From contig MU271205.1 of the NCBI GenBank assembly GCA_021432655.1, positions 62,001-126,000 of the forward strand: a stretch of DNA of 64,000 nucleotides, given 5' to 3'. Origin of the DNA: Atractiella rhizophila (lineage: Eukaryota). Under the pieces are notes generated by a model, which saw only the letters and a program-made list of their open reading frames with translations, was not told where the DNA came from and ran no database searches. Every line of letters begins with the position of its first letter. Position 1 is the stretch's first letter. Of the stretch, positions 1 through 64,000 are shown piece after piece. Made by a program: the position numbers and the translations under genes.

Positions 1-762
1 ACGATCTTTCGTCGTCTTTGGTTTCAACTTCAACAACAACCTGTGAGAATACAAGTGCCTCATCGTTCATTTCTTTGCGTCTCTCCCCAAGTATATCAGA
101 CGAACATTGCTGTAATCAACTTCCATCTTTCAGTCAGTCCGGTCTCGTTCCTAGTCGCATGTTGAAGCTCTGACCTTTGTTACAAGAAATAAAGGTCTGC
201 CAGTGGGTGGACATCATTACATCTTCCAGTCTCACTCTTGCTCGCACGCTGAAGCTTTGATATTTAAGCTCATTGCGGACTTCGAGGTCTGCCAGTGAAA
301 GGACACGGTCATCATATGCTTGAGGCGCTGGACTGTGCAACTGGCTTTGAGGATATGTAAAGGTTTCAAGCTCAAGCCCAAGTTTGGAATTGAACCTCAC
401 TCCTTCGACTGGAGGAAGACTTTTTCTTGGTTCAACCGAATAATGGGAAAGGGTACAACCCAAGGTGAACATCTGGCACCTGCTCTGATCTCATTACATA
501 TCATCTACTTTGAGCCAAGAAGGGTATCAACTGCACCTGAAAACATCGATTTCACCTGACAATCATGCTACATGAAAAGGGCAAAGAATACCCAGGAGAG
601 ATTCAAAGATTGGGCAAGTTGCAATACAAGGCGTTTTGGTCCCAAGTTAAAACCAACAAAGCAAAAGCAGGAAAAACAATGGGGCCGCAAAAGGGAAAAA
701 AAAAACAAAAAAACACAGTACACAAAAAAATACCACAAAAAAACGGAAAAGCCCAAAAAACT

Positions 763-1268
763 TCACGGATTGGGATCAAACATATCGGGAAACTGCTGTT
801 GAAGTTTTATCATCGTCTTCTGCATGTCGTAACCTGCCCAGAGCAATTTGATCAACTCAAGAGGGAGACGGAAGGGAGTTGATGCACTCATCCACTCTCC
901 CAAATTCATAAGCGTCAACTCGTTCAACACATAATCTTCTTTTATCCTACCCGTCACTTCCACATAAGTAGCAGTGATGGTCTCAGGATCCGTGACCTGA
1001 CATTAAAAGGCGTCAACATCTCAACATCTCAAGACAAGACACCATAAAAGCAAGTGCCAACACGACGTCCCCCCCGTGAGAAGAAAAGGAGATAACGTAC
1101 TACAAGGTTGACAACTATCTGACCCAAATCCACAGATTCAAGAGTGAGCGTCCGATCTTCAATCTTCAGCACTTTCCCAACCGCGCGAACGAGCCGATTC
1201 ATGGGGAGAGAGTGCAGCAGTTTAGAGTCTACGCGGGTGCACGTTGACGCGTCGAATTCGCGTGACAT
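763..1268 (-). CDS. RFA3: Replication protein A 14 kDa subunit (RPA3/Rfa3/Ssb3), copy 1, 3 exons
   Basis: The spliced product MSREFDASTCTRVDSKLLHSLPMNRLVRAVGKVLKIEDRTLTLESVDLGQIVVNLV/VTDPETITATYVEVTGRIKEDYVLNELTLMNLGEWMS/YDMQKTMIKLQQQFPDMFDPNP* matches the RPA3 OB-fold pattern (VRxVGKV, YVEVxG, C-terminal helix ending FPxxF). Introns are GT-AG. Confidence 0.85.
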
Positions 1269-1442
1269 GTTGGAGATTCAGCAAAGGCACCAGGAGAGTG
1301 ATTTTGTCTGGTTATCGAGTTGGAAAAGTCGAAGTGGTCGTTTTTTGGTGGCGCGTTCTGACCGCGACCGTGACTCAGAAGTACCACAACAACCATCAAC
1401 TCCTTTCGAAGGTCGAGAAGAGGATGCTTAGAGCCACGCACG

Positions 1443-3542
1443 ATGGCCAGTTCTACAGCGATATCTCTCTCACGCACCGGGTCGAGCTCTACCAGCAGGT
1501 CCCGCAGACACCCCTCCCCCGCAATACCTTTCCTCCCGCCACCGCCAATCGAGGAGGAGTTGTCATCTTTTGCCAAGGGAGAGCTCACTGCACAAGGACA
1601 GGTTGTTGGCGGATTGACAGAGGTTGATTTGAGGAGTCCAGTGCTTAGAAGCGCAGAACCATCTACGAGTAAGAGGTGAGTTCCTTCCCGAATTATCGTT
1701 CTTTGGACATAGTGTGAATATGCATGGTTTTGTGTACAGGACGTTATTCTCCTTCCTCCCCATTTCTTTTCTCTACCACACATCCCCACCAAATAACCCG
1801 AGAGATCTCCCATCAACGGACCGTCGAGCTGAATGTACTTCTTCGAATGCATCGACGATTCCAATCGGACAGGATATCGCCTCACCTCTCCTCCAATCTT
1901 CGCACGAGCAATCGCGATTCGCGGCAGTATTACGACCGCTAGTTCCACCCAAAGACGACACAGGAGACCTGTCCACCCTCCATCTCCTCCCGCAATCTAC
2001 CCGGACGCCTACTCCCTTCTTCCTCTCTCCGCGTCCCGACATCCCACCCGTCCTACGTCCCGCCTCCTCTCTCCCACCCGCACACCATCCGCCATCTCAC
2101 CCTCACCCTCACCCTCACTCTCAACATTCCTTCCCCTCCACCTCCCAGTATACGCTCGACGAAGATCCGCCGTCGTTACCGCCCATCGTGAGGGTGACGG
2201 ATACGAATGGGACCTGGTGGAAGTCTCGCGGGGTCTTGCGTCCCGGCACCGTCGCGCGAAGCGACGTCTCGCACACGAACTCGCACTCCACCGTGGTGAC
2301 GCGACCGCCTTCTTCCCTTTCTAATGACACGGCGTCTACGTCCGCTTCCCTGAGACGTCTAAGGCTTCCGGACTATGTGGAGCGGCGAAGCAGGGCGGGG
2401 AGTTTGGGTCTAGGATGGGAGGATATTTTGAGTCCGCGTCCAGTTGCTTCTTCTTGGCGGGAAGAGGAGGAATTGCGAGAGAGGGAGCGTAGAAGTGAGG
2501 TCACCTTGATGAGGAGGAAGGAGGTGAGGAGAAGGAGGAATAGTGTGGATCGAACGGGGGAGGAGATCATGAGTCCTCGACCAGAGAGGAAGGGAAGAAA
2601 TGATCGTTGGGTCGGAAATTTGGAGGATTGGGTATTGAGGGAGGGAGAGTATCCTACATTTGGATGGAGTTCTGGACCCTCAGGCTCACGGTCTCATATA
2701 AACGAGAGTAGGCTTGGACTGGAGCAGTCGAACCTTCATCCACTTCCAATGCCAACTTATGCACCTCTCCCATCCTATCACACCCTCCCGTCCCGCATGA
2801 TGAACCATCCTTCCACCTCTCAAAACACACATTTTCCCTATTCCTCCTCCTCCAGTCTCCTCCCTAACTTTCATCTTCGTCGACCTTCATCACCTCCTCA
2901 TGGGATCATGGATCAGAGACCGCTCAATCCTACCTCCTTCAGGTTCATAACCAAGTTTCCTGACCCTGGACGGTATTCTCAACCGCAAGATAAAGGGAGG
3001 AGAGCGTGGACAGGCTGGAAGTGGGCTCTGTTAGTAAGTGCGACGGCGCTGCTCATCTATTCGTTGTTGGGACTGGCGAGCAGTTTGTCGGTTTGGCTCC
3101 TGTGTATGTTCAACTTCCCATTCTGTGCCAGATGGAGGATACTGATGGCATGGCGAGAAGCACGGCAGAATGCGGACGTTGTGCTTGTCGTTAATCATGG
3201 ACTGTTGCTGTGTGCGTCCTTCATCCTGTTTGTGAGGAGGAGCTCATTGTTGATTCGTGGATGAGTAGTCATCACTTTCACCTCCTGTTTCACTTACCTC
3301 CTCTCTCTCCTCGCCTTCACTTCGACGCTCCTAAACAGCCGTCCGCTCCTTACAGTGTATAACGTGATGCTCTGGCCATCGTTGATCCTCGTTCTTGCCG
3401 CAGGTCTGGCACTCCTATTTCATATGACAGACGTTAATTAAAGGTCGCTTTCAGGCTACCAGGCTTACCATCTCGACCATTTCAATCTCGATGGAAAGCT
3501 TTCAGAGAGATGGAGTAGGGAATGGGAAGAGGAAGGTCGTCT
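1443..3542 (+). pseudogene. Tetraspanin (Tsp2-type) copy 1, truncated just before the CCG motif at the duplication junction
   Basis: Colinear with 4583-6689 but breaks at WEEEGRL, where the 19-bp repeat array starts. It lacks the CCG loop, the last TM helix and the C-terminus. Confidence 0.8.
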
Positions 3543-3637
3543 ATCCAACCGAATAATGGGAATCCAACCGAATAATGGGAATCCAACCGAATAATGGGAA
3601 TCCAACCGAATAATGGGAATCCAACCGAATAATGGGA
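3543..3637 (+). repeat. Perfect 19-bp tandem repeat x5 (ATCCAACCGAATAATGGGA) at the duplication junction
   Basis: Read directly: five consecutive identical units with no spacers. Confidence 0.95.
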
Positions 3638-5235
3638 AAGGGTACAACTCAAGGGGAACATCTGGCAGCTGCTCTGGCGATTTCACCTTACCGTCATGCT
3701 ACATGAAAAGGGTAAAGGATGCCCATGAGAGATTCAGAGATTGGGCAAGTTGCAATACAAGGCGCTTTTGTGCCCAGTTTGTAGCTACGAAGTCACAGTC
3801 ATGAGAACGATTTGTGCTGGAGAGTGGAAGATAGAACAAAGTAATAATACATTGTACACAAAATTATACTAGGAAACCACGTACAGTCGTAGAAATGTTC
3901 ACGGATTGGGATCAAACATATCGGGAAACTGCTGTTGAAGCTTTATCATCGTCTTCTGCATGTCATAACCTGCCAAACCAAACTGATCAATGAGGGAAGA
4001 AGACGGCAGAAGGAAGATGATGCACTCATCCATTCTCCCAAATTCATAAGCGTCAACTCGTTCAACACATAATCTTCTTTTATCCTACCCGTCACTTCCA
4101 CATAGGTAGCAGTGATCGTCTCCGGATCGGTGACCTGACATTGAAAGGCGTCAACATCTCAACATCTCAAGACAAGACACCATAAAAACAAGTGCCAACA
4201 CGGCGTCCCCCCCCCCGCGAGAGAAAAGGAAATAACGTACTACAAGGTTGACAACTATCTGACCCAAATCCACAGATTCAAGAGTGAGCGTCCGATCTTC
4301 AATCTTTAGCACTTTTCCAACTGCGCGAACGAGCCGATTCATGGGGAGAGAGTGCAGCAGTTTAGAGTCTACGCGGGTGCACGTTGACGCGTCGAATTCG
4401 CGTGACATGTTGGAGATTCAGCAAAGGCACCAGGAGAGTGATTTTGTCTGGTTATCGAGTTGGAAAAGTCGAAGTGGTCGTTTTTTGGTGGCGCGTTCTG
4501 ACCGCGACCGTGACTCAGAAGTACCACAACAACCATCAACTCCTTTCGAAGGTCGAGAAGAGGATGCTTAGAGCCACGCACGATGGCCAGTTCTACAGCG
4601 ATATCTCTCTCACGCACCGAGTCGAGCTCTACCAGCAGGTCCCGCAGACACCCCTCCCCCGCAATACCTTTCCTCCCGCCACCGCCAATCGAGGAGGAGT
4701 TGTCATCTTTTGCCAAGGGAGAGCTCACTGCACAAGGACAGGTTGTTGGCGGATTGACAGAGGTTGATTTGAGGAGTCCAGTGCTTAGAAGCGCAGAACC
4801 ATCTACGAGTAAGAGGTGAGTTCCTTCCCGAATTATCGTTCTTTGGACATAGTGTGAATATGCATGGTTTTGTGTACAGGACGTTATTCTCCTTCCTCCC
4901 CATTTCTTTTCTCTACCACACATCCCCACCAAATAACCCGAGAGATCTCCCATCAACGGACCGTCGAGCTGAATGTACTTCTTCGAATGCATCGACGATT
5001 CCAATCGGACAGGATATCGCCTCACCTCTCCTCCAATCTTCGCACGAGCAATCGCGATTCGCGGCAGTATTACGACCGCTAGTTCCACCCAAAGACGACA
5101 CAGGAGACCTGTCCACCCTCCATCTCCTCCCGCAATCTACCCGGACGCCTACTCCCTTCTTCCTCTCTCCGCGTCCCGACATCCCACCCGTCCTACGTCC
5201 CGCCTCTCCTCTCCCACCGGCACACCATCCGCCAT

Positions 5236-5266
<31 letters not shown>

Positions 5267-6689
5267 TCAACCTTCCTTCCCCTCCACCTCCCAGTATACC
5301 CTCGACGAAGATCCGCCGTCGTTACCGCCCATCGTGAGGGTGACGGATACGAATGGGACCTGGTGGAAGTCTCGCGGGGTCGCGCATCCCGGCATCGTCG
5401 CGCGAAGCGACGTCTCGCACACGAACTCGCACTCCACCGTGGTGACACGACCGCCTTCTTCCCTTTCTAATGACACGGCGTCTACGTCCGCTTCCCTGAG
5501 ACGTCTAAGGCTTCCGGACTATGTGGAGCGGCGAAGCAGGGCTGGGAGCTTGGGTCTGGGATGGGAGGATATTTTGAGTCCGCGTCCAATTGCTTCTTCT
5601 TGGCGGGAAGAGGAGGAATTGCGAGAGAGGGAGCGTAGAAGTGAGGTCACCTTGATGAGGAGGAAGGAGGTGAGGAGAAGGAGGAATAGTGTGGATCGAA
5701 CGGGGGAGGAGATCATGAGTCCTCGACCGGAGAGGAGGGGAAGAAATGATCGTTGGGTCGGAAATTTGGAGGATTGGGCATTGAGGGAGGGAGAGGACGC
5801 TACATTTGGATGGCGTTTTGGAGCTTCAGGCTCACGGTCTCATGTAAACGATGATAGGTTTGGACTGGACCAGTCGACCGTTCATCCCCTTCCTATGCCA
5901 ACTTATGCACCTCTCCCATCCTATCACACCCTTCCATCCCGCATGATGAACCATCCTTCCACCTCTCAAAACACGCATTTTTCCCATTCCTCCTCCTCCA
6001 GTCTCCTCCCTAACTTTCATCTTCGTCGACCTTCATCACCTCCTCGGGGGATCATGGATCAGAGACCGCTCAATCCCACCTCCTTCAGGTTCATAACCAA
6101 GTTTCCGGACCCCGGACGGTATTCTCAACCGCAAGATAAAGGGAGGAGAGCGTGGACGGGCTGGAAGTGGGCTCTGTTGGGAAGCGCGACGGCGCTGCTC
6201 ATCTACTCGTTGTTGGGACTGGCGAGCAGTTTGTCGGTTTGGCTCCTGTGTATGTTCAACTGTCTATTCTGTGCCAGATGGAGGAAACTGATGGCATGGC
6301 GAGAAGCATGGCAGAATGCGGACGTTGTGCTTGTCGTTAATCATGGACTGTTGCTGTGTGCGTCCTCCATCCTTTTATGTGAGGAGGAGCTCATTGTTGA
6401 TTCGTGGATGAGTAGTCATCACTTTCACTTCCTGTTTCACTTACCTCCTCTCTCTTCTCGCTTTCACTTCGACGCTCCTAAACAGCCGTCCGCTCCTTAC
6501 ATTGTACAACGTGATGCTCTGGCCATCGTTGATCCTCGTTCTTGCCGCAGGTCTGGCACTCCTATTTCATATGACAGACGTTAATTAAAGGTCACTTTCA
6601 GGCTACCAGGCTTACCATCTCGACCATTTCAATCTCGATGGAAAGCTTTCAGAGAGATGGAGTAGGGAATGGGAAGAGGAAGGTCGTCT
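3622..6689. repeat. Tandem segmental duplication, copy 2
   Basis: Colinear with 433-3542 and continues into the complete tetraspanin 3' end. Confidence 0.95.
3899..4408 (-). CDS. RFA3: Replication protein A 14 kDa subunit (RPA3), copy 2, 3 exons
   Basis: Same exon structure and, by eye, the same protein as copy 1. Differences are synonymous or intronic. Confidence 0.85.
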
Positions 6690-7330
6690 GCGCATCCAAA
6701 ACGAGCTCAAATGCTGTGGATTCTTCTCAAGTCTTCGTATGCCCCATCTACTCTTCCTGGAGGTCTGAGCTGAGAACGCTGGAGTAGACGATGCCACGTT
6801 CTCCCGCAACTGCTTCCCCCGCTCCGCCCTCCCAGGTTGTAAAGCGTCCTTAGTCGCTTTCGAACACACGTTGTTGAAGAGAGTTTGGATGCACATCTTC
6901 TTTGGTGCCTTCCCCGTCCATCTCATCATCTTGGTCATCGCAATACTCGGATCCAATCATGTAGACAGGACGTTTGGGAAACGCCTCATGCCGTGGGACC
7001 ATCGAATGGGGTACGTTGTCCCATCTCTGACCGCGGTGAAGATGGAAGGGGCTGATGTCCTTTTGAAGTGCGGAGGATGTGCAGTTGAACCAGACAGCGG
7101 CCGTCTCTACGGTCCAAGAAGCGCTTGAACGAAACCTCCCTCTCCCCCCGCTGCCGGTACCACGGAGTGAGAACGAGAGGAGGCTCTCGGGGAGGAGGAT
7201 GTCGATTTCTTCTGTTGCCAGTGGATTTCAGAACTTGTCGAGGACGGCTGGACTGAAAGGGTTGGGATTGGGATGGACTGCGACGAATGCGATGGACGCT
7301 CCGGTGAAGGGAGATCGACGGTTGCGATAG
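4583..7330 (+). CDS. Tetraspanin, basidiomycete Tsp2-type, with a long Pro/Ser/Arg-rich N-terminal tail; multi-exon
   Basis: Long low-complexity N-terminus, TM1 (WKWALLGSATALLIYSLLGLASSLSVWL), further hydrophobic helices, and a large loop with RIQNELKCCGFFS and CFPRSALPGCK. The last TM is FPVHLIILVIAILGSNHVDRTFG; stop at 7328-7330. Confidence 0.8.
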
Positions 7331-7943
7331 TTCCCCTGTTGTTGTTGATCCTTTCGCACTAGTATACAGTATACAAATGTTGAAGTAGTGTTGTTCCCAG
7401 GTTTTCTTGCATGTTGCTTTGTAACGAACCAGTGTACTTTATTAATATCACATCATATCCTGTCTTGTTCCAATCCTATGGCACTGGGTTATCGCTTTTG
7501 CAATGAATTATCAATAGCACTACTGACATTTCCTTAACTTCGGATTGATGACCGTGCCAAGGTTTGTTCCTCAAATCTAATACCGCCAGGCGGTCCCTCA
7601 AAGTCTCTTCTAGATTTCTTCAAGTTGCTTCGGATACATACCTCAGTACTGAGCATCACCCACCGTGCCTACCTCGAAAGCGAAAACCTTATCAACCAAG
7701 AAAATCTCATGGCGTTCCCTCAAGTTCTCAACCAAACCATCCCATCGATCGTACATCCACACATTCAAATCTTCTTCTTAGAGAAGAGCAGATCCCTCTA
7801 GAGGTTACGATAGAGATTAACTTGCAGTGCGCAGGCCGGCAGACGCAAGGGTTGTGTCGAAAGACCAGCTTCATGACGTGCGTGCAATCTCAAGGTGTAT
7901 CCAGCCGATTTGCTAGACCAGTTGTCGCCAACCTGAAATGCGG

Positions 7944-7979
7944 ACCACACTCCTCATATCTACCACACTCCTCATATCT
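7944..7979 (+). repeat. 18-bp direct tandem repeat x2 (ACCACACTCCTCATATCT)
   Basis: Read directly. Confidence 0.85.
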
Positions 7980-9035
7980 TTTGTTGCAAGTGTGAAACGT
8001 GGAAGATTTATGATTGGCCCTTCAAGTTCCTACTGGGTCTTGTCGATCTTGTTGCCGAATAGGTATTGAGGGAGGAGGTTCAGCGGATGACAGGAATGAA
8101 AGAACCAGCAAGCATTTGGTTTGCTCATGCAGCGCTAGGATTTGCATGACCGTTCTCAGAAACACTGCGTTAACCTGAATGTGCACCTTGAAAAACGTGC
8201 ATCAACCTTAGCTTATGCATGGTAAAGCGTTGAATCCCTTCAAAAGGTGGACGGTTCGCAGTTTGTCAACCTTTCAAGAGGCTGCTTGAGTGGCCCGAAG
8301 CCTTCAGCCTTCACTTCACCTTTAGGCTTAGGTCAGTTACGTCGATTCCTTCCACAGCTCGATGATGACGTCATCTTTCCTCGCAAGCTCGAAAGTGTGA
8401 AGGTGGCTTGCGACCTGTTGCCACCCTGTTGCAAATTTGAACGTTTGAACGATGATTGGAGGTTGCTGCATGGTAAACGTGAACCCTGATCGGCTCTTTG
8501 GAGGATCTATTTGATGTAGAATTATGTCATCCTTGTATCTCCTTCTGAAAGCGGGTCACAAATGCGCCAGGTGTGTCCGCCTTGCCTGCAATATAGACCC
8601 GGATAGCCCACTGCCAGTGACCCTAGTGACGACGTCTGATGGCTGCATGGCGGGCTCACACTGTACTACTGCTACGCTGCCGTCGAACGAGTCCGACGAG
8701 CAATCCAATCCCAATGCCCAACGGTAATTAATACAATACCCCAGATAAAGTGAGATTCTCAGAATGAATCGACTTGTTACGGTAGACGTTAACCATGAAT
8801 TGCAGGAACTGATGCTAACTGACAGCGAGTGACGAAGAACGATGATGAAATTGTTGCTGTCACATCCCAATATCCAGACCCATTCAGAAGCCTCAGTCAT
8901 GGCGCTAACAGCTGCTGCATAAAAGGCTCGCGAAACCCTGCTCCTACACCCCTACCATAGCCTTAACCCTTCATCTGAACCTCCTACTTTTTTCGCGCCA
9001 AAACCAGTTTTACAAAACCTTCTGAAGTGAACAGA

Positions 9036-10470
9036 ATGTCTGAGGCGACGACTGTTGGACCACCTGGAGGGAGGACAAGTCTGGGAAATGGGGAAAAGGG
9101 TGAGTCTTTTCAGCGCTGTTCGTGTTTGGAAATCGTATTAGTCCAGGCGTTAAACATGCAGGCTAAGATATTGCCAGTAACCTCACATAACAAGTTTGTG
9201 AATTAGCATCTGGCAGCCTGGAACTTAGTCCGCTAGATGCAACAGTGCTTTCCTTCTTTCCTCTCAGTTTAGCCTGTATCCTTGCACTTTGTCGTCGATA
9301 TTATCATTGCTAATCAATCACTTCAATAGGGCTTTATCACCACCACCAAGGTGGTGCGGTACGCCCATTTCCTGCTCTCCACAGCAATCACCATTTATGC
9401 TAGAGCCACAGCCAGTCAATCATTCCGTCACCCCAGGTGGTCACCCACTCGATACCTCCCAACCTGGATTCCCAACTTATCATCGGTGAAATTCTAGTAT
9501 ATTCACTGATGTACTCCGTGCTGATTCCGGCCATAGACGATTCGCGAATCCAGCGCCTTTGGGACTGATGTCCTTTGGCGGGACGCTTTTCTTCCTTGGA
9601 ATGTACGTATTCTCCCCATAAAATTAACGAAATTGTCTTTGACGATAACAACGCAGGATCTATGTTCGCACCCGCCATATCACCATACCCAACTTTCTCG
9701 TTTCCCTCGCTCTGGCCTATGGAGGATTAGCTCAACTTCTTGCCGGTCAATGTTTTTGATCCTTTAGCTGAAACTGGTTCTGACTCGTTTGCGCACTTCA
9801 GGAATGTGGGAGTTCGCTTGTGGAAACACCTTTGCCGCCACTGCCTTCACGTCTTACGGTGCATTCTTCCTCTCTCTCGCTGCCATCTACATTCCCAATT
9901 CTGGCATTTTGGCTGCCTATGGTCAAGGTGTTCAGATTGTTAATGCTTTTGGCATCTACTACGGTGAGTTCTTCTCCAATGGGTACAAGAAGGCGCTTAT
10001 GACATCCGGTAGCAACATGGTTCATCTTTACCACCTTGATGTTGATTGCCGCCTTTAGATCATCATGGGGGTTGATAGCCTTCTTCTTCTTCCTTGACCT
10101 GACTTTCCTTCTCCTTGTACGCTTCCTCGCCTTGCTTTTGCGAAGCGTAGTTTATTTGTCTGATCGTGGTTGGGTTAGATGTCGGGAGAGTTCGCTGACA
10201 GTCGCGAGGTCCGCATAGCTGGGGGTGCATTCGCACTCGTGTCATCGGCTTTGGCATGGGTGCGCCACATCCCTTCAACGTTGTGAGGTTGCAAAGCTGA
10301 TGGCATATGCAGTATGTCGGTCTGGCAGGATTGTTGACAAGTGACAATGCGAACATGATTCTCCCCGTCGGCGAACGACGAAGAAGTTACCATCCTGAAG
10401 CGGGCACCCACGGATACCGATCTGATGGCCCAACGTATGGGGCGCACAGTACCCAACCAACTCATCATAA
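9036..10470 (+). CDS. GPR1/FUN34/YaaH (Ady2/AcpA-like) acetate transporter family membrane protein; multi-exon
   Basis: Signature motifs RFANPAPLGLMSFG (~9537), YGGLAQLLAG and MWEFACGNTFAATAFTSYGAFFLS, plus LIAAFRSSWGLIAFFFFLDLTFLLL. The last exon is YVGLAGLLTSDNANMILPVG...THH*. Confidence 0.92.
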
Positions 10471-11899
10471 CGCTCCTGTCTAGGCTTAAAAAGTGCGGGC
10501 ATGCCGATAAATCAATTCTCTCAAAATTTTCTAATTGTATGATAGTTCCTCATCTTTCCTGTTCATGATGTTTATGCCCTGCCAGCTTCAATTTGCCTAC
10601 CAATTTCGACATGCAAATGTAATAACGCTCTACATTTTTCTCGTCTCTTCCGAAATTATCATTTCTTTCTCCCTCCAACTACAGCTGCCGCAGAGGCAGA
10701 TAGTATGAGAAATCTGGAAGTATGGTGTTCTATTCAAGGCATTTGGAACATTTCAATGCCTGCTAGTGCTAATGTCTATCGCGAAACCAAATCAAAGGAA
10801 ATATCAAAAGAAAAGGACAATAATGCGGCTTTCTTCTTTTTTTCAGAGTTCTGGGTGGTTCTGGGCTACGTTGATGATTTGTTACCATTGAAGGCTATGT
10901 CAGCAACATTGTGCCGACAGGAACTGGTGAAGAGAATTGAGAAAGATGCCAAGAGAGAGAAGGGGTCATCGTACCGTACCCGCATGAGAAACTGCAACCG
11001 TTAGTATCAACTGTGAGTGAGAAACGACTTCTAATGTCGTCGCTTTCCTTCGGCAAAACTCCTTCTCCAACTTGCGTACCAGCATGTCATCTTCAAAGTC
11101 AGCCTCATTTCGCCGCTCCTGTCTCGCCACCAACTCCATCGCGTTCTCCCAACCACTCATTTGAGGACGACTCCCTCCAGTCAAGATATCTGTTTCCTGT
11201 TGATGTGTGAAAGTAAGTGACTAATGTAATGACACAATTATTTGCAGACGAGTTGAAAGTAGAACTGCACCGGGTGACTAGCACACACATGTAGATTCAG
11301 ATCGTTGGATCGTTGGTTGAAATTATATATGGATGCAGATGGCCAGAGATTTCGGTACAATTCCATGGTCACGGCGAGCAGTTTCCCTTCTCACCTGTTT
11401 CTTCATGCTCAATTCACGGTTTCAGGAAAGAGTAGTATCTTCCCTCGCATTATTAGATCTCCCTGAGCACGACATAAATCTAACCGGTCTCTTGACCCTC
11501 CATGGAGCTTGAGCTTGTCGAAGAGGAGTTGTGGAGCGAGAGTTAAACTGAGAAAGTCTTCGTCTCGGTGCCCCCTCGAATATTCTTGGGTCGAGTATAC
11601 TCAGCTAACTCGGAAACTAGGCTGTACTGCAAGTTTTACCAGTCGCGTGAACCAACCTACATTTACAGTTACACAAACGTATCTTAGGCAGCAGGTTCAA
11701 AACTCGTGCATTGTCCAGCCGGTTTCCCCGTTGAGAAGGAACAGTGATACTGAAAGGCTCAGAACATAAAAATGCACCAATATCTCTAGTCATTCCAATA
11801 TTCCGTATTTTCACATTGAGTTAGATTGAGATGGAGCTACAACAATTCCCTACAACCATTTTTTGTCGTTTGTGTATACATAATCCAGTTAGCCAGTGA

Positions 11900-14225
<2,326 letters not shown>

Positions 14226-14333
14226 AGTTTCCGGTCCTAGTTGCTGGCTTCTGGGGATATCGTGTGAGATGTTGAGGCCAGGTGAGGTGGTTGAGTGCTT
14301 AAGTACTGACGATGTGTTGAATGAGTTTCTACA

Positions 14334-14370
14334 GATGAGATCGATGAGATCGCCAATCTTTGCGACCAAA
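14334..14370 (+). promoter_or_regulatory. PAC-like (GATGAG x2) and RRPE-like (AAAAAAATT) motifs in the divergent PGM/BRX1 promoter
   Basis: GATGAGATC in tandem at 14334 and 14343, followed by caaaaaaaattgg, ~120 bp upstream of the BRX1 ATG. Confidence 0.3.
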
Positions 14371-14469
14371 AAAAATTGGTTGCGCCCTCCCGCGCACTTT
14401 GAACCTACTAGTACTTTACAAACCTTTAGAAATATTGAATTTCGAGCTCCCTTGAAGTTTCTGTCTCCC

Positions 14470-15576
14470 ATGGCACCTACAGAACTTACGAAATCTCTCG
14501 GAAAGCGGAAGCGGGCCGATTCAGGCGAATCCTCCTCTTCCGACGACGAAGCAGCAGCAGTTGCACCTCCCAAAGCTTCCAGCGCTTCGAAAACCGGGAC
14601 GACCATCTACAAGCAGAAAGTTCTGCTGCTATGCTCTCGGGGGGTCACATTCCACCACCGGCATCTCGTCTCGGACCTCTTCTCCCTCCTCCCGCATTCG
14701 AAGAAAGAGAGCAAGCTGTCGGACAAGCACTCGCTGCCCCAGATCAATGAACTCTGTTTCCTGAGCTCGTGCACTGTTGCTATGTTCTTTGAGAGTCGCA
14801 GACAGAACGATATGCTCTACCTTTGGACGGCGCTCGCACCTAATGGACCGAGCATTCGCTTTCAGGTGCTGAGCACTAATACGATGGAGGAGCTGAGGTT
14901 TGAAGGAAATTGCCTGAAAGGAGGAAGAGGGATCGTGCTCTTTGGACAAGAGTTTGAAAGCTCGGATATGTGGAAGACATGCAAAGAGATACTGGGACGG
15001 GTGAGCTTTTCTGTTTTGGTTCTGTATATCGGTGTTGAGGAAAGGGGCATGTGAAGGCTTTCGCAGTTCCCAAAACGTCAAGAAGAGTAAAACCCTTCAT
15101 CGATCGCATCATCAACTTCTCCATTCTAGACGGCAAGATCTGGTTCCGGCACTACCAGATCATCGAAGAGTCCTCTCCAGCTTTAAAAACGAAAAAGTCT
15201 AAAACTGCCGCGACTTCCGACCAAGCTGGAGGGGAGGTAGAGGAAGAGAAGGACGGTATGCGGCTCGTCGAGATTGGGCCCCGCTTTGTTCTCCTCCCAA
15301 TCAAGATCTTCGAAGGTAGTTTCTGTGGTGCTACCGTATATGAAAACCCCGGTTCGTCCTTCTCCACCTCTTTCTTAGGTTTTGCTAACGGCACGAGCAG
15401 AATTCGTCCCTCCCTCTCAGGTCGCGGCTGCAAAGCGTCTCGAGAAGGCAGACAAATATTTGAAGAGGAAAGGAAAGCAGATGGAGCGCACGGCGCGGGA
15501 GGCAGAGATTCAGGAGATGTTGGAAGAGGAGAGGGAGAACCAAGGGTTCATGGAGAAGAGGGCTGTCTTTGCTTAG
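14470..15576 (+). CDS. BRX1: Ribosome biogenesis protein Brx1 (Brix domain); 3 exons
   Basis: KQKVLLLCSRGVTFHHRHLVSDLFSLLPHSKKESK, APNGPSIRF, TMEELRFEGNCLKG, VKPFIDRI, KIWFRHYQI, and the Brix signature LVEIGPRFVLLPIKIFEGSFCGATVYENP. Confidence 0.96.
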
Positions 15577-15807
15577 CCACATGTGGTCGAATATATTCAG
15601 CTTTTCCTCTCACAATCGCTCTTCCGCTCCGTGCTACTGTCCTTCCGCTAAAGCGCTTGCAAACAAGGATAGAGCACAGCTTGACACAGCCACGTGACCC
15701 GGAGCGTCAAGCTCCTTCACGACTTCACGACGACCATATAAGACTTTACAGTATTTGCCTTGCTTGTCTCACTCCCAAGCTTTCACGACAATCTGGCATT
15801 CCGCAGA

Positions 15808-16437
15808 ATGGCATCCACCCTCCCCCCTAACCTCTCCGTGCTCCTTTCCCGGCCTGCCCCAAGCCTCGCTCCTCCCACGTCTGTTTATGACCCGGATTTG
15901 ACGGTGCAGATTGAAAAGGCCGGAAAGGGGAAGGGGAAAAATTGGAGAGCCGGTACGTCCCTCTTCTTCCCAGAATTTGAGAGTGCCACTGATGGAAGCT
16001 GAGACAGCGCTGCATCTGCTCAACGACGATATCAATGCTTGCCACGAACTGGTGCAGTCTCAAGAAGGGGTCAGTCGTTCCTCTCTCCGACTCCGTGGAG
16101 CAGTAGCTAAAGAGTAGATGTAGAATATGATCAGCGACTCGATGCACGCGATGCTTCACCGCCGTGAAGGTATGTGCATTCTCGATTCCTCAGATGCCTT
16201 AGTAATCTTACAAACCCATCGCCAGGAGAGTACTGGAACAGCAAATGGTGGCTTTCTCGAATCAACAACCCGGTCTTTAAATCTCTTCATGGTTCTTCCT
16301 CTGGAGCAAAGAGCTTCGTGGATCGAGTAGAACAAGCTGTCCTCAACAACCGGGGAGATAGCGAGGAGGAGCTGAAAGAACTCCAGTGGACGGAACTGAA
16401 GGAGGTTGCTGAGCAAGCATTCAATGAATCTCGATGA
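15808..16437 (+). CDS. Small conserved hypothetical protein; multi-exon
   Basis: Spliced exons give ...NWRA/ALHLLNDDINACHELVQSQEG/..SDSMHAMLHRREG/EYWNSKWWLSRINNPVF. This is a His-rich motif set I recall from uncharacterised fungal/bacterial proteins. Introns are GT-AG. Confidence 0.7.
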
Positions 16438-16547
16438 AGCCAAGGTTTGATAAAGGAGTGAATGCATTTCTTTCATACCTGGACCTTGAAGATGATGTAG
16501 CTTTCTTCACGATCACACTACCACATTTTAGATCCCATCACAACGCA

Positions 16548-18243
16548 TTAGTGATAAATAGTGAACGGGCGCGTCCTCGCGAACCCTACACGCACTTTCT
16601 CAGAATCCCAAACGGTGTAATAATGCTGCAGACCACTAAGCTGACATGGACAAGGACAAAACGATGCTAGTCAAACGCACCTTGAACAAGGAAGAACCGA
16701 TAATGGGAGGTAACTCGTATTGTCCTCCATCGATAGTAATGAACGCAGCATCATTGATAAAGGTTTGTAAATACCCTTCTTGACCCGTAGCGGGACCAAC
16801 GGTCAGCTCGCTGGAGGGGACGACGAGAACAGTGTCATTCCCTGATTCGTCCTTGAAGCTGAAAGACAGTTTGGAGAGTAAATTTTTAGCGTCCCCTTTC
16901 TTGATCATGTACGTTCCCAGTTCGGATGGATTGGGAACTATTTTCTTAGAAATAGAGGAGTATATGGCCTGGATAGCCTGTTTGAGTAAATTTTGCGTCT
17001 ATAAATCACTCACACGAGTGATATTCTTCGGCAAGTTCATGGTGGACGTGCCTGTACAGTAAGACGTCAACAACAACAGAAAGATCCCATAGAACGACTT
17101 ACCAGAATCAAAGATGATACTGAGTGGGACTTCAAAGCCTGGAACCGCTTTGCCTTCGTTCACCTTGAGAGATGTGGCATTGAGGATCCAATATCCGTCC
17201 GAATTATCAGCAGGGATGTAAGTAGGCTCTCCTCGAAACTTGCTGTAGTCGATGCCCCCAAGAGTCAGCTCTGCACCGCCGACACGCGCAGGCGTAAAGT
17301 AAAGTGAGAAGACAGCTGTGAAACAAAAATGAGCATAGATCCTGTCACGAATGAGGGATGCTGCTGGCGCACAGGGTAGACCTTGCTGCACTAGCTTTCC
17401 AAAAAACGAGCCAGGAGCAGAACCGAGGCCCAAGAGAGCTTCAATTGGTATATCTCGCCACAAAGGGGTCTCACTACCACCATTCTGTGAGCATCAGTCG
17501 ACGATAGACGCTCGATGCTTACTCCTCTATGAGCCAAAAGTCAACGTCATCCACAATAAAGTTTGCGAGTTGGACGCGGTCTGTTGCGCCACTCAGCGTC
17601 AAAGTCCAATCTGTAGTCTACAGGTTCTATCAGCTTGATAGAATCTCGCGCAGACGACATACTGTGTTCGTGATCTGTTGAACGGGGTGCACACCAACGC
17701 CGGTCGTGAAAGGCAAGACCATAGTATCATTGCTTCGCGCTCGAAATGTAGAGCTTTGCGACGCATTGAACCGTCGATGATTGGCACAAGATGCGCAGGA
17801 GGAACCTGCATTTCCAATAACCCAACCGTTGAAATGTATTAATGCTTGGCTTACTCGGAATTTCCAAGTCAAAGCTTCCACTTTAAGGAAAGTAAGCTTT
17901 TCCTGACCAGGAGGTCAAGAAAAGAACTCGCGTGTCGAAAACAACTGTGAAGGTTTGTGGTGGTGTTCCCACATGAATCTCGCCATACCACCTAGCCACA
18001 TACGGTAAGTTATGTATGCTCGCTCAAATCTGAAGCTCACTGAAGGTCAGTTCCATTGAAATAATCTCTGAGGCGGACACTACTAGCTTTCAATGGATTT
18101 GTCTCCAAATTTCGCCTTCCCGATCCAAGCTGTATCTTTCTTGAGGTGAGTTCCACAGTAAGCGGCTGTATCTTTTGCTTTGAAATAGCAAAAGGACGAG
18201 CCGCGAGTAATGCAATAAAGAAAAGGACGAGCGGAGGAATCAT
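16548..18243 (-). CDS. Secreted pepsin-like (A1) aspartic protease; multi-exon
   Basis: Signal peptide MIPPLVLFFIALLAA, DYFNGTDLQ/WYGEIHVGTPPQTFTVVFDT/GSFDLEIP (first catalytic Asp), VFSLYFTP..GAELTLGGIDYSKF, second site IIFDSG/TSTM, IIGSSLFK. Confidence 0.93.
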
Positions 18244-18688
18244 GATCTGGGGGTTGAATATTTGGGAGGCGACGACAAAAGTGAGTGTTATGTGAACGCC
18301 CCCTACTTATATCGTTCATAAGGAGGCCAAAGTGCAGCTAATTACATACCGGATTGGATGTGGGCGTAACGGGGAGAGCGGATGGAGCATCAGCAGAGGT
18401 GCAAGAGAAAAGGTAGCTGATACAATGTGGCTGTCCATGAACTCGAATAAAGCAACGCGCCAGATACAACCATAATGGCAGGCCAGAGCCGCGGATTCAC
18501 ACCCCCGCTCAGTGCGGCGGCGGCGGTGCCCCAACCAGGATAGAGTAGACTCGGAGTGGAAAAAACGGAATGGGAGTCAACGCTGCACTCTGCCAGGTCC
18601 TGAAATGATCCTGGGAAAGAGCAGTGCTTCAAGAAAGAATATGTGGAAGATTGAGCTCGGCGCGAAGTAAGGACAGGAGGAAACAGTC

Positions 18689-21058
18689 AGGAAAAACGCA
18701 TCAACAGTAAGCTTTCCTGTCATCAGCTTTTCTTGAGCGACCTGGAATGCCGTGGCAGGGGTGAATCTGTCGGATGTGATAAACAGTCCTTCGGCACATT
18801 GTAGTATGATTTTAATGGACGGGTTGAAAGCCAACCTGAACCGACAATCTACGTTGCAAAATAGAGCGATCTGTGGATAAAAAGCTGTACAACTACTGGC
18901 GCTTTTAGAATTACCTTCATGCGTAACGAGGAAGGAGAATAGAGGAGCAATGAGTGAAGTATAAGGGTGACTTTAATAGCACCCTCACTGTGAGTGGATA
19001 ACAGATGGATTCTCTCTTTGCACCAGAACTGATTGTCATCAATAGGAATACATGTTGGAACATGAACACAATGGAACAACGTTACTGAGCCTAGAATTCA
19101 TCTGGAAGAATTAGACCATGAGGAAGACATTGATCACCAAGCAGAGCAGAAGCGCTCAAAGCTGAAGGAATGGTGCGTTCCTTCTTTATATGTGTCTGCA
19201 ACCAGTTCACTAATTCATTATCCATTGCCTACGTATAGCTCATCAAATCAATGGACTCCAAAGCTGCTGGAGGTCCAAAAATACATCGTGAATCTGACAG
19301 CAGAAACCGTCAAAGGCGACCCAGATATCCTAGTTTCAAAGGAGCTACAAGTGCAATTAGCTTATTTGGTTCGTTCCCTCTTAACTCCTCCAACGTTCTC
19401 TCAAGTGACAAAATCATTGGTTAGCATGGAGGTTTGCGTGGTCAGTAGGGTCATGCTCTGAAGATCGTGGGAAAGAGTTTTGGAATGAAACTGCTAGCAA
19501 TTGCCAGACAGCTTGCTTGAAGAGAGAATCAAACTGGAGGCAGATTGACTTTATCTGGCCCAAGGAGCTTCATGAAACCCACTCACAACACGACAACCAA
19601 CGATGAGGCTTGGGTGCGCCTTTCCTCTTTCTTGTGTATGGCACTAGTTCGATAAGTGATGAAGAGAATGAAGTGATATGTGAACAATGTCGTATAGCCG
19701 GCTGCTTCAATGCGTGGCGTGCAGTGGGAATATAAGCAAATTATGCTACTCTTTTGCCAAAAACTGTATGATGTCTTTAGCGGTAGAACATGAATAAATC
19801 ATGCACGTTAGCAGAGATATATCAATGCTTTCCCTACCTACTTTGTGCATAGAGTGACAAAGGAACGAGAGGACCAATTATTGAAGACAATCGACGCATC
19901 GCAAATCTCACTAAAAGCAGGTTCTATCGCTGGCCCGTCTAGCCATTAGGTACAAACACAACTGATTAACATTTCACAAGGTTTCATACAAAAAATGGTG
20001 GTCGGAACAACGACGGTCGATAGGCGGCAATGTTGTCAATATCCCAAGATCCCTACAGACCGAAAATAATTTCTTGTCGTGGAAATTTTGGTAAAGACGC
20101 GCATTCACCACCAAACGTCGCAATTGGGGATGGAGTCCATGCAGCAGATCCTGAACCCAGCAATCCCACCATTCCGAGCTGACATTGAAGTCGGTCCGAA
20201 TTACTTCGATCGTTGATGTAATCTGAGGAATAAGCCCTGCCGAAAAGGTGGAACCACCACATCGTAGCTCTCGAAGCTGCTTAAAGCGTTGGACAGCGGT
20301 CGTTAAAATCGATCCAACTTCGTCTCCTCCCGTTTCGAAATGCTGGTATCGAAGAGCTCGAAGCGTAGGTGTTGTCGCCAGGAAGATGTCCGGTACAGAC
20401 TCGACAGGACAGTCCAAGCAGTGGAGAGCCAATGCCTGAAGACGGGGCGCATTGCGGAGGATGGCGAGCAGCTCGGAAACTCGTGTTGGACCAACTTTGC
20501 TGCGCGACAAGGCGAATGTACGCAAGTGAGGGAACGTTACAGGCTCTTTATCATGACTTTCGAACGCGGTCCATCCAGAAATCTTCAGATGTTGTAGACC
20601 GGTCAGAGGACGCAAGATATCCAGCGGGAACTGGATTGAAAGACGGGACGGTGAAGGCTTGAAATCAAAGGAGGTGAACGTTTTCATGGCGCCAAGAAGG
20701 TCGAAAACATTACGCAATGGTCCCATTGATTTACGTATGGTTGCGTCTGGCGGATCGAAGGAGAGGTGCTGAAGCATCGGACATTGCTTCAGAATACGGA
20801 TGAGCCGTTTCGGATCGACGTAAGGGCAGCGCAAGTCGAGAGATCTTATGAGAGGACCAATATGACTGTTCGCCTCGAGGCGAGCTCTAAAGGTCTCAAG
20901 CTGGTCCGATTCAAGATCGATGTTCTCGTGCATCAAAAGACGTGCGAGAGAGCACCAGGAACGTCGAACTAGTGACAGTTCCGCCAGTTCGATATGGGCG
21001 AACCTTGCGGTCGTGTACCCGGTATAGACAACCATCCGGAAAATTCGAAGGAGGAGCT
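18689..21058. repeat. Inverted duplication, left arm (template)
   Basis: Its reverse complement matches 30481-32823. The ORF track shows mirrored ORFs (19974-/30115+, 18849-/32455+, 20053-/31275+). Confidence 0.95.
19100..19600 (+). pseudogene. Degraded spliced gene fragment of unknown family (inverted copy at ~31940-32440)
   Basis: Two canonical-looking introns (gtgcgt..tag at ~19173, gttcgt..tag at ~19368) separate coding-like segments (EQKRSKLKEW/LIKSMDSKAA..VQKYIVNLTAETVKGDPDILVSKELQVQLAYL/HGGLRGQ). Frameshifts and stops are present. Confidence 0.4.
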
Positions 21059-21232
21059 CGCGAGGTAGCAGCGATAGAGACTGCGTATCGTTCTGGTATT
21101 CCCAACACTACCCGCAAGTCTTTGTTAGGGACCATTGAACATGTATAGAAAAGAACAAACCATATTCACGTCTTCCTCACTCTTCGCGGGCGAAGACCGC
21201 TCATACAAGCAATTATCATCGCTGGTGTCCAT
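19974..21232 (-). CDS. F-box / RNI-like LRR protein, copy 1 (one short 5' intron)
   Basis: F-box-like LSLLPRELLLRIFRMV..LAELSLVRRSW followed by LxxLxL repeats (LQHLSF, LQHLKIS, LRTFALS, LQALAL, LRELRC). ATG at 21232. Confidence 0.8.
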
Positions 21233-23431
21233 GTCGTCGACTTCGTTGGCAGTTCTGCCGCTATTGGTGGAGTAAGAGCTCTTCGTCTGTGTCCCATGAG
21301 TTGAATACTTGGGAAAAAGCGGGCGAAATACACTTCCAGCCTAAGGGGCGTGTCAGGTGACGAGGAATGCGTGAATAGCTGATCCGTGTTGCTTGAGGAG
21401 GGCTTTGTGTTTGTGCACATGCTACGATTGCCAACGGAATTAAACCTATGGAGAACGAGGGCCATGTGAGAACGGTGTCAAAGTGGAATATGAAAGGGAC
21501 TTGTACTGAGGAGGTTGATTGGCGAGCGCTGTGGAAAAGCATAAAGCTACATCCTGGGGTAATGTCTCAGCTCAAAGGTTTCAGTTGCACCTACAAGTCT
21601 CCACTCACCCGCTGGACCGCGGCAGCTGAAAACTGTTTACGAGCTGTTTCGTCGCGTAGAATGGTTGAATCATCGTGCAAATTGACGCGATATTTGTTTC
21701 AAAACAAGTCTGAAGTGGTAAATATCTCAATGAGCTATTACCACACCAAATCGCTTGCAAGGGATGACGCGCTGTACGAAGACAACAATACAGCGTTTCT
21801 AAAGCGTTGGTGCTGATGACATAATATTCCTGCACGCACTCTTACCGTCAATGATACCATGATGGCGGGATTCGGGAAGTACGTAAGGTTTGGTTGGCCG
21901 CTTTATCCTGCTCCTGAGTGCTTAGCTCAAGCAGGCTCAAGGAAAAAACACGACAGCCGACCTGACAGCAGCAACCAATACCAATAGTAGCCAAAGCGAC
22001 CTGTTGACCAAGAGAATGCTAGAAACAAAGCAAGCGATGGTGGAGTGGTTAAAGTGTACAATTGGGATTATTCTCCTCAGATAACCGGCACACTAGTCGT
22101 TGACGATGAACCTCTAAAGAACCCAAGGGGCTCCTCGCTCAAGCGCAAAATGTTGCTCCAGTCGAAGGGTTCGGTTTGGAATTGGTAAAAACCTTTTGAT
22201 TGTAGGAGAAAACTGATCGGCTCACCTGCCGCGCTAGCTCATTACATGTCCCTTCAAAACGCATTGTCATCCCTCAAGCCTCATCCCTTATTCCTGACGC
22301 AAGATCTCCCTCCCATTGAGATGTACTATCTAGAAATCTCAACGTTCGACTCGCCCTTCAAGTTTCAACCTTGGGGGCCTGGAATGGGCAGATAAGGGAA
22401 GGTCTCCCGGGTCAGATACGCCGCCGATGGGAGACTTAAACTGTCTAGATTCTTGTTATGATGTCTCCCGAAGTAAATACATATCAATATCTAAAATTTT
22501 GGCATGTGGCTTCGTCTACATGCCCCAGAATTTTGAGTAGTTAGCGAAATGGGAATTGAGACGACGAGCCTTCTATATGTCATGCAGAATTCATACTCAA
22601 AACTCTTTGTCGATGTGCATGCCACAACTCTCCATGGAAAATAAGTACGAGAAGAAGTGACTCCAAGTTTCTCCACCATATCTAAAACCAGATAGCTTTC
22701 CTTATTCAGATCGCGAAGGAGCCCGACAGTGCTCTCAGTCAAGCAGAATAAAGCTCAAATATTGTTAGTACTCAATCCACGATATCGATGATATTAATGT
22801 CATCAGCGACGACGAGCAGTATCATGTGAGCTATTTAGAGGCTGCGTGAGAGTACTGGTACTGACAGACAATCTGCCAAGCTACTCCTCCAAAACTACTT
22901 CCAGTAGTTCATTCTGTCCTGTAGGGCTCTCATAGCTGATTACTGCACTGATGTTCGATCTTCGGTAGCAATAAACAGTGACGCTTTCGAGATCATATAC
23001 AGGATTAAGAACTAATGCATTACCCAGTTCCTTAGTAGCGATGGACGAAAGATAAATAATCAACCTATGCGAACTTATACAAGAATGCATCAATGCATCA
23101 CTCCTAAGTTCCTTTTAATTTCACGACCATGAAACATGAGAGGAAGGCTGTGAGGATCCAAGAATGAAATGACGAATGAAAGAGTTATAATTATGCACAT
23201 TCGGTTGGCATTTTCCATCCTTCAGTTGAAGGACGACCTCGATGCCTGCGCTCGGATATCATCTGCTCAACGAGATGTGAACGGATCAATCGACGCGCAA
23301 ACGGTCCATCCATCCCCACCACCGGCTCCCGGCGACACGTCGATACAGCAACTCGAGGGAGGACTGTATGAGTAGTACGCCAGAAGGATTCTGCGCACCA
23401 ATTCGACGAAGGATAGTCAGCAATCCGCAAT

Positions 23432-25211
23432 ATCAATGAATCAATGTGTGAGTTGGGTTAATCCCGCCGCAGGTTCGCGGCGACGAAATCCGACGCGTTC
23501 CTTCCACTCCCGCAGCTTTCGCCGAGTTTATAAGGAGTTCATTCCCTCTCTCAGGAACATAACTGCGGCTGCAACGTCCACGAATAGAAGGAAGAAAGAC
23601 TCACAAATCTCTCCTCTACCCGCTCTCCTTGTCCCCACTCAGCATCCTGTTTGACCTTCCTAAATACGCCTTCGTAACCCTCGATCATGCCACCAACATC
23701 CAAGCATTGCACCCCACCTCCGTCCATCCACATTTTTCTCAAATCCTCACAAACGGCTTTCTCCGCCTCTCTCATCTGGTGACTTCTTACACCCACACTC
23801 CACGCTTCGTCCTGTTCCTTCTCAGTCGCCCCTTGCGCGATGGGCAGAGGTGATTGATGGCGAGGCGTTAGGAGAAGTGAGAGGGTTGAAGAGGGAAAGG
23901 CACGCTGGAGGCTATGGAGTGTGGATTTCAAAGCGAGGGTGTAAGATAAGAGGTGATCGGGAGAGAGTGACATGGGATGTCCCAAATACTGATTCGGGTC
24001 AGGCAAGCGATCGACGAGTTCCCATCCTTCCTCTCCTCCCTCTCCTCCCTCTCCCTCCTCCTCTTCCGAAGAAGAAGAATTCCACATCCTCCTTACACCT
24101 TCCTCCTCCCAAACCAATTCCAACAGCGGCGGTGGCAGCCTCGCGTCCTGCAACAGATCCAAGTCTTCTTCTGAAGCGGAGAGGACGATTACGTCCGGTG
24201 TGGTTTTCCGATACTCTTTCCCCAACACGCGGCGTACGAAAGGTCGTATGCGACGATGGAGATCCTCTTCTATTCCGGGGAGGAGTGGAGATGGGGGCGC
24301 GAGTAGGGGGATGGGAAGAGGGAGGGAGAGTAGGCGGAGTTTGGAGTGGGGAAGCTCGCAGACTGTCATCTCTTCTCCATCCTCTCCTGATGAAGATACA
24401 GAGGACGAGTGGGAGGAGAGCGGAATAGTGCGTACAGGCGCGTGGAAGTAAGAGCAGAGAGTACGAAGGTGGAGAGAGACCGTGGGAGTTGAGAGGTAGA
24501 GGATTGTTCGGATGCGTAGAGGGGAGAGATTGTGTGGCGATAAGACGCTAGATTCAGGGAGTGGAGGAGAATAAAGGGCTTCTTCTCCCATCCCGTCAGG
24601 CCATATCCACCCTTCACTTTCCATTCCGTCTCCTTCCTCTTCCCCTTCTCGAATGATTGAGCCTCGTACCCAACCTAAAGATTCCCTCACTCGCTCCTCC
24701 GAAAAGATCCCATCCACTTCCTCTCCGAGCGAACCAACCATCTCTTCCATCTCTACACTCACACCCTCTACATCTTCCGGTCCGCCTTCCCAATCCCAAC
24801 CCTTTGTACGCTGAATTCCAGACTGCGAACGCCAATCGAGGTAGAGGGAGAGGAGGAGATTTGGATTCGCTTTTGCTTCAGGTAACGAATCTGAATCCGA
24901 GAAGGCTGCTTGGGAGAAGAACAAGGGAGAGTAATGCGTTTTGAAGGGATGTGAAAGGTTGAGAAGCAGTAAGCCAGGAGAAAGAATGTCATTCCTGGGT
25001 GTAGTACATCGTACGCTGGATGCTTCGAGGCTGTTCATGTAGCAATCAATCCACATTCAAAACCTGTTACCCCAAGCTGCTAAAATGAGGATGGGAAAAC
25101 ATACGAAGGTCCTGAGGGAAGCGTATAGAAGCCAACGATGACTGCAACGACGAGGGAGATGACGAGTCGCCGAGTGAGGGTGAGATGTCGCAGGTGGTGA
25201 TAAAGGTCCAT
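23432..25211 (-). CDS. Type II membrane protein, degenerate SGNH/PC-esterase (Cap64-like) paralog A
   Basis: N-terminal TM (RRLVISLVVAVIVGFYTL) and a ~500-codon open exon. It shares motifs with 35718-37188 (LNLSHPF, RTILYLSTPTVSLHLRTLCSYF, PDVIVLS, YLGHPMSL, WSVGVRSHQMR, CLDVGGMIEGY). The 3' end is approximate and the family is inferred. Confidence 0.7.
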
Positions 25212-26947
25212 CTCCTCCAACTACGCTAGTTCCTCACCAAATCCCAAGGGGAATCCTTCGACCAAAGCAGCCCAAAGGGACTCGTAGCCTAAAATGCAAG
25301 CTAGACACAAGGAAGGCGTTGCTGAGGTGGTCGAATTGGAATTCTTCTTCAGCCCCGATCACCGGAAACTTGAAGAGCAAGACGACCATCAATAATTTCG
25401 TTCTGTTCTCTCATGTACACATATTACGATGGCGCCAGCTATTTCCAGTCCCAACGACGCCTTCGGGTTATATTTCGAATGTGGGATCACGAAAGGGAGT
25501 CACATTGTAGCAGGACAGTTATTGTTTAAGGGAAGTCGGTGTGACTCTCCACCAATACGATAGTTAGCCTCTTATCCGTGTCATTTATATTGTTCGGAGA
25601 GAGGAAAGAGGCTCAGGAGTCCGTGTGAAACGTTGCGCGTTACAACTACAAGTAATAAGTGGCGCTCAAGTTGAAGGTTTGATCCTACATAAGCTTCATC
25701 ATTCATGAGCTCATTGTTCAGTCGTCCATCTTGAGGTGAAGCAGTAACGACTGTCATACGTATATTGATTTTATACCTCCAGACGAATTCAGAATCAGGA
25801 TGTGCATCAGGAGGCTCAATATCTCAAGCCCCATTGGATGTGTTTAGAGAGCTATAGTCCGCTTGAGGACAGGTTACCATTGATTTTTGACCGCGCTCAT
25901 GTGTTCTTGCGGTAGCCACGATCAAAATGGAGCCCGATTTTCAGCTCCATGAGATGGATGGTAGGAAATCGTTGATATAGACCGAGAAAGCTCTGATGGA
26001 AACAGTTTTGATTTTTGATCTTTCCTTTGCAAAGGAGGAGCTCGATTCAATTATGTATGTACAGGCCAGTGCCAATGATCATTTTACTACTAGGCTGTCC
26101 CAATACGTGACATAAGTCTTGAACTTTGCGCATTTGGTTCATTTGATGTCTGCTAACCGACTTGTGCGGCCCATGGGCGAACTCTTTCTGTTTTCAGTTC
26201 ACGATAGTCTTCCCAGATCTCTGCTCACGAGCAGCTGCTTTTCTGCTTATGCAGGAGCATAGTCACTTATTCAGCGCCTAATCACGTCACTTCTTTAGAG
26301 TTCTCCGCTCTCCGCACCTCTTTACCTCATCATTACATTCTTGTTTGTCTCGGAGGTTAGTTAACACTGTTAATGATCCATGATTCCACTTGAAATGGTC
26401 ATTAGCACCTTATCTATTTCATTATCATTGTGAAGTCATGCATCTAGACTTTAAACAGTAACAATCCCCTCTATCTTTACGTGCAATATTACCTGCAGTG
26501 ATATTTCGGTTTACATTTGGCAACGAAGCACGAATTTCATCGTTACCGCTTTGGCATTTGGGAGCGAGTCAGTCGACTTCGAAAAGTACTGAAGCATGTC
26601 ATTCGTCTCACGATTAAGAAGTTGCTCGATGCAAGCACAGGATCTCTCCACATCCTCCTCATTTCCCAGCTCCCACAACACGATTAATTTGCACCCCAAT
26701 TTCTACGCGAAAATGCATTTCTTTCTCCGTCGAAACCTCCCTCAGAAATCGCGTCGGTGGCAAGTGCAGCAGCGTGGGAAATTTGGAGAATAACAGGTTT
26801 CACTCGCACTCGCCTCAATAGAGCTTCTCCAACTAGAACCAACATAGTGCCAGCCATGGGAAAGGAGAAGGAACGGCGAAATCCTACAAATATGCCCCAG
26901 CTCGATTCCATCGTGAAATCCCCTTCTCCAATTTGCCACCTCTCAGG

Positions 26948-28565
26948 ATGTCCAGTCGTCGCCAACCAGAGCCTTTCGAGTCTCCACCCTCTCCCCCAAA
27001 TCCTCCTAGCCCAATCGAGGACGACTTCGAGTCAGATCCGACTGTACTAAGATTGCAAAACCAGTTGAATGCCGCAACAAGCCAACATACCGTCCTTTCC
27101 GGCAGCGTGACGACCGCTGGGGATCAACTGGTGATGCTCCAAAGAGGTGCAGAAAAGTATCACCTTACGGTATGAACTTCTTCTACCTTTTAAATTGTTG
27201 GTTAAAGAGATGCTTATTTACAGGCCCAAGTGGCGATGAAAACCTATGAGGTACGCTGGTACTTGTCGGTCGGCATGGCATTAATATGAACACAGCGTTG
27301 AAAACCGACCTCCCGATGTCTGATGCCATAGTGAGTTTCCTTCGTCATAGACTTCGTCTTCGCTCGTTGCTGACTCCAATTTTACATTTCTAGAACGGAG
27401 TGAGCGCTTCCATTAATTCAGACCCCGCTGAAACCGTCGATAGCTCTCGTTCGACAACGATCCGGCGATTCCAATGGAAGTTGACTACGAGATACCTCCT
27501 CTGATCATAGGAGCGACTGTGAGTGCTCAATTATTTTCACAATGATTCTGAACATTAAGTGCTTTCCCGTCATTTTGGGCAGGATGCTATGGCAAGCTAC
27601 GGTATTTTTCAAAAGGTTTTGTGGCTGATATGGGATAGGAATCTGACACCCGAACGGAATATGAGTTGCGTTGTGAATTATCTAGAGCAATGCAAGAGAG
27701 GGACGAGGTATGCGCAGTTGCGTTGTAACGCTTGAGCTCAGTCAGCTTACTTGCGATGGCTTAGCTCGAAACGCGCGCTATTTCTTTGGCGGAAAAGCTC
27801 AGACAAACGCTCGCGGCTATGGTGCGTGGTTTCGTGGTCTTTCTTTTCATCGAGCTTTGTCAACAATCGTTGGTAGGGGCTTGTACGTTCCCAACCTTGT
27901 GATTCAATCGCTTGCTCAGTCGACATTAGGCTCATCAGCCATTGAGTCTGTTCGGTGCTCAAGAAGTCTTGGTCGCTATAACGGCAGGGCGTCTCCCCGG
28001 CGCTATACGCGACTCCGAACGAAAGCAGGCGGTAACACGCGTTCCGGACCTTCGTAGGTCATTTCTGTCCTTATTCGAATACTAAAGCTGAATGTGCGGC
28101 CAGATGCAAGGGATGCTCTTACGAAAGTCACTCGCCGCGTTCGGAACAACGCTGCTCATCCAGACTACCATAAGATCCTACAGATGGTGAAACATCTGGA
28201 TGACGAGAAGGTTGCGTCGAGCATTTTGGACCTGATCGCAGAAAAGTCTTTGTCAGAAACGCAACTTGCTCAGATCAGCTTTTTGTTTATCTTCGATAAG
28301 CTTGGGGTGAGTACTTGGTTCCGTTTACTCCTGTTCCCTATGTCACTAACGTTTTTGAAAGGGAGGACCGTCCCCAGATCCGGAGCAATCTGACGAAGAC
28401 GCCAGAGAGGCTTGGTTGGAGTTTTTCACGTGGATCGCAAATAAAGCGGAAGCTGCCGAGCTTGTCAGGGTGGGTAAGCGCAAGCTAGAATTGGTGTTTG
28501 GGAGTACTTTTGGCCAGGAATTTGTTGATAATGTTTGGGCCATGTTGAAGAGTTCAGGGCATTGA
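26948..28565 (+). CDS. Hypothetical multi-exon protein (Pro-rich N-terminus, coiled-coil, helical C-terminus)
   Basis: MSSRRQPEPFESPPSPPNPP..LRLQNQLNAA, then a series of ~50-nt GT-AG introns (~27169, 27251, 27331, 27519, 27709, 28306). The last exons are HPDYHKILQMVKHLDDEKVASSILDLIAEK../..FGQEFVDNVWAMLKSSGH*. The internal frame was not fully resolved. Confidence 0.5.
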
Positions 28566-30303
28566 ACAAGGCACATTGTGCTTGTTCCTTGGCTAGGCGA
28601 CAGATTGTCTTGTCAATGGTGTCTCTACATATTCGTTCTCCCTATCACCAGTCCCCATTTCCCAAATTCCTATGCCCCGCTCATCTAGTATTCAGACGCT
28701 TGGTCCTGGTCTTTCTCCCTAATGCGTAAGGGGAGCTAACGTGAGGTGAGGAGAGAGTATACGATGCTGAGGGTCGAGCGTACTCAGTTCTTGTCCTCCT
28801 TCTGCTTTGTCGACGAATGCCACGTCCTCATCGCATCCTCTTCCTCACGATCCTTCCAACTGGCAAGACGAGAACCATGATCTCTCGAGTTGTTTGGCGG
28901 TACTCTTTAGCTGAGAGGCTGCCGATGAATGGCCATATGTAACGACGGAGGTGCTGCTCTATTTGAGGCAGGATTGATGGGACAGTCGTAGCGGCAAACC
29001 ATGATATATATGATTCGCTGCCGTACTGACCTTTCTGATCGAGGAAGGCATAGACCACCATTACCGATGGGCAAAGCCAGTTTGCGCTTGGAGCGTGCAC
29101 ACATTTCAACAGAATTCGAGGAAAGGGAAGGAGAGCAGAGATTCCGTCCTCAGCTCATAGGTGATGACTCTACATAATAGTTCAAGAGTTCAAGCGGGAA
29201 AAAGGAAGCGTAGATATCCCACTCGGCACCAATCCAAAAATGCCGTCCCATTAACCCATTGCTGAACGCTCGGAGAAACTCATTTCTTATCACTCTGTAC
29301 TAATAGTCCCCAATCACTTATCAGTGTGCAAGCGATACAAATAGTTATGTGATTGAGGAAAAGAAGAAGAAGGGAAACATATGAAGCTATACTTATAAGC
29401 CCGGGTTCGCGGTGAGGTGCATATGTTTGGTACGGCATCCAGAACGCGAGGCAAACGAAACAAACAGATGACATCTACCGATCTTCAACACGTATGATAG
29501 TACTAATGGATTGAGTTGCAATGGAACTCTGGTACCCTGCTAGATGTGGTATCGAATCTGTAAAATCGCATGCCTGGTTAACGCGAGGTATCACGTGTTA
29601 CCACGACAACTTTACGTGTTATGTAATCAGACCCTGTCAGATTGTAGACGACCAAACGGATAACAAGAGCGGCCACAGGGTTTGTTGATAGCAAGAGTAA
29701 GCGCAGTAAGCACAGAACAGCAACTTTCTGCATTAATTGGAGCAAACGGTGAGTTATTCCCTTCACTAGTGATGGGAGTGTCTGAAGGGCTTTGTTTATC
29801 GCTCAGGCTTTTTCTCGACCAATACTCCATTAATTTTCACGATGTTCCAACCACTTTGTGCACAGGCACACATTGGAAAACATAGCTTTACGCCCCAATC
29901 AGCCCAGCAGGTGAGTCGAGAGGTAACAACTGAAACCTTCGAACTAAGACATCATCCCAGGATGGGGTTTCTTCATGCGTTCCAATGGCAGCCAACAACC
30001 AAACTCCCCAGTACAGCTTTCCTTTATCCTTCGCTTTCGCACCTGTCTCACACCTCCCTCTTTGTTTAGAGGTTTGATTTCTTCTCTTCTTATTGAGTTG
30101 ATCACTGAGCGAATTTGTGTGGAAGCAGAAGTCTTCAAATAGCGTCAACAAGATCACCTTTCCTGCACCACCATCTTCAGCTTTTATGGCTAATTCACCC
30201 CTTTCGTTACAAGTACGTATTTTTGCGGCTGTGGCAGTATCTGACGAGTTCGAGACAGACTATCGGTTCATATTCTACCAGCAATCCCACCGAATGCGAC
30301 GAT

Positions 30304-31563
30304 ATGGACACGAGTGACGACGATTCCTTGTTTGCTCCTTCATCACCCGCAAAAGCTGAGGAGGATGTTGACATGGTTCGTTCCTTGATTGAGAATCTCA
30401 GAATGACATCCATGCTGATTGGTCCGCAGTGCTGGGAACACCAGAACGACACCCAGTCTTTATCGATGCTACCGCGGGAACTCCTCCTTCGAATTTTCCG
30501 GATGGTTGTCTATACCAGGTACTCGACCGCAAGGTTCGCCCATACCGAACTGGCGGAACTGTCACTAGTTCGACGTTCCTGGTGCTCTCTCGCACGTCTT
30601 TTGATGCACGAGAACATCGATCTTGAATCGGACCAGCTTGAGACCTTTAGAGCTCGCCTCGAGGCGAACAGTCATATTGGTCCTCTCATAAGATCTCTCG
30701 ACTTGCGCTGCCCTTACGTCGATCCGAAACGGCTCATCCGTATTCTGAAGCAATGTCCGATGCTTCAACACCTCTCCTTCGATCCGCCAGACGCAACCAT
30801 ACGTAAATCAATGGGACCATTGCGTAATGTTTTCGACCTTCTTGGCGCCATGAAAACGTTCACCTCCTTTGATTTCAAGCCTTCACCGTCCCGTCTTTCA
30901 ATCCAGTTCCCGCTGGATATCTTGCGTCCTCTAACCGATCTACAACATCTGAAGATTTCTGGATGGACCGCGTTCGAAAGTCATGACAAAGAGCCTGTAA
31001 CGTTCCCTCACTTGCGTACATTCGCCTTGTCGCGCAGCAAAGTGGGTCCAACACGAGTTTCCGAGCTGCTCGCCATCCTCCGCAATGCGCCGCGTCTACA
31101 GGCATTGGCTCTCCACTGCTTGGACTGTCCTGTCGAGTCTGTACCGGACATCTTCCTGGCGACAACACCTACGCTTCGAGCTCTTCGATACCAGCATTTC
31201 GAAACGGGAGGAGACGAAGTTGGATCGATTTTAACGACCGCTGTCCAACGCTTTAAGCAGCTTCGAGAGCTACGATGTGGTGGTTCCACCTTTTCGGCAG
31301 GGCTTATTCCTCAGATTACATCAACGATCGAAGTAATTCGGACCGACTTCAATGTCAGCTCGGAATGGTGGGATTGCTGGGTTCAGGATCTGCTGCATGG
31401 ACTCCATCCCCAATTGCGACGTTTGGTGGTGAATGCGCGTCTTTACCAAAATTTCCACGACAAGAAATTATTTTCGGTCTGTAGGGATCTTGGGATATCG
31501 ACAACATTGCCGCCTATCAACCGTCGTTGTCCCGACCACCATTTTTTGTATGAAACCTTGTGA
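30304..31563 (+). CDS. F-box / RNI-like LRR protein, chimeric copy (diverged 5' end + near-identical copy of 19974-21058)
   Basis: ORF 30115-31563. ATG at 30304 (MDTSDDDS), with an intron at the same position as in copy 1. The protein is nearly identical to copy 1 from LLLRIF onward. Confidence 0.8.
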   Translation: MDTSDDDSLFAPSSPAKAEEDVDMVRSLIENLRMTSMLIGPQCWEHQNDTQSLSMLPRELLLRIFRMVVYTRYSTARFAHTELAELSLVRRSWCSLARLLMHENIDLESDQLETFRARLEANSHIGPLIRSLDLRCPYVDPKRLIRILKQCPMLQHLSFDPPDATIRKSMGPLRNVFDLLGAMKTFTSFDFKPSPSRLSIQFPLDILRPLTDLQHLKISGWTAFESHDKEPVTFPHLRTFALSRSKVGPTRVSELLAILRNAPRLQALALHCLDCPVESVPDIFLATTPTLRALRYQHFETGGDEVGSILTTAVQRFKQLRELRCGGSTFSAGLIPQITSTIEVIRTDFNVSSEWWDCWVQDLLHGLHPQLRRLVVNARLYQNFHDKKLFSVCRDLGISTTLPPINRRCPDHHFLYETL

Positions 31564-32823
31564 AATGTTAATCAGTTGAGATATATCAATGCTTTCCCTA
31601 CCTACTTTATGCATAGAGCGACAAAGGAACGAGAGGACCAATTATTGAAGACAATCGACGCATCGCAAATCTCAGTAAAAGCAGGTTCGATCGCTGGCCC
31701 GTCTAGCCATTAGGTACAAACACTGCTAACGTGCATGATTTATTCATGTTCTACCGCTAAAGACATCATACAGTTTTTGGCAAAAGAGTAGCATAATTTG
31801 CTTATATTCCCACTGCACGCCACGCATTGAAGCAGCCGCTATACGACATTGTTCACATATCACTTCATTCTCCTCATCACTTATTGAACTAGTGCCATAC
31901 ACAAGCAAGAGGAAAGGCGCACCCAAGCCTCACCATTGGTTGTCGTGTTGTGAGTGAGTTTCATGAAGCTCCTTGGGCCAGTTAAAGTCAATCTGCCTCC
32001 AGTTTGATTCTCTCTTCAAGCAAGCTGTCTGGCAATTGCCAGCAGTTTCATTCCAAAACTCTTTCCCACGATCTTCAGAGCATCACCCCACTGACCACGC
32101 AAACCTCCATGCTAACCAACGATTTTGTCCCTTGAGAGAACGCTGGAGGAGTTAAGAGGGAACGAACCAAATAAGCTAATTGCACTTGTAGCTCCTTTGA
32201 AACTAGGATATCTGGGTCGCCTTTGACGGTTTCTGCTGTAAGATCAACGATGTTTTTTGCACCTCGGCTGCCTTGGAGTCCATTGATTTGATGAGCTAGA
32301 CGTAGGCAATGGATGATGAATTAGAGAACTGGTTGCAGACACGTATAAAGAAGGAACGCACCATTCCTTCAGCTTTGAGCGCTTCTGCTTTGCTTGGGGA
32401 TCAATGTCTTCCTCATGGTCTAATTCTTCCAGATGAATTCTAGGCTCAGTAACATTGTTCCATTGTGTTCATGGTCCAACATGTATTCCTATTGATGACA
32501 ATCAGTTCTGGTGCAAAGAGAGAATCCATCTGATATCCACTCACAGTGAGGGTGCTATTAAAGCCATCCTTATACTTCACTCATTGCTCTTCTATTCTCC
32601 TTCCTCGTTACGCATGAAGGTAATTCTAAAAGCGCCAGTTGTTGTACAGCTTTTGCAACGTAGATTGTCGGTTCAGGTTGGCTTTCAACCCGTCCTTTGA
32701 AATCATACTACAATGTGTCGAAGGACTGTTTATCACGTCCGACAGATTCACCCCTGCCACGGCATTCCGAGTCACTCAAGAAAAGCTGATGACAGGAAAG
32801 CTTACCGTTGATGCGTTTTTCCT
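30481..32823. repeat. Inverted duplication, right arm
   Basis: Reverse complement of 18689-21058, apart from the internal 144-bp inversion and small indels. Confidence 0.95.
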
Positions 32824-33673
32824 TCGGTCCGAAGAAGTTCATCCGTATCCTTAACGAGTGCCCGACGCTCCAACACTTTTCCTGTGATCCAGCATGCTAC
32901 TGGGAATACGGACGCCGTTTTCGACGTTCTCGGGTCAATGAAAACTTTTGTCTCGCTCGACTTGGGATGCTGGGATCCATCCCATCCATTCGAATTCTCG
33001 CTGGACATCCTGCGTCCTCTGAGCGGTCTACGACACTTGAAGCTGTCACAATGGACTGCTATCGAAGGGAATGGGAAGGTGCCTCCAGTGTTCCCTCGCT
33101 TGCGTACATTCGTCTTGTCCCACTGTAAACTCGATGAAGCACATGCTTCCGACCTGCTCGACATCCTTCGCAATGCGCCGGAACTCCAAGCATTGTCCCT
33201 GGTCAACTGGGACTGCCAAGTCGGGATGTTAGAGCAAATCTTCAAGGTGACGACGCCTACCCTTCAGGCTCTTCGATTCGGAGCCTTTGAGATGTGGGGA
33301 GACTTTAGTGGGATTGGATGGGCTGTCGGTGTCGGTCTTGTTCACTTCAAGAATCTCAGGGAACTACACTGTCGCGGCTTCATGTTTCCATCGGTCTTTC
33401 TTTCTGCAATTGCATCGACGATTGAAGTCGTTGGGATGGACTGTCACCTCAATCCGGATTGGCACGATTGTTGGGTCCAGTTTCTGCAAGAGGGACTTTA
33501 TCGATATTTGGGTGACTCAGCTTCTGAAGCAACATTCCCACGAGAAACTCTTTTCACTATGTAGGAGTATTGGGATCTCGACAACGTTACCTTCGCGGCT
33601 CGTTTATTCAAGCGACGACTTTATGTATGAAGCTTTGAGAATGTCTGTGCCTGTGTTTGAATGTTTACAATGA
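32824..33673 (+). pseudogene. 5'-truncated, frameshifted F-box/LRR paralog remnant
   Basis: PKKFIRILNECPTLQHFSCDP / VFDVLGSMKTF..FSLDILRPLSGLRHLKLSQWTA..FPRLRTFVLS..WHDCWVQ / HEKLFSLCRSIGISTTLP align to the F-box protein across three reading frames. It starts exactly where the inverted arm ends. Confidence 0.85.
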
Positions 33674-34341
33674 CCCGAGAGGAGATAGCAAGGTTGTGGA
33701 AGACAGACATCCTGGATATGTCTCGTTGTATCCTAATGGCTACCTAGCACGGAGAGAAGTTTGTGCTCGAAAGAAAGCGTGCGCCTTGATCAGTGTGTAG
33801 GCGCCTATCTAGAGTTGGCACGATGATCACGACAATTTTCGCCCTCAGAACTTGTAAGGGGGTAAAACGACTGTATGGGTAGTTTTCGAACGCAAAAGTC
33901 GAGACGAACGATGTGGGGCTAGTGATGTATTGTCAGAGCATGTTGTACGTGAAGCAGCAAGCGTGTATTGAAACTTGGTGGTTGTCTACTGCTACCAGCA
34001 TTTCTTTACATACAAATCCACTTAAACTAGTGCAGATACCACTGAGTAGGATCTTCTATTATGACGTCCCGGATCAGTCCCTTTCGTATCGGTCATAAAC
34101 GTCGAGTACGCCGAATTATGTAGATGTAGTGAAAGCACAAGGAAATGAAACGGCGATGAAGGCGGAGCATTCATACTGTATCGTATTCACACTGTGGGAT
34201 GGTATTACCTTCATTTCACGGATAATATATGATCTAGCGCATCGAAATGTCTTTACTCGAGCCTTTATTACCGCGCCGTGTCCCGGCTTAGTTCTTCCCA
34301 ACCTTAGACATCCGCAATATCCTCCTTATTTCTCTCCCAAG

Positions 34342-35128
34342 CATGTAGAAGGTGTGAGTGTGTGAGTGTAGAGATGGAAGCGATGGTCGGTTCGCTCAGA
34401 GAGGAGGTGGATAGGATCTTTACGGAGGAGCGAGTGAGCGCATCTTGGGACAGGTACGAGGTTCAATCTTCGAGAGGAGAAGGAGGTGGAATAGACAGTC
34501 AAGGGTGGATATGGCCTGACGGCATCGGAGAAGAGGTCCTTTATTATCCTCCATTTCTTGAACCCAGCATGTTGTCAGCGGACGACCTCTCCCTCTCCGC
34601 ACCTCAACAATTATCTACCTCTCAGCGATCTCGACTCCCACGGTCTCTCTCCGGCCCGAACTCTCGGCTCTGACGTCCATACGCCCACTAGCACCATTCC
34701 TCTACCTCATCGCACTCGTCCTCCGCACCATGATCGGGAGACGACGAAGTGTGGAGTGTAGGCGCAAGGCGTCATCAGATGAAAGTGGCGGAGAAAGCTG
34801 TTTGTGAGGATCTGAACAAGATGTGGATGGACGAAGGCTGTGTACAATGCTTGAACTTTGGTGGAAGGATTGAGGTTTATGGTGGCGTATTAGGAAGCTA
34901 AAGCAGGATGCGGAGTAGGGACAAGGAGAGACGTGAGTGCTTCCCTATGTTCTGGAACGAAACCGCATATCTTTCCTGAGAGAAGAGGGAATGAACTCCT
35001 TATAAATGCGGCGAAAGCTGGTGTGGAAGGAACGAGTCAGATTTCGTTGAGCTAATAGAGTGTTCCGCCTGTGGCGAGCTCAACCAACTCCTCTGTTGAC
35101 TCATTGGCATTGCGGATCGCTGACTGTC
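34342..35128 (+). pseudogene. Internally deleted, degenerate inverted copy of the 23432-25211 gene
   Basis: gtagaaggtgtgagtgt..gagatggaag..GWIWPDGIGEE matches revcomp 24770-24400, then jumps to match 23800-23415. Stops and frameshifts are present. Confidence 0.85.
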
Positions 35129-35717
35129 ATGAAATCATCTAATCGTACATCAGGTGCCGAAAATTTGACAGACAACACAACCTGAACAAGGAAAGCAGCC
35201 TCATTAAGGTCACTACTTCGCGTAGGTTATTTACTGACGAAATGGGGCATGCACATCAAAAAAGAGTTTTGAGGATGGATTCTACATGGCACGTAGCGAA
35301 GGCTCGTTCTGTCATTTGACCAATTACTCAACTTCCGGTGTATGGCTATGAGAAGCAACATCTGATTTCACAAATTTTGGCTATTCACTTCGGCGGACAT
35401 CACAACAAAGGTCCAGGACAGTTTAAGTGCTGGAGGTATATGTGATTGCTTTCCTCAATAGGAAGCTATCTTTACTTCGGTTTATCGGATTCTCATTTAC
35501 CTGCTCCGACTCCTGGAGCTTTCACGGGGTTCGCGACACTGGGTTCTCCTATTGTTTCCTTGGCATTGATGAGTACTCTGGAGGAAAGGCAGTGGAGACA
35601 ACAGTACTTTTGCTTGTAGATTCCACCATCTCCCTCTCTGACACCGCGGTGTAGTTTCCTTCGGTCGTACCTTATCCTTTCCTTTTAAATACCCGTTTAT
35701 TCACGAATGGAGCCAAA

Positions 35718-37188
35718 ATGGATCCTGCCCATTCCTACCCTCCGTTGCCACACAAACGCTTTCCTTCTGCCATCCCTTCTCGACAAAAGAGGTTCCTTTT
35801 TCTCACAGCTCTAGTTGTCTTTGGAATCCTGCTTATTTGGCAAAATACAGTAACATCTTCATCCCAGTTGGTACTTCCTGATCTGTTTGTCAGTATGCTG
35901 ATGGAGTGTTAGCACGCAAGAATATTTTGGCGGTCCTCTTTTGCAAGGAGGAAGGGATATACTTCAGCTTGGGAAACTGAGATTGAATTTAAGCCACCCT
36001 TTCCGCACGCAGTACATACCCATATCAGCTTCGGAACAGGATGAACCAAACTATCTTCTTTCTATTTACCGAGCTTGGACAGATGGCTGGAAAGAAGGAG
36101 AAGATGGACCGCAGAGCTTGGAAGAGGTGACGGACGAGATGGTAGAAATGATGGGACCCATCATGAAGGAAGACGACATGTTCGCAGCAAAGGAGGGTAT
36201 TTCTACGGAAAATCCGGCTATTCATCTACCCGAGTCTCAACATGTCTCTCTTCACGAACGCACAGTTCTCCTTCTGTCCACCACTGGAGACAGTCTCCAT
36301 CTTGCTTCCCTCTGCTCCTATTTCTCCACCGCAACTCACACCATCCCGTATCGTTGGTCCCCAGTTTCAGAGGAGGGAGAGGAGGAAGAAGTACTGCTCA
36401 CAGCATGCTCTCTGCCACAATCTTCAATTACATTCCTCTCGCTTCCTATTCCAATGCCGATCCTCTCAACTTCCGCATTCGAAAACTACATCCGTCGAGT
36501 GGTTTTACCCTTGGCAACGCCTTTTCAGGACGAATATTGTCGTGGTCATAGTGCCACCTCCAGATGGGCGCCGGACGTCGTCGTGTTCTCCTCCACGGAT
36601 CAAGACATCACAAGTCTTTCGAGCACAGACTTGTCTCCCTCCCAATTTCGGCAATTGTTACAAGAAGGTGATATATCCAGGATGTATTCCACAAACTTGC
36701 TATCTCATTTTTGGGGCATGTCTTCTTCATATCTCGGGCATTCTATGTCCCTTCCTCCCGACAAAATGGAAGTTTATCGAATCGCACTTACTCGTGCATT
36801 CCAAGTGCTTATGGAGACGTTTTCTACTTCTGCCATTGCTTTCAATCTCACACCGAGGCAGCCATTGAACTCGATCATGAAAGAGGAGGAAGAGGAGGCG
36901 ACCTGGAGCACGGTTCTAAGATCGCATATGATGAGGAATGTAGAACGGTATGTGTGCCAAGGGCTAAGCCTCGACCGGGGTACAGAGTGCTTCGATGTCG
37001 GGGGTATGATGGAGGGATACGGTGGAACATTCTCAAGAGGAAGCTTTGTGAGTGTCTTTCTTCTCATTCTTTGATGAAACACGGCTTAGAGCATACGTCG
37101 CCAGAATCCTGAAGGAGTTCTCTTGCTTCAAAAAGTACTGGAAGTACTAGGCAGACGTGGCGAAGGGAATATCAATCATGAGAAATAG
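35718..37188 (+). CDS. Type II membrane protein, degenerate SGNH/PC-esterase (Cap64-like) paralog B; 3 exons
   Basis: N-terminal TM (RFLFLTALVVFGILLIW), ERTVLLLSTTGDSLHLASLCSYF, PDVVVFSSTDQD and CFDVGGMMEGY. The last exon ends HEK* at 37186-37188. Confidence 0.72.
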
Positions 37189-37290
37189 GATTGAGGATGA
37201 TGAACATGTCTCAACGTTTCATCCTTTTGAAACTTTGTGCGATAACTGAAGATATTGCAAGATAGCCGCGTAAACGCTGTAGGTTGCTAA

Positions 37291-40172
37291 TCAGGCACCT
37301 AGGTCCAAAATCCTCTTCGGGACCATGACCCCCTCGAACCTGCTTTTCGAGGCATTCCAGACCTCCCTTCCCCCTGAGTCCCAAGCAGCTTCCAGAACTG
37401 GAGCAACCACCTTCTCTAATAACTCCTTTCCTAATAACTGCTGCAAGTTCATTCCCCTCCCCACGCCGCCTAACTCCTCCACATCAACAGGTAGACGCAA
37501 ATTCCGGGCATGCCGCTTCCAGAGTAAGGCATTTGTGGCAAGTTTGAGGGAGCTGCGTAGCAACACGATACGAGACGAGAAACGGGAAGGGTCCAGAAGG
37601 ATAGAAGGGGAGCTGATTAATCTGGCATGAGGGAGAACGAGAAATTGCAACGCGGCCACTTCTTTTGAGAATTGAAGCAAGAATTCCATCGTTAGAGTCT
37701 GCTCACGACATGAGCGATTGTAAACAGGAGGGGGATCAGGAAACCATACCTGCGCTTCTATGTCGGCCTGTAAAAGTCCAGACGCAACTTCGTCAACTAC
37801 ATTGATGGCGCGTTTTGTGGCCCGCAGGGAGTGGGGGTCATATACTTCCCTCGCGAAGAGGAGTAACTTCGGGATGATGATTGTCTTCAGAACGGTGGAG
37901 ATGATCTCATCGTTTTCTTTCGTTCCACCGTGGGAATAACGCAAGAGAGATTCCTGCCATTTGTATGCGTCAAGATTGTTCGAAGTCTTTCGAAGCTCCT
38001 CAACCTACGGCTCGAATTCATCAGGGCTGATAGAAAAGTAAAAGTGAAATAACTCACATCGAAAACATTCCACCCACCCATCTCCCACCGCACCCAGAAT
38101 TCCCAAACGCCAGCCAATCCTAAGTCTCCCCAAGCCCGGTCATAGTCCTCTCCAAACCTCGCTCTCCATTCCTCGAACTTCCCTCTGACCCCCTTTTCAT
38201 AATCTGGGTCACGAAACTCCTTCGCTTTCACGTCCTCGAAAACCTCGGCGAGGCGGGATTGAATGTCTTCTCCGGCCGATACCAAATCTCGAGAATCGCC
38301 AGAGGGAAGCTCGTTATCCGACCAAAATCCCTCTTCTTCTGTTCCACCCTGGGAACGGAATGCCTCGAGACGCTTTTGTTTCGCTATCCTCCTATTCTGA
38401 CGTGCGAGAGAGTCGGGCCTCGTGTCTTTCTCTCTCCTTTCCCGTCCCAACTCGTCAACTTCCATCTTGTCATCGTCCGCGCCGTCGCTTTCGCTAGAAC
38501 TGCTTGATGCGTCATCTCCGTTACTGACTCCGTTTGTCGGGGAGACTTTTCGTTTCTTCAGTTTTGGAGGTACGACAGCCACTTCTGCGTTAGTGAAATG
38601 AGCGACGCAATCAGACATATCTTGAAAGCGCCTTTTTCGAATCATTGACGAGCGCTCGGATTGGATGGAGAGGTTGTCTTTTTCTATCTTCTCCAATATT
38701 GGATACTGCGCAAAGCAAACCGTCAGTCAATATCAGCCATGCTAGACTGCAGGGAGCAACAAACCTTGACATCAAGAAAGGATGCAAGGTCGTCGATGTA
38801 TTCTTTAAACGAGTCGAACCACTCCTTCTTGCCCTCTACCCTCTCCACTTCAGCTCTCACATGCTCCTCTTGCTCACTCAAGCCTTTCCGTTCGATATCA
38901 AGCTTCTCCAGATTTTTCGCTAACTCTTTCTCTTCGTCCTGATACTTTCCCAACTGCCCATTCAGGCGATCCATGACAGCTTGAACCGAAATAACTTCCT
39001 GTTGCTCAGGTACTATACGTGCATCAGCATCTAAAGAGTGAATGAATGTAAGTGCGCACTAGGTAACGGTTCCCAGCCCATTCTTCCTTCCTCCCTCCGG
39101 CCATGTTCCCCTCCACGTCTCGCCTGCTCCTCCTCCCACACTCTCATTTCTTCATCTTCCTCTCCGTCCTCTTCCGCATCTAGGATCATTTCTTCTATCC
39201 CTCTCCTCCTACTCTCTTCTGCTCTCCTCCTCGCCTTCCTGCCCAACGCGACACGCTCGTTCGCTCCGGTATATTCAGCCACATCGTCATCTCCCTCTCC
39301 TAGCTCGTCCTCTTCTCGCACCAACCTTGACTCTCCGTGTAGACCTGGAACGACTGGGCGTGCAACGTCTAGCGAGATGTATTCGGCAGCGGAGGAGGAA
39401 ACACCTGAAGCTTGGAGTGCGCGACGCTTTTCCTTGATCGAGGCGATATGCGAAGTGGTGGGAATAGACGTCTCCGATTCTGCTGCTCATCATGGATAAG
39501 CATCAGATGACCTTCTGAGCTCTGAGACAGAGGAAACAAACCAGGAACGTAGGTTGCAAATTTAGATTGTGTTAAAGCATCGTATCCCTCTCCAGCCAGT
39601 CCTGTCGTTGCTCCAGAGTGCTCTGTAGGCGGGCGAGTAGCCGTTGAAGCTTTAAGAGAGGCGAGGTATTCTGCATTATATGTAGGACGTGAAGCGGCAA
39701 GAGTGGATATCGAGGCTTGGTCCAGCGTTTCTGGTGGCGCACTGGAGGGATCTGCATGAGAATCTCTAAGGGAGCAAAAGGAGACATACGATACTGCTGT
39801 GGCGTCTGGACGCCTCAATCGGCGGGAGTCTAAGCTCGTTTTGATTGCAGGAGCAGCTGCGTTTTCCTGGACAACAAACGATCTTGAATACGACTTCTCC
39901 CTTCTATTTACTTGCTAGGCAATAATAAAATAAACGCACCTCCTCAACATCGTCTCCAAAGCTCAACCCAAAACTCTTCTTCTTTGCTCCTGCGCCTGCA
40001 GCCCCAGCACCTTTCTTACTTTTCTTACGCACTACAGCCACGTTCCCCCCATCCCCTCTTCCTCAGCAACAGATGCAACGGGTGAGTCTGTGGCCTTAGA
40101 CCGCAAGGATCCGCGAGGCTTGTTGCTGGGTCGTTTCTTGATCGTAAAAGCAGGAGAATCGTCAACGTCCAT
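37291..40172 (-). CDS. Spliceosome disassembly factor Ntr2 / GCFC2-like (NTR2 + GCFC domains); multi-exon, apparent 1-bp frameshift in exon 1
   Basis: LSFGDDVEE, RPTYNAEYLASLKAST, AEYTGANERVALGRK, WEEEQARRG, WFDSFKEYIDDLASFLDVK, and the GCFC core VFEDVKAKEFRDP..KFEEWRARFGEDYDRAWGDLGLAGVWEFWVRWEM; also YDPHSLRAT. Confidence 0.88.
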
Positions 40173-40774
40173 TATTCCTTCCAGGCTGGTGAAGGGCTGA
40201 TATTTCATTCCGACAAAAATATGCCCCGAACGTTATCAAAATGCGACCAACTGCGGCACAAGGCAAATTTTTGACATGGACAGTCACTCAAGCACTCATA
40301 AGAGAAGCTCAGAAAGAAGCTCCATAAAGACGAACAAGTTCTCTGCAATGCCCATGTTGGTAGAAGAATTGGGATTTGGAGTAAAAATTATTGAGGGGGT
40401 GAATAGTGGGTCGGTCCTTTTCCAATTCGGAAGTGTACCAAAGTCGGTACACAAATGCTGCCAGTGGTCATACAATCTGAGTGATTGCTGTCGGAGGGAT
40501 ATCATAGAGAGATGGTATGAAATTTGATTACGACGAAGGACAAATACCTTTACAGTAATAATGTTAAATAACAAACGCTCGAAAGCGTATATCGACAACA
40601 ACATTTGTTGTAAGTCAAATACAACAAATAGCAGTTAAAAAGTGATCATCAGAAAGCATAAATATCGCATAAATCAGATCAACAATTCAACAAAGTATCA
40701 AATCAAAAAGCATTCGAAAGTTCGGTGAGAGATGGACGAGAGGAGCTCATGGTAGTTCACCCCCTGTCGCTCTC

Positions 40775-41761
40775 CTAGTAGAAGAATCCCGCTCCAAAGA
40801 CATTATCGTCTCCACCGCTAGCGTATAGAGAGGAGGGTTGACTGCCAAATTCCCCTTGCGCAGCAGTGCCCAGAGAGGGAGAGGATTCGGGACTGTGCAT
40901 GTCAAACCCGTAGAAGTGTCCAGCCGTGGGAGAAGCGATAAATTGGCCGCTGTAATTGTGGGGATCATACGCAGGGAGCGGCTGAGAGACAGTGGTCGTG
41001 TTCGATGTCCACTTGGAAGAAGAGATCGAGGAAGCGCCATCGACGAGGGAGGATTCGTTCTTCCCGCCTTTGGCGGCCAAGAATTGCGCTCCATAAGGAG
41101 AGGGGGTATATCCATCATACCCGTAGAAAGGGACATCGAATATTTGAATCGAAGATGTCTTAGGGGACTGAGATTTTGTCGGTTTAGCGTTGCGGAAGGA
41201 AGAAGTCCAGGAGTAGGATTTTGCGTCAAAGCCGGTAGCGAAAGCAGCGGCGGGAGCAGGAGAAAGATGATCTTGCTGAATCGCCATTGGAGTTCCGCCA
41301 GAGGAATATTCGACTTGATTGATGCCACTCTTGAGGCAGGCAGCGGATTTGTTATTGTTTCCTTCCCACTGAGAATCGAGGGACGAGCTCGAAGACCATC
41401 TAGATTCATTGGATCCAGATGAAATGGAAGTGATGGAAGAGGAAGAGGTGTTGACGAAGGAGAGCGTCGAAGTGGAAGAAAGATTGATCTCCTTGTCCAA
41501 GTACGACATATCGCAGCCGTATAGAGAAGCCATAATCTGATTTTCCAACGCTTTCTGTTCGGAGACGGCAGCATCCCTATCCTTCGTGTGTTCCTTGCTG
41601 TTGAAGTCCTCAGAAGTGAGGGACTCGAAATTCTCGCCTACGACCTTGACCTCTTTCTGCTTGGGGACCGGAGACAGCAAGTGCGAGCATTGGCGCCGAG
41701 GAGGGCTGTTCGATACACGAGGGGATGCCGCATCTACGTCCGTGACGAGTACGATAGGCAC
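40775..41761 (-). CDS. Ser-rich hypothetical protein (328 aa, apparently intronless)
   Basis: Long ATG-started ORF with disordered composition, preceded by a pyrimidine-rich 5' leader. No recognisable domain. Confidence 0.6.
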   Translation of the reverse strand: MPIVLVTDVDAASPRVSNSPPRRQCSHLLSPVPKQKEVKVVGENFESLTSEDFNSKEHTKDRDAAVSEQKALENQIMASLYGCDMSYLDKEINLSSTSTLSFVNTSSSSITSISSGSNESRWSSSSSLDSQWEGNNNKSAACLKSGINQVEYSSGGTPMAIQQDHLSPAPAAAFATGFDAKSYSWTSSFRNAKPTKSQSPKTSSIQIFDVPFYGYDGYTPSPYGAQFLAAKGGKNESSLVDGASSISSSKWTSNTTTVSQPLPAYDPHNYSGQFIASPTAGHFYGFDMHSPESSPSLGTAAQGEFGSQPSSLYASGGDDNVFGAGFFY

Positions 41762-42824
41762 TATGTAGTAGTCAGTATTGAGAGCAGGAGAGTGAGAACA
41801 GAAAGGGGAAGAGAAAGGGAAAGGTACCCGTCGACCCTTGGGATCCAGCAGCTGAGGGGCACGGCTGAAGAAGAGACGAGAAGTTGTTCATTAAACCTCT
41901 ACTGGTCTTGTTTCGCAACTTGAGAGGAATGTTCTCTTGCTCAGTGAGAGCCAAATTCTTCCTACTTCACGATCCCCTTCGACCCTTGCTTTCTGAGGCA
42001 ACGAAAGACTCACTTGTGACCTTTGAGAGACATTATGTACCTCAATATATTCAAGAAAAGCCTATACAAGAAATTGAGGGCTGTTTATGTGATTATTCAA
42101 GAGCGTCTGAGGCGGATTTGAGGCTAAGGTGAAGAGGCGAAGTGGTGGTTGACTTTGGCGGGAAAAGAACGGGAGGCGGGATCGAAATCTTTGGCTCGCA
42201 CAACAACCTTCAGTCGCGTCGCAATAGACATCTGACTTCTTACGAAGGATCCCCTACTCCAACCGACAATTTCAGTAGAGGTTCTGCCTTGTGAAGCAAG
42301 TCAGATTAGCTTTGTTTATCTGAACAGGATGTCGTTCCGCCGTTGTCCTGTTTTTACTCGCCTTTTTCTCTAACTTTTCCGCAATCTATGAGCCTACTCA
42401 TTCTGAAACAACTGCCACGCTTTCCACAGTGGATTTGATGGGAAAGAAGCGTGAGAGTTCCTTCTGAAGTTGGTTTCAGGTTACGTAACCGCATATGTCT
42501 TTCTCCCATTATTTTCGCACAATTTGACCAGTTCTGGGCTTTCTGGCCTCTGAATTTCGTAGTTCGTTGCTGGGCTGGGTCTTCATCAGCGTCTATAAGA
42601 CATGGTACGCGTAAACGGACAGAACTGTCATTCCAGAAAGCAAGTTCCAAAGGTATTGGAGCAATCGATAGCATAAACCCTGTTTGAGATCTAATGATAT
42701 ACAGCTCTAACGTACACAAAAACTTGAAGAATACATCATGTTTGTTCCTGAGATGAAATACAAAACCAAGTCGCGACTTTCCTCACAATACCGATTCGAA
42801 GCATTTGAACCACATAAAACACAT

Positions 42825-45800
42825 TTACTTTGACGACAGACCGATTGCACTTCTTGGACGACCAGGTATCGCACCACCTGCACCGGGAGGGGCAAGCCCA
42901 CCAGGTCGTAATGCGCCAGGAACTCCCAATCCGCCAGCTCCAAGGCCAGGACCTGGGTTCCTGAGTATACCTCGCGGTGCTGCTCCGGGTGGTACTCCGC
43001 CCAAAGGTCGAGAAGCCATCCCTGCTCCTAATGGACGAGAAGCCATCCCTCCTCCAACCGTGAGAGTTGGTCTCGCACCCATTCCGACCCCAGGTCTCGC
43101 TCCACTAGCGCCTAGCCCGCCTAGCCCGCCTAATCCACCACCAGGAAGAGTCCGCGGCGCGCTTGCACCCAAACCGGCTAGACCTGCGGATACACCAGGT
43201 CTAGCTCCAACACCCATCCCTCCCATTGAACCTCCAAGACCAGGCCTTGCCCCCATGCCCCCCATACCTCCGAGTCCAGGTCTAACACCAGCGGAGAGCG
43301 GTGGTCGTCCACCTAATCCACTACCAGCCATCCCAGCGCCAGGAGGTGGTCGAGCACCAAATCCCGCACCAGTTGCACCAAGAGGTCTAGCACCCAAGCC
43401 TCGACCAAGCGCAGCGGCAGAACCTCCTAACGGCCTTCCCATACCTGGTCCCATGGGTCGGGCACCCAGAGCTCCGCCCGGAAGTGGAGGTCGCCCTGCT
43501 AAACCGGCTGAGGTACCTAGCGGAAGACGAGCGCCAAGTGGTGCGGTAGCTAATGGAGGACGACCTCCAGCCAGAGGGGGGAGAGGAGATCGTCCCACAG
43601 CCGGAGGCATGCTGATTCGGCGCGCAAGTGAAGGAGGAGGACCGGCAAGACCTGGTCGAGCGCCAACGGAGGCAAGAGGAGGAGGAGGTAGAGCGCCGCC
43701 TGGGAGAGGTCTTCGAAGGCTTCCAGGTCCGCCTCCGATTCCAGCACCCGGCCCAGAAATGGGACGACCAATCGCACCTGGTCCTCTCACTCCACCAACA
43801 GAGAGCGGAGGGCGGACAAGACCTCGTCCAACCCCAGCCATCTGTCGAAGGATGGGAGCATAGCGGGATCGTAAACCACCTGTGAGGGTGTAATGTCCAG
43901 CTCCGCTTGAGTAGACACCCTGTCGTCCGTAAAGCGAGCTCAAGCCATCCCTAGTCAGGCCCGTGAAACCTGGAGATCTGTATCCGTGGTACATGTTCAT
44001 CATGGCATTCATAGCGTTCCCTGATCGCGCCAGTTCAGGGTGGCGCTGCGCACACATAAGACTTGCAACAATATATTAGGGAAAGCGTACTTGAGCGTAA
44101 GCTGTCCAGTGCATCAGAAGTCTTGGTTGACGCTGACCATAAACAAACCACTCACTCAGTTTGCGAGGATAGGGTCTTCCCATCAATTGGTGTCCCCAAA
44201 ATCCATCGTTCCCAAGACCAAGACGATATCGCGCGTCCTCGTTCATAGATTGCCAGCTGCTGCTATGGTCAACCTAACCAAACCCTTAGGAGGGAGATGG
44301 GTGCGCACCGAAGTTTCCGCTGAGCTTCGTCCAATTCCTCCCACTCCAATCGCTCTCGCCATCTCCGTGCACGTTCAGCTTCGTCGATGCTCCTATCCAG
44401 GCGTAGTGCATCTTCATACTGCGTCCAAGATAGAGAGGATTAGAGAGCGTGACGTGAAAGGCAGGAAGGAAGTGACGAACCATGCGCAGATCTTGTAAGG
44501 CATAAAAGTCGTTGTGCCTATTGCTGCTGATCCCGAAATAGGATGGCTCGAATCCAAAGCCACCCATACTTCCATATCCACCAGTATAACCTATCATTCG
44601 ACATCTGCATTCGAGAAATGTAAGAAAATATAGAGGGCGAACCTGCTCCATATCCGTATCCAAAGCGTCCTCCGGTCGCAGAACCGTAGCCGTAAGTTGA
44701 CGAAAGTCCCGTCATGTAACCAGGATCGTAATAATGGCCATGATGCGAGTGAATCCCCCCAAGTCCTCCTCCAAGTCCGAGTCCGCCATGATGCAATCCA
44801 GAGTCGAGTCCGACATGGTGATGAGAGTGAAGACCACGCTCGAGACCGAGGCCATGATGATGACCCATTCCAAGTCCAGACTCGAGTCCAAGAGCGCCAT
44901 GATGATGATGGTGCATCCCAGGTTCAAGGCCGTACGCGCCAACCGTCGAGTGCATGGTCGATTCGTACATGAGACCCGTCGAAGGGATGTAGTCGCTATG
45001 TGAATGTCGATGACCAAGATGAGAAGCTCCGTATCCAGCTCCGGCACCAAGGACTGCAGCGCCACCTACGAGTGCTGTGCTCTCCATGATCCCAGTTGGA
45101 GGAGTGTAGAAGTCAAATTCACTCAAACCTGTGCATAAGTTTCAGCAACGGCTATTTCTCAAATACTCAGAGAGAAAGAAAATGAGAGACTAACCTTCGG
45201 AACCAAACCCATAGAAATCGTACCCATCCATTGCTCCAAGCGTATCGAAAACCCCATCCTCGAACCCCTCGTGCTGACCAACCAACTCCCCCTCCATGTA
45301 CCCATAATCTTCACCAGCGTGGAAACCATCGTGCCCGCCTTCGACATAACCTTCATACTGGCCGTCCGCATACGCGTGCGCAAGATCACCTTCTGAATAA
45401 TGGTGGTGACCAGGATCAAGTCCGTCCAGTCCGTGGGTATGTTGGTATTCGGCGTATTCAGGTTCCATGTCCTCTGGAAAACGACAGGTTAGTTGCCTTT
45501 ATCCTTATTTGAAGCGAGGATGGTTCCATCCACAAGAGAAATGAGATTTATAATAACGTGGACAGTTTGCAGAAATATAGCTTTGTTCCATGGCACATGT
45601 TGGTGATAAATAAACTGCTTCCCAATCAATAGGACGCAGTTTCCGAATGTTCTACAGAACCTCAGCCTCTTTACAGAAGATATGCGGAAAACGTAGTAAC
45701 CACTCCATCGGCCAACTTGCAACGAAACGGAAGAAACTCACCGAGATGATAATGATCATACATTCCCTCCTGCTCCGCATACAGTCCTTCGTCGTAAGCT

Positions 45801-46100
45801 CCCTCCACACCATAATCATCATACAGTCCTTCTCCTCCTAAATGGTCTCCTAAATGCTCATGTCCGTACCCATGCTCGTCATAGAGACCGCCATCCAATC
45901 CATCGTCGTAGTGACCAGCTCCGCCAGTGTACGGTGCGAGGGCAAGCGAGTTCATGTCGTCTTCAAGCCCCGTCTCGCCGTGATGGTGCAAATCGTCGTG
46001 TAAAGTGTCATGGAGACCGCCATCTACGTCTGCTGCCTCACCATCCCATCCTTTGAAGCAACAGAAACTCACGGTAGTCAGCATCGTCCAATGTGGCCAT
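42825..46100 (-). CDS. Large low-complexity orphan protein (acidic Gly/His/Tyr block, His-Gly block, globular-looking middle, Gly/Arg/Pro repeat tail); ~8 exons
   Basis: Exons in ORFs 45671-46084, 45190-45468, 44518-45126, 44286-44663 and 42825-44057 join in frame through GT-AG introns from ATG 46100 (MATLDDADY/HGGLHDTLHDDLHHHG). Confidence 0.75.
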
Positions 46101-46766
46101 TACTGCTACTGGTGTGCCACGCTGGTATTCCAACTAGTGTAACTAGAAATACTTCTCCTAATGTTGATGAGTATGTACCTAGGCTGGATCGAGCGCTGGA
46201 CGTGCGATCGACTTGATCGCAGTGGTCGTCCCAAACTGGACCAGCTGAACGCGCGGGAACACGGTGTTGCCGAAATAGGGCAAGTTCGATCGCAAAGTCA
46301 TCTTCGCTGCATTGTTGGCCAAGAATACATGGCAACAGTTAATAGGTCGGCAGAAGACAGTCCATATGAGCCATGCTGGAGCGAAGGCGCTTGAAGGGAA
46401 GTCGCAGAGTGATAGCCGACTTGGTTGGCAGTGACGGAGTGACATCGAAAGGCGTTGTGTGTGAGTTCCTTCTTCCAACGTTGTCAGGCTCTAGTTTAAG
46501 CTCCAGAAAGTCCTCTTGGCAAGGGGCTGAGGGAAGAAATTGACAACTAGCCAATTCTCCACAAGCTTGCTCCTCTAAATGAATTTCAAAGAGAGTCCCT
46601 GAGCTAGTAGAAGCGAGAGGAGCACCCCAAGGAAGGTGTTATGTGTCTTCGAGCTCGTGCTATCTCACGCTGCTCTGTAAAGTCCAGATGGGTTAGAACT
46701 CAGAAATGTTCAAGACACATTGTTGCCATGTAAAGGATGATACTTTCGACGTAATTTGCGCATCCA

Positions 46767-48035
46767 TTGAAATGCCTCCTGCCAGGTATCCCTCCCTTCG
46801 GCAGACTACCACTGGAGTTGTATCTGCAAATACATGAGAATGGCGCCTCGTTGGTCGCTCTCAGCCAACTGAACCATCACATGCGCTTCCTTTTATTACC
46901 TCGCATATTCAATCACATCAAGCTTGCCATCATACATCCTGTCAACGTTCGCAATCGTTACAAACTATTTTTCGGCGCCAAACCTCCCGCGTGCGGATGG
47001 GTCAGGACCTATGTCCCAACGCACCTTTTTGGTTTTGCTCGTTGCATCAGCATCGATATCTTTCGAGAGAGGATGCATCCATCCTCTGGCATCAAAGACG
47101 CTTTGATGGATTGGTCAAGATGGTATCAGTACGAGGGACATGAGTTCACGTTTCGTCGTGAAGGAGTTGGAGAGTTCTCAAAGACGATTGAGAACATCGT
47201 TTCTCTTTGCGGAGAAGGTATCGTCGAGTTGAGATTGAGTATTCTGGAACAATCGTATCAGTTACCGGAAATTTTTAAGATTCCTGTTTTGAGCGATTTG
47301 CTCTTTGATTTATCCTCCAGACTTCCCAATCTTCGAATATTACGAATGCCATTCGACAGTCACAGCTTCTATCCTCAATTTTACGAGCTTGGAAACCTCA
47401 GTAGATTCATTTCCACCTTCCAAAATGTTGTCAAGGTCGAGGTATGGTACGGATGGGGATGGGGCGATCCCTCTCAAATCTTCGCATCTGGAAATGTGGC
47501 CAAAACACTTTGTTTATTGCCTCAACTACGGCATCTCATCCTTTGCGTTATTTTCTGGCTAAAGTACGAACGCAAATTCCAGTGGCCTTGCTCACTCGAA
47601 ACTCTCGAGATGGATCTCAAAGATAGCACCAGTCATACTGGCCTGGATTTTGTGCTCGACATTTTAACCGCTTCCAGTAAGACGTTGAGAACTTTCAAAA
47701 TGCCGAGAGGACTATTGCGCCTGGGCTATCCAGCCTTTCAGTTCGCTGGCGGCGAATCTCGAGCTCCAGTCGTTATGGAGCGACTAGAGAAGCTCTATTT
47801 CGTTGGATCACATTGGCACTTGAAAGGACATCTTTACGCATTCCGGGCATCTCCTATCAAGAGCATAACGTTGGCAACTTATCGAGAGAAAAGCGAAGTG
47901 GAAGATGCAGTGGTCGAAGCCGTGTATAGTATTCTGGGAGCTGTTGAGGATATTGAAATAATCAAGGTGAAAAGGCAGTATAGTAAGGCTGCAGTTCCTC
48001 GAAAACCTGGACTATTGGATTTCAAGAACAAGTGA
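46767..48035 (+). CDS. Intronless F-box / LRR-like protein (start codon unresolved)
   Basis: 422-codon ORF with F-box-like FGRLPLELYLQI..SLVALSQLNHHMRFLLLPRIFNHIKL and LRR-like LPNLRILRM, LPQLRHLIL, LETLEM, LEKLYF. Confidence 0.7.
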   Translation: MKCLLPGIPPFGRLPLELYLQIHENGASLVALSQLNHHMRFLLLPRIFNHIKLAIIHPVNVRNRYKLFFGAKPPACGWVRTYVPTHLFGFARCISIDIFRERMHPSSGIKDALMDWSRWYQYEGHEFTFRREGVGEFSKTIENIVSLCGEGIVELRLSILEQSYQLPEIFKIPVLSDLLFDLSSRLPNLRILRMPFDSHSFYPQFYELGNLSRFISTFQNVVKVEVWYGWGWGDPSQIFASGNVAKTLCLLPQLRHLILCVIFWLKYERKFQWPCSLETLEMDLKDSTSHTGLDFVLDILTASSKTLRTFKMPRGLLRLGYPAFQFAGGESRAPVVMERLEKLYFVGSHWHLKGHLYAFRASPIKSITLATYREKSEVEDAVVEAVYSILGAVEDIEIIKVKRQYSKAAVPRKPGLLDFKNK

Positions 48036-48499
48036 GCACTTTTCTTTATCGCGATGACTTTTGTACTTAGCCGATTCACTCACTGTAGAGGGACATTCTT
48101 CAAATTCGTACCCAGCTTTCTCTGCGACTTGGAAGCTCATAGCTTGCGAAACAAAACCTACTAGTAGTTAATGCTGTTGATGTCGAAATGAGGCTATTAC
48201 TGCAGCAAAACCTGTCGTACAAGGACTTTTTTTTCCTGTAAACACTTTTCAGATTGCAGCACAAGGCAAAAGAAGAAATGGGATTATGTGGAGGTAAGGC
48301 AACACTCCACTCAGGCTAACCCGTCGCTTGCCCGCCGCCTGTTGATGTAGCCGGCCTTCCGGCTTTTAAAATCTCCCGCCGATGGCTGGGTTGGGGGAGA
48401 CAAGAAGCGAGCAGAAACGCGATACGAGAATATAAATATTGGCGAATCTGGTAGATTCACAGTTGCGTATCGCACCGTTTCTAGAGAATATCCCTCTCG

Positions 48500-49731
48500 A
48501 TGTCTTTGATTAAAAAATTGCACGCCGTTGTGCCCGGTACCTCTACCACCCTCGTGGGGATAGTGCTGTACCACCTTTACAAACCTACTTCTCATTCAAG
48601 ACTTGCCCAAATATTACGAGTCGTAATTGTTTATCTCTTATGGGTCAACTGGCGTGTACGTGTTTTCGCCAGTTTCTCGTTTCTTGACTGACGAAGTTGC
48701 AGGCCTTTCCGGTTCGTGTAATCCCTTTTTGCTGCTCTTCTAAGCAAATCAACAGCTCAAATGGCATATTGACCTCTTCAAATGGCCCTACGCTGCAAGG
48801 CTCTCGTGGCCCTTTATGTCTCTGGCACGAATAGCACCTCACATCGGACAATCGCCTTTCGACATCAAGACACGAACAAGTGGCTGCGTTACTTGGGACG
48901 TTGCAGGTTGGTTAACTATTAGCTCTTCGACAGTCATACTAAAACTGCATCAGATTTTAACATGCACCTGTCGAACTCTTCCTACGCCAAGTATATAGAC
49001 GAAGCAAGGTTTAAGTTTTGGGTATGGGCTTTCGGGCCAGCTCACGGTGAGCCAGCTGTTTCCTTGTCCCTGAGCCAGCCTAAACTGTCTCCAGCTAAAA
49101 CGAGCAATCAAGTATATGGCGCTCTAGCTTCCAGTTCATACGCATATTATCGAGAATTGCCCGTAGGAGCAAACTTCGAGATCGAGACCTCGATAGCTGG
49201 GTGGGACTCAAAATACGTATGTTTTTGTTCGTTGCACCTTCATTCACTCACAATGTGTAGATTTACCTTGCTGCACGCTTTCTTACCAAAGATAAGAAAG
49301 GGCAGAGCGTGGAGCATTGCATGACCCTTTCAGCCTATAAAATCAAAACATTTCTTCAACCTTCCGCTGCAGCAGCAAAAGCCAAACTTGCTTCCAATTC
49401 CTCCCCTTCTCCATCAGGCACGGCCACACCCGTCCCCCAACTGCATCGAAAATCACGCCTTACAGTCTCTCCCGGACGCTTCATCTCGATGGCAGGTTTC
49501 GGTCCCTATACCAACTGGACTAGGTTTTATCCAGAAATTAAGGAGGAACAGTTGAAAAAGATGAGCGGGCGCGATTGGATCCGGTTAAATGGAAAGACAA
49601 AACATCTTTGGAAGGATTGGATTCTAGATGATGGAGACGACGGTCTGGGAGACTTTGAGGACGAGAGGAGTGGCAGGGAGCAAAAGCTCAAGGATATCAT
49701 CGGGGAGACTGCCTCATGGAAAGCCTTTTGA
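48500..49731 (+). CDS. Hotdog-fold thioesterase-like protein with N-terminal membrane anchor; multi-exon
   Basis: WDVA/DFNMHLSNSSYAKYIDEAR (4HBT-like DxNxHxxNxxY motif) and YYRELPVGANFEIETSIAGWDSKY/IYLAARFL. Confidence 0.85.
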
Positions 49732-49817
49732 AGAGGAACTCCTTGACATCACATTTCTTCTTAGCCTATAGATATGCTAATACTTAATCTGTAAGAAAAT
49801 ACAAAGCCTTAGCCTAG

Positions 49818-52031
49818 TTAGAATTTGGGAGCTTCGCTGTGAGCATCTCGAAAAAATCTCTTCAGTCCCTCTGGCGAGAGCGGGCCATTTCCTCTCCTAC
49901 ACTTTTCAAGATCAGTTGCCTCCACGACCGTCTGCCACAAATTCGAGTCAAGGCTGAAACCGGGATCAATGGACTCTGCCACTTGTTGAAAGTTTGTCAG
50001 AGCGTGTTCCTCCGCATCGTGATCGTAGAAGTCTCGAGTAGACAGCTTGAGGTCCTCCTTGTCCTTATCTGCGCTATCATGCCAATTCTTCCGCTAAGTG
50101 GATATTGATTGATTAGTAGGTAAAAGGAAAGAATATGAAAAGAGCAACATACCTGCATTTCACCGCTCTTCTGCGCGACGCGAACTCGCTCAAATCGTAG
50201 CTTTTCGAATATCTTCAAAGCCAAAGGAACGGATTCAGCTTTTGCACCCGCCAGTGCAAGAACAATGCCTAGTGTGGCTCCATCTTCAAATGCCTGCATA
50301 TTTCTCAGCATCACCTTTCCGGGTCTTCGAACGAGACGCGCACCTGACCGGCACCTTGAATGCTCGTAGGAAGGAAGGGGTGAGCTGGACTTTGTTAGTA
50401 AGAATAGAACCATATGAAATGGACTCACCTCCGTCTAAGTAGTTGAAGCACCATCTTAAGCCAAATTTTCTGTTAAGGAGCAGCAGCACCTACCACCTAA
50501 GAGAGCGATCTAGGGAATTTTAAGCACGCATTGGTATTAGATGAAGCCCTTACCTTGCCATTCTTGGAGATCCAAGTCGGTAAAGGATCACGGAAGCAGA
50601 GCTTCCAGTCCAGACATTCTTTGAAATGACCTATCAAAGCGCGAAGGGCGGGATCCCAACCCTCGATGTGCTTGAGGACATCGTCAGCCTACCTGTCAGA
50701 TTAGCGCGAAAGTGTACATGACGTCCTATCTCACCTTGCAAGGTTTATTCCAATTTTCTGCCGCATTTTCACTGCCTTCCTCTTTATGGGTTACCGCCTA
50801 GCATCACTAGTCAGAAACCGATTGTTTTTGGAGAAGATGACGGACGAATGAGCAACTCCCGTTGAAACTCGCCGCTGAGAGCATTTTGATATATCAGTCA
50901 GAAGTTGCCTGGCATGGAACCCACCAACTGCGTGTACATCTGGTCCAATCCAGGCACGACCAGTCTCATCTATCAAATGCCGACAAGCTGGGTCTTCCAT
51001 GAGCTCTTTGATTGGCATGGCTGCCCTGTAAGCTGCATAGCCCGAGGACTGCAAACCAAAGTTCAAACGTCTGAAGACGGAAATAATGGCGGAGAAGGCT
51101 GACCTGAGGAGCGTCTGGAAAATCAAGCACGACCTCCTTTGCACGACTTTTGATGCCATCAGCCGCTAATATGACCTGTTGGTGCATTACATGACGTAGT
51201 AAGAGAGAAATTGGCAGCTCACATCTGCTTCGATTCTGTCCCCCCGTTTTGTGATGACCCATGGTCGAGAACCTGGGATTCCATCTTCACCATCGAAATA
51301 CTGCTCAACGCGAACGCCAGTAAGAATTTTCACGCCAATCTCCTTTGCTTTATTGAACCAGATCCTTTGAAACTCTTCAGTGCAATGCGGTCAGTTGCGG
51401 ATGCGCACGAAATGAGGGCTCAAGCTTACCAGCTCTATGACCAGGGCATATGGGTGCTCCGAACTAGCCTGACTTGAGTATCTGTCTAATGCTGCCAGCC
51501 TTACTTACCTCAATCGCTCTAGAAACAGGTCAGATACAAACGGCACCAAATACAAATCAACTAACATGTTTCGATTATCCTCTTGAACCAATATCTTGCC
51601 GTGTAAATCTGAAGTGCCTTCAGTCAATACTCTCTCCAAGTTCAAATTCTACCTTTCGTAGTCCACCAACCTCCCTTTGCACTGGACGAATTTAGCAGCA
51701 TTCAGTGGCGAGCTCAAATCTACGCACCTGATCTTGTACATATCCTGAAATGAAGTTAGCCCCATCCTCTACTATTGGTATTGAAGTAGACCTACATCTC
51801 CAATATCCCATCGATAAAGCACTTTCACCGCGTTTGCCTTGAGATTCATTGTCAACGTCGGAAATGTCGCGTAAGCAAATAACATACGCCGAAACCTATG
51901 GCGTCTCCATACGGAGAAACACCTGATATCAATCGTTCCAGAAGTGTAACATCCATCCCCTGACGGCGGCAGGAGATGGCGGCTGAAAGCCCTCCAAAAC
52001 CTGCTCCAACGACGAGCACGGATAGAGGCAT
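49818..52031 (-). CDS. FAD-dependent monooxygenase (salicylate hydroxylase-like, FAD_binding_3); multi-exon
   Basis: MPLSVLVVGAGFGGLSAAISCRRQGMDVTLLE (GxGxxG), VILAADGIKSRA (DG motif), SSGYAAYRA, WKLCFRDPLPTWISK, AHPFLPTSIQGAGQ/AFEDGATL, ALKIFEKLRFERV. Confidence 0.92.
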
Positions 52032-52227
52032 TTTGATGCACGAGGACTCCTAAGGATTCTCGCTGGACCTACGCACTCATAAATGCTCTCGACCTGAGTG
52101 ACGATGCGGTACATAGGTTTTAGCTTTGTAATGAATTGGTGGAACTCTGCTGCTGATGCGGGGAACTGTGCTTAGGCTTAAGATTGCGATTGGTAGGAGA
52201 TGGCACCAGTCGAAGTCGTCAACAGTC

Positions 52228-54060
52228 ATGGGTTTACTCTCGAATCTGATCAAGGATATTCAGAAGCAGTCAGCAATAGTACTATCTGCTTTAGAGAAAG
52301 AACCGCACCTTGATGAGGCTGAAGTATTGTGAGCAACTTGGAAGCAGTTTCAAACAACTCATTGTTCCCTAGTCTAGAATGGGATATCGACACCCCAGAC
52401 TGGAAGACCTGGACCGCCATCCAGAATCTCATCACATCAACTAGAGCCCTCGAGGCAACTGTTACACCAACAAAGTTTCATTTATTTAACACTGGTAGAT
52501 GATATTTTCCGTCCAAAGGTTGGGGAGGATTAAAGCGTCATGTTTAGCGCATAAAATCCACGAGACATTCTCGTTGGGGGTTGTCGCTGAATTAGACGTT
52601 GCAGACAAGATCCAAAAACTTGAGGCAGCATCTGGAGAGCGAGGTATTAGGATCGAGGATCTAGCGAAAGAATGTGGAACAACCAGGATGAAACTCGGTG
52701 AGCAATCTCTAAACTCGGTAAATGCAGAAAGAAAAGAACGAGACAGACCCGGTAATGTCGCTGCTGACTCAAATCCACATCTTCACCGCTCCTGAGCCGC
52801 ACAAATATTCAAACAACAGACACTCGCTCGGCTTGCTCACCAACAATCCGCATGCCCCTTTCCCTGCGAAGCCGTATCTGACCGCTGGCCTCTTCGATAC
52901 AAGTTCGTGCGGTCCATCCCTTGTGCCAATGTTAAAATCATCATCGACCAATGCTTCCGTTGCGGCTCGGGACGCACCGTTTGGTCTGGCGAAAGGCCAA
53001 TCCATCTGGGAGTGGTGGCTGGACCCTAAAAGAACCACCCAGGAGAAAGAAAGGGTGGAAGTTGGTCCTGCTTGGCTGGTCACATTGACAATGTTTGGAG
53101 TAGCCAAAGATCTAGAATGGGAGAAGATCTGGGGAGACTCTCTCGTCATTGTCGACGTCGGGACGGGAGATGCTGAGAGGATGTCTAAGGTGGGTCACAC
53201 GACATCCTCTTTCCCTTCCAATGAAAAGCTAAATTCACTGGAATAAAACAAGGTGGGACCGATGTACGGCAACAGTACGATTAAGCGCATCATTTTGCAA
53301 GACATAGATGAGAAAGCGCTCGAGCGATGCATGTCGACGATGCAAGAAGTATGGGCAGATGGTGTCGCGAACAAACAAGTGGTGACACATCAACACGACT
53401 ACTTCCAACCTCAACCAGTCCTCACCTTCTCAGCTTCGGCAACACCAGCCGCAGGAAACAGACTGCCTTTGTTGACAAGCGAAGAAGATACCGTTATCTA
53501 CTTTTGCCGCGCCATCATTTCTGACTTGAGGGATGAAGAAGTGATATCATTCTTCAAAGCTTTGTATCCCGCATTCAAAGACCGAGAGCACCTCGGGCGG
53601 CATAAGACAAGACTACTCCTCAACGAATTGTTCCCAACGGCTGGGAAAAGCAGCTCAATGCCTTCGACAGAAGAAATAAACTTCCACACCGGTGGAGTAG
53701 GAAGACCCATCTCCACAAACGTGGTGCAAGGTATGCACAACCATCATCTTGTGTTGTCTGCTAATATAAACGCAGATCCTCAGCCAGGCTGGATACTGGT
53801 AAGGCATCACATCCCCTCTTGCAAAGACTGATTGGAGGAAAAAATAGGGCTGTCACACCATGGAACGCGCTTGCAGGTAAGTTCGCCGTAACATTCAAAG
53901 AAAAACGGGGTTGATGCCGCACATTGTCAGTACTCTCCTTGGAGGAATACAACGAACTCGACAGCAAGTGGAAGAGTTGCTACAACAGGCTGGATTCCGC
54001 TTGGTAAGGATGTGGGAGCATAGAGCTTTCCCCATGACAGCCGAAGCAGAGCTGGCTTGA
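52228..54060 (+). CDS. Fungal O-methyltransferase-fold protein (Methyltransf_2 with winged-helix dimerisation domain); multi-exon
   Basis: SLGVVAELDVADKI..IRIEDLAKECG, YSNNRHS, IVDVGTG, IILQD, HQHDYFQPQP, YFCRAIISDLRDEEV, LLLNE, QRTRQQVEELLQQAGFRL. Confidence 0.88.
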
Positions 54061-54278
54061 ATTGAAGATACAAGGGTCCCTTGAACAGCCCACCATGTCT
54101 GGCATCTGATTGAACCAAAAAATGAATCCTCACGATCACATTCCATTTTCATTACCCCTCCTTCCTGCAGCTACCACTGCCACTCCCCATAAATAATATC
54201 CATAAGCTACTTTTGATGATCCGCTTCTCCACCCCACCTTGCAGCCCGAGAAGAGGAAGGGACGAAGTACGCAGGTGT

Positions 54279-56033
54279 TTATCTCCTCTTGACCATCTTA
54301 CTCTGAGCCTTCTTCATATCCTTCGCCTTCTTCTTCTCATCAAACTTCTTCTGCTGAGCCGGGCTCATGGCATTATACCTATCTTCCTCCGCTTCTGAGA
54401 ACGTGAAGCGACAATCTTGAGTCAATAGAAATAGAGGTAAGGAAAAGCGCACTCTTCCTATCCGCTCGCTTCTTCTCATCGGCTTCTTCCTTCGCATATT
54501 TCTTATTTTCAGCCTGCAATTCCTCTTCCGCCTCTGCCCTGTTCTCCTTCTACAAACAAACAAATTTACGTCGTTAACCACATCAGAAAAACAGAGAGAT
54601 AGCGAGAACATACCAATTTCTTCACGGATTCTGGGGTGAGACGCATGCGATCAATGACATCGACGAGGTTGCATGCGAGCTGGACGAAAGGTAAGGTGTC
54701 CAGAGTGGCGGAGGAGGGAGGAAGGCGTAAAGTGAGCGTGAGAGTTCGAAGGTCGCGAGGGAGGACGGGTTCTTCTCCTTTCGGTTCCACTGGGCCTACG
54801 TCCGAGACGATCTACTCCCAGACAAGCAATCGGTCAGCAAGGCCAAAGCGAGGAGAGAATAGGAGAACGAGACGCACCAAGCTCTCGAAGTAGTCGAGGG
54901 AGATTTGGGAAAATACTTCGAGGATGCCGACGTTTTGAGCTTTGTTGGGATGGATGAAAGAGTTAACAATGTCTCCGTGCTCCGAGAAGATCATGAGCTG
55001 ATTGTTGAACGTCGCTTCCGTCTCTTTCGTCGCCAGAGCTCTCTGTCCCTTCGTCAGCAAAGAATCCAACAGGAAAAGACGTGAAGACGACTTACGAGAT
55101 CGTACCTCTCGTCACGCGTCAGTGTAATGTTGTTCTTATTCACGATTCCCCATACGAAACCAGTTTCAAGAGCGGACGGCTTCAATTTAAAGGTCAAAAT
55201 CTGCGCAATTTACTTCAATTACTGCTCATGGATCACGGCAATGAAGGAAAACGTACGACTTTATCCTTCGTTCCCTCAAACGAAAAATCCAAAACACTCC
55301 TCAGCGTCTCATACGCCAGCGTGAGGAGATCATCTCTCGGCTTCAGTTCGACCTCAATGAGGAGGCCATCGCACCCTCTCCTCCCCGTAGCCCAAGAGAC
55401 ATACTTGCTCGACGAATCCTGCATGATCGCATTGTCGCCTCCCTTCCACATTCCGCTCTCGAGCTTCCCGACCCCAATAGCTGCAAATTGAGTCTTGAGG
55501 TACTTTCCGTGTCCTTCTACCCACGTCGTGGCCTTCTTGCTGTTGATGGACGTCCCATAGCGAGTGAGGAGGAGGTAGAAACCCATAGCGAGGAGTGCAA
55601 GACCTTCTTGCTTGAACAGTCCTGGCCGGACCAGGCTGCAGTTCTTTTCTCAGAGAGTTCCTCCGAAGTAAGTACAATGAGACATACAAGTTCTTCCATC
55701 GATATTCGTACCCCTCGTAGGGCTCAGAAGTAGCAACAGGTTCCTCTGCTTCTCCAGCACCGTTCGAGCTCGAGAACGGAATCGGGGACGGCGGAGGGAC
55801 ATTGTCGTCTTCACCGAACGGGTCAGACGCTCCAGAGGCAACAGCAGGGGGTGAAGCAGGCGCGGCTGGGGCTTCGTCTACTGCATCCCAAGGTCACAAC
55901 CCAGTCCTATTTGCAAATGTACGAGAAGGTTGCACTCGCCTGGAGACACGACCGCTTGCCCGTTTGAGACGCCCGACAGCCCCAAGAAGGCTACAAGCCA
56001 TAAAGCAACCCAGATACTCTTCAGCTGCAGCAT
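54279..56033 (-). CDS. CCDC47 / DUF1682 family ER membrane protein (PAT complex subunit); multi-exon
   Basis: Signal peptide MLQLKSIWVALWLVAFLG, TM followed by GTSINSKKATTWV..LKTQFAAIG, YVSWATGRRG..VELKPRDDL, MIFSEHGD, and a basic coiled-coil tail (YNAMSPAQQKKFDEKKKAKDMKK). Confidence 0.88.
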
Positions 56034-56224
56034 CTTTCTTGTCGCCTTCTGCGTGAAGTCAAACGCGTGCGTGGAACTTTTCGACGAAGTTGATGCAAGA
56101 AACAAATGCGGAGATCATCAACAAGGCATCAACCGCATCAACCATCCTCAACGTCTTGAAAAGCCACAAAATTTTATAAACTGCCATCTGCTTTCGTCTG
56201 AATAGCTTCGATTCCTCTTAAGAA

Positions 56225-57280
56225 ATGGCGATCGACGTTGCTGCCCTTGAATCCTTCCTCGCTGACAAGTCTTACATCGAAGGGTATGTTTTTTCATTGA
56301 ATCTGGAGCGAGTTAGAGGAGATGAAATGATGAGATGAAGCTTTGGTCCGTGTTTCTGATTGGGAAGTAAGACGCCCGTCAAAAATTGAAGAACAAGTAT
56401 ACCAAGCCCTCTGATTCTCCCAAAGCTCCTTTCTACCTTTTTCAAAAAAATATCTAGAGCAATCTGGCTGATCTCTCATTTTTGATTGGCTAGCTTCCAG
56501 CCCTCTCAAGCCGATGTAGCGGTCTTCAAAGCTCTTGGGAGCGCTCCGAAGACGCAGAACGCATTGAGGTGGTACAACCACATCGCGTCGTACGAGAGCG
56601 AATTCGGCTCTTTCCCTGGCGACAGCAAAAAATCTGGCGAATCCTACATCCCCTCTTCCTCCGCTGCTCCCGCCGCTGCAGCTGAAGGAGGAGACGACGA
56701 CGACATGGACTTTTTTGGATCTGACGATGAGGAGGTCGATGAGGAGGCGGAGGCGTTGAAGAAGAAGAGGTTGGAAGAGTATGCGGCGAAGAAGGCGGGC
56801 AAGGTTAAGCCTGTCGCTAAGGTTTGTTTCTCGTTGCGTTGCCTCTAAGAATGTGAGCATGATCTGATGAAATGGCGTCCGTTAGAGCTTGGTCACTCTG
56901 GACGTAAAGCCCTGGGACGATGAGACCCCGATGGACAAGTTGGAGGCAGCTGTGCGATCCGTCCAAAAGGACGGTTTGGTCTGGGGTCTCTCCAAACTTG
57001 GTACGCTCGTCACTTACCCTTGCTGACTCGCCCATCGAGCTCATACGATGGCATGGACTACAGTCCCCGTCGGATACGGAGTGAGCAAGCTGCAGATCTC
57101 CCTCGTCGTCGAAGACGAGAAGGTGTCCTTGGACGAACTTCAGGAGCAGATCGCTGAGTTTGAGGATTACGTTCAAAGCTCGGACATCCAAGTACGTCAC
57201 CTCCTTATTTTTACTGATGCAGAGATAAGAATTTGACTGATTTTTCTTTGCGTCGCGAACAGGCTATGCAGAAGATTTAG
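56225..57280 (+). CDS. EFB1: Translation elongation factor 1-beta; 5 exons
   Basis: [96 protein letters not shown]. Confidence 0.97.
56322..56418 (+). ncRNA. SNR18: Box C/D snoRNA U18 (snR18) in EF-1beta intron 1
   Basis: Box C ATGATGA at 56327-56333. The guide TTGGTCCGTGTTT plus D' CTGA (56356-56359) is complementary to LSU rRNA AAACACGGACCAA. Box D CTGA is at 56411-56414 with flanking GGAGA/TCTCC stem. Yeast snR18 is likewise hosted in the EFB1 intron. Confidence 0.92.
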
Positions 57281-57794
57281 ATGCCGACAATGGTTGTAAA
57301 GTTAACAAACCTGTCAAATGGGATTATGTTGTAGCACACTCAGAATTGCAAAGTCTGTTCGGGGTCATACCACCTCCTGTCATGGTATCCAAGCGCATCC
57401 ATGCTTTGTGACCCTCTACATCCGTTGTTTTCCTTTCCCGTGCTTGCTTCTAGCTGCTACTCCCTCAAACTTTGAGGATTGAAGTGGGGCGGGCTGGATT
57501 CGAGTCCCGAAGGCAATGTTCAATGTTACTATTCAATCCACGTTAGCGAAGTTTTAGGGCCTGATTCAGAATTCACTGCAGTGATTAATATCAGGGAGTG
57601 TTGGCTCATTGCGTCGCCAATATATGCAACGGTAGAGAAGAAGAGATGGAGATGTCGTGCTGTCTGGTGCTTGATGTCTGCTCAAGGTTTCAAGGCAATA
57701 TTACTACTACGTTATTTATTTGATTCCGTCATTGATAATTTCTTTCTTCCGCTTTCCGCTACTGTTTGAGATCAATGTAAGATCCTCTAAATAG

Positions 57795-58655
57795 TTACAA
57801 AACTTGTTTGACTCTCCCATCCTGGAGCTAAATTAACTGTCAGCAATAGTTCTTGACAAGATAAAGAAACAATCGAAAAAACGGACCTGATAAATGAATC
57901 CCACAATCTCCGTTTCTGGGTCCACGAGCGGATGGGCTTTCAAGAAGGCCACGTCCTCCTTCAGACTCTCCTCCAGATTAGAGAAAGGAAGCAACGCGAG
58001 TTCAGTTAAATGTTCTTCAGCCGCCGATCCCAACCTCTGGACGAGTAAGTCCTTCGCTTGAGGTTCTTCGAACGTCAGCTAGTCAGTCCCAAGCCTTCTT
58101 TAGAGGTTCATAGGAGAATGATACCAAAAACGTACCATCCCGCAATCTTTTTCATCCATCCTCAATTTGAATTTTTCGAGAATTTAAAGATAAAAGACGA
58201 ACCCGAGTGACGGAAAATAGCAATTTTACGTGCACCTTGGTGCCGGATTCAGGTTCAATACATACCAGAGTAGGAGAGAGAGGGACAGGAGACTCACCCA
58301 AAAGTTGAGAGAGGACTATAGACCTTATGGCATCTTTAGCTAACCCTCCAGCATTTCTAATGATATGTGCTTCGCCTTCGACAAGTCCCAGGTCTGATTA
58401 CGGCTACAGTCAGGCTTTGTTTATTCACAGATGTCAAACTTACTCGCGAGTGGATCGAGGCGAGCATCCATGCCTGCCACCTCTCGTTAGCCTTCTCACA
58501 CTATGAGTGACAAAACGTTCACAAGTGAGAACAATAAGTTGCTTAGACGGAGGTATACTATCCAACTTGCCAGCCGTCCTTTGACGGTGCTCGTTCTCTG
58601 CGTACTTCTGATTTGCATTCAGAATGTCCTGTGGAAAAGTACTGATGGCTGCCAT
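57795..58655 (-). CDS. Beta-class carbonic anhydrase (clade D-like); ~7 exons
   Basis: ILNANQKYA, LIVLTC/MDARLDP, GEAHIIRNAGG, IAIFRHS/DCGM (CxD..HxxC zinc ligands), FSNLEESLKEDVAFLKAHPLV..IVGFIYQ/LQDGRVKQVL*. Confidence 0.92.
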
Positions 58656-59617
58656 CTGGAATACGCTCGAGTGCGGTTGATTGGAGTAAAGTAGATGTGG
58701 ATGGGATAACGAGTTGTCTGCTGGGTTCTTATAGGTACCAGCAATCCAGTATCCCATCATCGACTGCTATTTCGACTTTCCGCATGTTACTGTTATTAGT
58801 ATCTTGGTATGGGGAACCTGCCACTACAAACAAAATTATCATGGCTTTCAACAACCGGTTCTAGACTATAAGCATGGTATCGGTGGTCATCTTCCTATTC
58901 CCGCTTGATATCAGTGGAGAGCGACGTTCTAAGAAAGAATCATGTTTGTTCGGCTCTGGCATGTACTATGGAAGGCGAAGCTTCAAAACACAACTTTTAC
59001 GACAACTTTGTCGTCGCAAATTTACCCAGTCCAAGCATCGTCCCCAGGTAGGTCGAAGCCTATCCATCCAGGTGTGATTACATGTTCCACCGAATCAATA
59101 CTATTGGTAATTTTCTTCAGTCATAAACTATTGTCTCAGCCATGATTTCTGCATGTGGAAAACTGGCCTGAGGAGCCTGAAAGATAATTCACTGCATTTT
59201 TAAACGCAGTAGCTTGATTGCAAAGATGAAAGGTGGCCGTCTGCAGATTTCTAGGCAGCTCAAGCTCGATTAACCCTATTGCACTGGAGAAACAGACAAG
59301 TGTGCAATATTGACTCTTGAGTACTCACAACACGGAATTCACACCACACTTACAGTGAATACTACATAGTACAACTTGCTGTGGACATAACTCGGAAGAT
59401 CCGGGTTGAACTTTTTGTTTCCTTTCAGACATTCAAATCTCGCAGCAAAGCGTATTTATTAAGCTGTCAGCAGCAGCAAATTCGAGATAGTTCACCCCAA
59501 ACTACGGGTTCAAGATAACTTAACCCAGGAAAGGTGGTTGACACATTGATATGTCACTCTTGTACCAATTGTTAGGCTCCGTAAAATTATAAGCATCTAT
59601 CCTCTCTCACTACGGGT

Positions 59618-61121
59618 CTACTCCGCCTGACTCTTCTTCGCCCTGGCCCTCTTAACCAGCTCATGTTTCGGCACCCTCTTCTTCCCCTCCTCCACCGCAC
59701 CCTCCTTCTCCCACGCCTCCTGCAACAACACCTCCTCCGCCTCCTCCTCTGCAATCTCCCTCGGTCGGGGCTTCGAGAAGTCCACGTCCATGGAGAGGAG
59801 GTCGTCCGCTTCTCCTCCCTCAGCTTCAACTTCCGTGGTGGCCTCTGATGCAGCGGACTGTACGGGTTCGATGGATGATTTTTCGGAAGGTATGGAAGCT
59901 GGGGTCGGGTATCCATCTGGCTTTGGAGCGGTTTCGCGTACAACGTCAGATGATAGGAGAGAGGCTGGCGCGTCCGTATCTGCCGTATTGATGGAAGATT
60001 GTGCGGGGATAGGAGGGATGGGTGTTCCCATCTCGTCGTTGGAGTCGAATGGTTGGCCTTCCTCGAACGACCATGCTTGTTCCAAGTCGTCTTCCATACT
60101 TTGAGCGAGGGAAACCTGTTCACCAACTTGTGCATCCGTTCTCTCCCTTTGCTCTGCCTCTAACCCATCCTCCACCGCACCCCTCTGAGCCTCTAATGCC
60201 TTCCTATCCTCCTCCGCCATCCCCATAAGCATCATCGGATCCTCTCCTCTCTCCCTCGCCTCCTCTTCCAACACCTTATAATCCCTCCTCCTATCATACC
60301 CCCTCATCTTCCCCCTCTCCAAATACTCGTCCACCGACACCCTCTCCTTCTCCGTCTCGTCCAACAAGCTCCTCGACCGCTTCCCTTTCTCTGTAACCAC
60401 ACCCGAGGCGGAAATAACCTTGCCTTCCCATTGAGCGAGACCACGGTCTTCGGCGCGAACGAAACGGTCGATGGGCGAGGAGAAGACGACGCCGTAGGAT
60501 TCGGCTTCCATTTGTGAGTAGATGGAGCTGAGGGATTGAGAGACGAGGAGTGCGTTGGAGTCGTCCATCGCTTTTCGGTAGGCAGCGTTCAGGGAGAGAG
60601 GAGAGGGCGAGTGTTTGTGTAAATAGAGAGCGTAGGCGATGGTACTAGCCATGCAACAAACCTTTCAACCAAAAAGATCCAGAGGTATGAAGAAAAACGT
60701 ACAGCTCAGGTCCTGGCTTCAGAGACAATTTTTCAAGCTTCACCACCTCCATATCCCTCATCCTATCCAACCAAGCACCAGCCGTAGTCTCCATCTCACC
60801 CACCTTCTCCCCTTCCACCAAGCTCCTCGTCCTATACCCCTCCCAAGGTCTATCCCTAAAATACGCTCTCCGAATGATATCTTCATCATGAACGACCTTC
60901 ACCGGTCTAAACTTCTTCCTCGAAGAGTACTTTTTGGGGTATGGTAGGCCGTCGACCAGGACATGTGTCTGTGGTAGGTCCAGCGGTGGGCGTGGGACTG
61001 GCTTGTGCTGGTACGTGAGCGGTGGTGGGTGCAGAAGGGCAGCACGCGCCCAGAGTGGCTGAGGAGCGTGTGGACGGAGAGTTAGTGGTAGTGTCGAGGG
61101 AGAGCGTCGCAGGGAGGCCAT
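59618..61121 (-). CDS. RSM25: Mitochondrial small ribosomal subunit protein mS23 (Rsm25) with acidic C-terminal extension; 2 exons
   Basis: PLWARAALLHPP..FRPVKVVHDEDIIRRAYFRDRPWEGYRTRSLVE..PGPE/STIAYALYLHK..LNAAYRKA..EAESYGVVF matches the fungal Rsm25 pattern. Confidence 0.8.
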
Positions 61122-62049
61122 TTTTGTTTTCTCTCTTCGCAAAAGTTGACGGAGAGGATTAGAACATGATTACATGCATAGTCTCTCGAAACCAAAAGCA
61201 ATCAAGCTGATAATCGCAATAGGTCCAAATGACTGTTAGCTACGACATGCACAACTTTCAAATCAGGAGCGTTTGATATATGCTTGGTAGAATTAGATGA
61301 ATAAAGTGATAACCTTGAGATGGATTAGAACAGGTAGTTGAGGACAGTCTGCAAGGCTGGATAACTGTGAGCAGTCCTTCGTCCTCTCAAAGAATTCCAG
61401 GAAAACAGGTTACACCAGTGACCAGTTTTCATTGAAAAAGCTCGTTGAACATCCCAGGTGTGCGCTGAGCACAGCGTGAGCATGTCCGCTCTGAGAGCCA
61501 AAGGCACGGCACTCACTACGCAACTTTCACCATTCAATTCTGTTGGTTGCAAGTTCAAGAGCATTTCTCCCAATAATTCTGAGTCTGATGTAAGAATCGA
61601 GCAATCGATTTTATTTGGCAAATAATGCCAGCGGAGCGAATGGTGCTTGAGCAATGAGAGTGCAAATGCTGATCCATGAATATTACGAACAATGTAGAAG
61701 ATTAAATATCATTGTCGGTGCGCTCATTTGTGCAAGTAGACACTTCCAAGAGATGCGGGAAACCCTGTTGCACTCGCATGCTTTCCACCCCAATGCTCTC
61801 GCAAACTGAAACGTGTTGGTGTTGGAATATTTGAGACCCGTCATGTCCGCTCTGCAAAAGTACTGTAGCTCTTGCAATGCAAAATGGATAACAGTTCTTT
61901 ATAATTGGCCCAGAATTCATAAACGAGGTACACGTTACAGAAGGAAGACCGTGGAACCATTCAAACTCAGACAGTCGCACCAAAACCAAAAACATTGAAG
62001 TTTTCACGCGAAGGCAGATTCGATGTGAATTCTGCCATGCTTTGTTAGA

Positions 62050-62620
62050 ACATACAAGCAAGAAGAGGAAGAGTCCAATAAAGATCGAAGCAATTGAAGC
62101 TACGAGAAACATTGACCCCTATCATTACAAGCTTCCTCCGATCAGATCATCGAGCACACAGACGACGGTTGTGACTGGTTTGTCGTTCTCGATGTCCCAG
62201 CACCGAGGAGGAGAGCTGGATGCAAAGCAGACAGCTCAGTGTTCCGCCGACGTAGGCGAAAAGATATGCTCACGCGCAATACTGGATCAGATCTGCAAGT
62301 CTTTGATCAGCGGAGATCAAGTCCCGAAAGCTAAGGCACTGACCGTCGAGATATGTCCTCATGTCACCCGTACGATATTGTCTTATATTCCCGTCCCACG
62401 TAACGTTAAAGGTGAATCCGCTCAAGCAGTTTTGGCAATATCTCGCTGCTGATATCGTATTGGAACTACATGCCCCAGCTGTTACACCGTTACAGTTCTG
62501 TGAGCATTGGAGCGCCCCAGCGGTCCCCATCCCTGTATTGAATTGAGGCTGGGGAAGTGAAAGAGCAAAGTCGAAGAAGAAAGCACGAAGCAAGACTTTT
62601 GTTACTCGCTTCGACAACAT
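62050..62620 (-). CDS. Hypothetical Cys-rich surface/membrane protein (3' end unresolved)
   Basis: Possible signal peptide and Cys-rich segment (CSQNC..C..CQNC..C..YC), intron gtgagc..ccag, SPPRCWDIEND, then hydrophobic FLVASIASIFIGLFLFLL. Confidence 0.45.
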
Positions 62621-64000
62621 CGCTGTGGTATTCTACGACAGTGGCTCAAGTCGATAATTTCCGAAAGCAGTTACCGTCGAGTTTCTGATGAGCACTTGAG
62701 TAGGGATACCGCGTACACCGATCTGGATTTTATTGATGAGGACATGTTCTCAGAACAGAACAAGACGGATTTCTCGACCGTTCTCGTCTTCATGATGGGG
62801 AACGAAATTGAAAAGTATCAATTGCTGGTCCTCAGATTACAGTATGCTTACAGCCCAGGTCACCCCGACACAGCCATTACCCAGACGACCCAGATCACTC
62901 GGAGTTCACTCCAGATCCAATTTTCGCCCGTGCTCCATTCTTCCAGCGCGGTTGCAATGATGTTAGACTGGATGGGGCTTTGCATGGAGCTCCATTTTGA
63001 CGGCCTACGAATCAGAGTCAATCACGTTAGAATATTGAAATGGAAACTAAAGCCAACAGCCTAAGCTCCTGAGGCCTGAGGCTTGATCAACAATTCAAAG
63101 CAATAAATAAAGCAAAGCCAATTGACCCTGAGTAGCATTGCCACAAGTCCATACTGTTATTACTTATTTCTATCACTTTCATCGTTTGATCTCCTGTTTT
63201 GACTTTCTAAACCTCTAAATCTGAAAGACCGCATGGCGTCAGTGCAAGATTATCACCTGGACTGAGTCGGATGATGCGAAGAATGCCCTAGAAAAGGAAA
63301 GAGAAGAAGTAAATGAAGTCTTCGACGTTTGTTTCGCCACAAGCACATGTTGGCGCCCCTGGACTTTGGTTTGACTTGATCTGTCTAGAACTTCAAGCAT
63401 TTACATAATCAACGGGTTTGCTCCCATCTTTTTGCTTCCATGAAGGCTCCCAGTAGATACCGTCGTCGGAATCTTTAAGCTTGCCCGTCCCACTCCTCCA
63501 CACTGCTCAGCTTCTCAAACCCTCCATATTATGCGCCAGCCAGGCGACCACATAATTACCCTCGTCCTACAGATCCGAAAAGGCTCGAAACGATACCACC
63601 TCAAACACCAGCTCAAATATCGTTCAAAGGTTTGGGGAATGATGAGAAGTAAGGTCTAGAAACGGTTGTATTATAGAGAATTATACAGTGAAGAAACTTG
63701 ATTAGCTCACCAGGCGGCTAAGCTCAGATGCGCATGTTAACTCTTTAGAGGAGAAAATCACCGCAGTTACTCCAGGCCGTTCGCTGCTCAATGCCGTTGG
63801 TTGCTAGCTGCAGGGTTTTCCTTCTAATAATTCCAGGTTGGACATGAGAATTGGGCATTGTGAACAGCAACAATGTTGTTGACGTGCGGGTGTTCTACGT
63901 TCACACAATGCTTTGTCAAACATGAAGGCGACACAAATGACGGTTGCGCATGAAAGAATCTTAAGAATGCGGATGAAACAAAATGTTCGGTATCAAAATC

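What the first reader, a model, noticed from the sequence alone, without database searches (positions are those of the whole stretch)
30304..33673. Chimeric F-box gene made by one-sided templated insertion: homologous start, non-homologous end
Seen: the right F-box gene is clearly diverged from the left gene over its first ~180 bp (MDTSDDDSLFAPSSPAK vs MDTSDDNCLYERSSPAK, with a different intron sequence). It switches to near identity at ~30481 and copies the rest of the left gene plus ~1.25 kb of its downstream flank. At 32823/32824 it drops abruptly into the middle of a diverged F-box paralog (PKKFIRILNECP). Inference: an older paralog was broken, invaded its inverted sister ~10 kb away through the F-box homology, copied ~2.35 kb and rejoined non-homologously. 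The result is a promoter/N-terminus-swapped chimera plus an orphaned 3' pseudogene. This would be a snapshot of how expanded F-box/LRR families are shuffled and homogenised.
Basis: partly seen in the sequence, partly recalled or inferred. Interest (0 to 1): 0.72.

Follow-up and report, generated by a model that had tools for sequence, protein, structure and literature searches.

The report
Chimeric fungal gene from patch repair
One of two neighbouring, oppositely oriented fungal genes had most of its body overwritten by a 2.3-kb copy of the other gene, leaving its own tail behind as a dead fragment; this is a clean natural example of a DNA-repair outcome already known from experiments.

Summary
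The right gene (R, ATG 30304, + strand) is 66% identical to the left gene (L, ATG 21232, - strand) up to 30480. It is 98.8% identical from 30481 to the stop at 31563 and about 96% through 1.1 kb of L's 3' flank. Homology ends at 32823. From 32824 a frameshifted 3' part of an older paralog begins, in register with gene position 30719.

- a 144-bp segment (31579-31722) is inverted between the copies;
- the flank has three indels;
- the family is tiny in the databases, not visibly expanded.

Independent data support the structure. A public Atractiella rhizophila protein has the same R-type start and L-type body. DNA contigs of another strain carry the 32823/32824 junction. Spliced contigs from three runs join R's own 5' exons to the copied body.

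Best reading (0.62): a break in the old right gene was repaired by strand invasion at the conserved F-box-like motif, about 2.34 kb of synthesis on L, and non-homologous rejoining. In at least one other strain the two copies were later made identical again.

A two-step route and an old partly homogenised inverted duplication are not excluded. No pre-insertion allele was found. This is a new member of a known kind, of moderate interest.

The parts
18689..19813 (-). Donor 3' flank of the left gene L. It is the template for R 31724-32823. Homology ends at 18689.
   Evidence: 45 of 1100 substitutions and 3 indel events against R
19815..19958 (.). 144-bp block in L that lies in the opposite orientation to its R counterpart.
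   Evidence: 19814-19959 and 31578-31723 match as a direct repeat, 142 of 146.: strain X1 has the L orientation.
19974..21232 (-). Left gene L, the donor. Exon 1 is 21232-21161, the 53-nt intron is 21160-21108, and exon 2 is 21107-19974 including the stop. It encodes an LRR protein with a weak F-box-like motif.
   Evidence: P0002 is 371 of 377 identical to exon 2
21438..21722 (-). Upstream block of L that keeps old (65%) homology to R's upstream block.
   Evidence: 292 columns, 65.4%, E 1.3e-28
29795..30079 (+). Upstream and 5'-leader block of R with old homology to L's upstream block.
   Evidence: Spliced contigs start at 29972.
30304..30480 (+). Retained 5' coding piece of the old right paralog. 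It comprises exon 1 (30304-30375), the 54-nt intron (30376-30429) and the first 17 codons of exon 2.
   Evidence: 60 of 176 differ from L. The intron is spliced out in contigs of X3, X4 and X5 and in P0002.
30481..31563 (+). Copied coding tract of L type up to the stop codon. The 5' junction at 30480/30481 lies inside the LPRELLLRIF motif.
   Evidence: 13 of 1083 differences, 6 synonymous and 7 non-synonymous
31579..31722 (.). 144-bp block inverted in R relative to L. It starts 15 nt after the stop codon and has at most 1 nt shared at each edge.
   Evidence: joints 31578/31722 and 31579/31723, 'both' = 1
31723..32823 (+). Copied 3' flank of L, about 96% identical. It ends at the non-homologous junction 32823/32824.
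   Evidence: X1 unitig 32794-33042 and X3 contig 32805-33042 cross the junction.
32824..33673 (+). Orphaned 3' remnant of the old right paralog. It corresponds to gene positions from 30719 to the stop, is about 66% identical to R, and is read in three frames.
   Evidence: Indels differ among strains at 32889, 33186, 33279 and 33639.

Best explanation
Two old, inverted paralogs once sat about 9 kb apart, roughly 66% identical and still alignable in their upstream regions.

Inferred sequence of events:
1. The right gene suffered a break between its positions 181 and 415.
2. The left-hand 3' end invaded the left gene L at the conserved F-box-like motif.
3. DNA synthesis ran through the rest of L's coding sequence and 1.25 kb of L's unique 3' flank, 2,343 bp in all.
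4. The new strand was rejoined without homology to the other broken end, which had lost sequence up to gene position 30719.

This matches long-tract ectopic gene conversion with non-canonical (end-joining) termination, also called one-sided invasion.

What is shown:
- a transcribed, spliced chimera with R's own promoter, leader introns, exon 1 and 17 codons, followed by an L body;
- a promoterless, frameshifted tail lying behind the copied flank.

Later history, partly shown: in at least one other strain L and R were made identical again by ordinary gene conversion. The window's R kept or gained 13 coding differences and a 144-bp inversion.
For: Step and junctions:
- The step in identity lies at 30480/30481. 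Synonymous divergence drops from 7 changes in 17 codons to pS 0.023 within one exon.
- The copied tract runs 1.1 kb beyond the gene into sequence that is unique to L's flank.
- The end of homology at 32823 abuts the remnant directly, with no spacer. The remnant aligns from gene position 30719, so 238 bp of the old gene are missing and the 5' piece and remnant do not overlap.
- The window holds no other F-box-like 5' part, and there is no remnant beyond 18689 on the L side.

Age:
- Flank divergence of 4.1% and synonymous divergence of 2.3% do not differ significantly (Fisher p 0.21). One event plus purifying selection (pN/pS 0.38) is enough to explain the window.

Independent data:
- P0002 carries R residues before the junction and the L residue at all 7 post-junction amino-acid differences.
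- The shared unitigs of X1 and X3 both begin at 30481.
- X1 has one contig that starts at 32794 and crosses the junction, and another that leaves R at 32823 and continues with L's flank.
- X3, X4 and X5 contigs splice 30070-30126, 30213-30258 and 30375-30429 and run on into the copied body.

Later re-conversion:
- X1 shows a single sequence version over 30481-31838. Alternative-letter depth equals total depth at every listed site.
- It carries the L-type letter at 11 listed sites. A 12th is inferred from the contigs' difference counts.
- Its contig depth is 310-321, against 142-189 for unique flanks.
- Position 30597 is T in both window copies but A in X1, X3 and X4.

Known mechanism:
- Hartlerode et al. 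2016, PMC5104497 (abstract read).
- Repair-mediated duplications in vertebrates, PMC2671141 (abstract and passages read).
Against: - No pre-insertion (uninterrupted) allele was seen. None of the 4 runs laid shows a joint from 30480 to 32824, and protein searches found no intact relative of the remnant beyond the diverged P0001.
- Microhomology at 32823/32824 cannot be scored, because the lost recipient sequence is unknown.
- X1's junction unitig has only 30 letters left of the junction, one short of the tool's own bridging rule of 31. X3's contig has 19 letters there plus 26 more beyond a 52-nt skip.
- No run is from the window's own strain; the best word share is 0.62. The window's assembly itself was therefore not checked by its own reads.
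- The tool warns that contig depth is not copy number, so the 'two copies collapsed' reading of X1 is an inference.
- Three differences within 65 bp after the junction, against 10 in the next 1018 bp (p 0.04), form a small shoulder that a clean single junction does not predict.
- P0001 has an L-like 5' end but a diverged body. Mosaics therefore recur in this family, and segment trees are unreliable.
Confidence: 0.62

Rival explanations
1. Two-step origin. A complete copy of L with its flank was first inserted by end joining into the old right gene at position 30719. A later deletion between the two directly repeated F-box-like 5' parts, by single-strand annealing or unequal exchange, removed old positions 181-415 together with the copy's promoter and exon 1. 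This leaves the same final structure.
For: It yields exactly the observed layout: an in-register 5' junction inside the most conserved motif and a non-homologous 3' junction. Repair-mediated capture of nearby DNA with non-homologous ends is documented in PMC2671141.
Against: It needs two rare events where one suffices. No intermediate was seen: X1 and X3 share the unitig start at 30481, and P0002 and X4 also show R-type sequence upstream of the junction running into the copied body.
Confidence: 0.15
2. An old inverted segmental duplication. L with its promoter and flank (18689 to about 21720) was copied long ago next to or into a paralog. The outer 2.34 kb has since been kept alike by recurrent gene conversion, while the inner 0.7 kb (promoter and 5' end) escaped and diverged. 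On this reading 30304-30480 was never part of the remnant's gene.
For: Old homology continues upstream at 65% over 292 columns. Recurrent conversion between L and R is supported in strain X1 and at position 30597.
Against: - It needs the remnant's own 5' half to have been deleted without trace.
- It needs conversion to reach exactly to the outer edge. The last 120 bp show no decline, at 6 of 120 against 4.1% overall.
- It needs at least a ten-fold age gap between neighbouring neutral segments, with a boundary sharp to within 4 bp.
Confidence: 0.13
3. Reverse direction. R with its flank and a neighbouring truncated paralog is the original arrangement, and L received the 2.34-kb tract from R.
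For: Sequence identity alone does not give a direction.
Against: Copying from R into L would have had to stop exactly where the remnant starts in R. There is no F-box-like remnant beyond 18689. Only in R does the tract interrupt a gene.
Confidence: 0.05
4. Assembly artefact. The chimera or the 144-bp inversion arose by mis-joining the two near-identical copies.
For: No run from the window's own strain was available (best word share 0.62). The inversion is absent from X1, where a single contig holds the L orientation.
Against: Both junctions of the chimera recur in independent data: P0002, the X1 and X3 unitigs, and the spliced X3, X4 and X5 contigs. The copies differ by 4% in the flank, which is enough for an assembler to separate them. 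For the inversion alone an artefact is not excluded.
Confidence: 0.05

Closest known systems
[quoted passage not shown] 2016, PMC5104497, abstract read; Belmaaza and Chartrand 1994, seen only as a reference in PMC4888836)
   Same: Repair starts homologously, several kilobases are copied from the donor past the end of homology, and rejoining to the second end occurs without homology. Template switching at such breakpoints is reported.
   Different: Those are induced breaks in reporter constructs in mammalian cells, mostly between sister chromatids. Here it is a fixed germline event between diverged inverted paralogs 9 kb apart in a basidiomycete-type fungus. The repair pathway is inferred from the scar alone.
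Repair-mediated duplications by SDSA capture of nearby DNA (Pace et al. 2009, PMC2671141, abstract and passages read)
   Same: A natural, fixed insertion of a copy of linked chromosomal DNA at a break, with loss of recipient sequence at the breakpoint.
   Different: Those events are short: a maximum of 619 bp for linked donors and 3,424 bp for distant ones. They have non-homologous or microhomologous ends on both sides. Here the tract is 2,343 bp, one end is in register within a paralog, and the product is an expressed chimeric gene.
Concerted evolution of inverted paralogs by ectopic gene conversion (general knowledge, recalled; no specific paper read)
   Same: L and R read identically within strain X1 while that strain differs from the window. 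Position 30597 differs between strains but not between the copies.
   Different: Ordinary conversion needs homology on both sides and does not add 1.25 kb of foreign flank or displace a gene's tail. It explains the later homogenisation, not the origin.
F-box/LRR (FBXL-type) substrate receptors of SCF ubiquitin ligases
   Same: An LPRELLLRIF-type motif precedes a leucine-rich repeat region. Pfam LRR_At5g56370 scores above its cut-off. Fold hits include Dia2, TIR1, FBXL17, D3 and SKP2.
   Different: The F-box-like Pfam match is below its cut-off (18.5 against 24.3 bits). The model's N-terminus has low confidence, TM-scores are 0.3-0.47, and generic LRR proteins score equally well.

Membership tests
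One-sided (homology-initiated, end-joining-terminated) long-tract gene conversion | One junction lies in register inside donor-recipient homology | tested here: met
   The change point is 30480/30481, in frame, inside the conserved motif.
One-sided (homology-initiated, end-joining-terminated) long-tract gene conversion | The copied tract runs beyond shared homology into the donor's unique flank | tested here: met
   31564-32823 copies L's flank. The remnant's own 3' flank shows no similarity to it.
One-sided (homology-initiated, end-joining-terminated) long-tract gene conversion | The second junction is non-homologous, with loss of recipient sequence | tested here: met
   At 32823/32824 the remnant resumes at gene position 30719, so 238 bp are missing.
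One-sided (homology-initiated, end-joining-terminated) long-tract gene conversion | Microhomology or added nucleotides at the non-homologous junction | tested here: inconclusive
   The recipient sequence before the junction is lost. At most 0-1 nt can be argued.
One-sided (homology-initiated, end-joining-terminated) long-tract gene conversion | An unfilled (pre-event) allele exists in relatives | tested here: not met
   None of the 4 runs laid shows a joint from 30480 to 32824. No intact relative of the remnant was found. The sampling is very thin.
Concerted evolution by ectopic gene conversion | Paralogs within a strain are more alike than orthologs between strains | tested here: met
   X1 shows one sequence version over 30481-31838, while the window's L and R differ at 13 coding sites. 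Position 30597 is T/T in the window and A in X1, X3 and X4. This rests on contigs, not reads.
F-box protein (Pfam F-box / F-box-like) | An F-box domain scoring above the curated threshold | tested here: not met
   PF12937 scores 18.5 bits against a cut-off of 24.3, E 0.0018. Model pLDDT is 31-50 over residues 1-60.
F-box protein (Pfam F-box / F-box-like) | Binding to Skp1 | not tested
   No complex prediction or assay was run.
Leucine-rich repeat protein | An LRR region recognised by profile and by fold | tested here: met
   PF24758 scores 30.7 bits against a cut-off of 27. The alternating strand-helix core has pLDDT 70-90. 79 PDB matches reach E <= 0.001, and all 48 rows shown are LRR proteins.

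The most novel reading that the evidence does not exclude
The pair could be a living system rather than a fossil. After a one-ended repair event created the chimera, the two inverted copies have kept exchanging sequence at different times in different strains. They read identically in one strain and are 1.2% apart, with a 144-bp inversion, in another. If the inversion is a template-switch scar of such an exchange, natural strains of this fungus would give direct rates, tract lengths and error signatures of ectopic repair in a basidiomycete.
Probability: 0.25. Interest if true: 0.5.

Novelty: new member of a known kind. Interest (0 to 1): 0.4.

Why it matters
This is an unusually legible natural scar of a repair outcome otherwise known mainly from reporter assays. 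Both junctions are exact to the base. The displaced tail of the recipient gene is still present. The product is transcribed and spliced from the recipient's promoter.

It shows one concrete route by which a small lineage-specific gene family can swap promoters and N-termini and shed pseudogenes. It also shows that later homogenisation can differ between strains.

It introduces no new mechanism, and the protein's function is unknown.

Tried and rejected
Steps that could not be made:
- The whole genome is not held. Family-wide trees and a search for other paralogs or an empty site in the same genome were therefore impossible.
- Cluster members of P0001 and P0002 could not be listed (database switched off). 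It stays unknown whether the 3 members of P0002's cluster include the window's own L and R.

Hypotheses rejected:
- RIP-like mutation. Only 28 of 45 flank differences and 9 of 13 coding differences are transitions.
- A second, more recent conversion confined to the coding region inside the window. Coding against flank differs (p 2.4e-5), but synonymous sites against flank do not (p 0.21).
- A hairpin or palindrome as the cause of the inverted block. The segment is not self-complementary (16% self-reverse-complement identity), and the DNA fold is weaker than in 194 of 200 shuffles.

Searches that added little:
- Sensitive BLAST for old homology between the remnant's 3' flank and L's flank, and for an F-box 5' part left of 29795, found nothing better than E 0.24.
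- phmmer of R against PDB sequences gave 0 matches at E <= 1.
- Separate 5' and 3' trees were not built. Only four lineages exist (L, R 5' piece with remnant, P0001, P0002), and P0001 is itself a mosaic.
- Earlier scan notes gave nothing near this place.
- Parts of the stretch without cover in X3, X4 and X5 are not interpreted.
Full report
**What is there**

The window is a gene-dense fungal region. It holds a Brix-domain gene (13882-15830, +) and an aspartyl protease (about 16600-18300, -).

Two paralogous genes face away from each other with 9 kb between them.
- L, minus strand: ATG 21232, 53-nt intron 21160-21108, stop at 19974.
- R, plus strand: ATG 30304, 54-nt intron 30376-30429, stop at 31563.

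Their product has an LRR region above the Pfam cut-off (PF24758, 30.7 against 27 bits). It also has an LPRELLLRIF-type F-box-like match below its cut-off (18.5 against 24.3 bits). An AlphaFold model (mean pLDDT 61, LRR core 70-90) hits LRR proteins in general. F-box/LRR receptors such as Dia2, TIR1, FBXL17 and SKP2 are among them, at TM 0.3-0.47. 'F-box' is therefore plausible but not established.

The family is tiny in public data. Only P0002 and P0001 reach E <= 1e-10 among 1.84 billion representatives, and 6 proteins reach E <= 0.001. The source names both P0002 and P0001 as Atractiella rhizophila.

**Check of the observation**

Repeat finding and self-BLAST give inverted arms 18689-21257 and 30279-32823. 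Substitutions between L and R are as follows:

| Segment | Substitutions |
|---|---|
| upstream 29815-30303 | 189 of 453 |
| 30304-30480 | 60 of 176 |
| 30481-31563 | 13 of 1083 |
| 31724-32823 | 45 of 1100, plus indels of 1, 2 and 22 bp |

- The best change point is 30480/30481, with a 2-lnL interval of 30480-30483 and a gain of 288 lnL units.
- Inside exon 2, the 17 codons before the step differ at 9 codons, 7 of them synonymously. After the step pS is 0.023. The step is therefore not a matter of protein constraint.
- Homology to L ends at 32823 (L 18689).
- From 32824 the sequence aligns, without a spacer, to gene position 30719 and onward to a stop at 33673. Identity is about 66%, with several frame-breaking indels.

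- A 144-bp block, 31579-31722 in R and 19815-19958 in L, lies in opposite orientation in the two copies. It starts 15 nt after the stop codon. Compared as a direct repeat, 142 of 146 letters are identical, and at most 1 nt is shared at each edge. The block is not a palindrome and does not fold well.
- Spliced contigs and the public model P0002 show two more introns in R's leader (30070-30126 and 30213-30258) and a possible upstream ATG.

**Independent support**

No run comes from the window's own strain; the best word share is 0.62. Contigs of other strains recur at the same landmarks.
- In X1 (DNA) and in X3, a contig starts at 30481. This is the first base after the last L/R difference, as expected for a graph branch where two sequences merge.
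- In X1, one contig (32794-33042) crosses the 3' junction with 30 letters on its left. That is one fewer than the tool's bridging rule. Another contig leaves R at 32823 and continues with L's own flank.
- The X3 contig 32805-33042 also crosses the 3' junction.
- Contigs of X3, X4 and X5 lack the three introns, with GT..AG ends. X4's contig runs unbroken from R's leader exons to 30934. The chimera is therefore transcribed and spliced.
- P0002 has R residues before the junction, including H and M in exon 2. It has the L residue at all 7 amino-acid differences after the junction, plus 4 private changes.

**Direction and mechanism**

R is the recipient, for three reasons.
- Only in R does the tract interrupt a gene.
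- The end of homology coincides to the base with the truncated start of the remnant.
- Nothing F-box-like lies beyond 18689 on the L side.

The 5' piece (gene positions 1-180) and the remnant (from 416) have the same orientation, do not overlap, and are about equally far from L. Exon 1 differs at 22 of 72 nt, the 17 pre-junction codons of exon 2 at 9 of 51 nt, and the remnant by about 34%. L and R also keep 65% identity over 292 upstream columns, so they were old paralogs, promoters included.

The simplest history has four steps.
1. A break occurred in the old right gene.
2. Its left 3' end invaded L at the conserved motif.
3. Synthesis of 2,343 bp ran through L's body and unique flank.
4. The new strand was rejoined without homology to the second end, with loss of 238 bp.

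This is the experimental category of long-tract gene conversion with non-canonical termination (PMC5104497, abstract read). It also relates to natural repair-mediated duplications (PMC2671141, abstract and passages read). A crossover is excluded as the source, because exchange between inverted repeats inverts the spacer and does not duplicate sequence (established knowledge).

**Age and later history**

Inside the window the coding tract is less diverged than the flank (1.2% against 4.1%, p 2.4e-5). Synonymous sites, at 6 of 265, do not differ from the flank (p 0.21), and pN/pS is 0.38. One event plus purifying selection is therefore enough.

Unique flanks of X1 differ from the window at 17 of 1438 positions across the five listed pieces. 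The event (4% between copies) thus predates the split of these strains, which fits the shared junctions.

In X1, however, only one sequence version exists over 30481-31838.
- Alternative-letter depth equals total depth at every listed site.
- It carries the L-type letter at 11 listed sites. A 12th is inferred from the contigs' difference counts.
- The 144-bp block is in the L orientation.
- Contig depths are 310-321, against 142-189 for unique pieces.

X4 and X5, from another organism label, keep R-type letters at 30517, 30523, 30933, 30987, 31092 and 31098. Position 30597 is T in both window copies but A in X1, X3 and X4.

Together these results indicate renewed conversion of R by L in X1's lineage, and at least one exchange in the window's lineage. 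These inferences rest on contigs, and the tool warns that depth is not copy number.

It remains open whether the inversion is a scar of the original event, later erased in X1, or a change private to the window's R. An assembly error cannot be excluded for the inversion either.

**Rivals**

- A two-step route gives the same end state and cannot be excluded without an intermediate allele. It consists of end-joined insertion of a whole L copy, followed by deletion between the direct 5' repeats.
- An old inverted duplication, homogenised only in its outer 2.34 kb, needs three extra conditions: an untraceable deletion of the remnant's 5' half, conversion reaching exactly to the edge, and a very sharp boundary.
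- The reverse direction of copying is unlikely, for the reasons given under direction.
- A mis-assembly of the chimera as a whole is unlikely, because both junctions recur in independent data.

**Limits**

- No uninterrupted allele was found in the 4 runs laid or in the protein searches.
- The genome itself and the cluster members were not available.

**Verdict**

It is a clear natural instance of a known repair outcome, not a new kind of system.

Noticed in passing
window 547-3542 and 3678-6689: A 3-kb tandem direct duplication at 94.5% identity, with a short repeated linker (3543-3581 against 3600-3638, 100%). Each copy holds a long ORF (543 and 603 aa) with no Pfam match. Its divergence is similar to that of the copied F-box flank.
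   Followed up: partly
window 23551-25056 (-), 34348-35428 (+), 35902-37074 (+): A second small family of unknown function, with no Pfam match, sits beside the F-box-like genes. It has a 501-aa ORF, a partial and degenerate copy (72-77% nt identity in pieces), and a 390-aa ORF at 32% amino-acid identity. A weak fragment also lies at 28793-28974 (-). The start of the partial copy (34347-34500) is covered by a high-depth contig in X3.
   Followed up: partly
window 32295-32362 and 32752-32805 (equivalent to L 18708-19238): X3 contigs carry joints with CT..AC ends. These would be GT..AG introns of a transcript on the opposite strand inside the copied flank. A 131-aa ORF at 19066-19461 (+) in the L copy is split by the 2-bp indel in the R copy. 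The copied flank may therefore carry part of a small convergent gene or non-coding RNA.
   Followed up: no
window 30336: X4 and X5 contigs carry a 9-nt insertion (three extra codons) in R's exon 1 relative to the window, so the retained 5' piece varies in length among strains.
   Followed up: no
P0001 (not in the window): This public paralog has a 5' end and upstream region like L's. Exon 1 has 3 amino-acid differences from L and 6 from R. Its body is only 41-49% identical to L or to the remnant, yet one 30-residue stretch is nearly identical to the remnant. This suggests further mosaic exchanges in the family.
   Followed up: partly
window 32078-32293: X1 shows loose ends at 32078 and 32293 and a joint that skips 32099-32272. 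This hints at a structural difference or a further partial copy of the flank in that strain.
   Followed up: no
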